A stretch of 64,000 nucleotides of DNA from a bacterium (GTDB taxonomy: Bacteria; Patescibacteriota; Patescibacteriia; UBA9934; GWF2-40-263): contig JAJYIV010000001.1 in assembly GCA_021789915.1 (NCBI GenBank), positions 375 to 64,374 on the forward strand, written 5' to 3'. Positions 1 to 64,000 of this stretch are shown here, piece by piece. Each line of letters starts with the position of its first letter. Positions within the stretch are counted from its first letter, which is position 1. The position numbers were made by a program, and so were the translations under genes. Under the pieces are notes generated by a model that worked only from the letters and a program-made list of their open reading frames with translations, did not search any database and was not told the DNA's origin.

Positions 1-1
1 G

Positions 2-145
2 AAGACCCGCGTCATGAAGCAGGTGACGATCGAGGACGCGGAACGGGCCGACGAGATGTTCGACGTGCTGATGGGCGCCGACGTGGCGCCGCGCAAGCGG
101 TTCATCCAGACGCACGCGAAGAGCGTGGCGAATCTCGACGTATAA
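2..145 (+). CDS. DNA gyrase/topoisomerase IV subunit B, C-terminal fragment (5' end outside window)
   Basis: Frame-2 translation KTRVMKQVTIEDAERADEMFDVLMGADVAPRKRFIQTHAKSVANLDV* matches the conserved GyrB/ParE C-terminal tail (TLMGDxVEPRRxFIExNA). Stop TAA at 143-145. Confidence 0.6.
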   Translation, partial: KTRVMKQVTIEDAERADEMFDVLMGADVAPRKRFIQTHAKSVANLDV

Positions 146-256
146 AGCGGCCACTCCCGAACGTCGGTTCGGGAGTTTTGTTTTGCGCGCAGAACGAACG
201 AAAAAACCGCGCGGCGCTTCCCGAAAGAAGCACGCGCGCGGCAAGGTCGAAAGCGC

Positions 257-1546
257 TCACGCGGCCGGCGGGATGAAGCGCTCGAGCGGGAAGAACCGGG
301 CCAGCTCCTTGAGCGTCAGCTCGCGCGCGAGCACGCGGCGCAGGCCGTCCTCGTACATCGTGCGCATGCCCTGCGCACGGGCGAGCCGGTCGAGCTCGGG
401 GCCGATGCGGTTGCGCAGGATCAGCTCCTGCGCCTCGGGCGCCGCCTCGAAGATCTCGAACAGCGGCAGGCGGCCGTGGGTGCCGCGGAACCGGCAGGCC
501 GGACAGCCTTGCGTCTCGGCCACTTGGCCGACCCACGAGATGCCGTGCGCGGACGCGAACCGCTCGAGCTCTTCGCGGCGATCTTCCGGCGCCAGCGCGA
601 TCGTCCGGCACTTCGCGCACGTGCGGCGCGCAAGCCGCTGGCACGTGGCGGCGACCAGCGCCTCCGACACGAGCAGCGGATCGTCGGCAAGGGCGAGGAG
701 GCGGCGCACGGCGGACAGCGCACTCTGCGCGGTCATGCCGGCGATGACGAGATGGCCCGTCTCGGCCGCCCGCAGCGCGAGCTTCGCCGTCTCCGGATCG
801 TCGAGCGCGTCCACGAAGATGAAGTCCGGATCCTGGCGCAGCACCGCGCGCAGGAGTCCGGAGCGGTCGGCGTGCCGGCCCGTCTCATGGTGCTGCACGA
901 AGTTGACCGGCCACTCCGCGCGCTCCTCGACCGTCGCGAGGCTCACGTCGGCCGTGCTAAGCTTCGCGAGCGCCGCGTACGCCGTCGCGCTCTTGCCCTG
1001 CCCGCCCGGGCTCGTCACGAGCACGAGGCCGCGCGGCTTTCCGATCGCGCGGACGAAGGCGGCCAGCCCCTCCGCGGGAAGATCCAGCTCCTCGAGCGCA
1101 ACCGGCGCGGCGCGGCCGACGAAAGGGCGGCACAGCACGACGCCCTCGCCGTGCACGCCGAGGCACGTATCGACGCGCAGCAAGAACTGACGGCCTTTGC
1201 TGTCGAAGCGGATGCGCCCGGACTGCGGCTGACGAACCTCCGCGAGGTTCATCCCCGCCATCATCTTGAGCCGCGCGACGACGGCCGCCTGCAGCGGCTT
1301 CGGGATCATCGGCCCCGGCTGCAGGATGCTGTCGATGCGGAAGCGCACGCGCACGACCGCCTCCTCCGGCTCGATGTGGATGTCCGTCGCGCGCTCGTCG
1401 ACGGCGCGGAGGATGAGCTGATCCACCAGCTCGACCAGCGGCCCGTGCAGCAGCGACGCCTCTTGATCGTCGCCGCGTCTCACGGATTCTTCGGCCTCGG
1501 CCATGGCCTGCCCGAACGTCTCGTCGAACGTCTGCATGTCTTTCAT
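257..1546 (-). CDS. GspE/PilB-family secretion/type IV pilus assembly ATPase (about 430 aa)
   Basis: Walker A region GGQGKSAT, GspE signature region, and C-terminal tetracysteine CAKC..CPAC. Start set at MKDMQTFDE (ATG 1546), preceded by GGAGG. The upstream part of the 574-aa ORF overlaps the neighbouring gene. Confidence 0.8.
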   Translation of the reverse strand: MKDMQTFDETFGQAMAEAEESVRRGDDQEASLLHGPLVELVDQLILRAVDERATDIHIEPEEAVVRVRFRIDSILQPGPMIPKPLQAAVVARLKMMAGMNLAEVRQPQSGRIRFDSKGRQFLLRVDTCLGVHGEGVVLCRPFVGRAAPVALEELDLPAEGLAAFVRAIGKPRGLVLVTSPGGQGKSATAYAALAKLSTADVSLATVEERAEWPVNFVQHHETGRHADRSGLLRAVLRQDPDFIFVDALDDPETAKLALRAAETGHLVIAGMTAQSALSAVRRLLALADDPLLVSEALVAATCQRLARRTCAKCRTIALAPEDRREELERFASAHGISWVGQVAETQGCPACRFRGTHGRLPLFEIFEAAPEAQELILRNRIGPELDRLARAQGMRTMYEDGLRRVLARELTLKELARFFPLERFIPPAA

Positions 1547-1709
1547 CTCTTCCTCCGGTCGCCCGCCGTGGGCGATGAAGAAACCTTGGACCCGTTCCCA
1601 TGCGTTGTCAACGGACGGGCCGTCGCATTGACACGGCGCCGCCGTCCGGCTACATTGGGCCGTCCCGCATGGGCTGGGACGTTCTTTTCTCGGGAAGAAA
1701 GGAGACGCC

Positions 1710-2621
1710 ATGGACGCGGAATCCCTGTCCACGGCGCTCTCCGCCGCGGACGATCTTGCACGCGCACTCATGGAGCGCGGCGTCGGCCGGCGCGGTCTTG
1801 CGCCGGACGCGACGATCAGGCACATGGTCGATATCGAAGCGGCCCGCGCCTTCGATCGCGACGCCGCCCGGCCGTGGATGGCCGCCTGCGGGTTCCCGCA
1901 GGCGACGCCGGACGAACGGCTCGCGCGCGGCCTGCTGTACGCGGGCATCGCCGGACGGCTGCTGCCGCCGGAAGAGCGCACGCCGGACGGCGCCTTCGTG
2001 CCGTTCGAGCGGATGCACGCCGGCTACTGGGCCGGCGCCAAGGCCCAGCACCTGCTGCATGACGGCCTGCTGGGCGCTTCGCCCGACGGCCGGACCGCCT
2101 TCGCCGCCGCCGTCGACGCCTTGCCGGAGGAGCACGCGCCCATGCGCCGGCACGTCGCGGGCGCCTTGGCCGGCGCGCGCGCCTACCACGCGCTGCGGGC
2201 GTGCGGCCTGCCTCTCAACGTGCGTATCGGCACGCTCTCGGAAGACGTGCTGCGCGCGACGGACATCGTGGCGACAAGAAGGGGCCGCGAGGGCGGCTGC
2301 GTCGTGCAGGTGAAGGCCAACGGCCGTCACTCGCGCGCGCAGGTGCTGCCGGAACGGCAGCGGCCGTTCTTCCTGAGCCGGCTGTTCGACGCGCGATGGG
2401 ACGAAGAGCGGCGGACCGACGCGCTGCGCGGAGCGGAACGCGTGTGGGAGGAGGCGTACCGGCGCGGCAGACGCTGGGCGGCGCTGCTCGTGTACGCGGA
2501 CGTCGCCACGCGGCCGCCCGCCGAGCTGGACGATCCGGAGCTGCGCGATCTGCTGCGCGCCCGCCTTCTCGAAACGCCGATCTTCTCGCCTGACGAACCG
2601 ACGGGCGAGATCATCCCCTAA
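1710..2621 (+). CDS. hypothetical protein
   Basis: 303-aa ORF. AAGGAG 7 nt upstream of the ATG. Followed by a + strand rho-independent terminator hairpin (2626-2650, CCGGTCCTTGCGGCCGG + TTTTTT). Coding-type third-position GC. Confidence 0.5.
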   Translation: MDAESLSTALSAADDLARALMERGVGRRGLAPDATIRHMVDIEAARAFDRDAARPWMAACGFPQATPDERLARGLLYAGIAGRLLPPEERTPDGAFVPFERMHAGYWAGAKAQHLLHDGLLGASPDGRTAFAAAVDALPEEHAPMRRHVAGALAGARAYHALRACGLPLNVRIGTLSEDVLRATDIVATRRGREGGCVVQVKANGRHSRAQVLPERQRPFFLSRLFDARWDEERRTDALRGAERVWEEAYRRGRRWAALLVYADVATRPPAELDDPELRDLLRARLLETPIFSPDEPTGEIIP

Positions 2622-2654
2622 CCCGGTCCTTGCGGCCGGATTTTTTATCGGCGT

Positions 2655-2700
2655 TGGCCCCTACCCCCTTCCCCTTGCCAAAAAACGCGCCTTCGTTTAT
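2655..2700 (+). promoter_or_regulatory. putative sigma70-like promoter for secE-nusG (TTGCCA-N17-TATCCT)
   Basis: TTGCCA aaaaacgcgccttcgtt TATCCT sits between the upstream terminator and secE. Confidence 0.3.
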
Positions 2701-2747
2701 CCTGCAGCCATTGCCCCGCGAGGGGTTTTAAAAATAGACGATTTCTT

Positions 2748-2969
2748 ATGGAAGCCGCCAAAAAGGCCCATCCCTTCGCCTGGCTCGTGCAGTACCTGCG
2801 CGAGTCAAAGGAAGAGCTTGAAAAGGTCGCCTGGCCGTCCCGCCGCGACACCGTCCGTTATTCCCTGCTCGTCATCGGCATCTCGGTCGGCCTCGCCGCC
2901 GCGATCGCCGGGGCCGACTGGCTCCTCTCCTACGGCTTCAACCAGCTGGTTGCGGCCGCGAAGGGGTAA
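2748..2969 (+). CDS. secE: preprotein translocase subunit SecE
   Basis: 73 aa with a single C-terminal TM helix, immediately upstream of nusG (conserved secE-nusG-rplK-rplA order). The N-terminal region is SecE-like. Confidence 0.8.
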   Translation: MEAAKKAHPFAWLVQYLRESKEELEKVAWPSRRDTVRYSLLVIGISVGLAAAIAGADWLLSYGFNQLVAAAKG

Positions 2970-2996
2970 TTCCATCACGCTCGTTTCGGAGGATCT

Positions 2997-3542
2997 ATGC
3001 CAAAGCAAACAGCCAACCAGGGACGCCGCTGGTACGCCATCCACACGTATTCCGGCTACGAGGACAACGTGGCGGAGAACCTGCGCCAGCGCATCGAGAC
3101 GATGGACATGGAGGACAAGATCTTCAACGTGCTCGTCCCGAAGGAAAAGAAGGTCCGCATCAAGAACGGCAAGCGGCGCACGATCGAGGAAAAGATCTTC
3201 CCGGGCTACGTGCTGGTGGAGATGATCGTCACGGACGATTCGTGGTATGTGGTGCGCAACACGCCGAACGTCACCGGCTTCATCGGCACGGGCACGACGC
3301 CGACGCCGGTGTCGCAGGAGGAGATGGACGCCCTGCTGAAGCGCATGCGCGTGGAGGAGCCGGAAACCCAGATCGACATCGAGAAAGGAACCGTGGTCAC
3401 CATCCAGGACGGCCCGTTCAAGAACTTCGAAGGCAAGGTGTCCGACGTGGACCGCGAGCGCGGAAAGGTCAAGGTGCTCGTCAACATGTTCGGCCGCGAG
3501 ACGCCGGTGGAACTCGACTTCCTGCAGGTGAAGAAAACGTAG
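2997..3542 (+). CDS. nusG: transcription termination/antitermination factor NusG
   Basis: 181 aa. NGN domain (RWYAIHTYSGYE) and KOW motif (VVTIQDGPFKNFEGKV). Confidence 0.9.
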   Translation: MPKQTANQGRRWYAIHTYSGYEDNVAENLRQRIETMDMEDKIFNVLVPKEKKVRIKNGKRRTIEEKIFPGYVLVEMIVTDDSWYVVRNTPNVTGFIGTGTTPTPVSQEEMDALLKRMRVEEPETQIDIEKGTVVTIQDGPFKNFEGKVSDVDRERGKVKVLVNMFGRETPVELDFLQVKKT

Positions 3543-3544
3543 GG

Positions 3545-3706
3545 ACCTCTGAAAAAATGATGGATTTTCGTTGTCAGCCAAAGGCTGATCAGCCTCTGGC
3601 TGAAATGGGCTGCCGAGCCCCGCGAACCCTACTGAAACGTAGGGAGAGCGGGGTCGGCGGGCGCCCATGAGACGAAAAGACGCCATTTTGCAGAGGTCCC
3701 CTCTAA
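3545..3706. repeat. R5 element, copy A (about 160 bp, terminal inverted repeats GACCTCTGAAAAA..TTTTGCAGAGGTC)
   Basis: The terminal ~35 bp on each side match the reverse complement of 5343-5480 (GACCTCTGAAAAA-GATGGATTTTCGTTG .. GAGACGAAAAG-CGCC-TTTTGC-GAGGTC). Confidence 0.6.
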
Positions 3707-3780
3707 GAAACAAGGAGGGGATCCTTATTCACCTAGTCTGGTTACCCGCGTACGCGGGAATCCAGTAACCAAAGCATGCT

Positions 3781-4206
3781 ATGGCGAAGAAACTCGTCAC
3801 GCAGATCAAGCTGCAGATCCAGGGCGGCGCCGCCACCCCGGCCCCGCCGGTCGGCCCCGCGCTCGGCCAGCACGGATTGAACATCGCCGGGTTCGTGAAG
3901 CAGTTCAACGACGCGACAGCCAACCGCCGCGGCGAGGTCGTGCCGGTCGTCATCAACGTCTACGACGACCGCACGTTCGACTTCATCATGAAGATCGCGC
4001 CGGCCTCGGAGCTCATCAAAAAGGCGATCGGCCTCGAGAAGGGCTCCGGCAAGCCGCTCACGGACAAAGTCGGCACGCTGTCCAAGGCGCAGCTGCGCGA
4101 GATCGCGCAGAAGAAGCTCCCCGACCTCAACACGACCGACGTCGAAAAGGCGATGAAGATCATTGCCGGCACGGCGCGCCAGATGGGCGTCGCCGTGGAA
4201 GTCTGA
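3781..4206 (+). CDS. rplK: 50S ribosomal protein L11
   Basis: 141 aa. [32 protein letters not shown] is the canonical L11 N-terminus. Confidence 0.95.
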
Positions 4207-4217
4207 ACGACCGCGCT

Positions 4218-4592
4218 ATGTCCAAGGGAGGATCCGTCATCCTGCGCATCTATTTCGCCCTCGTCTCATTCGTGACGCTCATGATCCTCGTCGTCTCGGC
4301 GGGCGATCTGATCAATCTCGGATTGAAGACGTGGGTATTCCCCGCCGCCGACCAGCCCGCCTATGTCGCGCCGTGCCCGACGCCCGTTGCGATGCCGGAC
4401 GGGAAGCCAGCCGTCGCCGACCAGGCCGTCTGCGAACAGCAGCGCGCCGAACAACAGCGCCAGGCCCTCGTGCAGAAAGAGCAGAACGCCGTGCGCGACC
4501 TGTCCTTCCTGCTCGTCGCCGCACCCCTGTTCGCCCTGCACTTCCGCATCGTTCTGCGCGACTGGAAGGAATTGAGGAATGAGAACGCTTAA
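4218..4592 (+). CDS. hypothetical small membrane protein inserted between rplK and rplA
   Basis: 124-aa ORF. Hydrophobic helices at the N- and C-termini. Coding-type codon bias. Fills the rplK-rplA gap exactly. Confidence 0.5.
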   Translation: MSKGGSVILRIYFALVSFVTLMILVVSAGDLINLGLKTWVFPAADQPAYVAPCPTPVAMPDGKPAVADQAVCEQQRAEQQRQALVQKEQNAVRDLSFLLVAAPLFALHFRIVLRDWKELRNENA

Positions 4593-4650
4593 TCCGTTTC
4601 GTGGGAGCCCCGCCCGCAAGCAGGCGGGGCGCCATCACCACATCCATCCT

Positions 4651-5343
4651 ATGTCCGATTCCAAGCGTTTCGCTGCCGTGAAGCAGCTCGTCGACAGGAA
4701 GAAAGCCTACCCGATCGACGAAGCCGTCGCCCTGCTGAAGAAAACCGCGTCCGCCAAGTTCGACGAGGCCGTCGAGCTCCACGTCCGCCTCGGCATCGAC
4801 CCGACCAAGGGCGACCAGCAGGTGCGCGGCGTGATCGCCCTGCCGCACGGCGTGGGCGGCAAGGCCAAGCGTGTCGCCGCGTTCGTGGAAGCCGCCAAAG
4901 AACAGGAGGCCAAGGAAGCCGGCGCCGATCTCGTCGGCGGCGAGGAGCTGATCGGCCAGATCGCCTCCAGCCAGGCCCTGGATTTCGACGTCGCCGTCGC
5001 CACGCCGGCGATGATGCCGAAGCTTGCGAAGCTGGCGAAGCTTTTGGGGCCCAAAGGCCTCATGCCGAACCCGAAGACGGACACGGTGGGACCGAATGTC
5101 GGCAGGATGGTCGCCGAGCAGAAGGCGGGCAAACAGAGCTTCAAGAACGACGCGACGGGCAACATCCACCAGGTGTTCGGCCGCGCGTCCTTCTCCAAAG
5201 CCGACCTGAAAGACAACCTGAACGCGCTTCTGGACGCCATCCGCAAGCTCAAGCCGTCCTCGTCGAAAGGCATCTACCTGCTGAACGCGACGGTGACGAC
5301 GACGATGGGCCCGGGCATCAAGCTCGAAGTCGCGCAGCAATAA
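4651..5343 (+). CDS. rplA: 50S ribosomal protein L1
   Basis: Start placed at MSDSKRFAAVKQ (ATG 4651). L1 motifs present (DPTKGDQQVRG, GxxLGPKGLMPNPKTDTV). The upstream ORF extension carries a hairpin CCCGCC-CGCAAGCA-GGCGGG. Confidence 0.9.
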   Translation: MSDSKRFAAVKQLVDRKKAYPIDEAVALLKKTASAKFDEAVELHVRLGIDPTKGDQQVRGVIALPHGVGGKAKRVAAFVEAAKEQEAKEAGADLVGGEELIGQIASSQALDFDVAVATPAMMPKLAKLAKLLGPKGLMPNPKTDTVGPNVGRMVAEQKAGKQSFKNDATGNIHQVFGRASFSKADLKDNLNALLDAIRKLKPSSSKGIYLLNATVTTTMGPGIKLEVAQQ

Positions 5344-5480
5344 GCGAAGAGACCTCCGCAAAACGGCGCCTTTTCGTCTCGCGGGGCCCCGCCGCCTCCT
5401 CAACGTACGTTTTCAGTACGTTTCGGAGGTCGGCTTCCCCGCTCAACGAAAATCCATCCGTTTTTCAGAGGTCTCTCAAG
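5343..5480. repeat. R5 element, copy B (inverted relative to copy A)
   Basis: Reverse complement aligns with 3545-3706 at both termini. With copy A it brackets rplK-hyp-rplA. Confidence 0.6.
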
Positions 5481-5538
5481 ACAAAACACGACCCCACAAC
5501 GGCCGTGTTTTTGCACGCAAGAAAAACCCGCGCCTTGT

Positions 5539-6174
5539 TCAGGAGCGGGAAAGCGTCTGAATCGCGAGGCGCAAGAGGAGGTCGGCGACGTCGGGCGGCA
5601 GATGCTCCTCCATCTCCGCCCGCGTCATACCCTCAAGCTCGTGGCTGAGGTAGTGGATCCACGGGTCGTCGCCGCCATCCTCGTCGTAAAGGTCGTGACC
5701 GACGCACCAGTAATCGGGCGTCACGTCCATGGGCGGCTGGAAGCGACGGATCTTGTAGTCGTGGACGGCCACCTTGATGTCCGCGCGCGGAATGCCGTGC
5801 TCCATGATCTTGCCGACCAGGTGGTTGATCGTGAGGCCGCGGTCGAAGATGTCGTCGACGAGCAGCACCTTGTCGCCTGCCCGCAGGTGCGCCGGATCGT
5901 AGGTCCAGCCCTCGACGCGCACCTCGTCGCGCTGCCCGAGTCCCGTGTAGGAGCGAGCCGCCACGGCGGCGAACAGGATGCGCCGCAGCTCCGGACGCTG
6001 CGCCCGCACCCACTTGAAGAACTCGCTTACCGGATTGCCGACGGAAGACCCGCCGCGCAGCGCGATGTAGATCACGTCCGGGTAGAAGCCGTCCTGGAAG
6101 ATCCGGGCGGCCATGCGCCAGGCATTGTCTCGCAGGACATTGGCCGGGACAAATATTTTCCGGTGGGTTTCCAC
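5539..6174 (-). CDS. type I phosphoribosyltransferase (hypoxanthine/purine PRTase-like)
   Basis: 211 aa. PRPP-binding motif VLLVDDIFDRGLTINHLV. Divergent from dcd. Confidence 0.7.
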   Translation of the reverse strand: METHRKIFVPANVLRDNAWRMAARIFQDGFYPDVIYIALRGGSSVGNPVSEFFKWVRAQRPELRRILFAAVAARSYTGLGQRDEVRVEGWTYDPAHLRAGDKVLLVDDIFDRGLTINHLVGKIMEHGIPRADIKVAVHDYKIRRFQPPMDVTPDYWCVGHDLYDEDGGDDPWIHYLSHELEGMTRAEMEEHLPPDVADLLLRLAIQTLSRS

Positions 6175-6254
6175 GATTCCTCCGTCGTCACGACAGGTGA
6201 CGTGCGGGCAGCCTAGACGAACGGCGGCGATTTGTCCACGCGCGGCTTGCGTCG

Positions 6255-6345
6255 GAAGCCGTTAGCCGTTAGCCTTTAGCCGTTAGCCTTTAGCCAGATA
6301 AAAAGCGGGCTCGGCTAACAGCCAATAGCTAAGGGCTAACAGCCC
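6255..6345. repeat. R4 hairpin element (GTTAGCCGTTAGCCTTTAGCC .. GGCTAACAGCCAATAGCTAAGGGCTAACAGCC) ending 4 nt before the dcd ATG
   Basis: Long imperfect palindrome. Related copies upstream of dnaE (29657-29725) and the DUF2304 gene (52205-52295). Confidence 0.6.
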
Positions 6346-6348
6346 CCT

Positions 6349-7020
6349 ATGCCCGTCCTCACCCGCCCCGACATTCTCGACCGCATCGCGCGCGGCGACG
6401 TGCGCTTCACGCCCGCGCTCGACGCCTTCCAGCTGCAGCCGCACGCCGTGGACCTGCGCCTCGGCTACAAGTTCCTCATCCCGAAAAACTGGACGCTCGA
6501 CGAGAAAGGCCGGCGCGCGATCTCCGTCTCGATCGAGCGGCCGGACGCGGCGGACGGCCAGTTCGAGGAAGTCGTCCTGAAGCCGGGACAGTATTTCGAG
6601 CTGCTGCCGAACGAATTCGTGATCGGCACGTCGCTGGAAGAGATCGAGCTCTCGGCGCCGGACCTGATGGCCCTGCTCTTCCCGCGCACGTCGACGAACC
6701 GACGCGGCATCGACCTCTCGCTCTCCGGCATCATCGACGCCGGGTACAAGGGCCGCCTCATCTTCCCGATGAAGAACGAGGCGGGCGACCAGGTGCTGCG
6801 CGTGTGGCCCGGCGAGCGCGTGTGCCAGGTGATCTTCGAGACGCTCTCGACGACGATCTCCGCCGAGGAAGCCGATCGTCACGGGCTGGCGTCGGCCAAG
6901 TACAGCGCCAACGGCGCGCAAACGTACCGGCTGGACAAGGAGGAGGAGCGCGAGGCGCTCACGGGCGGCGGGCTGGAGGAGCTCAAAAAGAAATTCGATA
7001 CGCAAAACCGTGCGTCTTGA
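6349..7020 (+). CDS. dcd: dCTP deaminase (dUTPase-fold)
   Basis: 223 aa. dCTP deaminase family pattern (DLRLGYKF.., GxIDAGYKGRL) with a C-terminal extension. Confidence 0.85.
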   Translation: MPVLTRPDILDRIARGDVRFTPALDAFQLQPHAVDLRLGYKFLIPKNWTLDEKGRRAISVSIERPDAADGQFEEVVLKPGQYFELLPNEFVIGTSLEEIELSAPDLMALLFPRTSTNRRGIDLSLSGIIDAGYKGRLIFPMKNEAGDQVLRVWPGERVCQVIFETLSTTISAEEADRHGLASAKYSANGAQTYRLDKEEEREALTGGGLEELKKKFDTQNRAS

Positions 7021-7031
7021 GCGGTTTTCGC

Positions 7032-7946
7032 TCACAGCTGCTTCAGCACGTTTTGCAGCTGGCGCAGACCGTCCGCTTCCGTTTCGTACTCGATGTGATA
7101 GACGACGCTCGGGATGCCGCGCGTGTAGCGCGTGACGCGGCTGTCTTTCTTGGACACGAGAATGATGGGCTTGCCGGCGGCGTGCGCCACGTCCAGCCCC
7201 CCGCCCGTGCCAAGCGACGGATACGTCACGTCGGCGACGACGGCGTCGGCGGCGCGCACCTGCGCCACGTCCATGTCGTAAACCTCGCGCGGCGAAAAAT
7301 GCGCGTGCCTCTCCGGATCGCTGTGCAGATGCGGCACGTACGCACGGACGCCGAGCTCTTCCGCTGCCGCGCCGATGCGCTCGTACCATGCCTTGTGGCC
7401 GTCGCGAACGTCGTCCGGCAAGTTCGTCAGCCCGCCGGAGACGTAGATCGAACGGATCGACGGGCGCATGGCGGCGGTCAACACTTCTTTGGAAAATCGG
7501 CCGTGTGCGTCTTCAAGAAGATAGACATCGCGGATGCCCGCGTCGATCATCGCCTGCCAGCACGGCTCGCAGCACCACCAGTGGCCGTTCATGTACACGT
7601 CCGCGCCTGCCGGATCGATGCCGCACTTCCGGGCGCGCTTGATGAGCATCGGCTCGGCGTGACCGGAGGGCTCGTGGAAATCGCCGCACAGGTCGTAGCC
7701 CGTGCCTGTCGGACAGGAACGGACGAAGCGCGGGCACACATGGCCGCCGTCGCGTCCGCGGGACCACCCGTTGCCCGCGTCCGTCACGACCGCCCCGTCC
7801 TTGACCAGCACGGCGCCGACCGGAAACACGCGGTCGCCGGCAAGCGTGCGGCGCGCTTCCTCGGCCGCTTGCATGAACGGATGGTCCGCCGGAACGTATT
7901 TGAACGCGCGGCCGGGCGGCAGATAGGGATAGTTCGGAGCGGGCAT
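7032..7946 (-). CDS. fusion protein: N-terminal dCMP/cytidine deaminase domain plus C-terminal nucleoside 2-deoxyribosyltransferase/DNPH1-like domain
   Basis: N-terminal zinc-binding deaminase motifs HAEPMLI ... CCEPCWQAM. The C-terminal half (IYVSGG..DMDVAQVRAADAVVADVT..GTGGGLDVAHAAGKPIILV) has an NDT-fold pattern without the canonical catalytic Glu. Confidence 0.7.
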   Translation of the reverse strand: MPAPNYPYLPPGRAFKYVPADHPFMQAAEEARRTLAGDRVFPVGAVLVKDGAVVTDAGNGWSRGRDGGHVCPRFVRSCPTGTGYDLCGDFHEPSGHAEPMLIKRARKCGIDPAGADVYMNGHWWCCEPCWQAMIDAGIRDVYLLEDAHGRFSKEVLTAAMRPSIRSIYVSGGLTNLPDDVRDGHKAWYERIGAAAEELGVRAYVPHLHSDPERHAHFSPREVYDMDVAQVRAADAVVADVTYPSLGTGGGLDVAHAAGKPIILVSKKDSRVTRYTRGIPSVVYHIEYETEADGLRQLQNVLKQL

Positions 7947-7954
7947 ATTTCCTG

Positions 7955-8022
7955 TGTCATCCTAAAGGAATGAAATGACCGAAGGATCTGTTGACGGATC
8001 CTTCGCTCCGCTCAGGATGACA
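7955..8022. repeat. R2 palindromic element, intergenic copy (TGTCATCCT..GAAGGATCTGTTGACGGATCCTTCG..CTCAGGATGACA)
   Basis: Near-perfect palindrome. Two further copies lie inside miaA and miaB. Confidence 0.75.
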
Positions 8023-8593
8023 CAACCTTATAATGTTTCAGCGTCGCGGGGCCGAGCGGCTCCTGCGAAACGAGCGCGAGCCGGCCGAGGTCGAAGCCGG
8101 GCGCCAGCGGCACGCCCGCGCCAAAGTGGACCGGCTCGACTGTCAGGAACGCCTCGTCGACCAAACCGTCGTTCAAGAACCGCGCGTACACCTCCGCGCC
8201 GCCGCAGACGGCGACGGAGGCGACGCCTTCCTTTTCCAGCCGCGCTAGCAGCGCGCGCGTCTCCTCCGAGGTGAACTCCACCGTGCCGTCGTTTCCTCCC
8301 CCGACCCCTCCGCTACGCGGAGGGGTGACCTCGGCTCGAACAGCGCCACCCCTCTCCATGCAATGGAGAGGGTCTGGGTGAGGCCGGTGCGTCAGCACGA
8401 TCAGGCGGCGGCCCGGCAGCGGCTTGCCGATCGTCTCGAACGTCCTGCGTCCCATGATCATCGTGCCGATCTCCTTGGTTTTGGACACGAAAAACGCGTG
8501 GTCTTCCCTGCTGGTCCAATCGAAAGAGTTTTCCGACGCCGCGCGCGCGATGAAGCCGTCCTCCGTGACGGCGGCGATCAGGATGACGCGCAT
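8012..8593 (-). CDS. dihydrofolate reductase family protein (RibD C-terminal/DHFR-like)
   Basis: 193 aa. VILIAAVTEDGFIA..W....D..F N-terminus typical of the RibD_C/DHFR family. A G-rich internal insertion is present. Stop overlaps the thyA start region. Confidence 0.65.
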   Translation of the reverse strand: MRVILIAAVTEDGFIARAASENSFDWTSREDHAFFVSKTKEIGTMIMGRRTFETIGKPLPGRRLIVLTHRPHPDPLHCMERGGAVRAEVTPPRSGGVGGGNDGTVEFTSEETRALLARLEKEGVASVAVCGGAEVYARFLNDGLVDEAFLTVEPVHFGAGVPLAPGFDLGRLALVSQEPLGPATLKHYKVVSS

Positions 8594-8594
8594 A

Positions 8595-9434
8595 TCAATA
8601 GACGTTCACCGTGATTTCCATGCCCTTGATCGCCTCCAGCGGCTGGTACTGCGCCTTCAAGCCGTCGAAGACCTCCTGCACCCATGCCGCGTCGCCGGCG
8701 CGGGCGCGGTCATACGAGTGCGGCGGCAGGGCAAGCTTGATGGGCGGATGATCCGGCGCGCGCCCGACGAGCGCGCGCGCCGCGTCGAAATGATTGTCGT
8801 AGACGTGCGCGTTGCTGATCGAGTGCGTGTAGATGCCGGGACGCACGCCGAGGCGTTGCGCCAGGATCGCCTGCAGCAGCGCAAAGCCGGCGGCATCGTG
8901 CGGGCAGCCGAGCATCATGTCGTTGGAACGGACGATATTGTGCAGATGCAGCCGCCCGCCGGCGATGTTCACCGTGAACGTGTACGGGCACGGCAGGTTT
9001 TTCTTCGCGTCGACACCGAGGCCGTCGCTGGCCGGATCCCACGTGACGACGACGCCGTGGCGCGACGCGGGATTTTCCGTCAGATGCGCGATGAGCGCCT
9101 CGATCTGATGGCGGCCGAAATGCGCGGACCAGCGGTAGCCGTACGCCGCCTTCACCGTTCCGTCCGGCTCGAGGAAATCGTCCCATATTTTCGTGAACGG
9201 CCGCAGCCAGGACGGATCGTTGCCGCCCTGCAGGAACCACGCCTGCTCGGCAATGAAGATCTTGAGCGGGATCCGGCGCAGCGCGAGCAGCGGAAAGGAC
9301 TCCTCCGCGTCCACGCGCAGGGTGATGCCGGGCAGCATGCGCGGCGTGCGGCCGGACCACGGGTTCGGCTGGTCCAAGCCGTGGTCCAGGATGTCCGCGA
9401 CGGCCTGCCGGTACTGGGCGTCGAATGGCTGCAT
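8595..9434 (-). CDS. thyA: thymidylate synthase (ThyA)
   Basis: 279 aa. Hallmark motifs LPCPYTFTVNI and HDAAGFALLQ. Confidence 0.95.
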   Translation of the reverse strand: MQPFDAQYRQAVADILDHGLDQPNPWSGRTPRMLPGITLRVDAEESFPLLALRRIPLKIFIAEQAWFLQGGNDPSWLRPFTKIWDDFLEPDGTVKAAYGYRWSAHFGRHQIEALIAHLTENPASRHGVVVTWDPASDGLGVDAKKNLPCPYTFTVNIAGGRLHLHNIVRSNDMMLGCPHDAAGFALLQAILAQRLGVRPGIYTHSISNAHVYDNHFDAARALVGRAPDHPPIKLALPPHSYDRARAGDAAWVQEVFDGLKAQYQPLEAIKGMEITVNVY

Positions 9435-9514
9435 ACGCGCTCGAGCGTAGCAAAAGGCGGCGGCGCTTCCCAGTGGATAACCTCCGCGGCCGATTGCGCT
9501 AGAATGTCCGGCGT

Positions 9515-9946
9515 ATGGAGTGGCTCACGATACGGCTGAAGCGACTGGACCCGCAGGTACCCATGCCCGCGTACAAGACGCCGGGAGCCGCCGCTTTCGA
9601 CCTCGCCGTCGTCGAAGGAGGCGTCCTGGCGCCCGGGGAGCGGCGGCTGTTCCGGACGGGGCTGGCGATGGAAATCCCCGCCGACCACGCCCTGTTCATC
9701 TTCGCGCGCTCGAGCAATGCCAAAAAAGGCGTCGCCTTGGCCAACGGCGTCGGCGTTCTTGACCACGATTTTTGCGGACCGGAGGACGAGCTGCGCCTCG
9801 CCCTGCACAATATCGGGGGTGCGCCCTATGAGATCCAGCCGTACGAGCGCCTGGCCCAGGGGATGATTTTGCCGGTGCCGCACGTCGTGTTCCTCGAGAG
9901 CGAACTCACGGACGCCAATCGCGGTTCGTTTGGGTCGACGGGATAA
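9515..9946 (+). CDS. dut: dUTP diphosphatase
   Basis: 143 aa. dUTPase motifs (AAFDLAV, RSSNAKKGV, GVLDHDFCG, RGSFGSTG). Confidence 0.85.
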   Translation: MEWLTIRLKRLDPQVPMPAYKTPGAAAFDLAVVEGGVLAPGERRLFRTGLAMEIPADHALFIFARSSNAKKGVALANGVGVLDHDFCGPEDELRLALHNIGGAPYEIQPYERLAQGMILPVPHVVFLESELTDANRGSFGSTG

Positions 9947-9992
9947 ATCTGGTACTCTTCGCACAGGTCTTTTTGAAGCGGAGGAAACCGTT

Positions 9993-10721
9993 ATGGGCAA
10001 CGGAACGTTCATCATGTTCGACGGCATCGGCGGCAGCGGGAAAACAACCGTCGTCCGTGCCGTGGCGTCGGCGCTGGCGGCACGAGGCGCACGGCTGTTT
10101 TGGCAGGCGGCGTGGGAACAGGCGCACGGTGCCACGCCGACCCTTGCAGACGCCGGGGACGCGGACGTTCTGCTCACGGCGGAACCGACGAAGGCCTGGA
10201 TCGGCGCCGCCATTCGCGGCGAGCTGTCGCGCGCGGACGATCCCTACGGCGGCACGGCGGCGGCGCACGCGTTCGCCTTGGATCGCGAGATCCTGTACCG
10301 CCGGCTCGTCATCCCGGCGCTCGCGGCGGGGAAAACCGTGCTGCAGGATCGGGGCGTATGCACGTCGCTCGCCTACCAGCCGCTCATGGAGGGCGGCCTT
10401 CCCGCCGAAGAGATCGCGTCCCTCCCCGGCAACCGCCTGGCCCTCGCGCATGCGCCGCACGTCCTCGTGCTGGTGCGCGTCTCGCCGGAGACGGCGGCGC
10501 GGCGGCTTGCCGCGCGGACGGAACCAGCCAAGGGCGTCTACGGCGATCCGGTGTTCCTGGCGCGCGTGGCGCGGGAATCGTACGACGATCCCGCGTTCCG
10601 CGACCGCTTCGCCCGGCTCGGGACAAAGGTTCTGACGCTCGAGGCGGAGGATGGGCCGGAGGAGGTCGCCGCTTCCGCGATCCGCCTGCTCCGGGAATTC
10701 CTGCCAAGCCTCCGCTCCTAG
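9993..10721 (+). CDS. tmk: thymidylate kinase
   Basis: Start at MGNGTFIMFDGIGGSGKTT (P-loop) after GGAGG. Terminator hairpin GACCGCCCGCGCGGTC + T-run at 10724-10752. Confidence 0.85.
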   Translation: MGNGTFIMFDGIGGSGKTTVVRAVASALAARGARLFWQAAWEQAHGATPTLADAGDADVLLTAEPTKAWIGAAIRGELSRADDPYGGTAAAHAFALDREILYRRLVIPALAAGKTVLQDRGVCTSLAYQPLMEGGLPAEEIASLPGNRLALAHAPHVLVLVRVSPETAARRLAARTEPAKGVYGDPVFLARVARESYDDPAFRDRFARLGTKVLTLEAEDGPEEVAASAIRLLREFLPSLRS

Positions 10722-10784
10722 GACCGCCCGCGCGGTCTTCTTTTTTTCCAGCCCTTTTTGTAAAATGGCATCAACATCCATCCT

Positions 10785-11669
10785 ATGCCACGCCCCATCT
10801 CCATCCGCCTCAGCGAATTGATCGACCGCGCCTGGGAACAGTACCGCGGCGCGTTCGGAACCTATCTCCGCGTCACGGCGTGGCTGCTCGTCCCCGGCCT
10901 CCTGTTCATCATCTCCCTGCTCCTGTATCCGACGGCGGACACGCTGTTTTCGGGCCAAGGATTGACGGGGTTGCAGCTCTCCGGCGCCATTCTTTATTTC
11001 ACGACCTACGCGCTCATCCTGCCGCTGACGGCCCTGTGGGCGTACGTGACCATGGTCCAATGGTCGCTCGCGCGCCTGCGCGGCGGCCGGAAGGATCTCC
11101 GCGCGTCGATGCGCGAAGGCGTTCGCCGGCTACTGCCCGTTCTGGGCGCCACGGCGCTCCTCGTCCTGTCCATCGCGGCCGCTTATGTCGGTCCGCTCGT
11201 TCCCGGATTCCTCCTCTCGCTGACGATCGGCCATTATGACGCCGCCTGGATGATGGTGTTGCGTTCGCTGGTCCTCCTCATCGGCGTGCCGGCCGCGTTC
11301 GCCCTGGCGGTCTACGCCTTCGGCGTCCTGCAATTCGCGCCGGTCGCCGTGGCCGCCGGCGATGCGAAAGCGGCGGCGTCCCTCAAGGAGAGCTTCCGCC
11401 TGGTTCGCGGACGGTTCTGGGGCGTGCTGTTCCGCTCGCTGATCGCCAAAGGCCTCTTCCTTCTGCTCGGCGGCGTCGCCTTGTGGATCGCGGGAAGCCT
11501 GTTGAGCGCCGTCACGAGCCTGGCGCTGCCGTCGTCGCCCTTCGCGGCCCTGCGCCTGGTGACCATCATCTTCAGCCTGCTGTCCTGGATCATCGTCCCG
11601 ATGTTCGTCACGCCGGCCGTCACGCTGGTCGACGTAAACCTCTACCGAAGCCTCAAGGAGAACGTATGA
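10785..11669 (+). CDS. hypothetical polytopic membrane protein (paralog 1)
   Basis: 294 aa with multiple TM helices. N-terminus L..L..RAWEQYR. Confidence 0.6.
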   Translation: MPRPISIRLSELIDRAWEQYRGAFGTYLRVTAWLLVPGLLFIISLLLYPTADTLFSGQGLTGLQLSGAILYFTTYALILPLTALWAYVTMVQWSLARLRGGRKDLRASMREGVRRLLPVLGATALLVLSIAAAYVGPLVPGFLLSLTIGHYDAAWMMVLRSLVLLIGVPAAFALAVYAFGVLQFAPVAVAAGDAKAAASLKESFRLVRGRFWGVLFRSLIAKGLFLLLGGVALWIAGSLLSAVTSLALPSSPFAALRLVTIIFSLLSWIIVPMFVTPAVTLVDVNLYRSLKENV

Positions 11670-12388
11670 TCCCGTCCGTCGCCGATCTCCTGCGCGCCGC
11701 CTGGCGGCTGTATCGGTCCACGCTGGCCCTGCTGTCCGGCTACCTGGCCTGGCTTCTCCTGCCGATCATCGCGCTCGTCCTACTCTCCTTCGCCCCGGCG
11801 GGAGTCGCCGCCGACGCGGCGAGCCTTCTCATCCAATTGGGCGGCGCCGTGCTGTCGATTTGGATTTCGCTCATCGTCATCCGCATCCTTTCCGCCTCGG
11901 CAACCGGCCGGCACGAGGCGCTGCCGGCCGTCATCCGGTCGTCGCGCGAGCGCTTCGGGCCGTTTTTGACGGTCAGCGTGCTGCAAGGAATTGTCGTCCT
12001 GGGCGGCTTCATCCTGCTCATCGTCCCCGGTTTGATCTTCCTCGTGTGGTACGCATTCGCTTCGCTGGAGGCGGCGCTCTCCGGTCGACACGGGCTTGCG
12101 GCCCTCGCGGCAAGCCGGAACCTCGCGCGCGACCGGTTTTGGCCGGTGATGTGGCGCCTGGCGGCCGGCCCCGTCGTGCTCACCGCGTGGTACGCCATCC
12201 TTATGGGGATCATCTTCATTCCGCTCCTCGTCGCCACGGGCACCACGATCGCGGCGGTGACCGGCGACCACCCGCCCATTTGGTTCCTCGCCTTCGACGC
12301 GCTCGGTCAGACGTTCTTCCTCACGCCGCTCTTGCTCGCCTATTCGGTCCTGCTCTACCATTCGCTGGCTGGTGAACGTGAGACGTAG
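11666..12388 (+). CDS. hypothetical polytopic membrane protein (paralog 2)
   Basis: ATGA overlap with the upstream gene. AAGGAG RBS. N-terminus LLRAAWRLYRSTL resembles paralog 1. Confidence 0.6.
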   Translation: MIPSVADLLRAAWRLYRSTLALLSGYLAWLLLPIIALVLLSFAPAGVAADAASLLIQLGGAVLSIWISLIVIRILSASATGRHEALPAVIRSSRERFGPFLTVSVLQGIVVLGGFILLIVPGLIFLVWYAFASLEAALSGRHGLAALAASRNLARDRFWPVMWRLAAGPVVLTAWYAILMGIIFIPLLVATGTTIAAVTGDHPPIWFLAFDALGQTFFLTPLLLAYSVLLYHSLAGERET

Positions 12389-12555
12389 AAAACGTAGAAA
12401 GCGCAGAATCGCTCGTCATAGTCGGAGCCAAACTCGCTCGTAGAAACGACGCGGATGAGACGCTTCTACGATTTCTACGTTCTACGAGCGAGCCGAAGGC
12501 GAGCGATTCTACGTTCTACGAGCCTGGCGCAGCCGGGCGATTCTACGTCTTCAAC
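12389..12555 (+). repeat. R1 element copy 1 (CGTAGAA/TTCTACG-rich, internally inverted)
   Basis: Shares the core TCGCTCGTCA..ACTCGCTCGTAGAAACGACGCGG..GAGACGCTTCTACGA..GAGCGAGCCGAAGGCGAGCGATTCTACG with four other copies. Confidence 0.8.
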
Positions 12556-12569
12556 GCTTCGCGTCCTCT

Positions 12570-14099
12570 ATGTCCCTCGAACCCGTCATCGGGCTGGAAA
12601 TCCATCTCCAGCTCAAAACGAAGTCCAAGATGTTCTGCGGCTGCGCCGCGCACGAGCAGGGTGCGGCGCCCAACGCGAACGTGTGTTCGATTTGCCTGGG
12701 CCATCCCGGGACGCTGCCGGTTCCGAACGCCGAAGCCGTGCGCTTCGGCGTCATGCTCGGATTGGCGCTGAACGCCGAGATTGCCAAACGGTCGAAGTTC
12801 GACCGCAAGAATTATTTCTATCCGGACCTCCCGAAGGCGTACCAGATTTCGCAATACGACCTGCCGATCGCGCAGCATGGATTCCTGGAGTTCGACACGC
12901 CCGCCGGCGTGCGGCGCATCTCCATCGTCCGCGCGCATTTGGAAGAGGACGCGGCGAAGAACACGCACAGCGGCGACGGCAGCACGCTGGTGGATTTCAA
13001 TCGCGCCGGCACGCCGCTCGTGGAAACCGTCACGGGGCCGGATTTCCGCTCGCCGCAGGAAGCCAAGCTCTTTCTGCAAGAGCTGCGGCTCATCGCGCGC
13101 TACCTCGGCGTGTCCGACGCCGACATGGAAAAAGGCCATCTGCGCTGCGACGCCAATATCTCGCTGCGCCAGCGCGACGAGGCCGGGAACGTCGTCGGCA
13201 AGGAGTTCAACCCGAAGACGGAAATCAAGAACCTCAATTCGTTCCGCCACGTGGAGCGCGCGCTGGCATACGAAATCCAGCGGCAGACCAAGCTGTGGCA
13301 GGCCGGTTCGCCGCCCGCCGTCACGACGACGCGCGGCTGGAACGACGCCAAGCAAGTGACCGTCGAACAGCGCGTGAAGGAGAGCGAGGCGGACTACCGA
13401 TACTTCCCCGAGCCGGACATCCCGATGCTCGAGCTTGCCGCGCTCGCGGACGACGCGCGGCATCATCTGCCGGAACTCCCCGCCGCCCGCCGCGCACGCT
13501 TCGTCGAGGAGTATCGCCTGAAGCCAGAGGACGCGCGCCAGCTGTGCGACGATCCGGCGCTGAGCGATTTCACGGAACGCGTCTTCTCCGAGCTGCAAGG
13601 CTGGCTGAATGCGCTGCCGGAACTCGACGGCGCCCAGGACGAACAATGGGAGACCGAGCGCAAAAAGCTCGGCCGGCTCGTGTCGACGTGGACGCTCACC
13701 AAACTGCTCGGCGTGCTCGCCGAGCGTGCGGCGGACATCCGCGTCGCCAAGCTCACGCCGGAGCACTTCGCGGAGCTCATCACCCTAATCGCCACGAAGA
13801 AGCTCAACGCCACGTCGGCGCTCACGGTGCTGAACGCCATGCTCGACGACGGCGCCGATCCGTCGCACGTCATGGAAGACAAGCAGCTCGGGATGATGGA
13901 GGACGTGGACGCGCTCGCGGACGCGATCGACCGCGTGATCGCGCAGAATCCGGCGGAAGCCGCGCGCTACCGCGCCGGCGAGAAGCAGCTGCTCGCCTTC
14001 TTCGTCGGCCAGGTGATGCGGGCGACGGAAGGCACGGCGGACGCGAAGGAAACGCGCAATCTGCTCGCCGTGAAGCTGGACGACATCGGCGCGGAATAA
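12570..14099 (+). CDS. gatB: Asp/Glu-tRNA amidotransferase subunit B
   Basis: 509 aa. N-terminus MSLEPVIGLEIHLQL and C-terminal GatB/YqeY domain. Confidence 0.95.
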   Translation: MSLEPVIGLEIHLQLKTKSKMFCGCAAHEQGAAPNANVCSICLGHPGTLPVPNAEAVRFGVMLGLALNAEIAKRSKFDRKNYFYPDLPKAYQISQYDLPIAQHGFLEFDTPAGVRRISIVRAHLEEDAAKNTHSGDGSTLVDFNRAGTPLVETVTGPDFRSPQEAKLFLQELRLIARYLGVSDADMEKGHLRCDANISLRQRDEAGNVVGKEFNPKTEIKNLNSFRHVERALAYEIQRQTKLWQAGSPPAVTTTRGWNDAKQVTVEQRVKESEADYRYFPEPDIPMLELAALADDARHHLPELPAARRARFVEEYRLKPEDARQLCDDPALSDFTERVFSELQGWLNALPELDGAQDEQWETERKKLGRLVSTWTLTKLLGVLAERAADIRVAKLTPEHFAELITLIATKKLNATSALTVLNAMLDDGADPSHVMEDKQLGMMEDVDALADAIDRVIAQNPAEAARYRAGEKQLLAFFVGQVMRATEGTADAKETRNLLAVKLDDIGAE

Positions 14100-14100
14100 G

Positions 14101-14130
14101 AAAAACGCCCCACCCGGGGCGTTTTTTTGC
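14101..14130 (+). terminator. rho-independent terminator after gatB
   Basis: AACGCCCC-ACCCG-GGGGCGTT followed by TTTTTTT. Confidence 0.7.
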
Positions 14131-14149
14131 AAACCCAACCACCCCGACG

Positions 14150-14395
14150 TATCCGTCAAGGTGGTGGCTGGTCCCGGGGTTGTGGACCCGACGGGGTTCG
14201 AACCCGTAACTTCCGTTGTCAACACAGATGAAGTTGCCATTTACTTCCACGAGCCCAAGGTCCTGACCCGGGATAAAAACGGAAAAGTCCTCCACCGCAT
14301 ATCTGCCGGTGGAGGACCGTTCCGTGACAACGGAAGCAAGTTCCCGTGAGGAACCTCACCTGTGTATCTACAGTCAATCAGAAAAAATCCTGCTT
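14150..14395. ncRNA. candidate structured ncRNA of unknown class (tRNA-like T-arm)
   Basis: No ORF with coding signature. Contains ACGGG-TTCGAAC-CCCGT (T-arm-like, minus strand), an 11-bp hairpin GTCCTCCACCG..CGGTGGAGGAC (14288-14318), and long-range complementarity 14209-14220/14323-14334. Confidence 0.25.
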
Positions 14396-14396
14396 G

Positions 14397-15510
14397 TCAA
14401 TGACTGGTCTGTGGATGAAGAAAAATGTCGACGAGCGTTTCGGCTTCGCTCGGCGCTTTCACCCAGTGAATGCGTGCGTCGCGCTTGAACCACGTCAGCT
14501 GGCGCTTGGCGTATGCGCGCGTGTCGCGCTTGATGTCTTCGATCGCCGCGGCGAGATTCGCTTTGCCGTTCAGGAAAAAAGCGATCTGACGATAGCCGAT
14601 GCCCGTCATGGCGACGGGCAATGCGCCGAGCGTCGGAACCCCCTCAGACTCCCCCTTGGCAGGGGGAGATGACGCAGGCATTAATCCCCGCACTTCGTTC
14701 ACCAGGCCCTTGGCGATCATCTCGTCCACGCGGTCGTCGATGCGGCGGTTCAGTTCGTCGCGCTCGACGTCGAGACCGATCTTGAGCACGTCGTATTTCA
14801 GCTCGCCCTTCACCTGCATCGCGGAGAACGGCTTGCCCGTGACGCGGCAGACTTCCAGCGCGCGCACGAGGCGGCGCTTGTTGTGGCGGTCGATCTGCTC
14901 GGCGCCAAGCGGATCCAAGCGCTTGTATTCGGCGAAGAGATCGTCGAGCGAGCGCGGCTCCAGCTCGGCACGGATCGCCGGATCGGGCGGGACTTCCGGA
15001 ATGGACAGGTTGTCGACCAACGCATCGACCCACAAGCCGGTGCCGCCGACGACGATGGGAAGGTGGCCGCGCTTCACGATTTCCGCGATGCGCGCCTCGG
15101 CATACGCCTTGAATTGCGAGACGTTGAAATCCTCGTCCGGGTCGGCCACGTCGATGCCCCAGTGCGGCACGCCGTCGACCATATACGGCTTTGGGCGGAA
15201 GAGGTCGTGAATGGAGAGACGGCCTGCTCTTGCCTTGCCTTTGTCATCCTGAGCTCCGCCCGCACGCAGACGGGGCGAAGGATCTGACGGATTCTTCGCT
15301 TCGCTCAGAATGACAATGGGGACGGCCCTGTCGCGGATCGGCTTCGCCGTGCCGATGTCCATGCCGCGATAGATCTGGCGCGAATCCGCGGAGATGATTT
15401 CAGCTCCGTTTCCGCCAAAGGCGGATCCGCCTCCGGCGGAGAACCGTTTTGCCAACGCAATGCCGAGCGCGGTTTTCCCGCTCGCCGTCGGCCCGACGAT
15501 CACGATGAGT

Positions 15511-15527
<17 letters not shown>
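14397..15527 (-). CDS. miaA: tRNA dimethylallyltransferase with in-frame repeat-element insertions
   Basis: P-loop GPTASGKT, and SADS.QIYRGMDIGTAKP. Carries the in-frame R2 insertion (PIVILSEAKNPSDPSPRLRAGGAQDDKGKA) and a small G/C palindrome insertion (SSPPAKGESEG). Confidence 0.9.
14649..14668. repeat. R3-like short G/C-run palindrome inside miaA (CTCCCCCTTGGCAGGGGGAG)
   Basis: Same architecture as the R3 copies in thrS, GT4 and the subtilase. Encodes SPPAKGE in the miaA frame. Confidence 0.5.
15242..15315. repeat. R2 palindromic element inserted in frame in miaA
   Basis: TGTCATCCTGAGCTCC..CGAAGGATCTGACGGATTCTTCG..CTCAGAATGACA. Length is a multiple of 3 and the reading frame is maintained. 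Confidence 0.75.
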
Positions 15528-17022
<1,495 letters not shown>

Positions 17023-17045
17023 AGCGCGCAGACGATACCAAAAGC

Positions 17046-17080
17046 GTCGCAAAGAAAAAAGCCCCGACCGATGCGATCGG
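17046..17080 (-). terminator. rho-independent terminator (minus strand) between the hypothetical gene and miaB
   Basis: Minus-strand read CCTGACCGATCGCATCGGTCGGGGC + TTTTTT. Confidence 0.5.
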
Positions 17081-17638
17081 TCAGGACGAGAGCAGAATGA
17101 CGAAGACAGCTTCGAGGAAAGGCCAGACCGTCTCGCGGTTCGGTTCACCGGACAGACAAAGGGCGATGTCGGCCTCCAGACTCGTCAACGGATCGCGCCG
17201 CAGCCAGCGCCTGGCCGTGGATCGCACCAAGGCCCTTGCGGCTTCAATAGAACCGCCTGGCGGCGCCAGCGCCAGGATGGAGGCGCGCGCCGCGCCGACA
17301 TTGAACGTCGACCAGTCCTTCGGCAACGCGGACAGATTCTGGCGCAGGACCATCCTGTGTCCCCTGGCGAGGACGCGCCCCTCGCCCGCCGCGCGGCGGA
17401 GGGACGCATCATCCCGATGCCCGGCAAACGCCTCGTCCTCTTCCGGCGTAAAGAGAAGCGCATCGAGGAAATCGTCCAGTCCGGCCATGCGCTCGTCAGG
17501 CCCTCCGGCCGGACGCTCTTCTTCCGTCTCTCGAGCAAGATGCAATCCCATGAACGTCCCTCCGCGGCCGCCGCGATTCGGCGGCCGACGGGGCAAGGTA
17601 GCGGATCCTTCGGAAACCGTCAAATCCTGCACCTGCAT
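17081..17638 (-). CDS. hypothetical protein
   Basis: 185-aa ORF ending at the minus-strand terminator. Start uncertain (alternative MGLHL at 17551). Confidence 0.4.
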   Translation of the reverse strand: MQVQDLTVSEGSATLPRRPPNRGGRGGTFMGLHLARETEEERPAGGPDERMAGLDDFLDALLFTPEEDEAFAGHRDDASLRRAAGEGRVLARGHRMVLRQNLSALPKDWSTFNVGAARASILALAPPGGSIEAARALVRSTARRWLRRDPLTSLEADIALCLSGEPNRETVWPFLEAVFVILLSS

Positions 17639-17675
17639 CCTGCGCCGGCATTCGCCTCTTGCGCGGAAAAGTGCT

Positions 17676-19493
17676 ATGATGCAATCAAACTATTTCCATT
17701 CTTCTATGCCCAATCTTGAACGCCTGCCCTCACGCAAAGGGCCGGAGGTCCCGCCTATTCCCGGCGAACGGGCGCAAACGCCGGAGCAGCGCGCCGCCGC
17801 GCTGGAACGTCTGAAAAACATCAAAAAGGAAGCCAAAGAAACCCTGGCGAGGGCGTCGGAAGAAGCGCGCCGCCTGTCCAAACGTCTGAGGCTGGGCGAA
17901 CAGAAAGCCTTGGCGGAAGAAGAGCAGGCAAACGCGGAAGGAATGCCGGTGGAATCCCCGTCCGTCGCAAAGAAGGGGTTGTTCGGGCGCTTGGCAAAAC
18001 TGTTCCGCCGCTCGCCGGAAAAGGCCGAGTTCAAGCGGATGATGAAAGAAGGGAAAAAAATGGCGCGGGTGGAAAAGGAGGAAGCGGCTGCCTGGGCCGT
18101 GCATGAGAAGGAAGAGGCCCTTGCGCAGATGACCGTCGCGGAGCACGAGGCGGCATTCGGCAAGGCGGGCGCCAAAGCCGCAGAACGGGCGCGCAAAGCC
18201 GAGGCCGCCGAGGCCGCGGCGGCGGGGAAACGGGCACGGACGGAAATGGCGGAAGAGTTCGCAGCCATGAAAGAAAGGGAGGGAAAGATGTCTGCAGAGG
18301 CGAAACGGGCCGAAGGGTACATGAGGGAGGGGAATGAGCGTTTCATGGAGCTGATCGCCGAGGGGAAAGAACCGGAGGAAGCCGTACGCCTGATGGGACC
18401 GACCATGGCGGAGCTGGCCGCGGCCGGGCTGCGCCGCGCCGGCGAACAAGCGAAGCGCGCCGGTGGCGCCGCCGCCAGGGGCCTTGACGTCGGCCTCGGA
18501 TGGACGGAAAAGCAGCTGACGGGTTCACGGGGCCTCTTGGCGCACGGGGTGGAAACGTACAACAAGGCGAGCAAGGCGGTGAACGAGAAACTCGATGATC
18601 TCACCCTCGCCGCCGGACGCGGCGTGGCCAAGGGCGCCCGAGCCGGCGTCGAGGCCGCCAAATTCGTGCGGGCGCAGACGAAGCGCGGGCCGACGGTGAG
18701 CGAGGCAGCGCGGAGTGTGGCGGAAAGCGCAGCAGCCTTGCGCGCCAGGACGACTGGCCGCGGACCGACGATTGGAGAAGCGGCGCGCATGGGGAAAGAA
18801 GTCATCGGACGAGGCGTCGGCAAGGCGGGCGAGCTCGCGGCGGCTGGATTGGAAAAGGGCGCCGGGCTCACGGCGGCCGGACTGGAAAAGGCGGCCGCGA
18901 AAGCGCGGGGCTTCGAGCAACGCCGCGGACGAAAGCCCGACGAGGAAGAGGAACTCGGCCCCGTGGAGATCGAAGAAGAAGCCGTGATGGAGGGCGCGCC
19001 GGAATCCATCGACATCGCGTCGGCCGTGGCCGAAGCGGCGGACAAGCGCCGCCTTCCGCGCAATTTCGACGAAGAGTTGCGCCGGCTCATCTCGTTCAAA
19101 GCGGATTCCCACAAGCTGTATACTCCGGCCATCGACGCCATCGAGCGTCTGATCGAAGGGACGGGAAACGAGTCCGACGCGCACGTGCGGGAGCTGTACT
19201 TCGACGGCTGGACGAACGCGCAGCTCGAAGCGCTGGTCGAGCGCGCGGAAGGCGGCGTGAACCAGCTCGAGTTCCGCGCTACCCTCAAGAACCTCGTCAG
19301 CTGGGCGAAGCGATATCCCGTCGCGTATGAACGCGAAATGGACAATATCAAACGGTATGCGGCCGGACAGAATCTGGAAGGGCGCGCCGTCAAATACCCC
19401 CGGTGGACGAATGAAGATTTCCAAGCCTTGCTCAACGAAGTGACGGGCCAGGTCGAACGGCAAAACGCACGCAGAACCGCGAGCAACGAGTAA
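17676..19493 (+). CDS. hypothetical Ala/Glu/Lys-rich coiled-coil protein
   Basis: About 605 aa, low complexity (AEEA, KRAEA repeats) with a more complex C-terminal region. TATGAT -10-like hexamer overlaps the first ATG, so the true start may be the downstream Met at 17706. Confidence 0.55.
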   Translation: MMQSNYFHSSMPNLERLPSRKGPEVPPIPGERAQTPEQRAAALERLKNIKKEAKETLARASEEARRLSKRLRLGEQKALAEEEQANAEGMPVESPSVAKKGLFGRLAKLFRRSPEKAEFKRMMKEGKKMARVEKEEAAAWAVHEKEEALAQMTVAEHEAAFGKAGAKAAERARKAEAAEAAAAGKRARTEMAEEFAAMKEREGKMSAEAKRAEGYMREGNERFMELIAEGKEPEEAVRLMGPTMAELAAAGLRRAGEQAKRAGGAAARGLDVGLGWTEKQLTGSRGLLAHGVETYNKASKAVNEKLDDLTLAAGRGVAKGARAGVEAAKFVRAQTKRGPTVSEAARSVAESAAALRARTTGRGPTIGEAARMGKEVIGRGVGKAGELAAAGLEKGAGLTAAGLEKAAAKARGFEQRRGRKPDEEEELGPVEIEEEAVMEGAPESIDIASAVAEAADKRRLPRNFDEELRRLISFKADSHKLYTPAIDAIERLIEGTGNESDAHVRELYFDGWTNAQLEALVERAEGGVNQLEFRATLKNLVSWAKRYPVAYEREMDNIKRYAAGQNLEGRAVKYPRWTNEDFQALLNEVTGQVERQNARRTASNE

Positions 19494-19626
19494 TTCGCAG
19501 GTTCCGGACCCGTCCCTTCCGGAAATACGTACGGCGTGGTCCGAGCATATCCGGACGGGAGAATTCCAAAGACGCGAAAAAGGGGTTCACTGTAGGCATA
19601 TTATTTTAGAATAATACCCTTTTTCT

Positions 19627-20640
19627 ATGCCCTTCGCTCTCATCGCCATCCTCGTCGTTTTGTTCGCGGGCGGCGGCGTCACGGCCGCTGCAAACCAGGC
19701 CAAGCCGGGCGACGCGCTGTACGGCTACAAGCTGGCGATCAACGAGCCGGTCGAGACGGCCCTCGCCGGATCGGACGCCGTCAAGGCCGCCCTTGAAGCC
19801 GCGCTCGCGAACCGGCGCCTGGCCGAAGCGGAATCGACGGCGGCCGCCGGCACGCTGACGCCGGCGCTGCAACAGGAAATCCAGGCCAACTTTCAAGCCC
19901 GCGTGGCGGCGGTCCAGCAGCTCGTCCACGCGCTCCAATTCCAAAAGAACTTCCAGGCCGCGTCGACCATCGCCGCGGATCTCGGCACGTCGCTCAGCGC
20001 GCATGCGCAGATACTCGCGCAGCTCTCCGCGAAGGCGGACAAGCCACAGGAAAAAACGTCGCTGGAGGATTTGCAGAGCGCCGTCAAGCAGGAAAGCGAG
20101 CGCGCGGACGCCCAGGACGCGAGCGTCCAGGAGGACGCGTCAAAACAGGCGCCGCCGGACGTGCAGGCCGCCGCGCTCGGCCGCCAAAAATCGGCGCAGA
20201 ACAAAATCGACGAAGTGCAGAAGTACCTCGACACCGTGAAGGACAGGATCGGCGCGGACGCGTATGCCAAGGCTTCCGCGCAGCTCGACGTGGCGAAGGC
20301 CTCCATGAAGGACGGGCAGGCCAAGCTTGACGCGAAGGATGACGCGGGAGCCTTTTCCCTGTTCTCCGCCGCCAGCCGCCAGGCGCAGTCCGCCCAGGAG
20401 ATGGCCCAGGCGAAGGACGAGCTGAACGTGGAGATTGACCTGGAGGAGCAGGGCGAATCCGGCGCGGAGGCGCAACAGGAAACGACGGAGGGCACAAAAG
20501 AACAGGAGCAGAAACAGCAGCAGAAACAGGAGATGGAGAAGCAGCAGGAACAGGAGAAGCAGCCGCAGGAAGCGGCGCCTGAAAAAAGCGGCGCGTCAGC
20601 CGACGTGAACGTGCGCGCCAACGTGCAGCTGGGCGAGTAA
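19627..20640 (+). CDS. DUF5667-domain protein (N-terminal TM anchor, PGDALYGYK motif)
   Basis: 337 aa. N-terminal TM helix. Conserved PGD.LY..K motif typical of DUF5667 proteins. Q/E/K-rich C-terminus. AT-rich promoter-like region 19590-19626. Confidence 0.7.
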   Translation: MPFALIAILVVLFAGGGVTAAANQAKPGDALYGYKLAINEPVETALAGSDAVKAALEAALANRRLAEAESTAAAGTLTPALQQEIQANFQARVAAVQQLVHALQFQKNFQAASTIAADLGTSLSAHAQILAQLSAKADKPQEKTSLEDLQSAVKQESERADAQDASVQEDASKQAPPDVQAAALGRQKSAQNKIDEVQKYLDTVKDRIGADAYAKASAQLDVAKASMKDGQAKLDAKDDAGAFSLFSAASRQAQSAQEMAQAKDELNVEIDLEEQGESGAEAQQETTEGTKEQEQKQQQKQEMEKQQEQEKQPQEAAPEKSGASADVNVRANVQLGE

Positions 20641-20643
20641 GCG

Positions 20644-21039
20644 TTACGCAGGATGGAATGTCAGCGCCGCGCCGTTGATGCAGAAGCGCTTCCCCGTCGT
20701 CTCGCGCGGCCCGTCGTCGAACACGTGGCCCAGATGGCCGCCGCAGCGCGCGCATGTGACTTCAAGGCGATCCATGCCGTGCGATGTGTCGCGCGTGAAG
20801 ATGACGTTTCCCTCACGCACCGGACGATCGAAGCTGGGCCATCCGCAATGCGCGTCAAACTTGTTCCCCGACGAGAACAGCTCGGCGCCACAGGCAGCGC
20901 AGACATACACGCCCCGATCGTTTTTCGACACGTACGCGCTCGAGAACGGCGGTTCGGTCTCCTTCTTGCGCAGGACACGGTATTGCTCGGGCGTCAATTC
21001 CTTCTTCCATTCGGCGTCGGTTTTTTCGGCAGGCTGCAT
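20644..21039 (-). CDS. msrB: peptide-methionine (R)-S-oxide reductase MsrB
   Basis: Start at MQPAEKTD. Two CxxC pairs ([20 protein letters not shown]) and the catalytic Cys region FCINGAAL. Confidence 0.9.
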
Positions 21040-21053
21040 AGATTGACAGGCTC

Positions 21054-22895
21054 TTATTCCGGCCGCTTGGCCGCCTCGACCGCGCGCGCAATGAAGTCCG
21101 GCTGCGGGATCACGAGATCTTCTTCCTGCCCGAAGACGTTGACCTTGAAGTCCATCCCTTCGGCTTCCTTCTGGCCGATCACGACCGTCCACGGCACCTT
21201 CATCATCGCCGCGTCGCGGATCTTCTTGCCGACCTTTTCCGGGCTGTCGTCCAGCGCCACGCGCAGGCCCGCCGCCGCGAGCTTCTCCTTCAGGTCGTTC
21301 GCGAAGGGAATGAAATCATCCGAGACGGTCGCGAGACGGATCTGCTCCGGCGCGAGCCACAGCGGGAACGCGCCCGCGAGATGCTCGATCAGCACCGCGG
21401 CAAAGCGTTCGATCGAGCCCATGATCGCGCAATGGATCATCACGATGCGCTCGGATTCTCCTTTTTCGTTGATGCACGAAAGGTCGAAACGCTCCGGCAG
21501 GTTCAGGTCCAGCTGGATCGTCGCGACCTGGTGCTCGCGGCCGAGCGCGTCCATCGCCATGAAATCGAGCTTCGGCCCGTACATCGCCGCCTCGCCCTGG
21601 GCGACGAAGAAATCGGCCTGGCGCGCCCGGGCGATCTTCTCGAGCGCGCGTTCGGCCTCGGCCCAGATTTCCGGCGTGCCGAGGTACTTCTCCGCGCGCG
21701 CCGGATCGTGGAACGAAAGGCGCACGCGGAGCGTGAAGCCGAACGCGCGGTAAAAGCGGTCGATGATCGACCAGATGTTCGCGAATTCCTGCTCGACCTG
21801 GCGGTGCCGGCAGAAGATGTGCGAATCGTCCTGCGTGATCGAGAGGACGCGCGTGAGGCCGCCGAGCTCGCCGGACTGCTCGTCGCGGTAGACCATCGTC
21901 GTCTCGCTGTAGCGCTTCGGCAGCTCGCGGTAGCTGTGCGGCTTGCGCGCGTAGATCTGCGTGTGGTGCGGGCAGTTCATCGGCTTGAGCGCGTACTCGC
22001 GGCCCTCGCGCGCCGCGATGTGGAAGAGCTCGTCGGCGAATTTCGCCCAGTGGCCGGACGTTTCGTAAAGGCTGCGCTTCGTGATGTGCGGAATGGTGAC
22101 GCCCTCGTAGCCGAACGCGGCGCGCAGGTCCTGCACGAAACGGTCGAGCTCGCGGCGCACGATCGTACCGCGCGGCGTCCACAGCGGCAGGCCGCCGCCG
22201 ACCAATTCCGAGAACGTGAACAGGTCGAGTTCCTTGCCGAGCTTGCGGTGGTCGCGCTTCTTCGCTTCCTCGAGCATGGCGAGATATTCGTCGAGCGCCG
22301 CCTGCGTCGCGAAGCAATAGCCGTAGACGCGCTGCAGCTGCGGATTCTTCTCGTTGCCGCGCCAGTATGCGCCGGCGAGCTTGGCGAGCGTGAACGCGCC
22401 GATCTCGCCCGCGTTCGCGACGTGCGGCCCGCGGCACAAGTCGACGAACGGGCCGGTGTAATACACCGACGCCGTTTCGGCTCCCACCCCCCCGCCAGCC
22501 GCCGTGGAACCAGCCGGCAGCCCCCCCTCGGGCAGGGGGGGAATCCCCACATCCTGCGCCTCCTCGGGACGGATGGCCGTGGTCCCCTTCTCCTTCAGCG
22601 CCTTGAGCAGCTCGACCTTGAACGGCTGGTCGCGCTTCTCGAAGAAGACGATCGCGTCGTCGATCGGCATTTCCTCGCGCCGGAACGCGTCGCCGCGCTT
22701 GATGATCTCGCGCATCTTCGCTTCGATCTTCGGAAAATCCTCCTCCGTGATCGGCGCGGGCGTGAGGATGTCGTAATAAAATCCGTCCTCGACGACCGGC
22801 CCGACGCCGAACTTGGCGCCCGGGTAGAGCTCGCTCACCGCGGCGGCGAGCACGTGCGCGGCGGAGTGCCGCATGGCATGGAGTTTCTCATCCAT
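21054..22895 (-). CDS. thrS: threonine--tRNA ligase (no N-terminal TGS domain) with in-frame R3 insertion
   Basis: Start at [17 protein letters not shown] (tRNA_SAD/editing domain). Class II catalytic core and anticodon-binding domain present. Insertion [21 protein letters not shown]. Confidence 0.9.
22485..22548. repeat. R3 G/C-run palindromic element inserted in frame in thrS
   Basis: CCCACCCCCCCGCC..GCCGGCAGCCCCCCCTCGGGCAGGGGGGG. The reverse complement matches the GT4 copy at 50921-50982. Confidence 0.7.
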
Positions 22896-23238
22896 ACGTG
22901 TTGAACAAAAAAGAACCCAATCCTCTTGAGTTCTCGGGACCCTGCCGCGAAGGCGGGGCGGTTCCACCCGATTTGCCGCACGCCGATGGCTCCGGCGCGG
23001 GCCGCTTCTTTGCGAACGGAAAGCCTCCGTCCAGGCCGCTCGAGAGGCGGTACGGCTCCCCGCGCGTTCTTCCGGCTTGCAGTCACGGCCGGAAGTCCCT
23101 GGAAACGCGCGAACGGGAGGGCATGTCCTCTGTCATTGCGATAGAAACAGGGTACCAAGCTGTCTGCACGCGTCAAGGCAAAAAAGAAAAGATCCGCAAG
23201 GAGAAGCGGATCAGGACGCGGAGACGGCGCGGCGGTCG
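22896..23238 (-). promoter_or_regulatory. long thrS 5' leader with T-box-like motif and leader terminator
   Basis: Minus-strand read contains GGGTGGAACCGC (T-box consensus GGGTGGNACCGCG) followed by hairpin AGAACTCAAGAGGATTGGGTTCT + TTTTTT immediately 5' of the ATG. 343-nt leader. Confidence 0.3.
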
Positions 23239-23553
23239 TCAGGAAACGATGACGTCGTAGGCGAGCGCCCCGTCGGGACGAGGCGCGCGGGAGAAGCGGA
23301 CGGAATGGCCCTGGCGCTCGAGGCCGCGTGCCACCGCCAGGGCGATGCCGCCGTCCAACTCGTGGCGCGCCACCTCCGGCGGAGCGTGAAGCCGCACGCT
23401 CGGACAAAAGCCCGAGGCCGGATCGTCGCCGCGCAAGGTGGTGAGGCGGAAATGGCGGTCGCCCTCACGGATGTGGCGCTTCGCCTCTCCGAGAAGCAGG
23501 CTGACGGTCTCGTCTCTCGGGACGACGGGCAGATCGATCACGTTCGAAGACAT
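23239..23553 (-). CDS. hypothetical small protein
   Basis: Start at MSSNVIDLPV after GGAG. 104 aa. Confidence 0.4.
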   Translation of the reverse strand: MSSNVIDLPVVPRDETVSLLLGEAKRHIREGDRHFRLTTLRGDDPASGFCPSVRLHAPPEVARHELDGGIALAVARGLERQGHSVRFSRAPRPDGALAYDVIVS

Positions 23554-23709
23554 GCGATTCTCCTCCGGCAAGCTAAACGCCGGACCGGCAGCGTAGCCGA
23601 TCCGGCAAGGCGCGTCAAACGTCGCGCACGAAAAGAAAAGACGGCCTTGTCCAGGCCGTCGACGTGCGGCGGGGAGAACGCGCATGACGTTGCGCGCCTC
23701 CCCGTCCGT

Positions 23710-24552
23710 TCACTTCCCAAGTTTCTTCGCCGCCCAGTCGGGCAGCGCGCCGCGCACGCAGCGCAGCGCCTCCTCGACGGTCATGCCAGCGAGATCCCTG
23801 GTATATTCCTCCGCCGTAGCCGCCGCCGCGGAGACGTCGACGCGGCCTTCCAAGTACTCGGCCAGGCGCCGACCGCGCGGCGTCGCGAGAAGCGCCCGGG
23901 CCTCCTCACGCTCCAGGTGGAGCACGCCGTCTGCGCCCTTGCGCGCGGTGACCCAGTCCGTGAGAGCTTTCGCCGCCTCGACGTCCAGCTCTTCTTCGCC
24001 TTCGTCTGGAACGGCGATCGGCTCCGTGAACCACCAGTGCCTTTCGGGCACTGGCGTCTCGAGCTTCAGCGCCAGAGCGGAGCGGGCAGGGGCGAGCACG
24101 CGCAGGCGCGGCAGCAGCGCGCGGATCTTCGCGTCCAGCCGCGCGAGCAGCGGAGCGTCTTCGGGGACGGCGATGCCGAGCGCCTGCGCCGCCCGCGCCA
24201 GCCGGTGCAGCGACTCGCGCAGCCGCAGCGCGTCGATCACCCACGCCTGCGTCTTCTCCGCCTTGAACGGATCCGGCGCCAGGACGGGCGGCAACAGCTC
24301 GTCGTCGGGGATGCCCTCTCGGAGCATCACACCGAGTACCCGCGTGCCTTGCATGAACTCGCGGCGCGCCTCCGCCGCCAGCGTCCTGCGCGACGCCTCG
24401 TCCAACGCCTCGACGCTCTCGGCGACGGCGTCCGGCTCCCGCTCGCCGCGGTCTCCCAGCTCGAGCAGCGCCGCGTTGGCCGCCTCCTCGAGATCATCTT
24501 CCGTCGTCGCGTCGAGCAGCGCGCTTGCCGCCGTGCGCAGTGTCTCCTCCAT
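23710..24552 (-). CDS. hypothetical protein (acidic, Ala/Leu-rich)
   Basis: Start at MEETLRT after GGAGGAAGAG, downstream of terminator hairpin AGGCCTCTTTTGGCAATCATGCCGAAGAGGCCT + TTTTT (minus strand). Confidence 0.5.
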   Translation of the reverse strand: MEETLRTAASALLDATTEDDLEEAANAALLELGDRGEREPDAVAESVEALDEASRRTLAAEARREFMQGTRVLGVMLREGIPDDELLPPVLAPDPFKAEKTQAWVIDALRLRESLHRLARAAQALGIAVPEDAPLLARLDAKIRALLPRLRVLAPARSALALKLETPVPERHWWFTEPIAVPDEGEEELDVEAAKALTDWVTARKGADGVLHLEREEARALLATPRGRRLAEYLEGRVDVSAAAATAEEYTRDLAGMTVEEALRCVRGALPDWAAKKLGK

Positions 24553-24623
24553 CTCTTCCTCCAAGGAAAAAGGCCTCTTCGGCATGATTGCCAAAAGAGG
24601 CCTACCATATTTTTCGCCTTTCG

Positions 24624-25853
24624 TCAAGGCGTAAGCTCCACGGTGATGTGATCCTTGAACCGCGGCACCGTGCGGATGAAGGGCGGCGTGAACTTCACCT
24701 GAACGTCCGTCGCCAGGCCTTCGTCGACAAGCGTCTTCTTCACCTGATCGGCCGTCATGCCGGCGAAGCGCGCGGGGTCAAGCCCGGCGCTTGCGGTGGA
24801 CGGCACGGCCTGGCCGTCAAGATAGACCTGGATATTGGCGCGCTCGCCGGTCAAATCCACCTTTTCCACCGTCACTTGCAAGCCGGCGGCGTTCACATTG
24901 GAGAATCGTTTCCCTGCCGGCAGATTTTGGAACAGACGGCGCGACGCCAAATCTTGTACGGCCGCCTGATCGTAGAACACCCCTACGACCTGCAGCGTCA
25001 TCGAGAGGTCGAAATGATCCGCCTGGGTCCCGACAGGGACGCTCGTTTTTTGGCTCACGACCGTCACGTCGTAGGAGACGCCCTTCAGCGTGTCGTCCGC
25101 CTGCTGGCGCAAGGCTGCCTCGGCGTCCGCCGTCAATTTCCCTTTCAGGTCATTGGCAGCCTGGTCGATGTCCACTTGCCCGATGGCTGCCACCTGCGCT
25201 TCCCCGCCGGTGAAGGCCGCGGCGTTGTCGGCGTAAATCACCGCCTGCTTGGCGGCGTTCAAACCAGGAATCGTAAAATGCGTGCCCGCGGGAAGATCGC
25301 CGGAAGCGCCTTTCTTGTCCGCATACGCCGGCGCGTCGACGGTCCCGTGGGCCGGCACGGTCACGCCGACATCCAGGCGCATGAGCGTGCCGTCAGGAGC
25401 GAGCAGGCGCGTGGTGCGCACCAGCGGCTGGCGGGAACCCGTCTCGTTGTGCAGCGTAACGGTGCCGCGCGCCGTGCCGATGACCGTTTTGGCCCCCTGT
25501 CCGCCCGGCTGATACGTGGCCGTGCGCGACAGCGCGGTGGACAGCACGCGGCCGCGGATCTCATGATCGGCCGTCGGCGTGCGCACGACGTCCAGGAGGA
25601 AATTCGTCTTGACCGTCTCGACGGTCGGCGTGACGAGAATGTCGGCCTGCACGGTGGAGACGTACACGACGATGACGAGCAGAACGGCCACCACGGCGAC
25701 GAAGCCGAAGGCGATCCGGCGATACAGGCGCAGCGACGGCGACGGCGGAACCGGCTCGCCGGCGCGGCGCACGGAAACGTGTTTGGAAACGGGTTTTTTC
25801 GGCGACATAACGGGCGTGTCGACGTCCTCCTTAAGTGATCTTGTCTGAAGCAT
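24624..25853 (-). CDS. hypothetical membrane-anchored protein (single N-terminal TM helix, large extracytoplasmic domain)
   Basis: TM segment IAFGFVAVVAVLLVIVVYV. Start uncertain (25853 or 25808). Confidence 0.5.
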   Translation of the reverse strand: MLQTRSLKEDVDTPVMSPKKPVSKHVSVRRAGEPVPPSPSLRLYRRIAFGFVAVVAVLLVIVVYVSTVQADILVTPTVETVKTNFLLDVVRTPTADHEIRGRVLSTALSRTATYQPGGQGAKTVIGTARGTVTLHNETGSRQPLVRTTRLLAPDGTLMRLDVGVTVPAHGTVDAPAYADKKGASGDLPAGTHFTIPGLNAAKQAVIYADNAAAFTGGEAQVAAIGQVDIDQAANDLKGKLTADAEAALRQQADDTLKGVSYDVTVVSQKTSVPVGTQADHFDLSMTLQVVGVFYDQAAVQDLASRRLFQNLPAGKRFSNVNAAGLQVTVEKVDLTGERANIQVYLDGQAVPSTASAGLDPARFAGMTADQVKKTLVDEGLATDVQVKFTPPFIRTVPRFKDHITVELTP

Positions 25854-26008
25854 AGCAGAAAAGCCGCGGCGGCGCGAGCGGAACGGTGGCGGGCATTTGG
25901 CAACTGACATCTGGCTGTTGGTTCGCGGCGGGGAACCCGCCTGCGTCCTTCGAACTACGGCGGGCAGGCAAGCCCCGCGCTACGTGCCTCGCCCTAGCTA
26001 CGAGCTGC

Positions 26009-29000
26009 TTACTCCTCCTTCCGCCCCGACTCCACATTCTGCCGGCCCACCACGGACGCAATCTGGTCCAACGTGTCCGGCGACACGGAGACGCGATAGT
26101 CCGTCTCGATCCGACGCAGCCGCCCGCCCGCTTCCACAAGGAAGCAGACGCGCTCCGTCCCGGCGTTCGATTGGAAAATGGCGCGCAGCTTTTCGACCGT
26201 CTCCTGGCTTGGACGTCCGCGCAAAGCGATGGACAAGCCCCCGCGATGCATCAGCGCGGGCTTGGCCGGCGCCGCGGGAGCGGCATCGCCTCCGAACACG
26301 GGGCGCGCGGCACGCGCGGGCGACTCGCTCGGCGATCCCTGCCCGGCCGTCGCTCCTGGCGCCCATTGGCCGTCGCGCAGCATGCGCTCGAGCGCCTCCG
26401 CATCATCCTCCCCGGCGATGACGAAGCTGTTGACGAGAAGCTTCACGTCGGCGGCGGCCGGCGCTTCCGTCTCGAATGCATCCGGCTCATCCGAGGGCTT
26501 CCGACGCCGCCCGCCGTTGGCGGACCGGTCGACTTTCGCCGACGCCAGGACGACTTTGTCCATCAAATCCACGCCCTTGTACTCGGCCCACGTGCGCGGA
26601 AAGGCAATGGCTTCCACGGACCCGCGCAGATCCTGCACCGTCAAGAAGGCCATCGTATCCCCCTTCTTCGTCAGGATTTCTTTGACGGACGCCACCACGC
26701 CGCCGACTTTCACGAATTGCCCGTCCGGCACTTTTGCGAGACCGCTGCAAGGGACAAGAAAGGCGCCGAGGCGTCTGGCGTATTCCGCAAACGGATGCGA
26801 CGAAACGTACAGCCCGAGCAATTCCTTCTCCCACGCCAGGCGCTCCGCCATTCGGGCCGGCGGACACGGTTTCAGCGACAGCGCCGCCGCCCCCGCGTCC
26901 GCCGGGGCCAGGGAAAAGAGGCTCGCCTGGTTCTGCTCGCGCTCGCGCTGCGCCGCCTTGTTATAGAGCAGGACGCGATCCATGTTGGCGAGCAGCTGCG
27001 CGCGCTCGCCGAAACGGTCCATGGCCCCGGCCTTGATGAGCGACTCAAGCGCCTTCTTGTTGAAGGCCTTGTGATGCATGCGGCGCGCGAAATCCGCCAG
27101 GTCGGCGAACGGACCGTTCTGCGTGCGCTCCGCGACGATGGCGCGCACGACTTCGCCGCCCAGGTTCTTGATCGCCACCAGCCCGAAGCGGATCGACGCG
27201 TCCGACATGCAGGTGAACGTCTCGTAGGATTCGTTGACGTCCGGCGGCAGCACGCCGATCCCCAGGCGCTGGCACTCGTGCACGGCCTCGGCAACCGTTT
27301 CCAAATCGAAGGATTCGGCCGTCATGAGCGCCGTCATGTACTCGGCCGGATAATTCGCCTTCAAATACGCCGTCTCGTACGCGACCATGCCGTAGCTTGC
27401 GGCATGCGCCTTGTTGAATCCGTACGCCGCGAACGGCTCGATCAGCTTCCACAGCTCCTGCGCCGTCTTCTCGTCCATGCCGTTCGCAAGGAATCCCTGG
27501 TGCAGCTTTTCCTTCTGCGCCTGCATCTCCTCCGGGATCTTCTTGCCCATGGCCTTGCGCAGCTTGTCGGCTTCCAGCCACGAGTAGCCGGCCAGCTTGA
27601 TCGAGATGAGCATGACGTCGTCCTGGTACACGATGACGCCGTAGGTCGGCTCCAAAATCTCCTTGAGCCGCGGATCGAGGTAGCTGGCGAGCGACGGGTT
27701 GTTTTTGCGCTTGATATATTCCGGGATGGAATCGATCGGGCCGGGACGGTAGAGCGCCACCATGACCATGATGTCCTCGATGCGTTCCGGCTTCAGCTCC
27801 ATGAGGTATTTCGTCATCCCGTCGCCGTTCAGCTGGAACGTGCCCATGGTCTGGCCGGTAGAGAGCAGCTCGAAGGTTTTCCGGTCATCCACCGGCACGC
27901 GCTCGATGTCGACGTCCGCGCCCTTGAGCTTCTTGACGAGCTTCACGGCGTCCCCGATGATCGAAAGGTTGCGGATGCCGAGGAAGTCCATCTTCAGGAG
28001 GCCCGCCGCCTCGACGGACTTCATCTCGTACTGGGTGATGACCTTGCCCTCGCGCGTGTCGACCTGCAGCGGCGTGAAATCCGTGAGCGGCGACGGGGCG
28101 ATGACGGTGCCGGCGGCGTGGATGGACACGTGGCGCGCGCAGCCTTCGATCATGCGCGCGGCGTCGATCACGCGGCGGACGTCGGCGTCCGTGTCGTAGA
28201 GTTTCTTCAAGTCCGGGGTCTCCTCCAAGGCGCGCGCGAGCGTCATCGGGAAGCCCTGGCTGCCCATCGGCACCTGCTTGGCCACCCGGTCGGCGAACGC
28301 CGGCGGGAAGCCGAGCGCGCGGGCCGTGTCGCGCACGCTGCCGCGCGCCATCATGGTGCCGAACGTGCAGATCTGCGCCACCTTGTCGGCGCCGTACTTC
28401 TCCGTGACGTATCTGATCACCTCGTCGCGGCGGTTGTCGGCGAAGTCGCCGTCCACGTCCGGCGCGCTGGGGCGCTCCGGGTTGAGGAAGCGCTCGAACG
28501 GCAGGCGGTAGCGCAGCGGGTTGATGCTGGAGATGCCGATCGCGTAGCCGACCAGCGATCCGGCCGCCGAGCCGCGCGTGGTCGTGACGATGCCGTGGCG
28601 GCGCGACCACTCGATGTAGTCGGACACGATGAGGAAATACGGCGCGAAGCCTTTCTTCTCGATGACGGACAGCTCGTAATTGAGGCGGTCCACGACCGTC
28701 TGGTCCACGGCGTCGACTTTATCCTTGATCTCGGCGAACGCGCGCGCACGCAACACGTCGAGAAAGGTCTTACCTTCCGGGATCTTGTAGTCGGCGAAAT
28801 TCCACGCGCCCAATTTCAAGTCCACGCGGCAGCGGTCCGCGATGCGGCGCGTGTTCTCGATCGCCTCCGGCACGTCCTTGAAACGCTCCTCCATGTCCTC
28901 CGCCGAGACGAGCGAAGCGTCGTACTCGTACGGCTGCAGGCGTTCGAAATCCTCCAGCGTCTTGCCGCCCTTGATGCAGTTGAGGATCTTCCAGCCCTCG

Positions 29001-29650
29001 ACGTCCGACGGGTGCAGGTAGAAGGCGTTCTTGGTTGCCACCACGGGCACGCCAAGTTCGCGGCCGAGCTCGATCAGCTGCGCGTTCACGGCTTCCTGCT
29101 CCGGGATCTCCGGACGGTCGACGAGCTCCAGGAAGAAATGCTCCGCGCCGAAAATCTCGAGATATTCGCGGACCAGCCGGCGCGCCTCGTCCTTGGCGCC
29201 GTGCGCGAGCTGTTCCTCGATTTCGCCTTGGTGGCCGCCGGAGAGCGCGATCAGCCCCGAGGCATGCGCGCGCAGAATCTCTTTGTCGATGCGCGGCTTG
29301 TAGTAAAAGCCCTCCAGGAAACCGATGGACGACAGCTTCACCAGGTTCCTGTAGCCTTCGTTGTTTTCCGCCAGCAGCACCAGGCGGTTGGGCCTGGTGT
29401 CGATGCGCGCGCGTTTTTGCCGGCGGCCGTCGCGGGCGAGATAGGCGTCCATGCCAAGGATCGGGTTGAGCTCCGCCTCCTTCGCTTTTTGATAGAACTC
29501 GATGGCGCCGTAGAGGACGCCGTTGTCCGTGAGCGCCAGGGCGTCCATGTCCATCTTTTTTGCCTGCTTAATCAAGGCCTTGACCTTGGGCAGGGCCTCA
29601 AGCAGCGAGTAGTGGCTATGGACGTGCAGGTGTACGAAACGGGACGGCAT
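26009..29650 (-). CDS. dnaE: DNA polymerase III subunit alpha
   Basis: 1213 aa. PHP domain N-terminus HLHVHSHYSLL, polymerase core, OB-fold and C-terminal tail. Confidence 0.95.
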   Translation of the reverse strand: MPSRFVHLHVHSHYSLLEALPKVKALIKQAKKMDMDALALTDNGVLYGAIEFYQKAKEAELNPILGMDAYLARDGRRQKRARIDTRPNRLVLLAENNEGYRNLVKLSSIGFLEGFYYKPRIDKEILRAHASGLIALSGGHQGEIEEQLAHGAKDEARRLVREYLEIFGAEHFFLELVDRPEIPEQEAVNAQLIELGRELGVPVVATKNAFYLHPSDVEGWKILNCIKGGKTLEDFERLQPYEYDASLVSAEDMEERFKDVPEAIENTRRIADRCRVDLKLGAWNFADYKIPEGKTFLDVLRARAFAEIKDKVDAVDQTVVDRLNYELSVIEKKGFAPYFLIVSDYIEWSRRHGIVTTTRGSAAGSLVGYAIGISSINPLRYRLPFERFLNPERPSAPDVDGDFADNRRDEVIRYVTEKYGADKVAQICTFGTMMARGSVRDTARALGFPPAFADRVAKQVPMGSQGFPMTLARALEETPDLKKLYDTDADVRRVIDAARMIEGCARHVSIHAAGTVIAPSPLTDFTPLQVDTREGKVITQYEMKSVEAAGLLKMDFLGIRNLSIIGDAVKLVKKLKGADVDIERVPVDDRKTFELLSTGQTMGTFQLNGDGMTKYLMELKPERIEDIMVMVALYRPGPIDSIPEYIKRKNNPSLASYLDPRLKEILEPTYGVIVYQDDVMLISIKLAGYSWLEADKLRKAMGKKIPEEMQAQKEKLHQGFLANGMDEKTAQELWKLIEPFAAYGFNKAHAASYGMVAYETAYLKANYPAEYMTALMTAESFDLETVAEAVHECQRLGIGVLPPDVNESYETFTCMSDASIRFGLVAIKNLGGEVVRAIVAERTQNGPFADLADFARRMHHKAFNKKALESLIKAGAMDRFGERAQLLANMDRVLLYNKAAQREREQNQASLFSLAPADAGAAALSLKPCPPARMAERLAWEKELLGLYVSSHPFAEYARRLGAFLVPCSGLAKVPDGQFVKVGGVVASVKEILTKKGDTMAFLTVQDLRGSVEAIAFPRTWAEYKGVDLMDKVVLASAKVDRSANGGRRRKPSDEPDAFETEAPAAADVKLLVNSFVIAGEDDAEALERMLRDGQWAPGATAGQGSPSESPARAARPVFGGDAAPAAPAKPALMHRGGLSIALRGRPSQETVEKLRAIFQSNAGTERVCFLVEAGGRLRRIETDYRVSVSPDTLDQIASVVGRQNVESGRKEE

Positions 29651-29656
29651 GGGGAA

Positions 29657-29725
29657 GCGTCTTTAGGCGTTAGGCGTGATCCCTTGCCTAACGGCTAACA
29701 GCTAAAGGCTAACGGTTGGAGAATA
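29657..29725. repeat. R4 hairpin element directly upstream of the dnaE start codon
   Basis: In gene orientation: CCGTTAGCCTTTAGCTGTTAGCCGTTAGG..CACGCCTAACGCCTAAAGA, then 10 nt, then ATG. Same arm sequences and placement as the dcd copy. Confidence 0.6.
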
Positions 29726-29767
29726 ACATCGCCGGCCGCCGGACGGAAGCAGCATGCAGGCGACACG

Positions 29768-30439
29768 TCAGCGCAAGGTAAGGACCTGTATGAGTCCGTC
29801 GTCGAAGTACCAGTCCCCGCCGCCGTTGAATCCCCAAAGCGTCGGATAACCGATGCGCGCCGTGGTCTCGGTCTGGACCGTCCCGGCATCCGCAAGCGTC
29901 CGCGCGGCGAAATCCCGCTCTCCATCGACATTCGGCGAAACGTGGTGCGTCGGCAACGCCGTCGTCCCGCTCAGCTCGATGCCCGAGTCATAGGAGGCCG
30001 AGCCGATCCACAGCGGCTTGCCCGATACGAGCATGGTCGTCCGCCAAAGCCGCACGTGATGCCGTTCACGCGCCGAGCCGGCAGGCAGCTCGAACGCCAA
30101 ATCCTGCACGCGGCCGAACAGGCGCAAGTCGCTCACGGGCGCCGAGGGATAGGGGGCGTCCAAGGCGCTCGCCGCCGCCATCTTCAAGGCGCTCGCCGCC
30201 GTGACGGGTTCGGGGACCAGCCAGCGCGCGGCGTGAAAGGCACGAATGATGGATGCCTCATCCCCGACGAAGGCGACGTTGACCGGATCTCCCGCGTGGC
30301 CGAAGGAAGCCGTCGTCGCGACAGGGAGCGACGAAAAAAGAGGGCTGGGCCGCATGAGCCATGCGAAGGCCAGCGCCCCCGCGGACGCGCACGTCGCGAC
30401 GAGGAGCAGGATGCTGCGCGCCCGAAGTCTTTTAAACAT
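29768..30439 (-). CDS. LssY C-terminal domain-like exported protein
   Basis: Start at MFKRLRARSILLLVATCASAGALAFA (signal peptide/TM). Alternative start 30466. Confidence 0.5.
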   Translation of the reverse strand: MFKRLRARSILLLVATCASAGALAFAWLMRPSPLFSSLPVATTASFGHAGDPVNVAFVGDEASIIRAFHAARWLVPEPVTAASALKMAAASALDAPYPSAPVSDLRLFGRVQDLAFELPAGSARERHHVRLWRTTMLVSGKPLWIGSASYDSGIELSGTTALPTHHVSPNVDGERDFAARTLADAGTVQTETTARIGYPTLWGFNGGGDWYFDDGLIQVLTLR

Positions 30440-30575
30440 ACGCGAACCGCGCTTGAAAGATAGCATCGCGGGCCGCGGGACGGAAGGCGGCGCGAGGACG
30501 TCCCCTTCTTGACGCGGCGAGGGCGGCATGATTGTCTGCAGACACGCGGACCGTGACGGTTCTCCGGAGGAATCC

Positions 30576-30929
30576 ATGGACCTCTTCTGGAACATCGCCT
30601 GGGGTTCACTCCCCGTTCTGTACGTCGGCCTGATCGCGTACCGCATCTTCGTCCGCGGTCCACGCGTCGAACGAGAGCGGATCGTCCTCAACGGTCTTTT
30701 GGACGGTCGGAAACGGACGGAGCAGCAAATCATCGCCTTCGTCGTCGACTGGCATGAGATGGAGGCGGGGAAAAAGAGGATGCGGCCGAAACACGCGTGG
30801 CCGGCGCGTCCCGTCCTGCGGCGGTTGGAAGGCAAGAATGCCGTCCGACGCATCCGCCGGAACGGGCGCGACGTCTACCGCCTCGGCCCCGCCGGCAAGC
30901 TGGTGCACGCGCAATCGTTCGACCTCTGA
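30576..30929 (+). CDS. hypothetical small protein (N-terminal TM, basic C-terminus)
   Basis: Start at MDLFWNIAWG after GGAGG. Confidence 0.45.
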   Translation: MDLFWNIAWGSLPVLYVGLIAYRIFVRGPRVERERIVLNGLLDGRKRTEQQIIAFVVDWHEMEAGKKRMRPKHAWPARPVLRRLEGKNAVRRIRRNGRDVYRLGPAGKLVHAQSFDL

Positions 30930-30979
30930 CGCCTCCCCGGCGTCTTTTTTCTTCCAGACGCGAAGAAAATCCCGCCCTC

Positions 30980-31570
30980 TCAAGGCGAGGGGCGGGCGTG
31001 GCGGCGGGCGGCGGCGCGCGCCATGTGCAGGCGGCGCAGCGGATCGAAGACGCGGCGCTTGAACGCCGGGGACAGCAGGGCGCCGACGGCAAGCACCGTG
31101 CCGGGCAGATGGCGCAGGCGGGCGAAGAACGGGCGGCCCATGGCCGAGTCGAACGCGACAGGCTCGACGCGCGCGTTCGGCAAGAGGAAGCGGCACAGGA
31201 TCCGCACGCGGTCCTGCCGCGCGTACTCGCAGAAGACGACGGCTCTGACTTCCCGTCCCTCGCACCGGACCAGCCCCTCAAGGTTCCCCAGGAGATCCGT
31301 CCCCTCGATATGCTTGACGAGGAAGCGGTCCGGCTCAACCCTGTTGAGATCCAGCAGCCAGCGTACGGCCCGCTCCATTTCGGCCGCCTCGGTCACCGAA
31401 GGCCGCATCGGATCGGTCGCGCCGCCGGCGAGATACAGACGCAGCGGGCCGGGCGCGCGTCTGGCAATGCGCACGACGCGAGAAAGGTATCGGAGGGAAA
31501 GCTCGTCCGACATGATGTCCAAAGGGACACCGTATCCGTTCACGCAAAAGACCGCAGGCAGCGCATCCAT
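30980..31570 (-). CDS. hypothetical protein, DUF218/YdcF-like
   Basis: Pattern AVFCVNGYG ... LYLAGGATD loosely fits the DUF218 Rossmann-like fold. Confidence 0.4.
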   Translation of the reverse strand: MDALPAVFCVNGYGVPLDIMSDELSLRYLSRVVRIARRAPGPLRLYLAGGATDPMRPSVTEAAEMERAVRWLLDLNRVEPDRFLVKHIEGTDLLGNLEGLVRCEGREVRAVVFCEYARQDRVRILCRFLLPNARVEPVAFDSAMGRPFFARLRHLPGTVLAVGALLSPAFKRRVFDPLRRLHMARAAARRHARPSP

Positions 31571-31837
31571 GGCGTCCTCCTGCCCATATTTCACGCTGCC
31601 CGGCTCATGGCGTCAAGCCTTTGCATGCCGTCAAAATCCTTTGTTGAACAAACTTTTTGGGTTCTCTGCTTGAACACGATTTGTCCCCATGAGGTCATCA
31701 ACGCGCCGAGCGCACTTGATGAATTCACGTGTTCATGACAAGATAAAGCCCGTCCGTGCAATAATGGTTTCGGAGGAAGAGGGGATGAAAGACTTTGCAC
31801 CGCAGGCAGGTTTTCAAAAATTCTAATCATTTATCCT

Positions 31838-32059
31838 ATGACAAAGGTCAAGGACCATACGCAGAGCAAGCTGGCGGAGAATATCAAAAAGCACCGAGCC
31901 AAGCTCGGCATTTCGCAAGACAAGCTGTCCAAGCTGGCAGATGTCACCTACAACACCATCATCAAGCTCGAATCCGGGGCAAATGAGAATCCGACCATTA
32001 CGACCCTGCTGAAAATCGCGCTGGCGCTCAATACCGGCGTGGACGAACTGATCAAGTAA
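31838..32059 (+). CDS. XRE-family helix-turn-helix transcriptional regulator
   Basis: 73 aa. Classic Cro/C1 HTH (QSKLAENIKKHRAKLGISQDKLSKLADVTYNTIIKLESG). GC much lower (about 50%) than its surroundings. Confidence 0.75.
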   Translation: MTKVKDHTQSKLAENIKKHRAKLGISQDKLSKLADVTYNTIIKLESGANENPTITTLLKIALALNTGVDELIK

Positions 32060-32081
32060 AACCGCCGGAAGGCGGTTTTCT
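32060..32081. terminator. bidirectional terminator hairpin
   Basis: AAACCGCCGGAAGGCGGTTTT between convergent genes. Confidence 0.6.
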
Positions 32082-32083
32082 CT

Positions 32084-32434
32084 TCAGGCTTGATCTTCTT
32101 CGTCTTCCATCACGTCCTGAAGACGGCGGCGGGCTGGCAGGCGGCGGCGCGCCTGGACGATCTGGTCTTTTTTCTCGTGGGCGTACTCGATGACGCCCTT
32201 CAGTCCTTCCACCAGGAGCGTCGTCATGGACGTCAGGCTTTCAAAACGGCTCTTCATGGCCGTAATGGCGCTTTCGATGCGCGCGATCTTCTCCTGCGCC
32301 ATCTCCAGCGTATCGTTGACGCTGCGCAAGATGCTGCCCAGCTGCCAGATGAGCCAGAACACGGCGACGGAGAGCCACAGCGCGCAGAACGCCAGCACGA
32401 TGTATAGGATATCGAGCGGGGTAAATGATGGCAT
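32084..32434 (-). CDS. DUF948-like small membrane protein
   Basis: 116 aa. N-terminal TM helix, then coiled-coil. Confidence 0.55.
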   Translation of the reverse strand: MPSFTPLDILYIVLAFCALWLSVAVFWLIWQLGSILRSVNDTLEMAQEKIARIESAITAMKSRFESLTSMTTLLVEGLKGVIEYAHEKKDQIVQARRRLPARRRLQDVMEDEEDQA

Positions 32435-32448
32435 ATCCTCCTTGAAAA

Positions 32449-32642
32449 TGAAGCGAGCCGAAGGCGAGCGATTCTACGGAAAACGTAGAACGTAGAATCG
32501 CTCGTCACGGTTGGGGCCGAACTCGCTCGTAGAAACGACGCGGACGAGACGCTTCTACGAGCGAGCCGAAGGCGAGCGGTTCTACGTCTTCTACGTTCTA
32601 CGAGCCCGCCGCAGCCGGGCGATTCCACGTCTTCTACGTCCG
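32449..32642 (+). repeat. R1 element copy 2
   Basis: Same core as the other R1 copies. Its terminal TTCTACG motif provides the TAG stop codon of pheT. Confidence 0.8.
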
Positions 32643-35072
32643 CATCATAGCATGGAATCGCGACGCAAGCACGTCGCGCAGCTTTCGCATCTCCGTCTCG
32701 ACGTCATCCGAAGACAGCGTGCGGTCGGCGGCACGGAAGACGAGATGCAGGGCGAGCGACTTCTGCCCCGCAGGCACGCCTTCGCCCTCGTACACGTCGA
32801 ACAGCGCGACCTCGTGCAGCAGCGGCGACGCCTCCCGCAGCGCCTGTTCGACGCGGGCGTATTCGATCTTGCGGTCCACGACGAACGCAAGATCGCGCTT
32901 GCTCTCCGGGAACGCCGGGATGGGCCGGTACGCCGTCGACGAGGACGCGTGGCGCACCAGACGGTCGAACGACGCGTCGACCAGGAACGCCGGCTGCTCG
33001 AGCCCGAACGCCGCCGCCGTGGCGCGGGACACCTGCCCGATCATGCCGACATGCTCGTGCTCGCCGATCCACACGGCCGCCGAGCGCATGCGGTGCCAGC
33101 GCGGATCGTCCGTGCCCGAGGCCAGGCGTTCCATCCGCAGCGTGCGGATGCCGAGCGCCGCGGCGAGGCGCTCCAGGGCGCCCTTCGCGCGGCGGAATCC
33201 AACGTCCCCGTCGACGCCGGCGAAGGCCATCGCGAGGCGCAGCGTCTGCGCCGGCAATTCGTCCTTCGACGGCTCATACGCGGGCGCCAGCTCGAACAAA
33301 TCCAGGCGCGGCTGACGGCGCTGGTTGGCCTCGACGACCGTGAGCAGCGACGGGACGAGCGACGGGCGCATGAATTCCTGGTCCGCCGACAGCGGGTTGT
33401 CGATCTTCACGGCCAGATCCGTCGACAGGCCGTAGCGTTCCAATTGCCTGGCCGAGACGAAACTGGAGTTATAGCTCTCCGTCAAGCCCGCGCCGGCCAG
33501 GATCTCCTTCGTCCGGCGCTCCCAGCCGATGAGCGGATCCGCCGGCGCGGCGGCGGCCGTGCTGCACGGCAGCGTGGACGGAATATGGGCGTAGCCGTAC
33601 AGACGGGCGATCTCCTCGACGAAGTCGCGCGGACCTTCGATGTCGTGGTCGCGCCAATACGGCACGGTGCAGCGATAGACGCGGCCTCTCCCTTTTTCCA
33701 AGGGGGAGTCGGATGGGGTTGCCGGCGCCAGCGCGAACCCGAGGCGCTTCAGGAGCGCGACCTGTTCCTTGGCGGGGATTTCCACGCCTATGAGCGCCGA
33801 GGCCTTCTGCGGATCAAACGGGAAGGCGGGCGTCTGATACGGCTTGGTTTCGATCGAGGAAACCTGCGAGGCCACGCGCGCGCCGGCCACGGTGCGCAGC
33901 AATTCGACCGCGCGGGCCAGCGCCGGGCCGGCCGCTTGCGCGGACAGGCCCTTTTCAAACAGCGACGACGCGTCGGTTTGCAGGTTGAGCGCGCGGGCCG
34001 TTCGGCGGATGCTCACCGGATCGAAGACGGCCGACTCGAGCACGACGCGCGTCGTCGCGGCGGTCGTGCCGCTCGCCCGGCCGCCGATCACGCCGGCGAT
34101 CGCCGCGGGCTTGTCGCGGTCGGCGATCACGAGCATGTCCGGCGTGAGCGCGTGGGTTTTCCCGTCCAGAGCCTCGATCGATTCCCCCGCCCGCGCGCGG
34201 CGCACGAAGATGCCGGCTCCGGCGAGCGCACCCGCGTCGAAGGCGTGCAGCGGATGGCCGAGCTCGAGCAGGACGTAGTTCGTAACGTCCACGACGTTGT
34301 TGATCGGCGCATGGCCCGCCAAGAGCAGCGCGCGCTGCAGCCACCACGGCGACGGGCCGACCTTGACGTGATCCAGCACCACGGCCTCGTACTTGGGCGC
34401 GAGCTCCGGCGCGTCCACCGTGACCGGCAGCGTCGGCACGTCGGCCGGGACGGCCGGCAGGCGCTTGGGCTTCCACGTGAACTTCCCGCCCACGGCGGCG
34501 AACCCTTCGCGCGCCTGGCCCACGATGCTCATGCCATCCGGGCGGTTGCCCGTGACTTCGATGTCCAGGATCACGTCGTTCAACCCCAAGGCGTCCGCGA
34601 GCGGCGTGCCCGCCTCGGCGCGCGTGAGCTTCGTCAGATCCCAAATCGGGCGCTCGCCTTCGAGCGCCAGGTCGAAGCCCAGCTCTTCGGGCGCGCAAAT
34701 CATGCCATGGCTCTTCTGTCCGCGGATTTCCGTCTCCTGCAGCACGACCGGCTCCCCTTCCCCGTGCCAGCGCACGGACGATCCCGGCAGGGCGACGGCG
34801 ACGCGCTGATTTTTTTTGAGATTGGTGCCGCCGCACACGATCTGCACCGCGGCCGTGCCGATGTCCACCCGGCAGACGCGCAGCTTGTCGGCGTTGGGAT
34901 GCTTCTCGACGGAATCAATCACGCCGACGACGATGTGGTCGAAGCGCGCGGCGACGTCTTCCATGCGCTCGACGCCGTTGCCGGCGGCCGTCGTGCGGCG
35001 CGCGAACTCCTCGACGGTCAGATCCGTCTTCAGGTATTCGCGGATCCAGTTGTAGGAGGCGAGGAGGTTCAT
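32634..35072 (-). CDS. pheT: phenylalanine--tRNA ligase beta subunit
   Basis: About 812 aa. N-terminal tRNA-binding domain, B3/B4, B5 (FDP..), and FDX-ACB C-terminus. ATGA overlap with the four-helix-bundle gene. Confidence 0.9.
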   Translation of the reverse strand: MNLLASYNWIREYLKTDLTVEEFARRTTAAGNGVERMEDVAARFDHIVVGVIDSVEKHPNADKLRVCRVDIGTAAVQIVCGGTNLKKNQRVAVALPGSSVRWHGEGEPVVLQETEIRGQKSHGMICAPEELGFDLALEGERPIWDLTKLTRAEAGTPLADALGLNDVILDIEVTGNRPDGMSIVGQAREGFAAVGGKFTWKPKRLPAVPADVPTLPVTVDAPELAPKYEAVVLDHVKVGPSPWWLQRALLLAGHAPINNVVDVTNYVLLELGHPLHAFDAGALAGAGIFVRRARAGESIEALDGKTHALTPDMLVIADRDKPAAIAGVIGGRASGTTAATTRVVLESAVFDPVSIRRTARALNLQTDASSLFEKGLSAQAAGPALARAVELLRTVAGARVASQVSSIETKPYQTPAFPFDPQKASALIGVEIPAKEQVALLKRLGFALAPATPSDSPLEKGRGRVYRCTVPYWRDHDIEGPRDFVEEIARLYGYAHIPSTLPCSTAAAAPADPLIGWERRTKEILAGAGLTESYNSSFVSARQLERYGLSTDLAVKIDNPLSADQEFMRPSLVPSLLTVVEANQRRQPRLDLFELAPAYEPSKDELPAQTLRLAMAFAGVDGDVGFRRAKGALERLAAALGIRTLRMERLASGTDDPRWHRMRSAAVWIGEHEHVGMIGQVSRATAAAFGLEQPAFLVDASFDRLVRHASSSTAYRPIPAFPESKRDLAFVVDRKIEYARVEQALREASPLLHEVALFDVYEGEGVPAGQKSLALHLVFRAADRTLSSDDVETEMRKLRDVLASRFHAMMRT

Positions 35073-35461
35073 AGGGGGCGGCATTCGGCGCTCGGCGCTC
35101 GGCGCTCGGATTCAAGAGAAGCAATGAGTCGATTGAGCATGCGCATCACGTCGTCGAGCAATCGAACGGAAGGTTCACCGTCCGACGTTTGGATGAAAGC
35201 AAGTCGTGTCGCGATGAGCAATTGCGTTTCGAGTTCCCCACCGGATCCAAAGGCGATAAGGAGAAACCTACGAAATTCAAAAGGGCTTCCCCGAAGTTTC
35301 CCCTCCGCGATATTTGAAGGAATGGAAATGGCCGACCGACGCATCTGGCTTGCCAAGCCGTATCGTTCCTCTTGGGGGAAAGACGATGTCACGCGATAAA
35401 TCTCCAAAGACAAGGCAACGGACTTCTGCCATACGTCCAAATCCTTGTACGTGTTCCCCAT
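35069..35461 (-). CDS. four-helix-bundle protein (23S rRNA intervening-sequence protein family) inserted between pheS and pheT
   Basis: Start at MGNTYKDLDVWQKS. Family signature DL.VWQKS...YR....FP.EE.Y.L.SQ.RRSA.SI..NIAEG. Local GC about 50%. Confidence 0.7.
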   Translation of the reverse strand: MGNTYKDLDVWQKSVALSLEIYRVTSSFPQEERYGLASQMRRSAISIPSNIAEGKLRGSPFEFRRFLLIAFGSGGELETQLLIATRLAFIQTSDGEPSVRLLDDVMRMLNRLIASLESERRAPSAECRPL

Positions 35462-35495
35462 ACCGAGAGCCGAAAGCCGAGTGCCGAGCGCCTTT

Positions 35496-36551
35496 TTAAA
35501 ACTGTTCGACGAACCGCAAATCATCCCGATACAAGATGCGGATGTCGTCGATCGCCATGCCCTGCCGCATGGTCAACGTACGCTCCACGCCCCAGCCGAA
35601 GGCGAAGCCGGTGTAGACGTCCGGATCCACGCCGCCGGACTTCAGCACGTTCGGATGCACCATGCCGGCGCCGCCGAGCTCCAGCCAGCCGGACTTGCAC
35701 ACGCGGCAGGAACCCCCCCGCCCGCCGCACAGGTCGCAGGAAATGTCGATCTCGAACGACGGTTCGGTAAAACGGAAATGATGAGGCCGCAGGCGCGCGG
35801 CACGCGCGGGGCCGAAATACGCGCGCACGAAATGCTCGAGCACGCCCTTCAGGTCGCCGATCGTCAGGTTCTTGTCCACCATCAATCCTTCAAACTGATG
35901 GAACATCGGCGTGTGCGTCACATCCGACTGGCGGCGGTACACGCGGTTGATGTTGATGAGGCGCAGCGGCAAGACGCCCTTCTCCAGCGCGCGCACCTGC
36001 ACGTTGGTCGTGTGCGGCGTCAGCACGACCTTGCCCTTGGCGCCCTGCGCGGATTGCGTCCTTGTCTCCGCCACGAAGAACGTCTCCCAATCGTCCCGCG
36101 CGGGGTGGTCCTTGGGCATGTTGAGCGCCTCGAACGCGTACCAATCCCAATCGATCTCCGGCGCGCGTACGCGCGTGAACCCAACCGTGGAAAAAATATC
36201 CGTGATCTCGGCGATCGCGGCCGATACGGGATGCAGATGCCCGGCCGCGGGCCACTGCCCGGGCTCCGTGACGTCGATCCACTCGCGCTCCTCGCGCGCG
36301 GCCGATTCGCGCTCGTCCAATGCGGCGCGCGCGGCGGCGAATGCCCGTTCCATCTCCGCCTTTGCCTCATTGGCGGCGCGCCCCGCGGCGGCCCGCTCGG
36401 CCTCCGGCTGCGCGGCGACTTCCGCCATCAGGGCGCCGAGCCTGCCCTTGCGTCCCAAAAACGCGATGCGCACGGCCTCCAGAGCCGGGGCATCCTGCGC
36501 GCCGGCGAGCGCGGCGCGGAACTCCTTCTTCGCATCCTCGAACGAGGGCAT
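35496..36551 (-). CDS. pheS: phenylalanine--tRNA ligase alpha subunit
   Basis: Start at MPSFEDAKKEFRAAL. Class II motifs (FRFTEPSFEID, GWGVER..M). The 717-aa ORF extends antisense into rseP and is not used. Confidence 0.9.
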   Translation of the reverse strand: MPSFEDAKKEFRAALAGAQDAPALEAVRIAFLGRKGRLGALMAEVAAQPEAERAAAGRAANEAKAEMERAFAAARAALDERESAAREEREWIDVTEPGQWPAAGHLHPVSAAIAEITDIFSTVGFTRVRAPEIDWDWYAFEALNMPKDHPARDDWETFFVAETRTQSAQGAKGKVVLTPHTTNVQVRALEKGVLPLRLININRVYRRQSDVTHTPMFHQFEGLMVDKNLTIGDLKGVLEHFVRAYFGPARAARLRPHHFRFTEPSFEIDISCDLCGGRGGSCRVCKSGWLELGGAGMVHPNVLKSGGVDPDVYTGFAFGWGVERTLTMRQGMAIDDIRILYRDDLRFVEQF

Positions 36552-36562
36552 AGCATGGGGGA

Positions 36563-37654
36563 TCAGGTCTTGACGCCAAGATGCAGGAAATCGTGGACCG
36601 TGACAAGCAGGATCAGCGCGAGCAGGACGAGAAAACCGATGTTGTGGACGAGGGCTTCCACGCGCTCGTCCGCGGGCTTGCCGCGCAGTTTTTCCATCGC
36701 CAAAAAGAGGATGCGGCCGCCGTCCAGCGCCGGGAACGGCAGCGCATTGATGACGGCGAGATTGGCCGAAAGCACGGCCACGAACGGCAGCACGTAGAGG
36801 ACGCCGAGCTTGGCCACGTCGCCCGTCATGACGGCGATGCCGACCGGACCGGATAGCTCCGCGCTCACCTGGTGCTGGACGATGAGCTGGCGGATCAAGC
36901 CGATCAGGCCGAGCACGACGTCGCGCACCATGCCCGCCGCCCCGGCGAATCCCTGCGCGACGGCGGGACCGAACGGCAGCGAGACGATGCCCGTGGCCAA
37001 CAGGCCGACGCCGACGGCACGGGCGCGGCCGGCGGCCGGGAGCGGCGCGGGGACGAGCGTGAGCGTGCGGACGGACCCGGACGCGGCGCGTACGACCGCC
37101 GTTACGCCGTCGGGGTGCGCCTGAATGTACGCGCGCGCGGCTTCCTCGCCGGCGATCGCCTGGCCGCCCAGCGAGACGAGCGCGTCGCCCGGCCGAATGC
37201 CGGCCTTGTCCGCCGGGCTGCCGGCGACGACCGTCTCGATTTGCAGCTGCGCGTCGCGCACGGAAGCGCCGGCCGGAAGCGCGCCGCCGGAGAGCGCCGA
37301 CGGCGCTCCGATCATGAGGCTGGCCGACAGGACGACGGCCGCGGCCAGGAAATTCATCGCCACGCCCGCGACGAGCACGAGGAAGCGGCGCCAGACCGGC
37401 TTGGAGGCGAAGCTGTCCGGCGCGCGCCGCTCCTCGCCGTTCTCGCCCTTGAGCCGCACGAAGCCGCCGAGCGGGATCCAGTTGACGCTGTACGTCGTGC
37501 CGCCGCGTTTGACGCTCCAGGCGCGCGGCGGAAAGCCGAAGCCGAACTCCTCCACCGCCATGCCCATCTTTTTGGCGACGAAAAAATGCCCGGCCTCGTG
37601 GACGAACACGAGGAAGGACAGGATGGCGAGAAAGAGGATGATGGTCCACATCAT
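36563..37654 (-). CDS. RseP-like site-2 protease (M50 family with PDZ domain)
   Basis: HEAGH zinc motif in TM1, PDZ region, LDGG motif. Confidence 0.85.
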   Translation of the reverse strand: MMWTIILFLAILSFLVFVHEAGHFFVAKKMGMAVEEFGFGFPPRAWSVKRGGTTYSVNWIPLGGFVRLKGENGEERRAPDSFASKPVWRRFLVLVAGVAMNFLAAAVVLSASLMIGAPSALSGGALPAGASVRDAQLQIETVVAGSPADKAGIRPGDALVSLGGQAIAGEEAARAYIQAHPDGVTAVVRAASGSVRTLTLVPAPLPAAGRARAVGVGLLATGIVSLPFGPAVAQGFAGAAGMVRDVVLGLIGLIRQLIVQHQVSAELSGPVGIAVMTGDVAKLGVLYVLPFVAVLSANLAVINALPFPALDGGRILFLAMEKLRGKPADERVEALVHNIGFLVLLALILLVTVHDFLHLGVKT

Positions 37655-37729
37655 GCGCCTGCTATCGTAGCGTCTGAACGGCCGCGAATCAAGGAAGTAT
37701 ACAAAGAAAAACGCCTCCGCCCGATCGGG

Positions 37730-38491
37730 CTAGAGGCGGCGGGAGACGGCCTCGAAGGTGTGGGCCAGGATGACGCGCTGGTCGGCATCCGGGTAGTCGG
37801 TGACGGTGCGGTAGCCCCAGCCGTCGCGGAACCACCGATAGGACGTGGACGGCGGATTGCGCTTGGTGCGCATCACATAGACGGCGAGGTCGCGCGCCGC
37901 AAAGCCCGCATGGCGGGCGGCAAAGAGCCGCTTGCCGAGCCCCTGTCTCTGGAATTCGGGACGCAGGAAGATCTCGTCCTGGTAGGCGAAGCGCTCGACG
38001 CCCGGGTACATGGCCCGGAGCGTCGCGGCAACGTCCGGCGCGCACACGTGGGCCGCGAGCCCGTGGTTGAGGTGCTCGTCCAGGCCCTCGGGCGTGGCCG
38101 AGAATCCCCAGCAACCGCCGATGACCGCCTCGCCCTGGCGCAGCACGGCGCACACGGCGTCGGGACGGGCCAGCTCTTGGCGCATGTCGGCCAGGATCTG
38201 AGAGATCGGCCAGAAGTCGGCGACCTCGCCGCCGCAGTCGGAACAGCGGCCATCCGGCGGCGCGTCGAGGAAATTCCACTTCTTCGGCGCGCCGGGTCGC
38301 GAGCAAGCGTGGCAGATCTTGCCCTCGCTCCAGGCTCGGTCGGTGCCGAAGACAAGCTGGTAGCACTTGGCGATGGGCCGTGCCTCGCGGTCGAACATGG
38401 GGTCGTCCGGGGAAACCTCGAAGAGGCTGGCGTCAATCGGCAGGGCCGATGACGCCGCGGGATGGTGATCCGTGCCTGCATGCGCATCCAT
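37730..38491 (-). CDS. GNAT-like N-acetyltransferase with Cys-rich (zinc-ribbon-like) insertion
   Basis: Start at MDAHAGTD after AGGAG. CHAC..x19..CSDC cluster. Acetyl-CoA-binding-like QRQGLGKRLF. Confidence 0.5.
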   Translation of the reverse strand: MDAHAGTDHHPAASSALPIDASLFEVSPDDPMFDREARPIAKCYQLVFGTDRAWSEGKICHACSRPGAPKKWNFLDAPPDGRCSDCGGEVADFWPISQILADMRQELARPDAVCAVLRQGEAVIGGCWGFSATPEGLDEHLNHGLAAHVCAPDVAATLRAMYPGVERFAYQDEIFLRPEFQRQGLGKRLFAARHAGFAARDLAVYVMRTKRNPPSTSYRWFRDGWGYRTVTDYPDADQRVILAHTFEAVSRRL

Positions 38492-38593
38492 GGAAGGATC
38501 TCCTGAAAACGGGCTCCAAAACGGTAACAACGGAACGGGGCGGCTGTCAAACTGACGAGACCGAACGAAAAGCGCGGCCAGGACGGCGGCGTC

Positions 38594-39361
38594 TTACGGC
38601 TCGCGGTGCCTGGCGACGTCGGCGGCGTCCATCAGGCGCATCTTGTAGCCAGTGAGTCCGGCGAATTTCCCGAACAGCAGGGCGACGAAGCGCTCGCCCT
38701 GGCGGCTGCGGGCCGGTCGGAAGTCCCGCAGCTTGGAAGGATCCGTAACTTCCTGCGGATCGATGGTCGCGTACACGTGGAAGAACCTCTTGCCTTTCGG
38801 CAGCGCCGTCTTGCGGCGCAATGCTTTCTCCTGGGCGGGGATCAGATCCAGATTTTTCAAGAAGACCTTCAACACGCGCTGAAGCTTCCGCTGCGTCTTT
38901 CCGAACGACGTCTTTGTCCCGGATTCAACTTCGAGCCCGCGCGGAACGAATTGAGTGAGTGGACCCGTGGGCTTCCCGGAAGGCCAGTACAGGATATCCG
39001 CAACTGGAAACGCGGACGCGAGGGCCAAGGTGCGCGGCGTGAGTTTCATCAGGATCAAAATCATGCGGTCATTCGCCCGTGTCTCGTGCAAATCGACGAC
39101 ATAACGATACGGCTTGAATTGGCGCATGAGCTCGAACGCCCGGCGCTCTTCGTACGCCTTTCCTTTTGCCCTGCCGGGGGCGGACCGGTTCAAGTCCGCT
39201 TCGAGGTAGCGCTTGCCGCCGGCCAGCGCCTTCGGATTGCCGATGACGTAATCAAAGAGCGCGGCCGCAGGGGTCAAGGACAGGCGTTCCATCGTTTCTT
39301 TGCCGATCGGTTCGTCCCCATGCGTGCAGGCGACGAAGCAGACCGATGTACGTCTCGGCAT
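38594..39361 (-). CDS. succinylglutamate desuccinylase/aspartoacylase (AstE/AspA) family zinc hydrolase
   Basis: HGDEP ... E.DLNR ... DLHE motifs. Confidence 0.6.
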   Translation of the reverse strand: MPRRTSVCFVACTHGDEPIGKETMERLSLTPAAALFDYVIGNPKALAGGKRYLEADLNRSAPGRAKGKAYEERRAFELMRQFKPYRYVVDLHETRANDRMILILMKLTPRTLALASAFPVADILYWPSGKPTGPLTQFVPRGLEVESGTKTSFGKTQRKLQRVLKVFLKNLDLIPAQEKALRRKTALPKGKRFFHVYATIDPQEVTDPSKLRDFRPARSRQGERFVALLFGKFAGLTGYKMRLMDAADVARHREP

Positions 39362-39442
39362 ATAGATAAATGCAACGATGTCCGCATGATAAATCAAGTG
39401 ACGGAAAAAGCCGATACTCCAACATATTACAAAAAGAAAACC

Positions 39443-39462
39443 GGGTATTCACCCGGTTAGTT
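39443..39462 (-). terminator. rho-independent terminator
   Basis: AACCGGGTGAATACCCGGTT + T-run on the minus strand, in an AT-rich gap. Confidence 0.6.
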
Positions 39463-39998
39463 CATGGGTTGAGCGCCAGGTACCAGTACTCATGATACGT
39501 ACCGGGAGTGGATGAAGTAACCCGAATTCCGGTGCGGAGAAAGCCTGCCCGCTCGTTGACCGCAATGATGCGTTTGTTGTCTGCCCGCATACGTGTCAAG
39601 CAGATTGCGTTAGAAAGGTGGCAACGCACATGGACGATTCCTTCCGACTTCAAGCGACCTGCGATTCCGCGACCTTGGGCCTGAGGATCCACGATGGTAT
39701 CGCGAATCCATACGATTGGGCGCGCATCGAACCGATCTTGGACAAACTGGGCAAGTTTGTCCCCACGTTCGGCTGCAAGTTCACCGAGAGACGGCGTATC
39801 CCACCAACTCGCTCCAAGCAATTGCCCGCCGTCTTCGGCGACGATACAGCAGAAGCCTGGTTTTGTGCTTGCAACCACCCACCGGCGCAGAAGTTCTACC
39901 TCACCCAAGGCTTCATACCAAGGAGGACCCGCAAACGCCCTCCCCATGATGCCTTGAATGACCGAACCTTCGTTGGGATTGAATGAGCGAATGTTCAT
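39462..39998 (-). CDS. GNAT family N-acetyltransferase
   Basis: 178 aa. QGRGIAGRL motif. Confidence 0.65.
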   Translation of the reverse strand: MNIRSFNPNEGSVIQGIMGRAFAGPPWYEALGEVELLRRWVVASTKPGFCCIVAEDGGQLLGASWWDTPSLGELAAERGDKLAQFVQDRFDARPIVWIRDTIVDPQAQGRGIAGRLKSEGIVHVRCHLSNAICLTRMRADNKRIIAVNERAGFLRTGIRVTSSTPGTYHEYWYLALNP

Positions 39999-40460
39999 CA
40001 GACGTGTCCTCTCTTTGGACGCATATGCGTCGCTGGAACTTCAGGCCGCCACCTCACGCATGGCCATCTCGACTGCCTCCTCCGGGGTCGCGTACGGATG
40101 ATGTTGCTCGGATCGCCCATGATCGCCTCGACCGAACCGTCGCTCGTGAGACGACGCAGGATGCGATCGCGCAACTCGAGAAATTCCTCGTCCGGCGACG
40201 TTCCGGTCGCGAACGTTTGCACGTGGCCGTTGCCGAAGAGCCGCACAACCGCGCCGCGTTCCGCCACGATCGGCCCATTCATGCCGAAAGGTCGTAATGG
40301 CGCAACAGAACGGGCACGGGGCTGTCGGAATTGAGCCCGACGACGTGTCCGCGTTCTCTGGCCCGCCGAACCGCTGCGGCCATCCCGTCGTCCGTGTACT
40401 GGTACTGAACGTTAATGAGGGTTTTGTCGAGATCAAAAAGGACAAGCATCCGTGTTTCCT
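39998..40460 (-). pseudogene. degenerate HAD-like hydrolase remnant (in-frame TGA plus frameshift)
   Basis: Segment MLVLFDLDKTLINVQ..GLNSDSPV (HAD motifs I/II) ends at a TGA that is in frame with MNGPIVAERG.... A further frame shift leads to ..YATPEEAVEMAMREVAA. Confidence 0.35.
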
Positions 40461-40473
40461 CCTGCAGAGAAGC

Positions 40474-41139
40474 CTACGGAACATCATGGGATGCGTCAAA
40501 CGGCAAGAGAAGGATTTCGCGAACATTCGAGACGCGGAAATCCGCGGATGTTTTCTCTTCTCCCACGCGAATCGTTCTTAATCCAGCCGCCCGCGCGAGG
40601 ATGATATCGCTTTCCTCCTGGTCGCCGACGGAATAGACGTCACCGGGCGGACCCCCAAGCGCATCGACGACCTCGCGAAAAGCGCCAATGGACGGCTTGC
40701 GCACGTCCGGCTCGCCCGTGAAGAGCGCGTCGCGCACTAACTCGTACACGTTCAAGAAGCGCAAGGCGGCCTCGGCCCAGACGCGAGGTGCCTCGGTAAG
40801 CACGGCGGCACGTCCTCTGAGGGCGGACAAAACCATACGCGCGTCGTCGTTCGGCTCAATGTACGTTGCCGGCGGCACGTTCCAGGTTGCCGCGAAATAC
40901 CGTCCCCGGTCGACATTGAATTCTTTCTCCACTCCCAGACTCACGTGGCCGCGATAATCGCGCTTCAACCGATCATACGTTTCCTGAACTCGATCCGCAG
41001 GCACCCCCAGCTCGTCTTTCAAAAACGCCAAAATATTCCGTCTGATGTCGGCATAAAATGCCGAGATGGCGAAGGTCGGCCCGCCCTTATAGCGGTACAG
41101 CGTCCCATCCAGGTCGAAAATAAATTTTCGTTCGGACAT
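40474..41139 (-). CDS. HAD-superfamily hydrolase
   Basis: FDLDGTLY motif I. SVGDQEESDI (motif IV-like). Confidence 0.7.
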   Translation of the reverse strand: MSERKFIFDLDGTLYRYKGGPTFAISAFYADIRRNILAFLKDELGVPADRVQETYDRLKRDYRGHVSLGVEKEFNVDRGRYFAATWNVPPATYIEPNDDARMVLSALRGRAAVLTEAPRVWAEAALRFLNVYELVRDALFTGEPDVRKPSIGAFREVVDALGGPPGDVYSVGDQEESDIILARAAGLRTIRVGEEKTSADFRVSNVREILLLPFDASHDVP

Positions 41140-41160
41140 ACGAATGAAAAACGGATCGTG

Positions 41161-42081
41161 CTAGACGATCCGGCAGAGGGATGCTTCGAACCGCTCGCGC
41201 ATGAGATCGTGCAGCCATGCGCGTTCGATTGCCAAGCAGTAATCACAACGACAGGCAGCGTAGACGGAGTAGGCATGCGCGCGACACAGGTCGAACATGA
41301 ACTCGTTGAATGCGCCTTTCTCAACCAAGCCCGCGATGATGTCTTGGAATCTTTCCGCAAGAGCGAACGGGGGAAGACCCTTCCGCTTGCCCTCCAGTTC
41401 CTTCCGCTCGAGACTGACCAGGAAGGCAGCGGCATCGATGGCGGCGGAACCGAAGGCCGGCGGGCCGGCGGAAGCCCCGGGCATACGCGTACGAGGATCG
41501 ATGAGGCGCACGTCCCCGTTTGACCCGCACATCACGTTGGGAGCAGACAGGTCGCGATGGCACACCCCAGGGACGAATGCCGCTCGCCGATGACATATGT
41601 CCGCGTCTGGGATGAACGAGGATCCGGCCCTCATCGCATTGTGCGAAATGGCCTCGATGATCTCCTCGAGCGTCGCGTCTACGGACGACGAAAGCATGTC
41701 CGACGGAACACGCAGGGCTCCGAACCGCGCAAGGATCTCTCCCACACGTTCGACGACGGCCGATGGTTCGATGGCACAATAACGCGTGGGGTTCGCGAGT
41801 ACGGCCTCGAACGTGGAGTCGCCAAGGTACTCGAGCTCGGTCACGAAGGAACCGTCGACCTCACCCAAGTCGCGGAATCGCGGAAGACACAGGGCATGGG
41901 CAGGACCCAGCTGCTTCTCAAGCCAGCAGAGCAGCTCCGACTCGGAACGGTCTGGAGCGAACTTGAGAATGCCAGTGATTCTGAGCGTTGCGGAGGCACC
42001 GGTTTCACTCAACCGTTCCGTGCGCGCGAGCGCGAGGCCCGCCGTCTTGCGAATCGCATCAGGGGCAATTTCGTGAGGCAT
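41161..42081 (-). CDS. APH/ChoK-like small-molecule kinase (phosphotransferase enzyme family)
   Basis: Catalytic loop VCHRDLSAPNVM and Mg-binding IDP. Confidence 0.6.
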   Translation of the reverse strand: MPHEIAPDAIRKTAGLALARTERLSETGASATLRITGILKFAPDRSESELLCWLEKQLGPAHALCLPRFRDLGEVDGSFVTELEYLGDSTFEAVLANPTRYCAIEPSAVVERVGEILARFGALRVPSDMLSSSVDATLEEIIEAISHNAMRAGSSFIPDADICHRRAAFVPGVCHRDLSAPNVMCGSNGDVRLIDPRTRMPGASAGPPAFGSAAIDAAAFLVSLERKELEGKRKGLPPFALAERFQDIIAGLVEKGAFNEFMFDLCRAHAYSVYAACRCDYCLAIERAWLHDLMRERFEASLCRIV

Positions 42082-42148
42082 GCCAGGATTCTCCTCTCAA
42101 AAAGAGCCGGCTCCAACCTAACGGGATGCCGGCTCTTTGTCAACCAAC

Positions 42149-42685
42149 TTATGGTTGGCTTGCCTCGCGGATCACCATCTCAACGGCCTCCTCCGGGGTC
42201 GCGGCCGCAAGCACGGGGCGGCGCTTGCGGGCGTCGATGAATTCGCCGGCCAACTTTTCGGACCAACCGCCGACCCCCGTGAGGGCGACCATGGGGATGT
42301 TCGACTGATAGGCGATGGCGAGCTCCGTGAGCGTGCCGGAGCCGCCGGAAATCGCGATGATCGCGTCGCACGAGTTCACGAGCACGAATTCACGCCCGCC
42401 GCCGCGTTCAAGACCCGTCACGACAACGACATCGGTATTCCCTTCCTTGTCCCAAATGTCCTTGCCCTTGCCGTAGGTGACGCCGATCGTGAGGCCGCCT
42501 TTGCGTTTCGCCCCGCGCGCGGCGGCCGTCGACAGCGAATCATAATCCTTCTCGGCACCGTAGACGGTAACGGCACCCCGTTCGGCGAGCAGTTCGCCCA
42601 CGCGTTCGGCGAGTGACGCCACGCCGTCAGAATAGTTCAGGTCGGCGGCGGAACCCATGACTCCGATTTGAAGCTTGCGTTTCAT
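42149..42685 (-). CDS. LOG/TIGR00725-family (SLOG) Rossmann protein
   Basis: 178 aa. GVMGSA...GGGSGTLTELA pattern. Confidence 0.7.
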   Translation of the reverse strand: MKRKLQIGVMGSAADLNYSDGVASLAERVGELLAERGAVTVYGAEKDYDSLSTAAARGAKRKGGLTIGVTYGKGKDIWDKEGNTDVVVVTGLERGGGREFVLVNSCDAIIAISGGSGTLTELAIAYQSNIPMVALTGVGGWSEKLAGEFIDARKRRPVLAAATPEEAVEMVIREASQP

Positions 42686-42690
42686 AGTGG

Positions 42691-44223
42691 TTATTTGAGA
42701 GGCCCCGCGGCATGCTCGACGGCCTCGAGCAAGGTATCAGGCACAAGTCGCATCAGCGCCTCGATGTCATAGTACAGGATTCGGTCTTTCTCGAGGAACG
42801 GGACATGCTGTCGAATGAGCCGATAGGCGGCGTCCGTGCCGCGACCGAGCGCGAGCGGTTTGCGGAAATCGGCGCCTTGGGCGGCGCAAAGCAGTTCGAT
42901 GGCCGCCACTTTTTTGGCATTGGATACGATCTCGGCGGCCTGGCGCGCGGCGATCGTCCCCATGCTCACGTGATCCTCCTGGTTCGCCGAGGTCGGGATC
43001 GAATCCACGGAGGCCGGATGCGCCAGCACCTTGTTTTCGGACACGAGGGCGGCGGCGACATATTGCGGGATCATGAAGCCGGAGGACAGCCCCGCCTGTT
43101 CCGACGGGACGAGAAACGCGGGCAAGCCCTCCGAGAGATGCGCATCGACCAGGCGCGCGACGCGGCGTTCCGAAATGTTCGCCAGTTCGCTCACGGCGAT
43201 TTTCAAGAAATCCATCGCCTGGGCGATCGGCTCGCCGTGGAATTGTCCGGCGCTGATGGCAATGTCGTCATCCGGAAACAGCAACGGGTTGTCTGTGACG
43301 GCGTTCAACTCGCGCTCAAGAACCGTCCGTACGTACGCGATGCCGTCGCGCGAGGCCCCGTGGACCTGCGGCGCGCAGCGCAGCGAATAGGCATCCTGCA
43401 CGCGGCCACAGCCGCGATGCGACTCGATGATCGCCGAGTCCGCGCATAACCGGCGCACGTTCTCCGCGACCTGCGCCTGACCTGGGTGCGGACGCAGGGC
43501 GTGCACGCGCGGATCGCAGGGAGCGACGGACCCCATCATGACCTCCAGCGACATGGCATACGCGACGTCAAAGACATTCGCCAACTGCGCCGCGTCGTGC
43601 GCGGCCAAGGCGCCGATCGCCGTTTGGACGGCCGTCCCGTTGTTCAACGCCAATCCTTCCTTCGATTGCAACACGACCGTGCCGAGGCCCTTCTCGCGCA
43701 AGACCTGCGCGGCGGGACGGCGGCGGCCCTCTACGATCACTTCGCCCTCGCCCATCAGCACCAGCATGATGTGCGACAAAGGGGCCAAGTCACCGGAAGA
43801 TCCGACGGAACCCTGCGAAGGAACGAATGGATAGATGTCGTAATTGAGCAAATCCACCAACCGGTCGGCGACGGCCGGACGCACGCCGGAATGTCCGCGC
43901 AGCAGGCCGTTGACGCGCAAGACGATGGCCGCGCGCACCGCCGCTTCCGGCAATGGCGCTCCCACGCCGGTCGCATGGGAACGGATGAGATTGGCTTGCA
44001 GCGTCTCCGTCTGATCCGGCGAAATGACGACGTTCTTGAACTGGCCGCACCCGGTCGTCACGCCGTAGACCACCTGTTTCTCGGCCACGAGACGATCCAC
44101 GAACGCGCGTGCTTTTTCCAAAGCGCCGCGGGCCGACGGATCAATGGAAACCCGTTCACGGCCGCGCGCCACGCGAACGACCTCCTCGATCGTCAGGCCA
44201 TTTCCCTTCAACATGATGGACAT
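42691..44223 (-). CDS. aromatic amino acid/histidine ammonia-lyase (MIO-dependent HAL/PAL family)
   Basis: 511 aa. MIO region GSVGSSGDLAPLSH (Ser-Ser-Gly where Ala-Ser-Gly is canonical). Lyase_aromatic fold throughout. Confidence 0.85.
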   Translation of the reverse strand: MSIMLKGNGLTIEEVVRVARGRERVSIDPSARGALEKARAFVDRLVAEKQVVYGVTTGCGQFKNVVISPDQTETLQANLIRSHATGVGAPLPEAAVRAAIVLRVNGLLRGHSGVRPAVADRLVDLLNYDIYPFVPSQGSVGSSGDLAPLSHIMLVLMGEGEVIVEGRRRPAAQVLREKGLGTVVLQSKEGLALNNGTAVQTAIGALAAHDAAQLANVFDVAYAMSLEVMMGSVAPCDPRVHALRPHPGQAQVAENVRRLCADSAIIESHRGCGRVQDAYSLRCAPQVHGASRDGIAYVRTVLERELNAVTDNPLLFPDDDIAISAGQFHGEPIAQAMDFLKIAVSELANISERRVARLVDAHLSEGLPAFLVPSEQAGLSSGFMIPQYVAAALVSENKVLAHPASVDSIPTSANQEDHVSMGTIAARQAAEIVSNAKKVAAIELLCAAQGADFRKPLALGRGTDAAYRLIRQHVPFLEKDRILYYDIEALMRLVPDTLLEAVEHAAGPLK

Positions 44224-44348
44224 ACGAAGGAATTCATGAGAATCTCGCTTCAACCTTCCACCCAACTATGGATGTCGTCAACCCAATCTCCCTTGACAAC
44301 GAGTTCCCTCTTCCGGAAGATGATCGCGGCCCTTTCCAGGAGGAAACC

Positions 44349-45749
44349 ATGAACAGCCAAAACGGCCTGATCAAGCCCGCCCTGCCGGGGGGATTCCAAG
44401 ACTTCGGTCCGCGCGAAATGCTCGCGCGCGAACGCATGCTGCGCGCCATCGAGCGGATCTACCGCTCCTTCGGCTTCGTGCCGTTGCAGACGTCCATCGG
44501 CCAGCGGCGCGAGGTGCTGACCGGCGGCAAGCCCGCCTCCATGCGGATGTGGGACCTGCGCGTGGATGCGTCGCGAGACACGACGGACGAGGCGCAGCGG
44601 GTAACCGCGCGCTTCGACCTCACCGTGCCGCTCGCGCGCTACGTCGCGGAGAACATGGGAAGCATCCGCTTCCCGTTCCGCCGCTTCGAGTCGGGCGACG
44701 TGTTCCGTGGTGAATCCCCGCAGAAGGGGCGTTACTGCGAATTCCGCCAGTTCGACGCCGACATCGTGGGGGCCCCGACGGGCCCGGCGGACGCGGAGAT
44801 CATGCTCTGCATGACCTCGGTGATGCGGGCGCTCGGCATCGAGCGCTTCCTCATCAAGGTCAACGACCGGAAGGTCCTGAACGGCTTCGCCGCCCGCGTG
44901 GGCTTCGAGCCGGGGAGCGACCAGGCGGCCGCCCTGCTGCGCGTCATGGACAAGGTCGACAAGATCGGCTTGGACGGCGTCTTGGCCGAGTTGGCGGGAA
45001 AGGCCGCATCTGATGAGGGTTCCTTCGCATTTGGCCCGGAGCAGCTGGAGGCCGTTCGCGGCTTCATGACGCTGACCGACGGCCTCGCTGACAACGCGCA
45101 GCGGCTGGCCAGGCTCAAGGGCTACTTCGCCGAAGGCGGCGTCGGCGCCGAGGGCGTGACCGAGCTCGAGACGATCGCGTCGCTGCTCTCGGCCGGCGGC
45201 ATGCCGTCCGACCGCTGGACGGTGGATCCGTCCATCGCGCGAGGACTCGGGTATTACACCGGTCCCGTGTTCGAGACCGTCCTGCTCGACGCGCCGAAAT
45301 TCGGTTCCGTCTACTCGGGCGGCCGCTTCGACGATCTCGTGGCCCGCTTCACGGGCATGTCGCTGCCGGCCGTGGGCGCCTCCGTCGGCGTGGACCGGCT
45401 CTTCGCCGCCCTGCAGGAGCTGAAGGCCGTCTCCGCCACCGAGCCGGACGTCGACGCCTTCATCATCCGTATGGACGAGGCGCTGATGCCGGAGTACTTC
45501 GCCCTGGCGGCCGAGCTGCGCGCCAACGGCCTCCGGGCCGAGATCGGCATGAGCCACCAGGACATGTCGACCAAGGCCCAGATGGCCACGGCCCTCGACC
45601 GGCGCGCCCCGTTCATCCTGTTCCTCGGCGGCAACGAGATCGCTGCCGGCACGGTGCAGGTGAAGGACACGGCCACGCGCCGGCAGACGCAAGTGCCGCG
45701 CACCGCCTTGGCGCAGGAGCTCTTGACGCGGCTGGACCGCACGGCCTAA
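44349..45749 (+). CDS. hisS: histidine--tRNA ligase
   Basis: Start MNSQNGLIKP after AGGAGG. Class II motif 2 (FRRFESGDVFRGESPQKGRYCEFRQFDADIVG) and motif 3 (GGRFDDL). Anticodon-binding domain present. Confidence 0.85.
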   Translation: MNSQNGLIKPALPGGFQDFGPREMLARERMLRAIERIYRSFGFVPLQTSIGQRREVLTGGKPASMRMWDLRVDASRDTTDEAQRVTARFDLTVPLARYVAENMGSIRFPFRRFESGDVFRGESPQKGRYCEFRQFDADIVGAPTGPADAEIMLCMTSVMRALGIERFLIKVNDRKVLNGFAARVGFEPGSDQAAALLRVMDKVDKIGLDGVLAELAGKAASDEGSFAFGPEQLEAVRGFMTLTDGLADNAQRLARLKGYFAEGGVGAEGVTELETIASLLSAGGMPSDRWTVDPSIARGLGYYTGPVFETVLLDAPKFGSVYSGGRFDDLVARFTGMSLPAVGASVGVDRLFAALQELKAVSATEPDVDAFIIRMDEALMPEYFALAAELRANGLRAEIGMSHQDMSTKAQMATALDRRAPFILFLGGNEIAAGTVQVKDTATRRQTQVPRTALAQELLTRLDRTA

Positions 45750-45763
45750 GCTCGTTCCGCGGC

Positions 45764-45841
45764 GTGCCCGTAGCTCAGCTGGTTCAGAGCATCGGATTGT
45801 GACTCCGAGGGTCATGGGTTCGAACCCCATCGGGCACACCA
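45764..45841 (+). tRNA. tRNA-His (anticodon GTG), encoded CCA, A73, no encoded G-1
   Basis: Cloverleaf by hand: acceptor GTGCCCG/CGGGCAC, D-arm GCTC-AGCTGGTTC-AGAGC, anticodon arm TCGGA-TTGTGAC-TCCGA, T-arm ATGGG-TTCGAAC-CCCAT, then A-CCA. The residue 5' of position 1 is C. Confidence 0.85.
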
Positions 45842-45866
45842 TCTTTTCCGCGGAAAGGAGGCCGCC

Positions 45867-46133
45867 ATGTACGTTCTGCTCACGGTGTGGGAGTCGCCGG
45901 ACGAAAAGGATGTCCACGTTTTGGACATCCCGAACGCCGTGGCGGCCGATCTGCGTCGCTACGCCGACGAAGGCGTTTGCACCGACAAGGACCTGGAGCG
46001 CGCGCTCCTCAACCTCCAGGCGCAGACGAAAGAGACCGACGCCAAGACGGCGCGTTCGGCCGCCGTCGGAACCTGGCTCCAGAGGCACGGACGCCGGACC
46101 GATCTTCCGACGTTTACCGCCGTCGAGTACTAA
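45867..46133 (+). CDS. hypothetical small protein
   Basis: 88 aa. AAAGGAGG RBS. Confidence 0.45.
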   Translation: MYVLLTVWESPDEKDVHVLDIPNAVAADLRRYADEGVCTDKDLERALLNLQAQTKETDAKTARSAAVGTWLQRHGRRTDLPTFTAVEY

Positions 46134-46205
46134 ACCCGCCGTTCCCTTCTCGGGATCCGGCGGGTGTTTTTCTTTTCCGCGCCGCCCTATACACTTACCG
46201 TGCGT

Positions 46206-47012
46206 ATGAAAATCACGGATCTGACAAAACTCAAGCCCAAGAAGCTCGTCGTCTTCGATCTGGACGGCACGCTCGCCCTTACCAAGGCCGTCATGGACCC
46301 CGAAATGGCTGATCTGATGAAACAGCTGCTCGGAAGGATGCGCGTCGCCGTGATCGGCGGCGGCAAGTACGGGCTCTTCAAGGAACAATTGCTCGGGCCG
46401 CTGAGGGGCGCGCCCACGGCGCTGCTCAAAAACCTGTCGCTCTTCCCCACCACCTCGACGCGCTTCTACCGCTACGACCGCGGCTGGAAAAAAGTGTACG
46501 CGCACGAGCTGCCCAAGGCCGACCGCGCCAAAATCAAGAAGGCGTTTTATCAGGTGTTCGACGAAGTCGGGTACCGGCAGCCGGAAAAAATCTACGGCCG
46601 ACTGATCGAGGACCGCGGGACGCAGGTTACGTGGTCGGCGCTCGGCCAGGACGTGGTCAAGACGCTCGGGAAAAAAGGCGTGGGACTCAAGGAGGAGTGG
46701 AAACGGAAATACACGCCGATGAAATTGAAGATCGCTAAGGCGCTGGCCAAGAAATTGCCGACGCTCGAAGTGCGCGCCGCCGGCCACACATCGGTGGACG
46801 TCACCAAGAAAGGCATCGACAAGGCCTACGGCATGAAGCAGATCGAGAAATACCTGCGCGCCGCGAGGAAGGACATCGTGTTCATCGGCGACGCGATATT
46901 CCCGGGCGGCAACGATTATGCAATCGTCAAAACCGGCGTGGATTATATCCCCGTCAACGGCCCGGAGGAGACCAAGCGGGCCATCCAATTTTTGTTGCAG
47001 CAAGCGGATTGA
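46206..47012 (+). CDS. HAD-IIB family hydrolase (phosphomannomutase/sugar-phosphatase-like)
   Basis: VVFDLDGTLALTK motif I. GDAIFPGGNDYAIV motif IV. Confidence 0.7.
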   Translation: MKITDLTKLKPKKLVVFDLDGTLALTKAVMDPEMADLMKQLLGRMRVAVIGGGKYGLFKEQLLGPLRGAPTALLKNLSLFPTTSTRFYRYDRGWKKVYAHELPKADRAKIKKAFYQVFDEVGYRQPEKIYGRLIEDRGTQVTWSALGQDVVKTLGKKGVGLKEEWKRKYTPMKLKIAKALAKKLPTLEVRAAGHTSVDVTKKGIDKAYGMKQIEKYLRAARKDIVFIGDAIFPGGNDYAIVKTGVDYIPVNGPEETKRAIQFLLQQAD

Positions 47013-47075
47013 CGGGAACGGACGGCTTTCGTAGGATGAAGCCAACGCGTTAACGCCTTTGTTTTGCGAAAAAAT

Positions 47076-47630
47076 ATGTCCACCGGCATCTGGATCGTCG
47101 TCCTCATCCTGCTCATCGTCGTCATCTGGTTCATGTCCACGTACAACGGCCTGGTGAAGCTGCGCAACCTGGTCGAGGAGGGATGGTCGGACATCAACGT
47201 CCAGCTCAAGCGGCGCTACGACCTGATCCCGAACTTGGTGAACGCCGTGAAGGGGTATGCCGCCCACGAGTCCGGGGTGTTTGAGAAAGTGACGGAGGCG
47301 CGCGCCGCCGCCATGAACGCGACCGTCCCCGCCGATCGGGCGCAGGCCGAGAACCAGCTCTCGCAGACGCTCAAGTCGCTGTTCGCCGTGGCCGAGGCGT
47401 ATCCGCAGCTGCAGGCCGCGGGCAATTTCGCGGAGCTGCAGCAGGAACTGACGGACACGGAAAACAAGATCGAATCCTCGCGCCGCTTCTATAATGGCGC
47501 CGTGCGCGACTTCGACATCAAGCTCCAAGTTTTCCCCACCAATCTGATCGCCGGCACCTTCGGCTTTGCCAAGAAGGATTTCTTCCAGGCGCCGGATGAC
47601 GTCAACGCCGCGCCGGAGGTCAAGTTCTAG
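47076..47630 (+). CDS. LemA family protein
   Basis: N-terminal TM, then the conserved LemA core (VKLRNLVEEGWSDINVQLKRRYDLIPNLV, RRFYNGAVRDFD). Alternative start 47064. Confidence 0.85.
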   Translation: MSTGIWIVVLILLIVVIWFMSTYNGLVKLRNLVEEGWSDINVQLKRRYDLIPNLVNAVKGYAAHESGVFEKVTEARAAAMNATVPADRAQAENQLSQTLKSLFAVAEAYPQLQAAGNFAELQQELTDTENKIESSRRFYNGAVRDFDIKLQVFPTNLIAGTFGFAKKDFFQAPDDVNAAPEVKF

Positions 47631-47900
47631 GAGAATCGCTTGTAGAACGTAGAAGACGTAGAATCGCTCGGCCTTCGGCCTCGTTCGTAGAACGTAGAAG
47701 ACGTAGAATCGCTCGGCTGCGCCGGGCTCGTAGAGCGTAGAAATCGTAGGAATGTCTCGTCCGCGTCGTTTCTACGTTTTCTACGTCTTCTACGCTTTCT
47801 ACGTTGAAACGCCGTCCGAACCGCGTCGTTTCTCCGAGCGAGTCTGGCCCCAACCGTGACGAGCGATTCTCCGTTCTACGCTTTCTACGTTTCTACATCT
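47631..47900 (-). repeat. R1 element copy 3 (inverted orientation)
   Basis: Starts immediately after the LemA stop codon. Reverse complement aligns with copy 4. Supplies the TAG stop of gene 47893-48930. Confidence 0.8.
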
Positions 47901-48930
47901 TCTTCGGCGCGAGCAGGCGCTTCGCGTAGGCGTAGGCCTCGTTCGCTTCGTTGTACAACGAGCCGGAGGCGGACTTGATGAAGCGCACGTAGAACGTCAG
48001 CGCCTCCTCCGCCGACACGGTTTGGCCGAACACGCGCGCAAGACGCAGAGCCAGGCGGAACCTGCCCTTGTTCAACGCGCTTGGAACCGCCCACCTGGCC
48101 GCCGACGCGAGGACGGCGTCTGCTTGAGGATCATGGGCGGCCGCCCAGCGGAGCGTCTGCACAAGATCGTCGGCCACCACCCGCTTCAGCCGGAACACCT
48201 CCAGACGGAAGGCGACGTTGTCGGAATCGATCGGCACGTCGAGCTGCCGGGCCGTCCGCTCGATCGTTCGGAACGGAACGTCCATGCGCGAAACGACGAG
48301 CTGCCGCACGAACGCCCTCGACATGGGTTTGTGCGCAAGCGCGCGCATCAGGGAGCGCAACCGCGGGAACGAATGGTCGCGCATGAGCGCCTGCGACAGG
48401 AGGCGCCGCTTCTCCTCGTTCCACAGCGGATCGTTCAGCCGCGCGGCCATCCGCCGGGCGACGACGCCGTTGCCGACCCACACGGCCCGCCGGCGCAGGA
48501 AGCGCCGGCCGTCCTCGAGGCGCCCCGCCTTGCGAAAGGCCGCTTCCGCCGCGCGCACGTCCGCGTCGAACGGCGTCATCTTGCGCGCGACATTGCAGCC
48601 GTAGCGCCACCAGTCCGCCGGACGGAAGAAGCCGCGCGGTCGCGCCTTGACGCGCGCAAAGACGTCCACGCCGTGCGGCGCCTCGACGAGCAGGCGATGC
48701 AAGGGACGCAGATCCCCGTGCTGGGCCGCGATGGCTTCCGCCCAGACGACGGCATGGGAGCCGTGCAACGCGGTGGCGTTCAAGCGCGCGGCTTCCTTCA
48801 TGTGCCCGATTGGAAGCGGCGGAATGGCGGACGGCTCCGAGTACTCGAAGGTCAGCTCCCGCGTTCCCGTGCGAAGGGCCAGCGCCTCGAGCGCCGCCTC
48901 CGCGGCAACGGTCTGATCGCTTTTTTCCAT
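47893..48930 (-). CDS. hypothetical protein
   Basis: Start at MEKSDQTVAAE after GGAGTGAG. Arg-rich alpha-helical. Confidence 0.5.
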   Translation of the reverse strand: MEKSDQTVAAEAALEALALRTGTRELTFEYSEPSAIPPLPIGHMKEAARLNATALHGSHAVVWAEAIAAQHGDLRPLHRLLVEAPHGVDVFARVKARPRGFFRPADWWRYGCNVARKMTPFDADVRAAEAAFRKAGRLEDGRRFLRRRAVWVGNGVVARRMAARLNDPLWNEEKRRLLSQALMRDHSFPRLRSLMRALAHKPMSRAFVRQLVVSRMDVPFRTIERTARQLDVPIDSDNVAFRLEVFRLKRVVADDLVQTLRWAAAHDPQADAVLASAARWAVPSALNKGRFRLALRLARVFGQTVSAEEALTFYVRFIKSASGSLYNEANEAYAYAKRLLAPKKM

Positions 48931-49008
48931 CGTCTCACTCCTCCGGCGCCTGATGGCGCCCATGGGCCCCGTGCCCGCGCGCGACTTAAGCACGCGCGGG
49001 GCGGCATG

Positions 49009-50223
49009 TCAAGGCGAAGCGATCGCCTCGGCCATGAGCTGCTCCAGCCGGTCGACGTAATGGCCCAAGCGGTACGGCTCCATCGCCTGCTGGATCTCTC
49101 CCGCCTTGGCGCGCCACGCGTCGGCCTCCGCGTTCAGCCGGCGGAAGGCGGCCAGCCATTCGTCGCGCCGGCCCGGCGTCACGAGCAAGCCGTTTTTTTC
49201 ATCGCGCACCAGCTCCCCCACGCCGCCGAGGCGCGAGGCGACGACCGGCACGCCAGCCAGCAGCGCCTCGTAGATGACCGTCGGGGAATTCTCATAGCAC
49301 AGGGACGGGACGACGGCGGCGTCGGAGATGGCGAAGAGCTTCATCAGATTGTCCAGCGAGACGAATCCGTGGTACACGACGCGCGGATCATGCCGGGCCC
49401 AGGCGGCGACTTCGCGCGACAGCGTGCCGTCGCCCGCCACGTGCAGGAGGAACGGAACGTCGAGCGCGCCCAGCGTCTTCAGGAGGAAGCGCAAACCCTT
49501 GTGCTCCTCGAGCTGCCCGGCAAACAGCAGGCTCAGCGGCGCGCCGTCGGGACGGCTGCCGCGGGGGCCCGGCGGCATTTCCGGGGCCGGGTTTGGCAGA
49601 ACCTCCATGCGGCTGCCCCCGAAAAGATGCCGTGAACGGTAAAAGTCCGCCAGCCAATGGGACGGCGAGATGACGACGCCGGGCGAGCCGACGGTGCGGC
49701 GCACCTGGCCTTCGTACCACCAGCGGCAGGCGCCGCGGTTCAGGAACGCGTCTTCGCGTCCGTACATGAGGAGGCCGCTCGGCACCGACAGCTGCACGTC
49801 GTGCAGCGTGTGCACGTGCGGCAGCCCCAGGCGGCGTATGGCCGCGGCGATCTGCAATCCGATGCCTTTGAGATTGTGGGTCAGCACGGCGTCCGGCCGT
49901 TCCTCCGCCGCCAGGCGGCGGAACATGCCGGCCGGCAGGGGGCTGTACAAATCGATCAGATGCCACAGCGCGCGCGCCGGAAACGGATGCGCGGCGGCCG
50001 ACAGCGGATGGTACAGGTTGGGCGGGTAGAAGCGGTAAACCGTCTCCAGCTGCGGTTCGGCCTCCAGACGGAACGCCGAAAACGGCCCGCCGTACGGCAT
50101 GGTGGACAGCACGGACACCTTGTGGCCGCGCGCGTACAGCGCGTGCGCCGTGCGCCAGGCGATCTGTTCGGCGCCGCCGCGGGCGTAAGGCGGATAGAGA
50201 TTGGAGACGATGGCGAGGCGCAT
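49009..50223 (-). CDS. glycosyltransferase family 4
   Basis: 404 aa. N-terminus MRLAIVSNLYPPYARGGAE. C-terminal EX7E-type GT4 domain. Confidence 0.85.
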   Translation of the reverse strand: MRLAIVSNLYPPYARGGAEQIAWRTAHALYARGHKVSVLSTMPYGGPFSAFRLEAEPQLETVYRFYPPNLYHPLSAAAHPFPARALWHLIDLYSPLPAGMFRRLAAEERPDAVLTHNLKGIGLQIAAAIRRLGLPHVHTLHDVQLSVPSGLLMYGREDAFLNRGACRWWYEGQVRRTVGSPGVVISPSHWLADFYRSRHLFGGSRMEVLPNPAPEMPPGPRGSRPDGAPLSLLFAGQLEEHKGLRFLLKTLGALDVPFLLHVAGDGTLSREVAAWARHDPRVVYHGFVSLDNLMKLFAISDAAVVPSLCYENSPTVIYEALLAGVPVVASRLGGVGELVRDEKNGLLVTPGRRDEWLAAFRRLNAEADAWRAKAGEIQQAMEPYRLGHYVDRLEQLMAEAIASP

Positions 50224-50470
50224 AGCGGGGAGCGTAGAAAACGTAGAACGTAGGATCGCTCGTCACGGTTGGGGCCAGACTCGCTCGTAGAAACGACGCG
50301 GTTCGGACGGCGTTTCAACGTAGAAAGCGTAGAAGACGTAGAAAACGTAGAAACGACGCGGACGAGACATTCCTACGATTTCTACGCTCTACGAGCCCGG
50401 CGCAGCCGGGCGATTCTACGTCTTGTACGTTCTACGAACGAGGCCGAAGGCCGAGCGATTCTACGCCTTC
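50224..50470 (+). repeat. R1 element copy 4
   Basis: Begins at the nucleotide after the GT4 start codon and contains the stop codon of the next GT4. Core identical to copy 5. Confidence 0.8.
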
Positions 50471-51655
50471 GCGATACACCTCCTCCAACCGATCCATCAG
50501 CGGATCCCAGGCGTAATCGCGCAGGACGCGCGCCCGCGCCGCCAAGCCGAGACGCTCGCGCAACGCCGCGTCGGGAAGCAGCGTCCGCAGGGCGTCCGCC
50601 AGCGCGGCGGCGTCGCCCGCCGGCACGCACCAACCGGTTTCCCCGTGCAGCACGACGCTGCGCACACCCGGGAGGTCGGACACGACGCTCGGCACGCCCG
50701 AGGCGGCGGCCTCGAGCGCGACCAGGCCGAAGGCTTCCCCGCTGGAAACGGACGGCAGCACGTGGACCTGCGAGGCGCGGTAGAGGTCCGGCAATGCCTC
50801 GTCCGCCACGGCGCCGAGGAATCGCACGCGTTCCGCCATGCCGAGACGCCGCGCCTCGGCCTCGTAGGCCGCGCGCAAATCCCCGTCGCCGACGATGAGG
50901 GCGTTCCACGGCGCCACGCGCCCCCCCCTGCCCGAGGGGGGGCTGCCGGCCGGCCGCAAGGCGGCAGGCGGGGGGGTGGGAGCGGCCGCGATGCGGGCCA
51001 GCGCTTCCAGCAGCACCGGCACGCCCTTGAACGCGTGCGCCTCGTCCAACCCGCCGACGAACAGGACCGTCGGCCCGCTCCCCAGCGAGAGCCGCGCGCG
51101 CGTCTCCGACGCGTCGCCCGGATGGAATCGCTCGCCGTCCACGCCGAACGGCAGCTCGACGAGGCGGTCGGCCAGCTTCGGCAGCGCGGCGAGCGCCGAG
51201 GAGCGGGCGTAATCGAGCGAGCTCACGAGCACGCGGTCCGCCCGCGCGATGAGCCACGGGAACAGCGCGCGCCGGTGCGCCTCGAACGCCAGCCCCTTCA
51301 GCCCGTTGGCATGCGTATCCATGTGGTACGTCACGACGAGCGCCTGATCGCCCCGCAGCGCCTTGCGCACGATGGTCGGCTCCGCGCCGCCGAAGAACGG
51401 ATAATGCAGGTGCACCAAATCAAAACCGGACAGGCGGCGGAACAGCGACGGCACGGCAGCGGCGTTGCCGACCGAGAGCGGCGACGGCACGCGGTGGACG
51501 AAATCCGGATCTTCCGGAATCTCGCGGTCGAAGCGCGGCGTGAACACGTGGACGTCCTCGCCGCGCGCGCGCAAACGCTCCGTGTACGCGTGCGCCACGT
51601 TTCCCATGCCGCCGTGGTACGGCGGGTAGGTTGAGACGACCTGGGCGATGTTCAT
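50432..51655 (-). CDS. glycosyltransferase family 4 with in-frame R3 insertion; C-terminus encoded by R1
   Basis: MNIAQVVSTYPPYHGGMGN. Insertion [26 protein letters not shown]-terminal ..ESLGLRPRS* lies inside the R1 repeat. Confidence 0.85.
   Translation of the reverse strand: MNIAQVVSTYPPYHGGMGNVAHAYTERLRARGEDVHVFTPRFDREIPEDPDFVHRVPSPLSVGNAAAVPSLFRRLSGFDLVHLHYPFFGGAEPTIVRKALRGDQALVVTYHMDTHANGLKGLAFEAHRRALFPWLIARADRVLVSSLDYARSSALAALPKLADRLVELPFGVDGERFHPGDASETRARLSLGSGPTVLFVGGLDEAHAFKGVPVLLEALARIAAAPTPPPAALRPAGSPPSGRGGRVAPWNALIVGDGDLRAAYEAEARRLGMAERVRFLGAVADEALPDLYRASQVHVLPSVSSGEAFGLVALEAAASGVPSVVSDLPGVRSVVLHGETGWCVPAGDAAALADALRTLLPDAALRERLGLAARARVLRDYAWDPLMDRLEEVYREGVESLGLRPRS
50921..50982. 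repeat. R3 G/C-run palindromic element inserted in frame in GT4
   Basis: CCCCCCCCTGCCCGAGGGGGGGCTGCCGGC..GCGGCAGGCGGGGGGGTGGG is the reverse complement of the thrS copy. Confidence 0.7.
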
Positions 51656-51861
51656 AACGGACGTAGAAAACGTAGAATCGCTCGTCGCGGTTGGGGCCAG
51701 ACTCGCTCGTAGAACGTAGAAAGCGTAGAAGACGTAGAAAACGCAGAAACGACGCGGGTGAGACGCTTCGACGCTTCTACGCCTTCTACGAGCGAGCCGA
51801 AGGCGAGCGATTCTACGCCTTCTACGCTCTACGAGCGAGGCCGAAGGCCGAGCGATTCTAC
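51656..51861 (+). repeat. R1 element copy 5
   Basis: Begins right after the GT4 start codon. Terminal TTCTAC provides the TAG stop of the DUF2304 gene. Confidence 0.8.
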
Positions 51862-52196
51862 TCCTGTTTCCTCTCTAAATCCTTCAGCGCCAGCGCGCGC
51901 ACGAGCTTGGTGATCTCGCGCTGCGTTTCCTCGATCTTCACGAACAGGCGGAAGGACAGATAGAACAACAGCGCGAGGGCGGCGTAGATGACGAGATCGG
52001 AGCCGCGGCCGACGCCCACGGCATTGGCCAGCCACGTCGTCGACTGCGGCAGCAGCGCCACGGCGGCCACGGCCATCCACAGGATGATGAATCCGAGCAG
52101 CCCGGCGGCGCGCAGCCTGCCGGCGCGAAACTGCGCCGCGGCGCGCGCGACGGCGAAAACGGCGAAGGCGAGGATGAGAAGCTGGATGGGAAGCAT
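51858..52196 (-). CDS. DUF2304-like small membrane protein (GT2 partner)
   Basis: Start MLPIQLLILAFAVFAV. Three TM helices. Sits downstream of a GT2 gene, as is usual for DUF2304. Confidence 0.6.
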   Translation of the reverse strand: MLPIQLLILAFAVFAVARAAAQFRAGRLRAAGLLGFIILWMAVAAVALLPQSTTWLANAVGVGRGSDLVIYAALALLFYLSFRLFVKIEETQREITKLVRALALKDLERKQE

Positions 52197-52204
52197 GGGG
52201 AAAG

Positions 52205-52295
52205 ATTTTAGCCGCCAGGCGTCAGGGGCGTAGGCGTTAGGCGTTCGCCCGCGTTTCCCACCTGATGGCTGACGGCTGATGGCTCGCGGCGTTCT
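52205..52295. repeat. R4-related hairpin element upstream of the DUF2304 gene start
   Basis: In gene orientation: GCCATCAGCCGTCAGCCATCAGG...CGCCTAACGCCTACGCC..., then about 30 nt, then ATG. Confidence 0.45.
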
Positions 52296-52318
52296 GCAGG
52301 GCAACCACCCCTAACCCT

Positions 52319-52987
52319 TTACTCGAACAGCCGCCTCACGACCATGCGTCCGAGCATCTTCACGCCAACGAAGAATCCCTGCCCTTTTGACAGCGAATAC
52401 TCGGTGTAGATGGCCCTGATCGGGATCTCGCGCAGGCGCAAGCCGTGGCGCCGCGCTTCCGCGACGATCTCCGAGGACACTTCCATGCGGTCGCTTTGCA
52501 CGTGAATGGCGTCCAGGGCGCGCCGCGACAAGGCACGGAAACCGGACTGGCTGTCCGTCACCCATGCGCCGTAGAGGACCGCCGTCGCGAGATTGCCAAG
52601 CCGGTTGGCGGCGACGCGGTGCCAGGGCATGGGGGCGCAGTTCCCCAGCAGCCGCGAGCCGATGACGACGTCCGCTCCCTCGCGCAGGGCCTCCGCGAAA
52701 CGCGGGATCTCTTCCGGCTCATGCTGGCCGTCGGCGTCCAGCGTGACGACCGCGTCCGCCCCCAGGCGGCGCGCGGCGGCGAATCCCGTTCCCAAGGCGG
52801 CGCCAAGACCGCGGTTCACGGCATGCCGCAGCACCGTGGCGCCGACGCGCGCCGCCGCTTCGGACGTCCCGTCCGCCGACCCGTCGTCAACCGCGACCAC
52901 ACGGTCGACGAACGGCCGCGCGCGCGAAACCACGGCCCCCACGTGCGTCGCCTCGTTGAAGGCCGGAATGACGGCGATGATCTTCAT
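52319..52987 (-). CDS. glycosyltransferase family 2 (dolichyl-phosphate sugar transferase/GtrB-like)
   Basis: IIAVIPAFNE, VDDGSADGT, DADGQH motifs. Confidence 0.85.
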   Translation of the reverse strand: MKIIAVIPAFNEATHVGAVVSRARPFVDRVVAVDDGSADGTSEAAARVGATVLRHAVNRGLGAALGTGFAAARRLGADAVVTLDADGQHEPEEIPRFAEALREGADVVIGSRLLGNCAPMPWHRVAANRLGNLATAVLYGAWVTDSQSGFRALSRRALDAIHVQSDRMEVSSEIVAEARRHGLRLREIPIRAIYTEYSLSKGQGFFVGVKMLGRMVVRRLFE

Positions 52988-53052
52988 ACGGCCAAACTAT
53001 CATCTGTTTCCGCGGGAACGTCAAACCGCGGCGCGCCGCCCGGGACGGGCGG

Positions 53053-54066
53053 CTAACCCATCGTCAACAGCAGTTTGTTCTCCCGCACGTATTCCACGGT
53101 TTTGCGCAGGCCGTCTTCCAGCCGCACCAGCGGCAGCCAGCCCAAATCCTTGGCCCGGCCGATGCGCGGCGCCGGAAGCTCCGAGAGGAACAGCAGGTCG
53201 GCGCCCGCCACGATTTTGGAAGACGAGCCGACCAGGGCGATCACTTCCCTGGCGACGTCGGAGATGTTCACTTCGGCGTCATGGCCGAAATTGACGACGT
53301 CGGGCGCCTGCGGCGCGGCCATCAGCCGGACGAGGCCGTCCACGACGTCATCCACGTACACGAGCGACGTGCGGAGTTCCCCGTTCCCGTAAATCACGAG
53401 GTCCTTGTTTTCCATCGCGTTCAGCACGAAATCCGGGATGAGCTGGCCGTCGAACAGCGGCAGGCGCGGGCCGTAGGTGCGGAAGACGCGCGCGATGCGC
53501 ACGTCCAGCCGATGGACCTGGCGGTACGTGGCGCACATCGTCTCCGCGAAGCGCTTGCCCTCGTCGTAGCAGGCGCGCGGCGACAGCTGGTCGACGGCGC
53601 CGAACTGCGTCTCTTCGACGAACGGGTCGTCGGCGCGGCGCGGGCCGTACACGACGGAGCTCGAGGTGAAGACGACCCTGGCGCGGTACCGGCGCGCGAT
53701 CTCCAGCGGAACGTACATCCCGAGGGCGTTGGCCAGCAGCGTCTGCATGCGGAACTGGTCGAATCCCGCGATCGACATGGGGCAGGCCAGGTGATAGATC
53801 TCCTGCACGCCCTGGAACGGGATTTTGAAGGCGGCGAGCTCCGCGAAGGATTCCAGATCGAGCGGCTGCGTCACATCCGCGCGCAGGAATTGGAAATCGG
53901 GATTGGACAGCAGCGCCTCGATGTTGCGCTCGTGGCCGGTGGAGAAATTGTCCACGCAGATCACGCGATGGCCATCGCGCAGCAGGCGCTCGCACAGGTG
54001 CGAACCGATGAATCCGGCCCCGCCGGTCACGAGGACGTTCTTTTTTTCGAAGATGGGATCGGGCAT
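53053..54066 (-). CDS. UDP-glucuronate decarboxylase/UDP-xylose synthase-like NAD-dependent epimerase-dehydratase
   Basis: VLVTGGAGFIGSHL, YxxxK, and the overall UXS pattern (VICVDNFSTG, NIEAL). Confidence 0.85.
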   Translation of the reverse strand: MPDPIFEKKNVLVTGGAGFIGSHLCERLLRDGHRVICVDNFSTGHERNIEALLSNPDFQFLRADVTQPLDLESFAELAAFKIPFQGVQEIYHLACPMSIAGFDQFRMQTLLANALGMYVPLEIARRYRARVVFTSSSVVYGPRRADDPFVEETQFGAVDQLSPRACYDEGKRFAETMCATYRQVHRLDVRIARVFRTYGPRLPLFDGQLIPDFVLNAMENKDLVIYGNGELRTSLVYVDDVVDGLVRLMAAPQAPDVVNFGHDAEVNISDVAREVIALVGSSSKIVAGADLLFLSELPAPRIGRAKDLGWLPLVRLEDGLRKTVEYVRENKLLLTMG

Positions 54067-54189
54067 ACGTGTGCATTGTACGCCATTGGGTCCGATCGCT
54101 GTAGGGGCTGGCCCCCGTGCCCGCCCGCCGTATCGCGGGCACCCACAGGGAGTTGCCCCCTACGGGGGCGGCGCATCCGACCCATTCCT

Positions 54190-56064
54190 TCATCCTCCTA
54201 CCAGCACCTGCCGGCTGAAGACGTCGTCGCTTTGCGCCGACAGCGGCAGGCCTTCGGGCAGCGTCTCCCAGGAGCCGGCGAGCATGCGCACGAACAAGCG
54301 TTCGAAATGGTTCGCCGCGAGATCCGTCACGCGCCGCCGCGTTCCCCGGTCGACGTACCAGGCGTCGGTCGATCCCGGCGCTTCCATGAGCGCCCCGGAC
54401 GGCCAGGATGAGGAAAGCGCGGCCTGGTCGATATCCGGCCCCTGGCGGAACTTGGTGAAATAGGTCGGCTCGACGTCGATGACGCGCGACGCCCAATCGG
54501 GCCCTCCCAGCGCGCGCGCCGCCGCTTCGTCCTTGATCCAGCGCAGCGTATAACCGTCGGGCGAGACGAAATACGTCCTCGGGTCGCTGGCGATCTTTAC
54601 CCAGTACGTGCCGGGCCGTACGAGGACGGGAGCGCCCAACGGAATCGCCGCCATGTCGGAAGGCGGAATCGTCCTCACGCTGGAAAAATCAGGGAACCAG
54701 CTGCGGAAGATGACGGCGTTCGGGAACGGATGGCGCTTGCCGTCCAGGCCGACGATATAGACCGTCGGCAAGGCGGCAAGGCGGATCAAGGAATCGACGG
54801 GAGCCGACGCAGGCAAAGCGGCATTGGCGGCCGCGCGGTCGTACGCGGACGGCGAGGATTCCCCTCCTGCCAAGCCTGTCCTGAGCGAAGTCGAAGGAGG
54901 GGGGCTGCCTGCTGGCCGCCCGTTGACAGGCGGGGGGGTCTGCATCGCGACCGGCACGGCGGCGCCCGTGTGGTCGAAGGAGCCCGCGATCTGCAGCGCC
55001 CGCCCGACATTCAGCCGGCCCGCGCCGACGGCGCCGACGGGTGCGCCGCCCGTCGACGTGATCGGATCCGCCGACAGCTGCAGGATGGTGCGGATCTGGT
55101 CCGGCGTGAGCGTCGGGTGGACGGAAAGCAGCAGGGCGGCCGCGCCGGAAACCAGCGGCGCGGCGAAGGACGTGCCGGACCAGCCGTCGTCGTACGGCTT
55201 GGTGAAATCGCCGTATTGCGGCCGGTAAAGCTCCGTGCTGAAGACGTCCGTCCCCGGCGCCGCGATGTCCACGCATCCGCCGCCGTAGTTGGAGAAGCTC
55301 GCGCGCGCGTCATTCGCATCCGTCGCGGCGACGCCGATGACCGGCCGGACGCCGTTGGCGTTGAAACAGGCCGGGTAATCCGGCGCCTGCGACAGGTCCG
55401 TTCCCCCGTCGGCATTCCCGACGGCCGCGACGACCACCACTCCTTGCCGATAGGCCCGCTCGATTTCCGTTTCGAGGTCCGGATCCAGGCTGGTGCCGCT
55501 GAAACTCAGGTTGATGACGCGGGCGCCGTGGTCGACGGCGTAGCGGATGGCCGGCACCACGTTGGCGCTGTCCCCGCGCCCGAAGGCGTCCACGATGCGC
55601 AGCGGCATGATTTGGACGCCGAAAGCCAGTCCGGCGATGCCCTGGGCGTTGTCGGCCGTCGCGGCGATTTCGCCGGCGATGATGGTTCCGTGGTCGGCGC
55701 CGTCCGGCAGCCAGCCCTGCGACAGGTCCGGCTCCGGGTCATTGGTGTTTTCCACGAAGTCCCAGCCGTGCACGTCGTCCACGTAGCCGTCATGGTCGTC
55801 GTCGATGCCGTTGCCGGGAATCTCCCCGGGATTCGTCCAGATATGATCCTTGAGGTCGGGATGCGAGAGGTCCACGCCGGAATCCAGGATGGCAACGATG
55901 ACGCTCGAGGAGCCGCGCGCATAGTCCCAGGCCGCGGGAGCGCCGACGCGCGCCAAGTAATCCTGCTTGGCGAAGTCAGGATCGTTCGGGACATAGGCCA
56001 GGGCCGTGAGCGGGATGAACCACGCGGCGAGCAGGGCGGCGATCAGGCGTTTCATGCGACGCAT
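54190..56064 (-). CDS. secreted S8 subtilisin-like serine protease with C-terminal extension and in-frame R2/R3 composite insertion
   Basis: Signal peptide MKRLIAALLAAWFIPLTALA. Catalytic triad motifs (AILDSGVD, HGT, GTSFAAP). Confidence 0.85.
   Translation of the reverse strand: MRRMKRLIAALLAAWFIPLTALAYVPNDPDFAKQDYLARVGAPAAWDYARGSSSVIVAILDSGVDLSHPDLKDHIWTNPGEIPGNGIDDDHDGYVDDVHGWDFVENTNDPEPDLSQGWLPDGADHGTIIAGEIAATADNAQGIAGLAFGVQIMPLRIVDAFGRGDSANVVPAIRYAVDHGARVINLSFSGTSLDPDLETEIERAYRQGVVVVAAVGNADGGTDLSQAPDYPACFNANGVRPVIGVAATDANDARASFSNYGGGCVDIAAPGTDVFSTELYRPQYGDFTKPYDDGWSGTSFAAPLVSGAAALLLSVHPTLTPDQIRTILQLSADPITSTGGAPVGAVGAGRLNVGRALQIAGSFDHTGAAVPVAMQTPPPVNGRPAGSPPPSTSLRTGLAGGESSPSAYDRAAANAALPASAPVDSLIRLAALPTVYIVGLDGKRHPFPNAVIFRSWFPDFSSVRTIPPSDMAAIPLGAPVLVRPGTYWVKIASDPRTYFVSPDGYTLRWIKDEAAARALGGPDWASRVIDVEPTYFTKFRQGPDIDQAALSSSWPSGALMEAPGSTDAWYVDRGTRRRVTDLAANHFERLFVRMLAGSWETLPEGLPLSAQSDDVFSRQVLVGG
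54861..54950. repeat. composite R2-fragment/R3 element inserted in frame in the subtilase
   Basis: CTGTCCTGAGCGAAGTCGAAGG (R2-like) joined to GAGGGGGGCTGCC..GGCGGGGGGGTCTGC (R3). Confidence 0.6.
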
Positions 56065-56099
56065 TGTAACACACGGGGAGGCTGCGGCGCGGATTCGCA

Positions 56100-56330
56100 C
56101 GCAGGACTCCCCCTTGCCTCTCCTTGCCAAGTCGGAACTCCCCCTAACCCCCTCTTGAAAAGAGGGGGTGCGCGTTCCGGACCGCGCCATTCCCCTCTTA
56201 CGAAGAGAGGGTGCGCGGGTTCCCATGATCCATCCCCCTCTCTCGGAGAGAGAGTCCGGGGGAGTTCCGGCAAGAAACGAAAAACACGGAGCCCGCTGGA
56301 GAACGGACCCCGTGTTTTCATATTCTCGAA
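56100..56330. repeat. tandem hairpin repeats between the subtilase and giant-protein genes
   Basis: Three related hairpins (CCCCTCTTGAAAAGAGGGGGTGCGCG, CCCCTCTTACGAAGAGAGGGTGCGCGG, CCCCCTCTCTCGGAGAGAGAGTCCGGGGG) plus AAAACACGG..CCGTGTTTTC. Confidence 0.55.
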
Positions 56331-56331
56331 C

Positions 56332-59300
56332 CTACGATTTCGGATTCAAGGCCGTGCGCGTGGCCGCGTCCAGCGCGCCCGTGACGGGCAGCCGCCAGCC
56401 GGCCTGCAATGCCTTCAGCGCGGCGCGGGTCGCCCCGCCGAAGTAGCCGTAGGCGATGCCCTTCGGGATCGTGAGCAGATGCTTGGCGACCAGGAATTGC
56501 TGCAGGGCCGTCACGTCGTCGCCCTTCGAGCCGACCGCAAGGTTCTTGAGATACGCGTGGACGGCTTTGGCGACGGGCGAGGCCGGAGGAGCCGCGGGAG
56601 CGGCGGCAGCTGCCTTCGGATTCAAGGCCGTGCGCGTGGCCGCGTCCAGCGCGCCCGTGACGGGCAGCCGCCAGCCGGCCTGCAATGCCTTCAATGCGTC
56701 GCGCGTCAGCGCGCCGAAGCGGCCGAAGGCCACGCCCTTGGGCATCTTGAGCAGGCCCTTGGCGACCAGGAATTGCTGCAGGGCCGTCACGTCATCGCCG
56801 GTGGAACCGACCGCCAGGTTCTTCAGATACGCGTGAAGCGCCTTGGCGACGGGCTGCGCCGGCGTGGCCGGGGTGGCCGGGGTCGCAGGCGTGGCCGGCG
56901 TCGTCGATGTGGCGGGCGTGGCCGGGGTTGCAGGGGTTGCCGGCGTCGCGGGCGTTGTCGCCGCTGCTGCAGCGACGATGGAGAAGACGCCCGAGATGCC
57001 CGTCGCCTGCGTCACGCCGCTCGCATCGCGGCACTCGATTTTCACCCGGGCCGACGACGTCGCCGCGCTCGGCACCGTCCACGCATAGGATCCCGTATTC
57101 GCCACGCCGGCGGACGCGATGAGCGTGTAGGCGCTGCCGTCCGCCGAGTAGGAGAGCAGGACATCGTGGATGTCCGAGCCGGAGGACGTCCAGACGATGG
57201 ATTGGGCGGCGCCTTCCGTGAGCGAAGCGCCCGCGGCCGGCATGCTTACCGTGCAGGAATCCGTCGCCGGCGCGACATACCCGCCGCCGCCTCCGCTCGC
57301 GCCGCCGGAAGACGGCGTCCGCACGGACGCGGAAGCCGATGCGGCGGATTCGGCGCTGCCGTTCATCGAGGTGATCTCGTAGTAGTACGTCGTGCCGCCC
57401 ACGACCGTCGTGTCCGCGTAGGTCGTCGTCGCGCCGGAAGAAACAGTGGGCTCGCTGCCGACACGGCTGAAGGTCCCCGTGGGGGACGTGCTGCGGTAGA
57501 TGTCGTAGCCGGAGGCGCCGGTGATGGCTCCCCACGAGAGGTTCACCTGCGTGGAGCCGGTCGTCGTCGGCGTGGCAAGGGTCGGCGCCGAAAGAGACCC
57601 CGTGTCGCCGCTGGTCGGCGCATACGTCGACAAGTGGTCGGTGACGGCCGCGATGGTGATGGAGCCGACATTCCCCAGGTTGGCATCCACCGTCTTGCCG
57701 GAGCTGCCGTCCAGGATGCCGCCGCTCGCGTCCTTGTAGATCACGGCCGACGGGAGCGTCGTCCAGTCGCCGCTGGCGTCGTCCTGATACGACATCTTCA
57801 AGGCATCGGCCGCCGTCTTCGTATTGATGCCGGAAGCGGAAAGATCCGACGACGTGAACGTCTTCTCGACGGTGCCGGTGCCGCTCGGCATGGCGTCGAG
57901 CGAATTGTTGTCCGAATCCTTGGCGGTGATGTCCACGGCGGAAGGCACGGTGGAGCTGCCGATCGCCGACTTCAGCACGGTGGCCGTGCCCGTGGAGAGG
58001 ACGCCGCTCGTCTCGTCGCTCTTCACGCTGCCGCTCGACGTCGAGGAGCCGTAGGCGCCGCCGTTGATGACGAGGCTCGCGTCCGCCGAAGCGTCCTTGA
58101 GGACGCCGCCGGAAGCGGGCGCGAACGGCATGGAGGCGGGCGACGTCGCCGAGACGGTCGAGGAGAGGGTGACGGTATTGCCCGTTGCGGAGGGCGCGCT
58201 GCCGGACGTCGTGACCAGGCTGGAAAGCGCCGAGGATTGGTAGCCGTCCGCCGATCCGGAAACCTTCCACGTGCCGTCGGTCACGTGCAGCGTGTAGGCG
58301 CCGGTGGAATCGGTCTGCGCGCTGACGAATCCGCCGCCCAACTTGCTCGCCTGCACGGTGGCGTTCGCGATCGGATTGCCGGAACCGTCAACTGCCGTCC
58401 CCGAAATGGTGTCCGAGGCGATCGGCAGAGTCACACCCAAGGTCGGATTCTCCGCGCTGGTCTTATGCGTCGCGTCGACCGTGACGGACGCGGGAGCGAA
58501 GGCATAGCCCGGCTTGGTGACCGCCATCGTGTACGTCCCGTCTGCCAGATTGGCGGCGTAATTGCCGGAGGCGTCGGTCTGCACGTCCGTGCGGACGCCG
58601 TCGGACGCCGTGAAGGCCACCTGTGCATTCGACACGGCGGCCGGCGTTCCCGCATTGTCATCCACCGTTCCGCTGACGCTCTCAACGCTTGCAGGCGTCG
58701 TCAGCGTCAAGGAGATAGGGCTGCTGGCGACGGTGAGGAGGCCCGCCGCATACCCGCTGCCGCTGAAATCAGACGCGGCGACGGTCATGCCGGGAATGTC
58801 CGCCTGCACGAGATAGGTGCCGGCGGGCAGCGACGTCGTGAAGGTGTTGTTGCCGGACGTCACGTCCTTCAGCCGGAGGAAGGACTGCTGCGCGGCGCCG
58901 CTGCCGCTCGAGACGAAGCTCACCAGGCCGCTCGGGACCTTCGTGATGCCGGTGAGGGCGATCGTGAGCGTAACCGTCACGGCCCCGCTGCCGGAGACCG
59001 CGAAGTTCTTGCCGGACTGATCCGCCGACGCGTCGAAGGCGGCGAGCGGCGGGAGCTGGCCGACGCCCGGCAGGGTGGCCGTCAGAGTGTAGCAGTTCGT
59101 TCCGGAGGTCGTGCAGGCCGGCGCCTTGAAGGAATAGTTGCCGCTGCTGTCCGTTGCCGCCTGGTTGAACGTGCCGTTCGTGCCGACCAGCGAAACGAAC
59201 GCGCCCGGGACGGCGGAGCCGTTCGTCACGGATCCGGAGATCGTCACGAACGTTCCGGTGCCCGTCTGGGACGGAGCGAAATTGACGCCCGTCTGGCCCG

Positions 59301-62300
59301 AGGATCCGGAGGCGATCGTCACCGTCTGCTCGGCGAGCTGGCCGTATTGCGGCAGGAAGGAGCCGACGTTCCAGGTGCCCGCGGCGACGTAGAGCGTGTA
59401 GGCGCCCGTGGAATCGGTCTGCGCGCTGGCGCCGCCCGGCGCGTCCGTGCGGTAGGCGTACACCGTGGCTCCGCTGATGACGTTGGTGCCGTCCGTCACC
59501 TTGCCGGAGATGCTGGAAGACGGTTTGGCGATGGTGAGGGTCATGGCGGAGAAGGCCGGCGTGACGGCCGAAGCGCCGTTGATGGCGTCATTGCCGCTGC
59601 CGTCCACGACGACCGGCACGATCTGCGAAGGCGGCGCGCCGGCGAAGGAGGCGCCCACCATGAAGCTGCCCGCGGCGACGTTCAGCGTGAACGTGCCGTC
59701 GGTCGCGCTCGTCGTGTGCGTGCCCGTCCCGCCCTGCGGCGAGAAGGCGAACACGTCGGCGTTCGCCACGACCTTGGACGTGCCGGTCGTCCCGTCCTTC
59801 ACGGTGCCCTTGATCGTCTTGAGCGACGAGCCGGACGTCAGCGAAACCGCCAAGGAACCGCAGGCCGTGGCCGTGCCGTTCACCGTGCACGCGGGAGAGG
59901 CCGTGTGGTCAATCACCAGCTCCTGCGGCTTCGGCGGGAGGAAATCCATGACCGGCGCCGGCCCGAACTGGTTTCCGGCGTTCATGTGCGGCCCGACGCC
60001 CAGGTGCCAGCGTCCGTCCGTGAGATTCAGCGTGGCCGACCCGGCGCCGCTGCCGTTCAGCGGCACCTCTTTGAGGCGGAACCCTTGGGTGTTGGACGCA
60101 TTGGCGAACACGTCAAGGTCGCCGCTGTCCGGTCCGCCCGATACGGCCACCGTCACGCTCGTGCCGCCGCTCATGGACGCAAGCGTGTAGGTTTTCGTCA
60201 CGTCGCTCCCGTTGATGTTGACGTGGTCCGGGAACGTCAGGCCGACATAGGAGTTGCTGCCGGAGGTGACGGTCTGGTCGGTGGAGATGAAGTAGTCCCC
60301 CGGCGGAAGCGTGTTGAACGTGTACGACGCGGTGCCGCTCGAGAACGCCGGAGACGCGCTGAACGAGCCCGCCTGCGGAGAATTGAGGTAGACGTTCATC
60401 GTGTCGCCGTCGGCGGCGCCGGCGGCGGCGAAGCTCACGGTCAGGTTTTTGGAACCGGTCGTGGGCTGGATGTAGAACGGCGAGGACGTCAGGGACTCGA
60501 GCACGGTCGAGCCGTTCATCGTCTTGATGTCCACGGTGTAGCCGGAGGAGTTCACGTCCGCCGGCACGCTGGTGTTCTTGATGCCGGCGATATCGATCGA
60601 CAGGAAATCGTGCCCGTCGGATCCGTTCAAAGCCGTCGCGCCGGAAAGGTTCACGGTGACGGTGCGGGACGCGACGTTCACGGTGACGCCGTCATGGGCA
60701 GCGCCTCCCTGCGTGGCGGCCGCTGAATCCTCTGCGACGGACGTCCCGCCGCAGGACGCTCCGGTCGGAGCGCTCGCGGACGTGCACTTGAACGTCACCG
60801 TGCCGCCGGCCGGCCCGTCCAAATCCTTCCGCATCGGGCTGTTCACGTCCTGCTTGGCGCCCGAGACGTCGAAGCCCGCCGGGAACGTGAGGACGACGGT
60901 GCCGCCGTCGGGAATCTGCTGGGAGATCGGCAGCCGGACGCCGTAGATGGTGGTCTGCCCGGGCAGCGTGTTGAACGGCTTGACGTCCACCGGCGGGGCG
61001 AAGCCGAACGTGCCGGACGAGAAGTTCTGCGGCACGAAGGCGCCCGCCATCTGCTGATTGGTCGCCATGCCGCCGCCGAAGGCGGGCCCGAGCACGCCCT
61101 TGGTGGTTCCGCTGGCCTGAATGGGCGCGACGCCGACGTTGGACGAACCGATGGCATTGCCCGACACGTCCTTGACGCCCGTGACCGTTACGGAAATCTT
61201 CTGGCCGTCCAGCGCGGATGCGCTGAGGCCGTTGTAGCCCGCGATGCTGGCCGTCATCGACATCGGATCATACGTGACCACCGCCGTCGTCGGAATCGAG
61301 ATCGGGGTTCCCGTTCCGTCCGCGCCGTAGGTCAGCGCGTAGTTCCCCGCCTTGAGGACGCTCGCGCCGAAATTCGTCGTGTCCGTCGCCTGCGCGGCGT
61401 TCATCGGCTTGGAGAACGTGACGGCGAGATTGTAGTCGTCGGCGCCGACGAATTTCACCGCGGGCGCGGACGTGTCCGCGTCGCCCGTCGTGAAGCTGCG
61501 CGTCTGCGCCGCGATCGCCTGGCCGTTCAGCGCCGTGACGCCGGCGCCGACATTGAGCGTGTAGGTGGTGTTCGGACTGAGCGCGGAAAGCGGGAATATG
61601 TAGGCCTGCTGCTCCGTCGGATGGTACTCGACCTTCGCGTTCACGACGGAGGAGCCGATCGAGAGGTACAGGCTGCTCGACGTGATCGTCGAGGCGTCCA
61701 TGCTTTCGCTGAATCCGACGTTGACGGCCGGCAGCAGGACGGGCACGCCCGTCGCGCCGTTGTCGGGATAGGAGCCGACGATGGTCGGCGCCGCGGTGCT
61801 GCTCGTGTCGGACGTCGTGAAGTCCGACGTATAGACGACGTTCGACGCCGTATTGGCCAGCGCCATGCCGTTGGCCGCCAGCGCGCCGCCGAGGATCTTG
61901 ACGCGATAATGCGTGTTGCTCGACAGAGGGCTGAACGTGACGACCGCGTTCTTCTTGGAAGCATCGAGCGTCGCCGAAACGACTCCGTTCGTCACGCTCG
62001 TTTCCGCGCCGGAAGCGACGGTGAAGAGCTGCACGTTGCTCTTCAAGGAGTAGGAGCCGGCATCATCCGCCATCAGATCCGAGAAGTTGATGACGGCGTT
62101 CGTGTTTTTCGGCACGCCCAGGGAGCCGGAGGACGGCGTCAGGCCCGTGACGAACGGTGCCGTGTACGCGCCCTGCCCGTACGTACCGACGGTCGTCCCG
62201 CCGCTTGTGAAGGTGCCGTCCGAGTTGAACGTGGCGCCGCCGCCGCCGGTGCCGCTGAACATGTTCACGGAGGAGCCCGTCGTGAAGCCGAAGGCGTACG

Positions 62301-63990
62301 TGCCGTCCGGCTGATTGCCCTGGATGCCGTTGCCGGAGGTGTCCGTCACGCTCTTGGCGATGACGACGCCGATGTTCGCATTGTCGCCGAACGTGTTGGG
62401 GGACGTAAGAGACCACACGGCCATGTTGGCGTTGGACGGCACGCCGTCGATCCGCGTGGACGGCGCGCTGTCGTAGTAGGTCCACGTGCCATGGTCGGTG
62501 ATGGGGAGCAAGGAGCCGGACGAATTGAAGCTCTCGACGGTCAGCGCGTTGGGAGCCGTCACCGTCGCCTGGCTCATCGGCTTGTCGAAGACGACGTAGA
62601 TCTTCGCGTCCGAACTCTCCCCGGGGACATTGGTGCTGCCGTCGGTCGGTCCCGTCATCTGCACGTGCGGCTGCGAGCCGTCGCCGCCGAAGCCGCCGCC
62701 CCCGCCGTTCAACGCGAGGGCAAGGCCGCTGGAGCCGGTCGTGATGCCCTGCAGGTGCGCCGTTCCATTCCCGTTGTAGAAGGCGTCGACGTCATAGGTG
62801 CCGGGAGGCAAACTCGAAAAGCTGAAGGATCCGTCCACGCCGCCGACGGTGGCCGTCGTCGCCGAGAATCCCGTGCCGTCCAGGTAAACGGTCGCTCCGT
62901 TGACGCCGGTACCGTTGTTCGTCACGGTGCCGGAGAGAGTCGCCGAGCCGGACAAGGAGGCGGACGTCAGCTGGAAAGGCGTGTTATCCGGCTGCATGAA
63001 CGTCTTCGTGTTCGTGCCGTCGGAGGCCAACAACTCGTACCGGACGACCGTGCCGGCGGTGCTGATCGCGGATCCCGGGATCGCGTACGAGAAGTACCCG
63101 GCGCCTACGGAAGTCCCGTCGACTCTGGTCGTCGGCGGGCAGCCGCTGCCGGCGCAGTAGAGAAGCCAGGACGTCAGCGCCGGCGTCGATGTCGGCGTGG
63201 CGACGTCGTCGAATACCTGCGCGTATAGGGTGAGCGTGGCGCTGGCCGCCGCCTGGAACACCGGACGGAACTGGAAGCCCGGCGGCTGCGTGTCGGTGAC
63301 GGACGCCGTCGTGGTGAAGCCGGAGGCCGGTGTCGTTTCAAGCGCCGAGGATGACGTCGTCCAGGCGCCTGGGCCGTCGGCATAGGTTTGCACTTCCCAG
63401 TAATACGTCGTGTTCGCCGCCAATGGCATGGGCGGCGTAATCGTGCGGAACTGCCCCGCGCCGTATCCCAGGTTGCAGTTGCCCGGCGGAGCCTGGCAAT
63501 GGCTCGACGGATTCAGCCCGTATGACGGGAAGATGTAATCCCACATCGTCGAACCCGACGTGAAGGACGACGAGTTGCTGACCGTGACGCGATAGCTCGA
63601 TGGCGAAAGCGCGCTGGTCGAGAAATTGAAGCCGGGCGTGGTCTGCACGCCGGTGGCGCCGGAGGACGGCAGCTGCAGGTTCAACCCGCTGCCCGAGCCC
63701 GAGGCGAAAACACTGAAGCCGCCCGGGAGCGTGACGACTTCCGAGCCGGTCGATACTTTCACGGTATACGAACCGGCAGGCGTCGATCCACCGTTATTGA
63801 TGGAGAGGGACAGGACGAGGCTTGTCGAAGTGGTGGCGGAAGTCGGCGTGGCGACGATCGTGGTATCCGGCGTGCCGCCGGAAGCGAAACTGACGGTGCT
63901 GACTGTGCCGGAGGCGCTGAAATGCGTGTTGGATCCCGCGATGGTCACCGTCTGCGGCGACGCGGTCGTCGTGGCGACGCCATTGGGCAT
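56332..63990 (-). CDS. giant cell-surface protein (>2550 aa, 5' end beyond window) with Ig-like/beta-sandwich repeats, PAT linker and two C-terminal peptidoglycan-binding (PG_binding_1-like) domains
   Basis: Thr/Ser/Gly-rich beta-strand repeats throughout. TPATPATPATPAT linker. Two C-terminal copies of ..GDDVTALQQFLVAKGLL..GxFGxxTRxALKALQAGWRLPVTG... Confidence 0.8.
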   Translation of the reverse strand: MPNGVATTTASPQTVTIAGSNTHFSASGTVSTVSFASGGTPDTTIVATPTSATTSTSLVLSLSINNGGSTPAGSYTVKVSTGSEVVTLPGGFSVFASGSGSGLNLQLPSSGATGVQTTPGFNFSTSALSPSSYRVTVSNSSSFTSGSTMWDYIFPSYGLNPSSHCQAPPGNCNLGYGAGQFRTITPPMPLAANTTYYWEVQTYADGPGAWTTSSSALETTPASGFTTTASVTDTQPPGFQFRPVFQAAASATLTLYAQVFDDVATPTSTPALTSWLLYCAGSGCPPTTRVDGTSVGAGYFSYAIPGSAISTAGTVVRYELLASDGTNTKTFMQPDNTPFQLTSASLSGSATLSGTVTNNGTGVNGATVYLDGTGFSATTATVGGVDGSFSFSSLPPGTYDVDAFYNGNGTAHLQGITTGSSGLALALNGGGGGFGGDGSQPHVQMTGPTDGSTNVPGESSDAKIYVVFDKPMSQATVTAPNALTVESFNSSGSLLPITDHGTWTYYDSAPSTRIDGVPSNANMAVWSLTSPNTFGDNANIGVVIAKSVTDTSGNGIQGNQPDGTYAFGFTTGSSVNMFSGTGGGGATFNSDGTFTSGGTTVGTYGQGAYTAPFVTGLTPSSGSLGVPKNTNAVINFSDLMADDAGSYSLKSNVQLFTVASGAETSVTNGVVSATLDASKKNAVVTFSPLSSNTHYRVKILGGALAANGMALANTASNVVYTSDFTTSDTSSTAAPTIVGSYPDNGATGVPVLLPAVNVGFSESMDASTITSSSLYLSIGSSVVNAKVEYHPTEQQAYIFPLSALSPNTTYTLNVGAGVTALNGQAIAAQTRSFTTGDADTSAPAVKFVGADDYNLAVTFSKPMNAAQATDTTNFGASVLKAGNYALTYGADGTGTPISIPTTAVVTYDPMSMTASIAGYNGLSASALDGQKISVTVTGVKDVSGNAIGSSNVGVAPIQASGTTKGVLGPAFGGGMATNQQMAGAFVPQNFSSGTFGFAPPVDVKPFNTLPGQTTIYGVRLPISQQIPDGGTVVLTFPAGFDVSGAKQDVNSPMRKDLDGPAGGTVTFKCTSASAPTGASCGGTSVAEDSAAATQGGAAHDGVTVNVASRTVTVNLSGATALNGSDGHDFLSIDIAGIKNTSVPADVNSSGYTVDIKTMNGSTVLESLTSSPFYIQPTTGSKNLTVSFAAAGAADGDTMNVYLNSPQAGSFSASPAFSSGTASYTFNTLPPGDYFISTDQTVTSGSNSYVGLTFPDHVNINGSDVTKTYTLASMSGGTSVTVAVSGGPDSGDLDVFANASNTQGFRLKEVPLNGSGAGSATLNLTDGRWHLGVGPHMNAGNQFGPAPVMDFLPPKPQELVIDHTASPACTVNGTATACGSLAVSLTSGSSLKTIKGTVKDGTTGTSKVVANADVFAFSPQGGTGTHTTSATDGTFTLNVAAGSFMVGASFAGAPPSQIVPVVVDGSGNDAINGASAVTPAFSAMTLTIAKPSSSISGKVTDGTNVISGATVYAYRTDAPGGASAQTDSTGAYTLYVAAGTWNVGSFLPQYGQLAEQTVTIASGSSGQTGVNFAPSQTGTGTFVTISGSVTNGSAVPGAFVSLVGTNGTFNQAATDSSGNYSFKAPACTTSGTNCYTLTATLPGVGQLPPLAAFDASADQSGKNFAVSGSGAVTVTLTIALTGITKVPSGLVSFVSSGSGAAQQSFLRLKDVTSGNNTFTTSLPAGTYLVQADIPGMTVAASDFSGSGYAAGLLTVASSPISLTLTTPASVESVSGTVDDNAGTPAAVSNAQVAFTASDGVRTDVQTDASGNYAANLADGTYTMAVTKPGYAFAPASVTVDATHKTSAENPTLGVTLPIASDTISGTAVDGSGNPIANATVQASKLGGGFVSAQTDSTGAYTLHVTDGTWKVSGSADGYQSSALSSLVTTSGSAPSATGNTVTLSSTVSATSPASMPFAPASGGVLKDASADASLVINGGAYGSSTSSGSVKSDETSGVLSTGTATVLKSAIGSSTVPSAVDITAKDSDNNSLDAMPSGTGTVEKTFTSSDLSASGINTKTAADALKMSYQDDASGDWTTLPSAVIYKDASGGILDGSSGKTVDANLGNVGSITIAAVTDHLSTYAPTSGDTGSLSAPTLATPTTTGSTQVNLSWGAITGASGYDIYRSTSPTGTFSRVGSEPTVSSGATTTYADTTVVGGTTYYYEITSMNGSAESAASASASVRTPSSGGASGGGGGYVAPATDSCTVSMPAAGASLTEGAAQSIVWTSSGSDIHDVLLSYSADGSAYTLIASAGVANTGSYAWTVPSAATSSARVKIECRDASGVTQATGISGVFSIVAAAAATTPATPATPATPATPATSTTPATPATPATPATPAQPVAKALHAYLKNLAVGSTGDDVTALQQFLVAKGLLKMPKGVAFGRFGALTRDALKALQAGWRLPVTGALDAATRTALNPKAAAAAPAAPPASPVAKAVHAYLKNLAVGSKGDDVTALQQFLVAKHLLTIPKGIAYGYFGGATRAALKALQAGWRLPVTGALDAATRTALNPKS
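56343..56880. repeat. tandem direct duplication (about 273 bp, two copies) encoding the two PG-binding domains
   Basis: GGATTCAAGGCCGTGCGCGTGGCCGCGTCCAGCGCGCCCGTGACGGGCAGCCGCCAGCCGGCCTGCAATGCCTTCA.. occurs at 56343 and 56617. Confidence 0.8.
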
Positions 63991-64000
63991 GACGGATTGG

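Follow-up and report, generated by a model that had tools for sequence, protein, structure and literature searches.

Active-site residues of a conserved chromosomal gene cluster in Patescibacteria suggest that it makes thymidylate by methylating dCMP first and deaminating second, a route so far described only in phages that have 5-methylcytosine (5mC) in place of cytosine in their DNA. The cluster lies at positions 5539 to 10721 of the 64,000-nucleotide stretch analyzed here (hereafter, the window), and we found no paper describing this route in cellular organisms. The first-pass annotation had described seven adjacent genes covering every step to dTDP, including a deaminase fused to an NDT/DNPH1-like domain that lacks the usual catalytic Glu. 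Its observation was correct, in that all seven ORFs exist, match the named Pfam families, and contain the reported motifs. Its interpretation of the functions and origin of these genes was only partly supported. The two-domain architecture, the DNPH1/NDT fold of the C-terminal domain, and the dedication of the cluster to dTTP supply were upheld, whereas several functional and evolutionary assignments discussed below were not.

We first determined whether the 304-amino-acid fusion protein (7032-7946, minus strand) is genuine. An artefact by frameshift or misassembly was ruled out, since the identical protein is found in three independent public assemblies, and more than 500 homologous protein clusters of about 300 amino acids share the architecture, essentially all in Patescibacteria and in conserved synteny. 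The N-terminal part (amino acids 1-160; 7467-7946, minus strand) is a zinc deaminase domain (Pfam dCMP_cyt_deam_1, PF00383, amino acids 21-143, E 5e-11, 42.8 bits against a cut-off of 25) that contains H96-A-E98 (the HAEP motif) and C126-x2-C129 (the CCEPC motif), as well as a conserved H69/C71/C87/H91 cluster. The best PDB match of the family profile is the S. mutans dCMP deaminase 2hvv (E 2.7e-7), and the domain is predicted to be a 5-methyl-dCMP (or dCMP) deaminase. The C-terminal part (amino acids 161-304 plus stop; 7032-7466, minus strand) has a DNPH1/MilB fold (Pfam Nuc_deoxyrib_tr, PF05014, amino acids 181-270, E 2e-9, 38.1 bits against 28.8). In profile searches of the PDB it matched DNPH1 (E 2e-9), followed by BcmB, BlsM, and MilB, and the AlphaFold model of the fusion (pLDDT 91) matched DNPH1, MilB, and BcmB in Foldseek with probability 1.0 and target-normalized TM scores of 0.69-0.83. 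Tyr168, His206, Asp226, and Ser244 are present, but in the motif GTGGGLD Gly250 (codon GGG, 7197-7199), one transition from GAG, replaces the nucleophile Glu of DNPH1. Contrary to the first-pass annotation, absence of this Glu is not a property of the architecture but a single-codon peculiarity of this genome, because 95 of 96 full-length homologs retain it. Likewise, the fusion is not uncommon, as relatives were found in 281 stretches of the GTDB species-representative genome collection.

We next examined the residues that define the activities of the proteins annotated as thyA and dcd. The ThyA-fold enzyme (279 amino acids; 8595-9434, minus strand; Pfam Thymidylat_synt) retains the catalytic Cys149, but has Asp180 (codon GAT, 8895-8897) at the position of the specificity-determining E. 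coli Asn177, Asn146 at Leu143, and Pro150 at His147. Asp at E. coli position 177 was found in 120/120 close homologs, in about 130 of the best 150 representatives at 50% identity, and in every thymidylate synthase (TS) homolog next to the deaminase in the related loci; canonical L143/H147/N177 enzymes appeared only at lower scores. An Asn177Asp change switches TS to dCMP methylation (Hardy & Nalivaika 1992 and Liu & Santi 1992, as cited in PMC8670742), and positions 177 and 147 are the top discriminators of cytosine-modifying TS homologs. The window TS shares the N143/P147/D177 signature and a DGLG insertion with the 5mC phage PaMx74 and Xanthomonas phage DoCa10. Its best phage relatives are PaMx74, Achromobacter JWX-like phages, and Xanthomonas Bosa-like phages. 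Thus, annotation of this protein as a dUMP methylase was not supported, and it is predicted instead to be a dCMP C5-methyltransferase. Similarly, the Dcd-fold protein (223 amino acids; 6349-7020, plus strand) scored 86 bits against Pfam DCD, but only 85.3 bits against TIGR02274, below its cut-off of 92.8. Alignments to the solved Dcd structures 4xjc and 2qxx place Pro140 (codon 6766-6768), in the motif LIFPMKN, opposite the catalytic Glu of Dcd (TLELxN). This motif is invariant in 119/120 homologs and in all related loci. Therefore, deamination of dCTP to dUTP by this protein was not supported, and we predict that it is a (d)CTP pyrophosphatase that feeds dCMP.

The dihydrofolate reductase (DHFR; 193 amino acids; 8012-8593, minus strand; Pfam DHFR_1 62 bits and RibD_C 53 bits) has a start codon 1 nt after the TS stop codon and is adjacent to the TS in nearly all loci. 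Alignment with E. coli FolA and orthologs showed an insertion of about 24 amino acids relative to the orthologs. The dUTPase (143 amino acids; 9515-9946, plus strand) is a canonical trimeric enzyme with the C-terminal motif RGSFGSTG (Pfam dUTPase 57.8 bits; NF001862 93.9 bits). The thymidylate-kinase-family dNMP kinase Tmk (9993-10721, plus strand; Pfam Thymidylate_kin 70 bits; TIGR00041 80.6 bits against a cut-off of 83.25) is called in public annotations as 242 amino acids from the ATG at 9993, rather than from the TTG at 9930 that opens the longest ORF. An 80-bp divergent intergenic region (9435-9514) between the minus-strand TS-DHFR-fusion operon and the plus-strand dut-tmk genes is presumed, from gene arrangement only, to be a shared promoter region. 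By contrast, the type I phosphoribosyltransferase-fold protein (5539-6174, minus strand), which had been counted as part of the module, is a neighbor rather than a conserved member. It is weakly HGPRT-like (Pfam Pribosyltran 27.3 bits against 26.3, a marginal match; PDB HGPRT E about 3e-4), and a homolog is present in only 1 of 83 related loci (locus L075).

The suggestion that these genes form an island acquired by co-transfer or from phage was also not supported. The cluster sits in the same nusG-L11-L1 ... gatB synteny across Uhrbacteria, its GC3 matches that of its neighbors, and the fusion family is practically absent from 2.9 M viral contigs.

Taken together, these results are best explained by a chromosomal thymidylate module, conserved across a Patescibacteria (Uhrbacteria-like) lineage, that most likely works in the order methylate, then deaminate. 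Gene content, domain folds, active-site residue identities, conservation, and synteny were shown directly, whereas every substrate and product, and hence every activity, is inferred from sequence, and we hold this reading with moderate confidence. In this model, the Dcd-fold protein, which has lost the deamination Glu, would act as a (d)CTP pyrophosphatase that yields dCMP; the ThyA-fold enzyme would methylate dCMP to 5-methyl-dCMP using CH2-THF and produce DHF; the translationally coupled DHFR would regenerate THF; the zinc deaminase domain of the fusion would convert 5-methyl-dCMP to dTMP; the Tmk-family kinase would make dTDP; and Dut would keep dUTP out of DNA. The coupling of DHFR to the TS, by a 1-nt gap here and by 4-nt overlaps in related locus L001, fits DHF production, which points to methyl rather than hydroxymethyl transfer. 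Natural fusions also link the proposed steps, including deaminase-TS(D177) (protein P0268), PRA-PH-TS(D177) (P0277), DHFR-deaminase-NDT (P0068), and a single ORF in locus L059 that joins the Dcd-like protein to the deaminase-NDT protein. The order of reactions nevertheless rests mainly on one residue rule (Asp177) and correlated positions. Moreover, Asn at position 143 is neither the Leu associated with methyl products nor the Asp/Glu associated with hydroxymethyl products, so that the methyl assignment rests on similarity to PaMx74-type enzymes and on the DHFR coupling. In addition, two of the four phosphate-binding Arg residues of the TS are changed in the window lineage (R21W, R127H), a dUTPase and a dCMP-deaminase-family protein are also what the canonical dUMP route needs, and the model does not exclude another ThyA or a ThyX elsewhere in the genome.

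The closest precedent is the module of 5mC phages, such as Xanthomonas phage Xp12 and Pseudomonas phage PaMx74 (bioRxiv 10.1101/2024.12.05.627091). In that study, 5 of 7 tested Asp177 TS homologs made 5mdC in vivo, and their in-cis deaminases acted on modified cytosine (5hmdC in vivo, and 5mC-selectively for 34 of the 56 active enzymes), leading the authors to propose that dT is made from 5mdC. PaMx74 carries the same functional module (pyrophosphohydrolase, thyA, cd, and frd), and the TS of these phages is homologous to the window TS at 35-38% identity. However, the window module is chromosomal, vertically conserved in a bacterial phylum, and located beside ribosomal protein genes. Its putative pyrophosphatase has the Dcd/dUTPase fold rather than MazG/HAD, and neither this protein nor the deaminase is homologous to its phage counterpart; the deaminase belongs to another lineage without pairwise similarity and carries a DNPH1-like domain. 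Furthermore, the characterized phage deaminase mSCD-B5 works on triphosphates, not monophosphates.

In the family, the DNPH1-like domain appears equipped as a dNMP N-glycosidase, with a conserved Tyr (the deoxyribose selector), a His aligned to DNPH1 H56, phosphate-binding Ser residues, and the nucleophile Glu. It is probably an accessory sanitizer that has often been lost and that would destroy a deaminated by-product (dUMP or 5-hydroxymethyl-dUMP), as human DNPH1 does with hydroxymethyl-dUMP. In humans, DCTD and DNPH1 are separate proteins that reportedly act in sequence on 5-substituted pyrimidine dNMPs (Fugger et al. 2021), whereas here both folds are in one polypeptide, and the equivalent of DNPH1 Asp80 is variable in the family. 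Because the nucleophile is Gly in this genome, the window domain is probably catalytically dead and retains at most a binding or structural role. An allosteric module, as the first-pass annotation had proposed, or a non-catalytic nucleotide-sensing or oligomerization role more generally, seems unlikely. It would be consistent with the good conservation of the rest of the domain despite the Gly (73% identity to its closest homolog over this domain, compared to 68% over the whole protein), with the variable Asp80 equivalent, and with the fact that DNPH1 is a dimer whose partner subunit contributes to the active site. However, retention of Glu in 95/96 full-length homologs, together with the Tyr, His, and Ser ligands, argues for catalysis in the family, and repeated loss of the domain implies that it is not needed for deaminase function.

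Of the alternative pathways, the canonical order assumed previously remains possible but unlikely. In this reading, the deaminase domain makes dUMP from dCMP, Dut adds dUMP from dUTP, the ThyA homolog methylates dUMP despite Asp177, and the Dcd-like protein is a dCTPase or a second dUTPase that feeds this route. Every gene family matches the textbook pathway (Dcd, Dut, ThyA, FolA, Tmk, or a ComEB-type dCMP deaminase), with the same folds and end product and with Dut and DHFR that look canonical, and the CPR literature treats thyA and folA as canonical. In addition, the TS is closer in sequence to solved canonical thymidylate synthases (E 4e-40 to 1e-21) than to any hydroxymethylase among the top 60 PDB hits, and it just passes TIGR03284 (109.6 against 108.35). 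By contrast, it scores far below four of the five ThyA equivalog cut-offs (for example, 137 against 327), all dUMP-using TS-family enzymes compared here have Asn177, and the correlated changes H147P, L143N, and W83F are shared with 5mC-phage enzymes. With Pro for the catalytic Glu of Dcd and Asp for Asn177 of ThyA, two of the textbook steps fail their defining-residue tests, and a dUMP-cleaving DNPH1-like domain fused to a dUMP-producing deaminase would be counterproductive.

Two further readings are considered very unlikely. In an Xp12-like chemistry, the module would exclude dCTP and make 5-methyl-dCMP that is phosphorylated by the Tmk-family kinase and incorporated, so that genomic C is largely or wholly 5mC, with the deaminase diverting part of the pool to thymidine nucleotides. 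This reading is favored by the functional composition shared with 5mC phages (dCTPase, TS-Asp177, deaminase, and DHFR), by the putative dCTPase being the most conserved protein of the cluster (65-82% identity), and by the divergent kinase that falls just below the dTMP-kinase cut-off. However, no cellular organism is known to do this, the genome is 65% GC although wholesale 5mC would be expected to add C-to-T mutation pressure, and the tight coupling or fusion of the deaminase to the TS suggests full conversion to dTMP. Alternatively, in a pathway of the MilA/MilB or BcmA/BcmB type (hydroxymethyl-CMP synthase plus CMP N-glycosidase), the TS homolog would hydroxymethylate dCMP, and the fusion would deaminate the product and cleave it to release a free 5-hydroxymethylpyrimidine base. 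A TS(Asp177) paired with an NMP N-glycosidase of the MilB/BcmB/DNPH1 fold is indeed the MilA/MilB gene pair, and position 143 is polar rather than Leu. Yet position 143 is not the Asp/Glu of hydroxymethylases and matches 5mC phages, and hydroxymethylation yields THF rather than DHF, which would leave the tight DHFR coupling unexplained. The cluster also contains a deaminase, Tmk, and Dut, and the window family has Tyr (deoxyribose) rather than the Phe of MilB, and His rather than the Glu of MilB for the base. Finally, the glycosidase domain is absent or decayed in about half of the related loci while TS-DHFR-deaminase stays, and it is predicted to be inactivated here.

We first tested whether the seven ORFs named in the first-pass annotation and the deaminase fusion among them could be confirmed in this 65% GC bacterial chromosome segment (contig DAHWTR010000002.1 of assembly GCA_027328745.1), which also carries nusG, rplK, rplA, gatB, thrS, dnaE, pheT and hisS. 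The observation itself held: all seven ORFs are present at their coordinates and hit the expected Pfam families. The 304-aa ORF at 7032-7946(-) contains dCMP_cyt_deam_1 (PF00383; aa 21-143, E 5e-11; 42.8 bits against a cut-off of 25) and Nuc_deoxyrib_tr (PF05014; aa 181-270, E 2e-9; 38.1 bits against 28.8), both above their gathering scores. In the N-terminal domain, the zinc-binding and catalytic motifs H96-A-E98 and C126-E-P-C129 are present and invariant in the family, and the best PDB match of the family profile is the Streptococcus mutans dCMP deaminase 2hvv (E 2.7e-7), whereas RibD and TadA score weaker. An AlphaFold model built on 46 homologs is confident (pLDDT 91.2, pTM 0.80), and its C-terminal half matches DNPH1, MilB and BcmB in Foldseek (probability 1.0, target-normalised TM 0.69-0.83). 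A profile of the C-terminal domain finds DNPH1 at E 2e-9, then the CMP N-glycosidases, and then the nucleoside deoxyribosyltransferases. Thus, neither of the two findings that had been set in advance as refuting the fusion was obtained: the NDT/DNPH1-fold similarity is real, and the fusion is not an assembly artefact, because the identical protein occurs in NCBI, ENA and Logan assemblies and more than 500 homologous protein clusters exist.

The homologs are nearly all from Patescibacteria, above all Candidatus Uhrbacteria, and a scan of the GTDB species-representative genomes found 281 stretches that encode a relative. Many of these GTDB loci (for example L004, L005, L011 and L019 of our set of related loci) have unmistakable Patescibacteria-type synteny but are titled "uncultured Gammaproteobacteria bacterium" (TPA "binchicken" or co-assembly MAGs), and these labels look like placeholders or errors. 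The cluster lies in the same place in many genomes, in the order nusG-L11-L1, the Dcd-like gene, fusion-DHFR-TS, (Dut)-Tmk, two membrane proteins and gatB. The two membrane proteins (window 10785-11669 and 11666-12388; DUF7847/GPDPase_memb-like and UPF0259-like) follow Tmk in conserved synteny across Uhrbacteria. In other Patescibacteria lineages (loci titled Saccharibacteria, Moraniibacteriota and Magasanikbacteria), the order is TS-(DHFR)-Dcd-like-deaminase on one strand. The GC3 of the cluster genes (0.81-0.91) equals that of the neighbours, and we therefore conclude that this is a vertically inherited core module and not a transferred or phage-derived island, an origin that the first-pass annotation had raised. 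This conclusion was supported by a scan of IMG/VR for the fusion, which returned only two distant stand-alone deaminases with no TS nearby and rejects a viral origin for the family. The PRTase-like gene, which the first-pass annotation had counted as a member of the cluster, has a homolog in only 1 of 83 related loci, is only weakly similar to HGPRT, and is not a core part. Likewise, a NUDIX hydrolase gene lies beside the fusion gene in one Uhrbacteria sub-lineage (L001:10712-11200, L003:8894-9346, L009, L019 and L025), directly after it in L003, L009, L019 and L025, and might be an alternative (modified) dCTP pyrophosphatase; however, a NUDIX homolog occurs in 13 of 83 loci and is adjacent (within about 2 kb) in only 6, so that it is not a core part either. 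For the dUTPase, trimeric dUTPase motifs are present (Pfam 57.8 bits), including the P-loop-like motif 5 RGSFGSTG at the C-terminus, although the NF001862 score of 93.9 bits is slightly below the cut-off of 103. The longest Tmk ORF (TTG at 9930) would overlap the end of dut by 17 nt (9930-9946), but public gene calls use the ATG at 9993, giving a 242-aa protein that begins MGNGTFIMFDGIGGSGKTT.

We next examined the catalytic Glu that the first-pass annotation had reported as missing from the C-terminal domain. DNPH1 uses Glu104 as the nucleophile, and E104Q inactivates it (PMC10603095). In the window protein this position is Gly250 (codon GGG, 7197-7199), one transition from GAG. In an alignment of 96 full-length homologs, 95 have Glu and only the window protein has Gly, which could be a population variant. 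The rest of the domain is well kept, with 73% identity to the closest homolog over this domain compared to 68% over the whole protein. Y168, S244 and D226 of the window protein correspond to the deoxyribose-selecting Tyr (Y24 of DNPH1; MilB has Phe), the phosphate-binding Ser (S98) and the general-acid Asp (D80), respectively. In the family, the Tyr is present in 90/96 and the Ser in 94/96 homologs. The family also keeps both phosphate-binding Ser residues and a His that aligns with DNPH1 His56, the residue that contacts uracil O2 (MilB has Glu for cytosine). By contrast, the Asp80 equivalent is variable, with Asp in only 29 of 96. The domain has also been shortened or lost many times. Among 82 related loci, 42 have a full domain, all with Glu, 3 have a decayed domain of 100-139 residues, 28 keep only a tail of 40-99 residues, and 9 have almost nothing, some of them cut by contig ends; moreover, 207-aa deaminase-only proteins are common in Uhrbacteria. 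We therefore read the domain, from sequence alone, as a catalytically competent but dispensable accessory in the family, and as probably inactivated in this genome.

The "thyA" product (window 8595-9434) does not have the specificity residues of a canonical ThyA. The TS fold and the catalytic Cys are kept (Pfam 166 bits; Cys149, at E. coli Cys146), and Glu58, Tyr94, Arg166, Asp169, His207 and Tyr209 are conserved. However, alignment to solved thymidylate synthases and to E. coli ThyA puts Asp180 at Asn177, Pro150 at His147, Asn146 at Leu143, Phe at Trp83 and His at Arg127. Two of the four phosphate-binding arginines of ThyA are replaced in the window lineage, R21 by Trp in 82/120 homologs and R127 by His in 118/120, whereas orthologs such as those of L001 and L003 and phage PaMx74 keep Arg21. 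The protein falls below most of the NCBIfam equivalog cut-offs (137.5 against 327, 115.9 against 327 and similar), while TIGR03284 is barely passed at 109.6 against 108.35. A PHROGs scan returned only generic "thymidylate synthase" and "dCTP deaminase" families and did not discriminate. Asp177 is found in 120 of 120 close homologs, in about 130 of the 150 best representatives from a library clustered at 50% identity, where canonical L143/H147/N177 enzymes appear only further down the list, and in every TS that neighbours the deaminase in the related loci. The last group includes five loci (L026, L037, L040, L050 and L052) whose TS is only about 30% identical to that of the window and keeps the canonical W83, R127, L143 and F176, but still has Asp177, with Tyr at position 147; these may represent an independent or intermediate switch to Asp177. 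The context of one canonical Asn177 relative (P0304) was uninformative, as it lies on a 1.4-kb contig.

Asn177 is the established determinant of dUMP against dCMP specificity, and the Asn-to-Asp change turns TS into a dCMP methylase (Hardy & Nalivaika 1992 and Liu & Santi 1992, as cited in PMC8670742). Positions 177 and 147 are the two best discriminators of cytosine-modifying TS homologs in metaviromes (PMC8670742). A 2024 preprint (bioRxiv 10.1101/2024.12.05.627091) reports that five of seven phage Asp177 TS homologs produced 5mdC in vivo and that 34 of the 56 active in-cis dCMP-deaminase-family enzymes prefer 5mC, and its authors propose that such deaminases supply thymidine nucleotides from 5mdC nucleotides in Xp12-type phages. 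The best phage relatives of the window TS are PaMx74, which replaces C by 5mC according to the preprint, Achromobacter JWX-like phages and Xanthomonas Bosa-like phages. The window TS shares the N143/P147/D177 signature and a DGLG insertion with PaMx74 and Xanthomonas phage DoCa10, and the signature occurs in 85/150 representatives and 65/73 loci, although the Asn143 state is calibrated only by its presence in 5mC phages. According to PMC13326640, hydroxymethylases have Asp or Glu at position 143 and 5-hydroxy-dCMP synthases have D169N, and neither applies here. PaMx74 has the same functional module, consisting of hydrolase (NTP pyrophosphohydrolase), thyA, cd and frd. However, comparison of the PaMx74 deaminase and hydrolase with the window proteins gave no significant similarity, which implies that the modules are analogous except for the TS and DHFR.

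The "dcd" product (window 6349-7020) likewise lacks the defining residue of a dCTP deaminase. In alignments to solved Dcd and Dcd-Dut structures, the catalytic Glu (E. coli E138) of the TLE(L/F)xN strand faces Pro140, in the motif LIFPMKN, which is invariant in 119 of 120 homologs and in all loci, and the protein scores below the TIGR02274 cut-off (85.3 bits against 92.8). The remaining Dcd/dUTPase motifs are kept, and a canonical Dut is also present. The parsimonious inference is a pyrophosphatase acting on dCTP (or 5-methyl-dCTP), which would be the functional analogue of the MazG/PRA-PH or HAD enzymes next to Asp177 TS genes in phages. This protein is the most conserved member of the cluster, at 65-82% identity. 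Public sources name this Glu-less family (homologs P0391-P0510) "dCTP deaminase" or "2'-deoxycytidine 5'-triphosphate deaminase", which is probably a systematic misannotation.

The arrangement of the genes links these parts. TS and DHFR are translationally coupled (1-nt gap here; 4-nt overlaps in L001), and the fusion gene follows them. The DHFR (window 8012-8593) carries an insertion of about 24 residues rich in Gly, Pro and Arg (HPDPLHCMERGGAVRAEVTPPRSGGVGG) at about aa 73-97, which is absent from orthologs of 167-168 aa and from E. coli FolA. Natural fusions also join the steps: DHFR-deaminase-NDT (protein P0068), deaminase-TS(Asp177) (P0268), PRA-PH-TS(Asp177) (P0277), and a single 548-aa stop-to-stop ORF with Dcd-like, deaminase and NDT-like domains (L059:885-2528), which could be a true triple fusion or a lost stop codon. 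The deaminase of P0268 is from another lineage, so that this protein supports the functional link but not orthology. A further TS homolog with Asp177 (P0344, 504 aa) is fused to a LOG/SLOG (Lysine_decarbox, LDcluster4) domain, which is another nucleotide N-glycosidase-type fold.

Together, these results suggest a route in which dCTP would be converted to dCMP by the Dcd-fold pyrophosphatase, dCMP to 5-methyl-dCMP by TS-Asp177, with DHF recycled by DHFR, 5-methyl-dCMP to dTMP by the deaminase domain, and dTMP to dTDP by Tmk, while Dut would sanitise dUTP. The first-pass interpretation of the cluster was partly supported. The domain assignments, active-site residues, conservation and synteny are read from the sequences, but every substrate and product is inferred, including the 5-methyl-dCMP product of the TS and the substrate of the deaminase, which may act on mono- or triphosphates. 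The only difference from the textbook route is the order of methylation and deamination, which rests on the Asp177 rule and its correlates. The analysis covered 64 kb of this genome, so that a second ThyA or a ThyX elsewhere is not excluded. In such a cell dUMP would have no productive fate, and any 5-hydroxymethyl by-product would be deaminated to 5-hydroxymethyl-dUMP; a DNPH1-like hydrolase fused to the deaminase would remove such products. This would mirror the human sequence in which DCTD is followed by DNPH1. We consider the methylate-first reading of the cluster somewhat more likely than not.

The alternatives appear less likely. A canonical order, in which the Asp177 enzyme still uses dUMP, is possible but is the less favored reading, and a MilA/MilB-like hydroxymethyl-base pathway is very unlikely. 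A purely regulatory or structural role for the C-terminal domain is doubtful overall, but it is not exclusive of the main model and is plausible for this Gly250 copy. A more far-reaching possibility, which we regard as improbable but which the evidence does not rule out, is that bacteria carrying this module (much of the Uhrbacteria and other Patescibacteria) not only make dTMP through 5-methyl-dCMP, but also, like Xp12/PaMx74-type phages, exclude dCTP and build their chromosomes largely or wholly with 5-methylcytosine in place of cytosine.

Full-text literature searches found no paper that notes Asp177 TS homologs, a Glu-less Dcd, or a 5-methyl-dCMP route in Patescibacteria, and searches on non-canonical thymidylate synthesis in Patescibacteria, CPR or Saccharibacteria likewise found nothing; the CPR papers that we read describe thyA and folA as the ordinary dTMP pathway. 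Thus, the phage 5mC/dT module is known, whereas a chromosomal, lineage-wide cellular version, built with a Dcd-fold pyrophosphatase and a deaminase-DNPH1 fusion, appears not to have been described. If the inference holds, a large bacterial radiation makes thymidylate by a route not known in cells, from dCMP to 5-methyl-dCMP to dTMP instead of from dUMP to dTMP. Hundreds of database entries named "thymidylate synthase" and "dCTP deaminase" would then be misannotated, and metabolic reconstructions of CPR bacteria and of their folate and nucleotide exchange with hosts would change. It would also show that the phage 5mC toolkit has a cellular counterpart, or a cellular ancestor, and would supply new 5mC-acting deaminases, which are of practical interest for methylome sequencing. 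Whether any cell replaces C by 5mC in its DNA would become directly testable. Moreover, the deaminase-DNPH1 fusion would be a prokaryotic, single-chain counterpart of the human DCTD/DNPH1 sanitising pair.

Elsewhere in the window, the ORF at 42691-44265(-) encodes a full-length aromatic amino acid (histidine/phenylalanine) ammonia-lyase (Pfam Lyase_aromatic, 672 bits), a catabolic enzyme that we considered unexpected in a reduced Patescibacteria genome. In addition, a giant 2552-aa ORF with high GC3 (0.89) at 56332-63990(-) lies next to a subtilase gene (54190-56226).

What the first reader, a model, noticed from the sequence alone, without database searches (positions are those of the whole stretch)
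22485..22548. G/C-run palindromic element (R3) inserted in frame in thrS, a GT4 glycosyltransferase, the subtilase and miaA
CCCACCCCCCCGCC..GCCGGCAGCCCCCCCTCGGGCAGGGGGGG in thrS (22485-22548) is the reverse complement of CCCCCCCCTGCCCGAGGGGGGGCTGCCGGC..GGCGGGGGGGTGGG in the GT4 gene (50921-50982). A related copy sits in the subtilase (about 54895-54950) and a shorter one in miaA (14649-14668). Depending on orientation they translate to [21 protein letters not shown] (thrS) or [23 protein letters not shown] (GT4). This is a second, distinct family of ORF-invading palindromes, here within an aminoacyl-tRNA synthetase between its editing and catalytic domains.
Basis: seen in the sequence. Interest (0 to 1): 0.72.

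Follow-up and report, generated by a model that had tools for sequence, protein, structure and literature searches.

The report
Short GC-rich repeat inserted inside genes
A 40-90 base, almost pure G/C repeat has been copied in frame into several essential genes of one uncultured Uhrbacteria (CPR) bacterium. It is apparently read through as floppy Pro/Gly loops, much like the "protein-coding palindromes" known from Rickettsia.

Summary
The window is from a Candidatus Uhrbacteria MAG (GCA_027328745.1, contig DAHWTR010000002.1). It holds three strong copies of one repeat: thrS 22479-22545(-), a GT4 glycosyltransferase 50921-50984(+) and a subtilase 54857-54943(+). A profile of the three gives E = 1e-13 to 1e-19, and nothing else in the window scores below E = 0.07. 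A fourth copy lies 7 kb outside the window, in gyrB.

The copies fall into two subfamilies. A is 63 nt (thrS and GT4, 89% identical, opposite orientations). B is 84-87 nt (subtilase and gyrB, 86% identical) and carries the same piece of a second repeat nested in the first hairpin loop.

Orthologue alignments show window-specific in-frame insertions of 20 aa in ThrRS (absent from 25 orthologues) and 23 aa in GT4 (absent from 15). AlphaFold models place both in low-confidence loops.

The miaA "copy" is weak. It is the degenerate counterpart of a clear 39-nt short form at the same miaA site in a second Uhrbacteria lineage.

Pattern scans of three public collections found no true relative. The 71 kb examined holds no transposase, and I could not establish target duplications.

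Best reading: selfish, non-autonomous repeat DNA tolerated because it is stop-free and lands in permissive loops. This is a new variant of the RPE / in-frame MITE phenomenon.

The parts
22479..22545 (-). R3 copy, subfamily A, in thrS. Read on the minus (coding) strand it is GATT-C7-TGCCCGA-G7-CTGCCGGCTGGTTCCACGGCGGCTGGC-G7-TGGGAGC. The net insertion against orthologues is 60 nt (22488-22547), encoding [20 protein letters not shown].
   Evidence: 66.2 bits, E = 1.7e-19; a 20-column gap in all 25 orthologues; codon alignment.
50921..50984 (+). R3 copy, subfamily A, in the GT4 glycosyltransferase, antisense to the gene. Sequence: C8-TGCCCGA-G7-CTGCCGGCCGGCCGCAAGGCGGCAGGC-G7-TGGGAGC. The net insertion is 69 nt (about 50915-50983), encoding [23 protein letters not shown].
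   Evidence: 60.8 bits, E = 8e-18; a 23-column gap in all 15 orthologues..
54857..54943 (+). R3 copy, subfamily B (composite), in the subtilase, antisense to the gene. Sequence: GATT-CCCCTCC-TGCCAAG-[nested 24 nt]-G6-CTGCCTGCTGGCCGCCCGTTGACAGGC-G7-T. It encodes part of a Pro-rich linker (…QTPPPVNGRPAGSPPPSTSLRTGLAGG…).
   Evidence: 46.2 bits, E = 3e-13; the linker is 17-23 aa longer than in the closest homologues and is hypervariable; 86% identical to the gyrB copy.
54875..54898 (+). Nested segment CCTGTCCTGAGCGAAGTCGAAGGA inside the first hairpin loop of the subtilase copy. It is a piece of another palindromic repeat family, also present at 16308-16332 in miaB.
   Evidence: 25 nt, 96% identical to 16308-16332.; the same nested piece is in the gyrB copy.
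14635..14668 (-). Degenerate short form in miaA. On the minus strand it reads CTCCCCC-TGCCAAG-GGGGAG-TCTGA-GGGGG-TTCC. This is the same site as the 39-nt short form CTCCCTCC-TGCCCGA-G6-ATGA-G7-TGGGAGC in the L010 miaA.
   Evidence: 9.8 bits, E = 0.069; the window and L010 carry 12-13 extra aa here, and L013/L015 lack them.
21054..22874 (-). thrS host gene (606 aa, no TGS domain).
50432..51655 (-). GT4 glycosyltransferase host gene (407 aa).
54190..56052 (-). Subtilase (Peptidase_S8) host gene. The start is probably the Met at 56052, because the orthologues begin there.
14397..15527 (-). miaA host gene (376 aa).

Best explanation
R3 is a family of short (39-87 nt), non-autonomous, almost pure G+C repeat elements that has been copied to new chromosomal sites within one Uhrbacteria lineage.

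Its modules are a C7-8 run, a 7-nt loop (TGCCCGA or TGCCAAG), a G6-7 run (hairpin 1), an optional 27-nt imperfect inner hairpin (CTGCC…GGCAG), and a terminal G7 run followed in most copies by TGG(GAGC). The C-run can pair with either G-run.

The genome is about 90% coding, so most insertions land in genes. The ones we see are the survivors. They add a multiple of three bases at a permissive place (a surface loop, an interdomain linker or an N-terminal tail). Because the element has almost no A/T, it contains no stop codon in either orientation. It is therefore read through as a Pro/Gly/Ala-rich disordered peptide with little effect on the host enzyme. In short, it is selfish or neutral DNA of the Rickettsia-palindromic-element type.

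Shown: the family relationship, both orientations, in-frame lineage-specific insertions, two subfamilies each with at least two copies, and location in predicted disordered segments.

Inferred: copy-and-paste mobility, mobilisation in trans by an enzyme encoded elsewhere, translation of the insert, and near-neutrality.
For: - Four long copies lie in 71 kb of one contig. thrS and GT4 are 89-90% identical in opposite orientation. The subtilase and gyrB copies are 86% identical and share the same nested 24-nt segment, so the composite was itself copied as a unit.
- The insertions are absent from every close orthologue: ThrRS 20 aa (0 of 25) and GT4 23 aa (0 of 15). The subtilase linker is 17-23 aa longer. 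Almost the whole 38-aa N-terminal extension of GyrB is R3-coded.
- All measured net lengths are multiples of three: 60, 69, 84 and 39 nt. There are no stops in any of the six frames of the A copies.
- Different peptides are encoded according to orientation, which argues against selection for a protein motif.
- AlphaFold2 puts the ThrRS insert in a pLDDT<50 coil (residues 99-130) within an 85.7-pLDDT model. The GT4 insert lies in a coil between a helix and a strand with pLDDT 52-67.
- A short form occupies the same miaA site in a second lineage and is missing in a third. The family is therefore older than the window genome and is gained or lost as a unit.
- There are no R3 copies in about 125 kb from six related genomes apart from that one.
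Against: - Only four long and two short copies could be examined.
- The ends are not defined. The 3' TGGGAGC is shared by three copies, yet in thrS the GGAGCC looks ancestral. The 5' GGATT is shared by two copies and CGCG by two others.
- No convincing target-site duplication was found (thrS GTGGG/GTGGG; GT4 GGCGC/GGAGC).
- No transposase, integrase or HUH/RAYT-type gene is present in the 71 kb.
- Single-strand folding is no more stable than dinucleotide shuffles (z = -0.44 to +0.84), and there is no covariation.
- Translation of the insert is inferred only from frame preservation.
- No insertion polymorphism was seen; the two assemblies of the thrS region are 99.99% identical.
Confidence: 0.6

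Rival explanations
1. The copies spread without a transposase. Recombination or repair would paste a donor copy into a break or stalled fork by ectopic gene conversion, template switching or microhomology-mediated synthesis, and the G/C runs and hairpins would promote stalling and strand invasion.
For: - No transposase in the 71 kb, and no clear TIR or TSD.
- In thrS the right junction coincides with a probable ancestral GGAGCC that matches the element's own 3' TGGGAGC, which looks like microhomology.
- The 5' flank types (GGATT vs CGCG) and the subfamilies (A vs B) occur in all four combinations, as expected if copies exchange segments.
Against: - No direct evidence for this route.
- It predicts variable junctions and frequent truncated copies. 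Yet three copies end identically in TGGGAGC, and all begin at the C-run.
- Four gamete-like combinations among four copies can also arise by chance or from target-derived flanks.
Confidence: 0.2
2. R3 is kept because it does something at the nucleic-acid level. Possibilities are a protein-binding or recombination site, or an mRNA hairpin or G-quadruplex that modulates translation or stability of the host transcript.
For: - The short form in the L010 miaA matches the window's A copies exactly at TGCCCGA-G6 and G7-TGGGAGC, although the two genomes differ by about 25% at the protein level.
- The G-rich strand has the run pattern of a G-quadruplex, and a G4-aware fold uses it.
- A similar three-run architecture sits just after a stop codon in an unrelated betaproteobacterial MAG.
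Against: - Copies are in both orientations relative to transcription, so the mRNA carries either strand.
- There are no compensatory changes, and three substitutions break inner-stem pairs.
- Fold energies equal those of shuffles.
- The element is absent from all orthologues of thrS and GT4, and the window's own miaA copy has decayed.
- There is no Rfam match.
Confidence: 0.1
3. The element is not translated. It would be removed from the mRNA or bypassed by the ribosome, like an intervening sequence or a 'byp'/gene-60-type hop.
For: Strong local hairpins and G/C runs inside essential genes. No proteomic data exist.
Against: - Every copy adds a multiple of three bases and keeps the frame open. 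Neither would be needed if the segment were removed.
- There are no intron, ribozyme or intein signatures (Pfam; Rfam).
- In gyrB the only available start codon lies upstream of the element.
Confidence: 0.03
4. It is an artefact or chance: poly-G sequencing noise, a mis-assembly, or independent low-complexity expansions.
For: Homopolymer G/C runs are typical of two-colour sequencing artefacts. The two metagenome hits to the pattern were such junk.
Against: - The copies have complex conserved interiors and preserve reading frames in four genes.
- The pattern never occurs in shuffles.
- The thrS copy is identical in an independent ENA assembly.
- A short form is present in a different sample and genome.
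Confidence: 0.02

Closest known systems
Rickettsia palindromic elements (RPE; Ogata et al. 2000, 2002; summarised in PMC2229807 and PMC10969869)
   Same: - Multi-copy palindromic repeats inserted in frame into unrelated, conserved housekeeping genes of a small, gene-dense genome.
- Both add a peptide segment compatible with the host fold.
- No known transposase and an uncertain TSD in both.
- The RPE insert in gmk was shown to be translated with near-neutral effect.
   Different: - RPEs are 105-146 bp, A+T-rich like their hosts, with about 12-bp TIRs and long stem-loops. R3 is 39-87 nt, 70-88% G+C, and built on homopolymer C/G runs.
- R3 has a modular short, long and composite series.
- R3 occurs in Patescibacteria.
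- Sequence relatedness was not tested and is not expected.
Bacterial MITEs with open reading frames (ERIC/IRU, the 107-bp Correia element, Wolbachia protein-coding palindromic repeats; PMC2229807)
   Same: Small non-autonomous repeats that are sometimes found fused in frame to host ORFs.
   Different: - Those have defined TIRs, TA or other TSDs, and often a cognate IS.
- They are mostly intergenic.
- R3 ends, TSD and partner enzyme are all undefined.
REP/REPIN elements mobilised by RAYT (Y1/HUH) transposases, and IS200/IS605-derived hairpin elements (PMC3733652; own knowledge for IS200/IS605)
   Same: Short hairpin-based repeats with no classical TIR or TSD. A fixed nucleotide motif next to one end (possibly GGAGC here) would fit hairpin-guided single-strand transposition.
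   Different: - REPs carry a GTAG or CGTC head, are extragenic, and sit in genomes with a RAYT gene.
- R3 has neither head (sequences).
- R3 is intragenic.
- No such gene is in the 71 kb.
GC clusters of yeast mitochondrial DNA (own knowledge, not checked here)
   Same: Short G+C-rich palindromic mobile elements that can sit in frame inside a protein gene (var1) and occur in both orientations.
   Different: They occur in an organellar, A+T-rich genome and show a different sequence, with characteristic flanking duplications.

Membership tests
Rickettsia palindromic elements (RPE) | In-frame insertion into conserved protein-coding genes, compatible with the host fold | tested here: met
Rickettsia palindromic elements (RPE) | Length 105-146 bp with about 12-bp terminal inverted repeats forming a long stem-loop (PMC2229807) | tested here: not met
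   R3 is 39-87 nt. The only terminal complementarity is C7TGCC against GGCG7. Fold z-scores are about 0.
Rickettsia palindromic elements (RPE) | Sequence membership in one of the RPE families of Rickettsiales | not testable with these tools
   No RPE consensus library is available. The host is Patescibacteria.
MITE | Small, non-coding-for-transposase, multi-copy | tested here: met
   Four long copies in 71 kb, with no ORF of their own.
MITE | Terminal inverted repeats | tested here: inconclusive
   The 5' CCCCCCCTGCC and 3' GGCGGGGGGG are complementary at 10 of 11 positions. However, the conserved sequence continues past the 3' run (TGGGAGC).
MITE | Target-site duplication of fixed length | tested here: inconclusive
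   Candidates are thrS GTGGG/GTGGG and GT4 GGCGC/GGAGC. They are in different register relative to the element, and the orthologues are too diverged (about 70% aa) to reconstruct the empty sites.
MITE | Cognate autonomous IS with the same ends | tested here: not met
   No transposase domain was found in any gene of the window or the 7-kb left flank.
REP/REPIN-RAYT | GTAG or CGTC tag at one end of a 20-40 nt palindrome, extragenic location, RAYT gene in the genome | tested here: not met
   No such tag in any copy. All copies are intragenic. No Y1_Tnp hit was found. A genome-wide RAYT search was not possible.
IS200/IS605-type hairpin elements | Subterminal hairpins, no TIR or TSD, insertion next to a fixed 4-5 nt target | tested here: inconclusive
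   Hairpins are present. GGAGC abuts the G7-TG end in three copies, and in thrS it looks target-derived. The gyrB and subtilase copies lack it.
Intein / self-splicing intervening sequence | Splicing domain or ribozyme motifs; no need for frame compatibility | tested here: not met
   Inserts are only 13-28 aa. Pfam shows only the host-enzyme domains. Rfam finds only a tRNA.
Intrinsic terminator hairpin | G+C-rich stem followed by a T run, intergenic | tested here: not met
   No T run follows R3. By contrast, the relatives' C5/G5 hairpins are flanked by A/T runs and are intergenic.

The most novel reading that the evidence does not exclude
R3, together with at least two other palindrome families in the same contig, would be the first RPE-like system outside obligate intracellular Alphaproteobacteria. 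In this reading R3 is a homopolymer-hairpin mini-element that moves by a mechanism not yet described for MITEs. That mechanism could be hairpin- or microhomology-guided insertion next to GGAGC-like sites without a classical transposase. The element would then act as a regular source of new loops, linkers and tails in essential CPR proteins (ThrRS, GyrB, MiaA, PheT).
Probability: 0.2. Interest if true: 0.7.

Novelty: new variant of a known kind. Interest (0 to 1): 0.5.

Why it matters
- It extends "selfish DNA inside protein-coding genes" from Rickettsia and Wolbachia to the Candidate Phyla Radiation. This is another lineage with small, gene-dense genomes, which hints that high coding density rather than intracellular life drives the phenomenon.
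- Such inserts create lineage-specific loops and tails in universal marker proteins (ThrRS, GyrB). They can mislead alignment, phylogenomics and domain annotation of MAGs.
- They offer sharp strain or lineage markers.
- An element this short, with clear short, long and composite forms and no visible transposase, is a tractable case for asking how minimal repeats move.

Tried and rejected
1. Genome-contig scan with CCCCCCTGCC-N2-4-GGGGGGCTGCC. It gave six single hits in unrelated phyla, about the number expected by chance. Only L002 (a betaproteobacterial MAG) shares the three-run layout.
2. Metagenome-contig scan with the two conserved blocks. It gave two poly-G junk contigs.
3. Viral-contig scan: 0 hits. 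Phage BLAST: none. Plasmid BLAST: only partial hits with E >= 0.04.
4. Search of the 5.8-billion protein set with a concatenate of all six-frame R3 peptides, meant to find other host proteins. It was swamped by low-complexity candidates and returned only the GT4 itself.
5. Rfam: only one tRNA at gathering threshold; ARAGORN finds two tRNAs.
6. Single-strand folding and pair counting gave no support for a selected structure. G4-aware folding was suggestive only.
7. Reaching the 20 kb of the contig to the right of the window failed. The giant ORF and the T2SSE ORF did not match recorded gene products.
8. Literature search for palindromic in-frame repeats in CPR found nothing relevant in the held library.
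9. Rejected ideas: a conserved protein motif (different peptides per orientation), CRISPR or TIGR arrays (copies are dispersed, not arrayed), and a terminator (no T run, intragenic).

Full report
**Source and context.** The window has 65.4% G+C. Its ThrRS and GT4 proteins have their best matches in Candidatus Uhrbacteria / Patescibacteria. The exact ThrRS and NusG sequences are on NCBI contig DAHWTR010000002.1 of GCA_027328745.1 (95,459 nt). An independent ENA contig (L007) covers window 11054-32874 at 99.99% identity. About 90% of the window is coding. All annotated products are housekeeping or envelope functions, and none carries a transposase, integrase or HUH domain.

**Observation.** The quoted sequences are present.
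- thrS 22480-22541 and GT4 50922-50983 are 62 nt long and 90% complementary. thrS and the subtilase share 41 nt at 78%.
- The two-block pattern GGGGGGCTGCC-N19-GGCGGGGGGGT occurs three times in the window and never in 100 shuffles.
- Eight of the eleven G/C runs of 6 or more lie in these three places.
- A sequence-only profile of the three copies (A7, R1), run without filters, recovers them at 66, 61 and 46 bits. Nothing else scores below E = 0.07. The next hit is the miaA hairpin at 9.8 bits.

**Anatomy.** In what I call the canonical orientation, the long form reads: C7-8, TGCCCGA, G7, CTGCCGGC…GGCAGGC (27 nt, an imperfect hairpin), G7, TGGGAGC.
- thrS carries it on its coding strand. GT4 and the subtilase carry the reverse complement on theirs.
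- The thrS and GT4 copies (subfamily A) are 89% identical.
- The subtilase copy has the loop TGCCAAG, the variant CTGCCTGC, and a 24-nt segment (CCTGTCCTGAGCGAAGTCGAAGGA) nested in the first loop. This segment belongs to another repeat family also seen in miaB at 16308-16332.
- Fetching 7 kb to the left of the window revealed a fourth copy in the first 38 codons of gyrB (L019 5035-5118, 30 bits, E = 3e-9). It has the same nested segment and the same TGCCAAG / CTGCCTGC variants, and is 86% identical to the subtilase copy.
- There are therefore two subfamilies, A (63 nt) and B (84-87 nt), each with two copies. The composite must have been copied after it formed.
- A third, short form of 39 nt (CTCCCTCC-TGCCCGA-G6-ATGA-G7-TGGGAGC) sits in the miaA of a second Uhrbacteria lineage (L010, 54% G+C). 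The long form equals the short form with ATGA replaced by the 27-nt inner hairpin.

**Host genes and lineage specificity.**
- *ThrRS.* All 25 aligned orthologues (59-72% identity) lack a 20-aa segment, [20 protein letters not shown]. At the DNA level this is 60 nt. phmmer against solved structures splits the protein at exactly this place: query 1-96 aligns to S. aureus ThrRS 73-166, and query 133-600 to 167-637. The insert is therefore inside the N2 editing domain, just upstream of the tRNA_SAD motif, and not between the editing and catalytic domains.
- *GT4.* All 15 orthologues lack 23 aa ([23 protein letters not shown], 69 nt) between a helix and the next strand of the C-terminal Rossmann domain.
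- *Subtilase.* The element lies in a Pro-rich, hypervariable linker after the S8 domain. The linker is 17 aa longer than in the syntenic orthologue L012 and 23 aa longer than in P0241.
- *GyrB.* Homology to solved GyrB starts at residue 39, and residues 8-35 are R3-coded. No alternative start codon lies between the element and the conserved SYGAQQIQ, so the element is in the coding sequence.
- *MiaA.* The window and L010 both have 12-13 extra residues at the same position relative to L013/L015. The window's version is degenerate. The three lineages are about equidistant, so one ancient gain with a loss, or two hits at a hotspot, cannot be told apart.

**Frame and structure in the proteins.** Net additions are 60, 69, 84 and 39 nt. 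The A copies have no stop codon in any of six frames. The composite has stops in one unused frame. The encoded peptides differ with orientation: [13 protein letters not shown]… versus PTPPPAALRPAGSPP… AlphaFold2 models (mean pLDDT 85.7 and 85.2) place the ThrRS insert in a coil with pLDDT below 50 (residues 99-130). The GT4 insert lies in a coil with block means of 52-67, flanked by elements above 95.

**Distribution.**
- Exact-pattern scans of 185,579 species genomes, the JGI metagenomes and IMG/VR gave no true relative. BLAST against phages and plasmids gave nothing meaningful.
- In about 125 kb from six related genomes (L010, L012, L013, L015-L018), the profile and run searches find only the L010 miaA short form. 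In those genomes, C5/G5 hairpins are ordinary intergenic terminators.
- R3 has therefore expanded in the window lineage, at about one long copy per 18 kb in the 71 kb seen.

**Nucleic-acid structure.** The C-run can pair with either G-run, and an inner stem is possible. However, single-strand DNA fold energies of the long copies do not differ from dinucleotide shuffles (z = -0.44 to +0.84). On the three-copy alignment, 92% of cells pair but no pair shows a compensatory change, and three substitutions break inner-stem pairs. A G-quadruplex-aware fold uses the 3' G-runs. This is only suggestive.

**Ends and mechanism.**
- The heptamer TGGGAGC follows the last G7 in the thrS, GT4 and L010-miaA copies (chance about 1e-4 per site). 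This argues that it belongs to the element.
- Yet in thrS the codons GGA GCC correspond to the conserved G-A of the orthologues' A-G-A-E. That suggests a preference for GGAGC-like targets, or microhomology at the junction.
- GGATT precedes the C-run in the thrS and subtilase copies, and CGCG plus C8 in the GT4 and gyrB copies. These 5' types cut across the A/B subfamilies.
- Candidate duplications (GTGGG in thrS; GGCGC/GGAGC in GT4) are in different registers. I therefore cannot define the ends, the TSD or the enzyme.

The best-supported account is a non-autonomous selfish repeat, mobilised in trans or by repair. Its genic copies are the in-frame survivors at permissive sites. I give this 0.6. 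A transposase-free recombinational route gets 0.2, a selected nucleic-acid function 0.1, removal before or during translation 0.03, and artefact 0.02.

**Comparison with known systems.** The behaviour matches the Rickettsia palindromic elements. Those are 105-146 bp repeats with about 12-bp TIRs, found in frame in 19 protein genes, with the gmk insert shown to be translated and nearly neutral (PMC2229807; PMC10969869). In-frame ERIC and Correia copies and the Wolbachia protein-coding repeats are also comparable. R3 differs in size (39-87 nt), composition (70-88% G+C, homopolymer runs), its modular short/long/composite series, and its host phylum. It fails the REP/RAYT criteria (no GTAG or CGTC head, intragenic, no RAYT seen) and shows no intein, intron or terminator features. 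A search of the held literature found no description of such elements in CPR bacteria. I rate it a new variant of a known kind, of moderate interest.

Noticed in passing
L019:5035-5118 (contig DAHWTR010000002.1, about 6 kb left of window position 1): A fourth long R3 copy (composite type) makes up most of a 38-aa N-terminal extension of gyrB. It was found only because the flank of nusG was fetched.
   Followed up: yes
window 12381-12600, 32452-32680, 47636-47890, 50233-50470, 51650-51865: An intergenic repeat family rich in TCTACG/CGTAGAA units. Arms 47652-47889 and 50233-50470 form a 238-nt, 97% inverted repeat bracketing two genes (an unknown 366-aa protein and a second GT4).
   Followed up: no
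window 15216-15330 (miaA N-terminal part) and 16240-16340 (miaB): Palindromes of the 'GTCATCCTGAGCGAAG…' type are translated in frame (VILSEAKNP…LRAGGAQDD). MiaA is about 30 aa longer here than in L010. A piece of this family is nested in R3 subfamily B.
   Followed up: partly
window 33689-33728 (pheT, minus strand): An 11-aa window-specific insertion is encoded by another C-run/G-run hairpin, GACTCCCCCTTGGAAAAAGGGAGAG. It shares GACTCCCCCTTGG with the plus strand of the miaA hairpin.
   Followed up: partly
L002:165-203 (uncultured betaproteobacterium MAG CAVOUJ010000028.1): An intergenic CCCCCC-TGCCAAG-GGGGGG-CTGCCGCGAAGCGGC-GGGGGG-T lies right after a stop codon. It has the same three-run layout as R3 (12.9 bits, E = 0.015, but it was selected by the search pattern). 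It may be chance or a wider structural class.
   Followed up: partly
window 3541-3703 and 5346-5476: Two pairs of inverted repeats (54 nt at 80% and 33 nt at 91%) flank the rplK-rplA region.
   Followed up: no
window 56332-63990: A giant ORF of more than 2552 aa probably continues past the window end. It has 9-nt tandem repeats at 56840-56969 and a 276-nt tandem duplication at 56339-56882.
   Followed up: no
window 21054-22874: This ThrRS, like its Uhrbacteria relatives, starts at the position of S. aureus residue 73, so it lacks the N-terminal TGS domain. The clade already has a loop about 16 aa longer than S. aureus at the site where R3 inserted.
   Followed up: partly

Follow-up and report, generated by a model that had tools for sequence, protein, structure and literature searches.

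A putative histidine-handling locus beside tRNA-His and hisS in a Patescibacteria genome

The histidine ammonia-lyase locus

The nine consecutive minus-strand frames at 37730–44223 of the window, the whole 64-kb stretch of DNA analyzed here, are best explained as a histidine-handling locus, the Uhrbacteria-type version of one that CPR bacteria maintain alongside tRNA-His and hisS, a reading to which we assign a probability of roughly 60%. The window itself belongs to the metagenome-assembled genome (MAG) of a Uhrbacteria-like CPR bacterium. All nine had been described, with their domains, in an earlier note made from the sequence alone, and an ORF check with Pfam and NCBIfam profile searches of the window translations recovered each of them in place. 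Likewise, that note's idea of linked genes finds support in CPR genomes, where the same families recur beside histidine ammonia-lyase (HAL) in varying order and orientation. The comparison loci, labelled L003–L176, were mostly fetched through their HAL, such that co-occurrence with HAL is biased by sampling; by contrast, L091–L093 were retrieved by way of the zinc-ribbon acetyltransferase described below (GNAT-Zn) and L176 by way of the kinase. An independent Logan assembly, which may stem from the same sample, has the identical arrangement, including a frameshift discussed below.

The lead gene, hutH (42691–44223, minus strand), encodes the HAL. It matches Lyase_aromatic with 672 bits, clears the hutH equivalog TIGR01225 (671.8 bits against a cut-off of 539), and, aligned to the Pseudomonas putida enzyme, retains Y53, H83, N195, Q277, Y280, R283, F329, and E414. 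By sequence, then, this is a bona fide and competent HAL. The equivalog score and the histidine substrate-binding residues led us to reject a phenylalanine or tyrosine lyase, and they replace the earlier assignment to the aromatic amino-acid lyases. The translation contains GSVGSSGDLAPL, with Ser-Ser-Gly as the tripeptide from which the methylidene-imidazolone (MIO) cofactor forms, a feature previously singled out as noteworthy. The same tripeptide occurs in 73 of the 120 best HAL homologues, in 48 of the 49 closest, and in HALs of ordinary hutU/hutI operons such as that of Fusobacterium (L062); the HAL of a CPR relative with 72% identity (L092) carries Ala-Ser-Gly. Given this distribution, Ser-Ser-Gly is a common natural variant, neither an error nor special.

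The hisS and tRNA-His neighborhood

Across the intergenic region from HAL lies hisS (44349–45749, plus strand), whose orthologues in L003, L006, and L092 are 62–67% identical. Its ORF is open from 44268; translation probably begins at ATG 44349, preceded by AGGAGG. Directly downstream, ARAGORN and Rfam (tRNA, 70.8 bits) place tRNA-His (GTG; 45764–45841, plus strand). This adjacency holds in the window and in 9/9 CPR loci that cover hisS with sufficient flank, and hisS neighbors HAL in every CPR locus with sufficient flank, in one of three arrangements: divergent, tandem, or HAL followed by a hisS paralogue.

In the 125 bp between hisS and HAL, two back-to-back, −35-like hexamers stand at 44274–44299, TTGTCAAG...TTGACGAC. 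Their arrangement, TGTCAA-N(4-13)-TTGACR, is shared with L003, L006, L092, and L174, and half of it with L004; the motif nAAGRT follows 17 nt after. A consensus promoter scan made no call at these hexamers, which nonetheless look like putative divergent promoters for hisS and for the HAL-led operon. At the other end, a hairpin with a T-run (39439–39458, minus strand) sits 3′ of the acetyltransferase gene GNAT2, in a 100-bp gap of 39% GC right after its stop codon, and corresponds to the terminator proposed earlier at 39443–39462. It probably marks the end of the HAL-led transcription unit, although terminator-like sites are in no excess across the region (7 versus 6.9 in shuffled sequence).

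The locus shares with the Hut pathway (hutH-hutU-hutI-hutG/F) its first enzyme, a HutH-type MIO ammonia-lyase with all substrate-binding residues. There the likeness ends: CPR HALs are paired with hisS/tRNA-His and with acyl-amino-acid and ribotide enzymes rather than with hutU, hutI, and hutG. None of these three was found in the window's 64 kb, nor did any of 17 CPR loci have one within 10 kb of its HAL; hutU/hutI lie near HAL in 0/17 CPR loci versus 97/155 (63%) non-CPR HAL loci. The genes are not scattered among relatives, and in none of the 17 CPR loci does the lyase sit in an ordinary histidine-catabolic operon. Nor does the cluster stand alone as an accessory island. Its place is conserved, with tRNA-His/hisS on one side and rseP-pheS-pheT on the other, and it is flanked by housekeeping genes (hisS, tRNA-His, rseP, pheS, pheT, PMM, LemA, and ClpB).

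Such flanks invite a much less probable account, in which unrelated housekeeping and scavenging genes share a recombination-prone slot, from hisS to rseP-pheST, through inheritance within one branch of Patescibacteria and without a common function. All linked loci are indeed from Patescibacteria, so that inherited synteny accounts for part of the pattern, and slot content differs among genomes. In Cloacimonadota, too, about 4 kb separates hisS from HAL, and the TPR and TruA genes in between are unrelated. Against this account, the association persists in loci with reordered or reoriented genes (L009, L010, L011, L174, and L176), and the slot has gathered further histidine-specific genes: HisG in L092 (193.8 against a cut-off of 75.75) and CntK/HisR-like racemases in L004 and L008.

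The acyl-amino-acid pair

Recurrent near CPR HALs is a pair composed of GNAT-Zn and a deacylase of either the AstE/AspA or the ArgE/DapE type. In the window, GNAT-Zn (37730–38491 within ORF 37730–38530, minus strand) gives a weak GNAT match and contains CHAC...CSDC. The family has no Pfam or NCBIfam model. It comprises 391 cluster representatives at E ≤ 1e-3, with C60, C63, and C86 kept in at least 90%. The predicted structure (pLDDT 90) has a GNAT fold. Its structural neighbors, generic small-molecule and N-terminal acetyltransferases (TM about 0.5–0.6, 10–14% identity), are uninformative on histidine. GNAT-Zn adjoins HAL in all six contexts seen, each time with a deacylase, and is absent from 155 background loci. 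The partner is AstE in the window, L042, and L092, and an M20 enzyme in L091, L093, and L174, the last of which has an M20-GNATZn-hisS operon with a gap of 4 nt. This non-orthologous exchange of AstE for M20, together with the presence of GNAT-Zn beside HAL in both Saccharibacteria and Uhrbacteria-like genomes, further argues against synteny devoid of shared function.

The AstE/AspA-family zinc deacylase of the window (38594–39361 within ORF 38594–39397, minus strand; AstE_AspA_cat PF24827, 59 bits against a cut-off of 25) likely starts at ATG 39361, yielding 255 residues. H14, E17, H92, and E146 are invariant across four homologues, and homologues adjoin HAL in L011, L042, and L092. Both the AstE/AspA and the ArgE/DapE-type M20 families are known to remove N-acetyl or N-succinyl groups from amino acids; no M20 or AstE protein here reaches an NCBIfam equivalog cut-off.

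A precedent for such a pair in a histidine context exists in vertebrates, where an acetylhistidine synthase of the GNAT type (HisAT/NAT16) works with an anserinase-type M20 deacetylase (PMC12219266). The resemblance extends to the use of M20 enzymes in several CPR loci. However, the window deacylase is of the AstE/AspA type, HisAT is a double-GNAT protein while GNAT-Zn has a single GNAT domain with a zinc-ribbon insert, the two acetyltransferases share no specific similarity, and gene context is what points to histidine as the substrate here. The ArgA/ArgE, DapD/DapE, and AstA/AstE cycles also combine an N-acyltransferase with an ArgE/DapE- or AstE-family deacylase. They differ in that the window proteins reach none of their equivalog cut-offs and that their intervening side-chain-modifying enzymes are absent from the locus.

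The ribotide and riboside set

The second recurrent group near CPR HALs consists of a LOG-like SLOG protein, a Cys-rich APH-fold kinase, HAD phosphatases, and a PRTase-like protein. In the window, the SLOG cluster-4 gene (42149–42685, minus strand; PF18306, 101 bits) starts 5 nt downstream of HAL, and its product is 80–88% identical to those of L003, L006, L011, and L176. The motif SGGSGTLTE, with an invariant Glu, resembles the PGGxGTxxE of the LOG/PpnN nucleosidases, which act on nucleotide 5′-monophosphates and share the SLOG fold. Unlike these, the window protein falls outside the LOG family proper, in a cluster whose relatives are TM1055 and the Moco carrier protein; it scores under the cut-offs for PF03641 and TIGR00725, and among solved structures it lies closest to 1rcu, 6y01, and 2iz5, the last being the Moco carrier protein.

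The kinase (41161–42081, minus strand) falls just short of its Pfam cut-off (21.6 versus 23.2 bits). The predicted model (pLDDT 91.6) confirms an APH fold, with best matches to APHs, 5-methylthioribose (MTR) kinase 2pu8, and glucosamine kinase 6hwl. The search for homologues yielded only 19, a narrow, Cys-rich family with invariant HRDLSxxN, IDP, C174, C266, C277, C279, and C282. HAD1 (40474–41139, minus strand), a HAD-IA phosphatase (PF00702, 60.9 bits), is closest to pyrimidine 5′-nucleotidases (TIGR01993, 59.6 bits, under its cut-off) and has orthologues of 55–75% identity in L003, L006, L011, and L176. In these same four loci the SLOG/kinase/HAD set accompanies HAL and hisS despite rearrangement. 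In L011, AstE is placed between SLOG and kinase. In L176, HAL has been swapped for one of another lineage (40.6% identical) while SLOG is still 83.5% identical, which again speaks against inherited synteny alone.

CPR bacteria rely on salvage, and a nucleotidase-like HAD with a sugar- or riboside-type kinase, joined in relatives by PRTase-like proteins carrying a PRPP loop and by uridine-phosphorylase-like enzymes (L009 and L010; 219 and 201 bits), is what a nucleoside salvage set contains. Conceivably, then, the genes recycle ordinary purine and pyrimidine nucleotides or ribose for an organism unable to make them, HAL being only a source of ammonia and the acyl enzymes scavenging N-blocked amino acids. 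The resemblance of HAD1 to pyrimidine 5′-nucleotidases and of the kinase to ribose and sugar kinases such as MTR kinase fits this proposal, which we nevertheless consider doubtful, slightly more so than synteny by descent. The CPR set is tied to HAL and hisS, and salvage explains neither this fidelity through rearrangements nor the recruitment of a different HAL lineage to the same module. Moreover, nucleotide hydrolysis is not an established activity of SLOG cluster-4 proteins, and a general salvage enzyme would belong to a far broader family than this kinase does.

Mosaic history of the window copy

Between HAD1 and GNAT2, at 39998–40449, HAD fragments are split over two frames. Comparison with the intact L003 and L006 genes (265–268 residues), by tblastn and DNA alignment, identifies a Cof-type HAD pseudogene, HAD2 (40088–40449, minus strand), with a 1-nt deletion near codon 52 and homology that ends at about codon 118, the remainder being missing; its decay had been correctly recognized before. 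Exactly where the homology ends, the translation reads ...ATPEEAVEMAMREVAA followed by a stop, the 3′ end of a SLOG gene (40041–40092, minus strand), and a 41-nt direct repeat (40052–40092 versus 42163–42203) is 85% identical. By sequence, 40041–40092 is a recombination scar, left by the 3′ end of a second SLOG gene.

To the left stand GNAT2 (39462–39998, minus strand; PF00583, 26.3 bits against 20.7), AstE, and GNAT-Zn, where close relatives carry other genes. GNAT2 has no orthologue in the related loci, and the PRTase-like gene of relatives is missing from the window copy. GC3 is depressed in the cluster, most in GNAT2 (0.56 versus 0.86–0.92 in flanking housekeeping genes). The sequence thus shows a recombination event in which a segment comprising the SLOG 3′ end, GNAT2, AstE, and GNAT-Zn took the place of the PRTase-like gene and the HAD2 3′ half. 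The earlier suggestion of separately acquired units is therefore partly right, given the replacement in this left part, the scar, and the low GC3.

Low GC3 relative to neighboring genes would also suit a specialized-metabolite or self-resistance cluster, for instance for a nucleoside- or aminoacyl-nucleoside-like compound, in which the kinase/phosphatase and acetylase/deacetylase pairs serve tailoring or self-protection. Nucleoside-antibiotic pathways do combine kinase with phosphatase, GNAT with deacylase, and PRTase, and the second HisRS paralogue inside the L009 cluster recalls resistance copies of target synthetases. We regard this as very improbable, and the metabolite-making or resistance pathway of the earlier note is accordingly set aside. 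Pfam and NCBIfam searches found no core biosynthetic enzyme, and a defense-system search gave no match. Gene content is inconstant, many small CPR genomes share this conserved housekeeping site, HAL is of the ordinary HutH type, and the window copy has one pseudogene and one deleted member.

A model for histidine handling

The histidine-handling reading can be cast as a mechanism with two cycles, one of N-acyl-histidine and one of a ribotide, whose chemistry we infer from the enzyme families and their context. hisS/tRNA-His and the HAL-led operon would be transcribed divergently from abutting promoters, and HAL would deaminate free L-histidine, yielding urocanate and ammonia, with no gene for urocanase or imidazolonepropionase close by. 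In the second module, the SLOG protein, APH-fold kinase, HAD1, and HAD2 would cycle a compound among three forms, riboside, riboside 5′-phosphate, and free base, aided in relatives by the PRTase-like protein and, in some, by a uridine-phosphorylase-like enzyme or HisG. Having lost two members, HAD2 by truncation and the PRTase-like gene outright, this module is incomplete in the window, where it may be dispensable or decaying. In the first module, GNAT-Zn would acylate an amino acid on its α-amino group, histidine being the most plausible substrate, and the N-acylated histidine would escape both HAL and HisRS until the AstE/AspA deacylase, or the ArgE/DapE-type M20 enzyme of other genomes, freed it again. 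The pair would thereby act as a buffer among use of histidine by HisRS, storage as N-acyl-histidine, and disposal by HAL.

A histidine ammonia-lyase at the head of the cluster

All nine minus-strand reading frames that the earlier note had assigned to the cluster are present as described, and Pfam and NCBIfam profile searches of their translations provide the domain assignments. At the head stands the lyase (HAL; 42691-44223, minus strand), with a Lyase_aromatic domain (PF00221) of 672 bits. Behind it on the same strand follow a SLOG cluster 4 protein (SLOG; 42149-42685; PF18306, 101 bits against a cut-off of 26), a kinase (41161-42081) slightly under the APH cut-off (PF01636, 21.6 versus 23.2 bits), and a HAD-IA hydrolase (HAD1; 40474-41139; 60.9 bits) whose nearest relative is a pyrimidine 5'-nucleotidase. 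The remainder, likewise minus-strand, comprises two short HAD fragments in different frames (HAD2; 39998-40449), a GNAT acyltransferase (GNAT2; 39462-39998; PF00583, 26.3 bits), a putative deacylase (AstE; 38594-39397; AstE_AspA_cat, PF24827, 59 bits against a cut-off of 25) and GNAT-Zn (37730-38530), a weak GNAT match whose translation contains C-H-A-C...C-S-D-C. A protein identical to the lyase is found on the 95-kb NCBI contig DAHWTR010000002.1 (GCA_027328745.1), and it is also encoded on a Logan contig of 13 kb, where gene order and frameshift are those of the window. The nearest named homologues of both lyase and kinase belong to Candidatus Uhrbacteria, in the Patescibacteria/Parcubacteria group.

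The lyase had been described as an aromatic amino-acid ammonia-lyase, a label that its scores and binding residues correct. It passes the hutH equivalog TIGR01225 (671.8 bits, cut-off 539.15) and PRK09367 (688.7, cut-off 524), and every Tyr/Phe lyase and mutase/aminomutase model falls under its own cut-off. In an alignment to 1gkm it keeps Y53, H83, N195, Q277, Y280, R283, F329 and E414 of the Pseudomonas putida enzyme, which we take, from the established structure of that enzyme, to be the histidine-specific active-site residues. Because the hutH model is passed, the Tyr/Phe models fail and these residues are kept, the protein is, by sequence criteria, a histidine ammonia-lyase and not an aromatic lyase in the Phe/Tyr sense; scores and residues together rule out a Phe/Tyr lyase or aminomutase. 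Ergothionase was likewise rejected, at 229 bits only versus 390-428 for HALs.

The Ser-Ser-Gly at the MIO-forming position, to which attention had been drawn as unusual, turns out to be lineage-typical and widespread. The segment GSVGSSGDLAPL retains the cyclising Ser-Gly, and only its first residue is Ser rather than Ala (GSVGxSGDLAPL context). Of the 120 best database homologues 73 carry Ser-Ser-Gly, and of the 49 closest 48 do; HALs that adjoin hutU/hutI in unrelated bacteria (L026, L058, L097, L137 and the Fusobacterium locus L062) have it too. The HAL of a CPR relative, L092, is 72% identical and carries Ala-Ser-Gly. Given this frequency among homologues, hut-operon enzymes included, and the Ala-Ser-Gly of a close relative, Ser-Ser-Gly is evidently a real, tolerated natural variant of the MIO motif, common and of minor interest; an assembly error or a rare motif is ruled out by the same distribution. 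Literature searches found no paper on this form of the motif and nothing useful on HAL in CPR bacteria or on SLOG cluster 4. The PDB holds no identifiable HAL structure of the Ser-Ser-Gly type, many entries recording the chromophore as a modified residue.

A histidine-centred neighbourhood recurring in CPR bacteria

The linkage of these genes is borne out by synteny: the cluster's families recur beside HAL in CPR relatives, in varying order and with varying partners. The closest HALs, 76-78% identical to that of the window, lie in L003, L006/L007 and L011. In L003 and L006/L007, tRNA-His and hisS are divergent from HAL-SLOG-kinase-HAD1-HAD2, beyond which come a variable stretch and rseP-pheS-pheT. 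L011 shares this order from HAL onwards; its contig starts 560 bp upstream of HAL, with hisS and tRNA-His outside its coverage, and its SLOG and kinase genes are separated by an AstE homologue (57% identical). The variable stretch encodes a PRTase-like protein, a GNAT and an ArgE/DapE-type M20 deacylase in L006/L007, and a PRTase-like protein and GNATs in L011. The PRTase-like protein bears the PRPP loop VLVDDVVFSG, beyond which neither the PDB nor NCBIfam gave proteins of its kind a significant match. The L011 record (CAYRYG010000048.1) is titled 'uncultured Gammaproteobacteria' and carries an Uhrbacteria-type locus (HAL 78%, SLOG 86% and kinase 60% identical), so that an error of binning or labelling is probable.

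More distant CPR loci vary the same theme. HAL lies beside hisS/tRNA-His in L004 and L008, with a CntK/HisR-like racemase, GNATs and M20, and in L092, with GNAT-Zn, AstE and a bona fide HisG. It does so too in L174, divergent from an M20-GNATZn-hisS-tRNAHis operon, in L102, L103 and L111, where HAL follows hisS in tandem, and in L009 and L010. The last two share genes for a PRTase-like protein, a HAD and a uridine-phosphorylase-like enzyme, to which L010 adds SLOG and L009 a second HisRS. The two HisRS genes of L009 (11657-13000 and 15899-17350) lie on either side of these three shared genes; identity to the window HisRS is 43% for the copy beside tRNA-His and 34% for the one beside HAL, and both pass the hisS equivalog. 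A Saccharibacteria contig (L042) has a Ser-Ser-Gly HAL followed by AstE and GNAT-Zn homologues. L091 and L093, GNAT-Zn neighbourhoods fetched independently of HAL, both contain M20-GNATZn and then a HAL gene cut by the contig end. L176, fetched via the most divergent kinase, reads hisS-kinase-HAD1, with SLOG and a PRTase-like gene on the other strand and then HAL. There HAL is only 40.6% identical to that of the window and SLOG 83.5%; the module therefore persists through a change of HAL lineage.

The earlier note had held that its reading would fall if the genes were scattered in related genomes, with the lyase adjoining hutU/hutI as in ordinary histidine catabolism. A lyase so placed does not occur in any of the 17 CPR loci, and tblastn with HutU, HutI and HutG found no match in these loci or in the 64-kb window. 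By comparison, hutU/hutI lie within the flank at 97 of 155 non-CPR HAL loci, a background of mostly distant loci returned by genome and metagenome scans with HAL, which were dominated by the universal NQEDHVSM pattern. GNAT-Zn is found at none of these 155, and hisS is present in every one of the 17 CPR loci with enough flank. That lineage synteny alone can bring hisS and HAL close together is seen in L045, L064, L073, L081, L146 and L159, the first four of which have record titles naming Cloacimonadota: hisS follows HAL at a distance of ~4 kb downstream, and hutU/hutI are absent from the surroundings. The genes between are unrelated, as in L045, where a TPR protein and TruA intervene.

In the window, HAL and hisS are separated by a 125-bp spacer containing TTGTCAAG-N10-TTGACGAC at 44274-44299, two -35-like hexamers set back to back. 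The inverted pair TGTCAA-N(4-13)-TTGACR is kept in the hisS/HAL spacers of L003, L006, L092 and L174, and half of it in L004; nAAGRT stands 17 nt past the pair. From these motifs we infer predicted divergent, possibly coupled promoters. Rfam found no riboswitch or T-box in the region, a tRNA being the only match.

The locus is an undescribed, conserved, histidine-centred CPR neighbourhood with two orphan enzyme families inside it. The proposal of a specialised-metabolite cluster is not borne out by gene content: Pfam and NCBIfam place no product of the nine genes in a core, scaffold-forming biosynthetic family. An anti-phage defence system was also rejected, with no PADLOC match and a sole match of 15.7 bits to the kinase catalytic loop.

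Enzyme families of the locus

GNAT-Zn has no Pfam or NCBIfam model of its own and scores under the cut-offs of the Pfam GNAT models (22 versus 27; 19.1 versus 20.7), GNAT2 passing that of PF00583. An exhaustive HMMER search gathered 391 cluster representatives of the family, 185 of them at E<=1e-10. C60, C63 and C86 are kept in at least 90% of the 391, and the fourth Cys in about half. In the AlphaFold model (pLDDT 90, pTM 0.83), short beta-hairpins at residues 58-92 are inserted in a GNAT fold. At E<=1e-3 the model finds over 460 GNAT structures; arylalkylamine/agmatine N-acetyltransferases come nearest, together with other single-domain GNATs, with 10-14% identity. Within the acyl-CoA loop QRQGLG, Q181 and G186 are invariant in close homologues. 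Although sub-threshold in Pfam, the protein is counted, on its predicted structure and these loop residues, as a GNAT-fold acyl-CoA N-acyltransferase. A metagenome scan with the GNAT-Zn alignment yielded no confirmed match, and domain fusions among its relatives included none that was informative.

The AstE protein has its zinc ligands and catalytic Glu (H14, E17, H92, E146) invariant in four homologues. Succinylglutamate desuccinylase or aspartoacylase proper was rejected for it on equivalog scores below cut-off (PRK02259, 72.1 versus 180; TIGR03242, 21.8 versus 305).

For the kinase no more than 19 homologues could be detected, each of the same type as itself, and HRDLSxxN, IDP and five Cys including a CxCxxC are invariant among them. 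Its model (pLDDT 91.6, pTM 0.90) finds its best Foldseek matches in APHs, 5-methylthioribose kinase and glucosamine kinase, each at probability 1.00, and matches protein kinases poorly. Judged from the model, it is an APH/choline-kinase-type phosphotransferase with the HxDx4N motif and the metal-binding Asp present. The invariant cysteines (C174, C266, C277, C279 and C282, with the CxCxxC C-terminal) suggest a metal or redox site, unusual in APH-fold kinases.

No member is better conserved than SLOG, at 80-88% identity across relatives. Its motif SGGSGTLTE, with an invariant Glu, is LOG-like (compare PGGxGTxxE), and its scores lie under the cut-offs of the LOG models, at 23.9 versus 27 (PF03641), 35.6 versus 96 (TIGR00730) and 88 versus 107 (TIGR00725). 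Among solved structures, TM1055 and the Moco carrier protein stand closest to it.

A mosaic copy in a conserved slot

HAD2 is indeed a decayed gene: about 118 codons match intact orthologues, with a 1-nt deletion near codon 52, and the homology ends at about position 40088. Exactly there begins a 41-nt copy of the SLOG 3' end, 85% identical, reading ATPEEAVEMAMREVAA-stop. Past this remnant come GNAT2, a terminator-like hairpin, AstE and GNAT-Zn; the PRTase-like gene of relatives is absent. The hairpin, recognised earlier as a terminator, was found at 39458-39439, directly 3' of the GNAT2 stop, in a 100-bp gap of 39% GC; in frequency, the terminator-like sites of the region do not exceed those of shuffled sequence. 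GC3 rises from 0.56 in GNAT2 through HAD1 (0.68), kinase (0.71), AstE (0.77), SLOG (0.78) and HAL (0.79) to 0.87 in GNAT-Zn, and is 0.86-0.92 in pheS, pheT, rseP and hisS.

The simplest reading is that the window copy is a recombinant of two locus variants, in one of which the acyl genes came straight behind SLOG, a position similar to that of AstE in L011. Of the suggestion of separately acquired units, the exchange of segments thus stands, on the recombination junction and GC3; a foreign island does not, the genes occupying a conserved slot instead.

The orthologous locus of L003 (8475-20240) has a mosaic of its own, with GC3 of 0.75 in hisS, 0.63 in the kinase and 0.67 in HAD2, and of 0.46-0.53 in HAL, HAD1, rseP and pheST, which suggests allele exchange between lineages differing in GC content. 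Between pheT and pheS of the window, overlapping both, lies a gene of the 23S rRNA-intervening-sequence-protein family (35069-35524, minus strand; PF05635, 121 bits; GC3 0.58, the adjoining genes having 0.86-0.89). In L003 no such gene separates pheS from pheT, and so it looks like a recent insertion. Farther along, a minus-strand ORF of at least 2552 aa (56332-63990) runs to the window end; with six carboxypeptidase-regulatory-like, three Big_5 and two peptidoglycan-binding domains, it is by its predicted domains a giant surface protein.

Proposed function and significance

HAL would convert surplus free histidine to urocanate and ammonia. GNAT-Zn, together with AstE or the M20 deacylase, may run an N-acyl-amino-acid cycle whose substrate is most plausibly histidine, since both interchangeable deacylase families act on N-acetyl or N-succinyl amino acids and the other specific genes of the slot (HisRS, tRNA-His, HAL, HisG and a His-racemase-like protein) are all histidine-related. 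An analogous acetylhistidine cycle, alike in its pairing of a GNAT with an M20 enzyme, exists in vertebrates (PMC12219266). The free, riboside and ribotide forms of a base could be interconverted by SLOG, kinase, HADs and PRTase-like protein. For that base, a histidine-derived imidazole is the boldest option and ordinary nucleotide salvage the conservative one.

The most far-reaching proposal, to which we give roughly one chance in ten, is that CPR HAL feeds a lineage-specific imidazole metabolism rather than catabolism: the PRTase-like enzyme would phosphoribosylate urocanate or histidine, the kinase, HADs and SLOG would cycle base, riboside and ribotide, and a parallel N-acyl-histidine buffer of GNAT-Zn and deacylase would gate the supply to HisRS. 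If true, three so far uncharacterised families of proteins would acquire novel enzyme activities. The observation in the earlier note is confirmed, and its interpretation is partly supported.

CPR/Patescibacteria have a minimal metabolism, and their amino acids and nucleotides are thought to be taken from other organisms; for this reason a stand-alone HAL tied to tRNA-His and HisRS deserves attention. Interest is raised by the acylation/deacylation pair, the ribotide-processing enzymes and the recurrence in Uhrbacteria-, Magasanikbacteria- and Saccharibacteria-like genomes. Two orphan families, the Zn-ribbon GNAT, with ~390 clusters but without a Pfam model, and the Cys-rich kinase of APH fold, gain from the locus a functional context that can be tested, and the locus points to an undescribed management of one amino acid in CPR bacteria.
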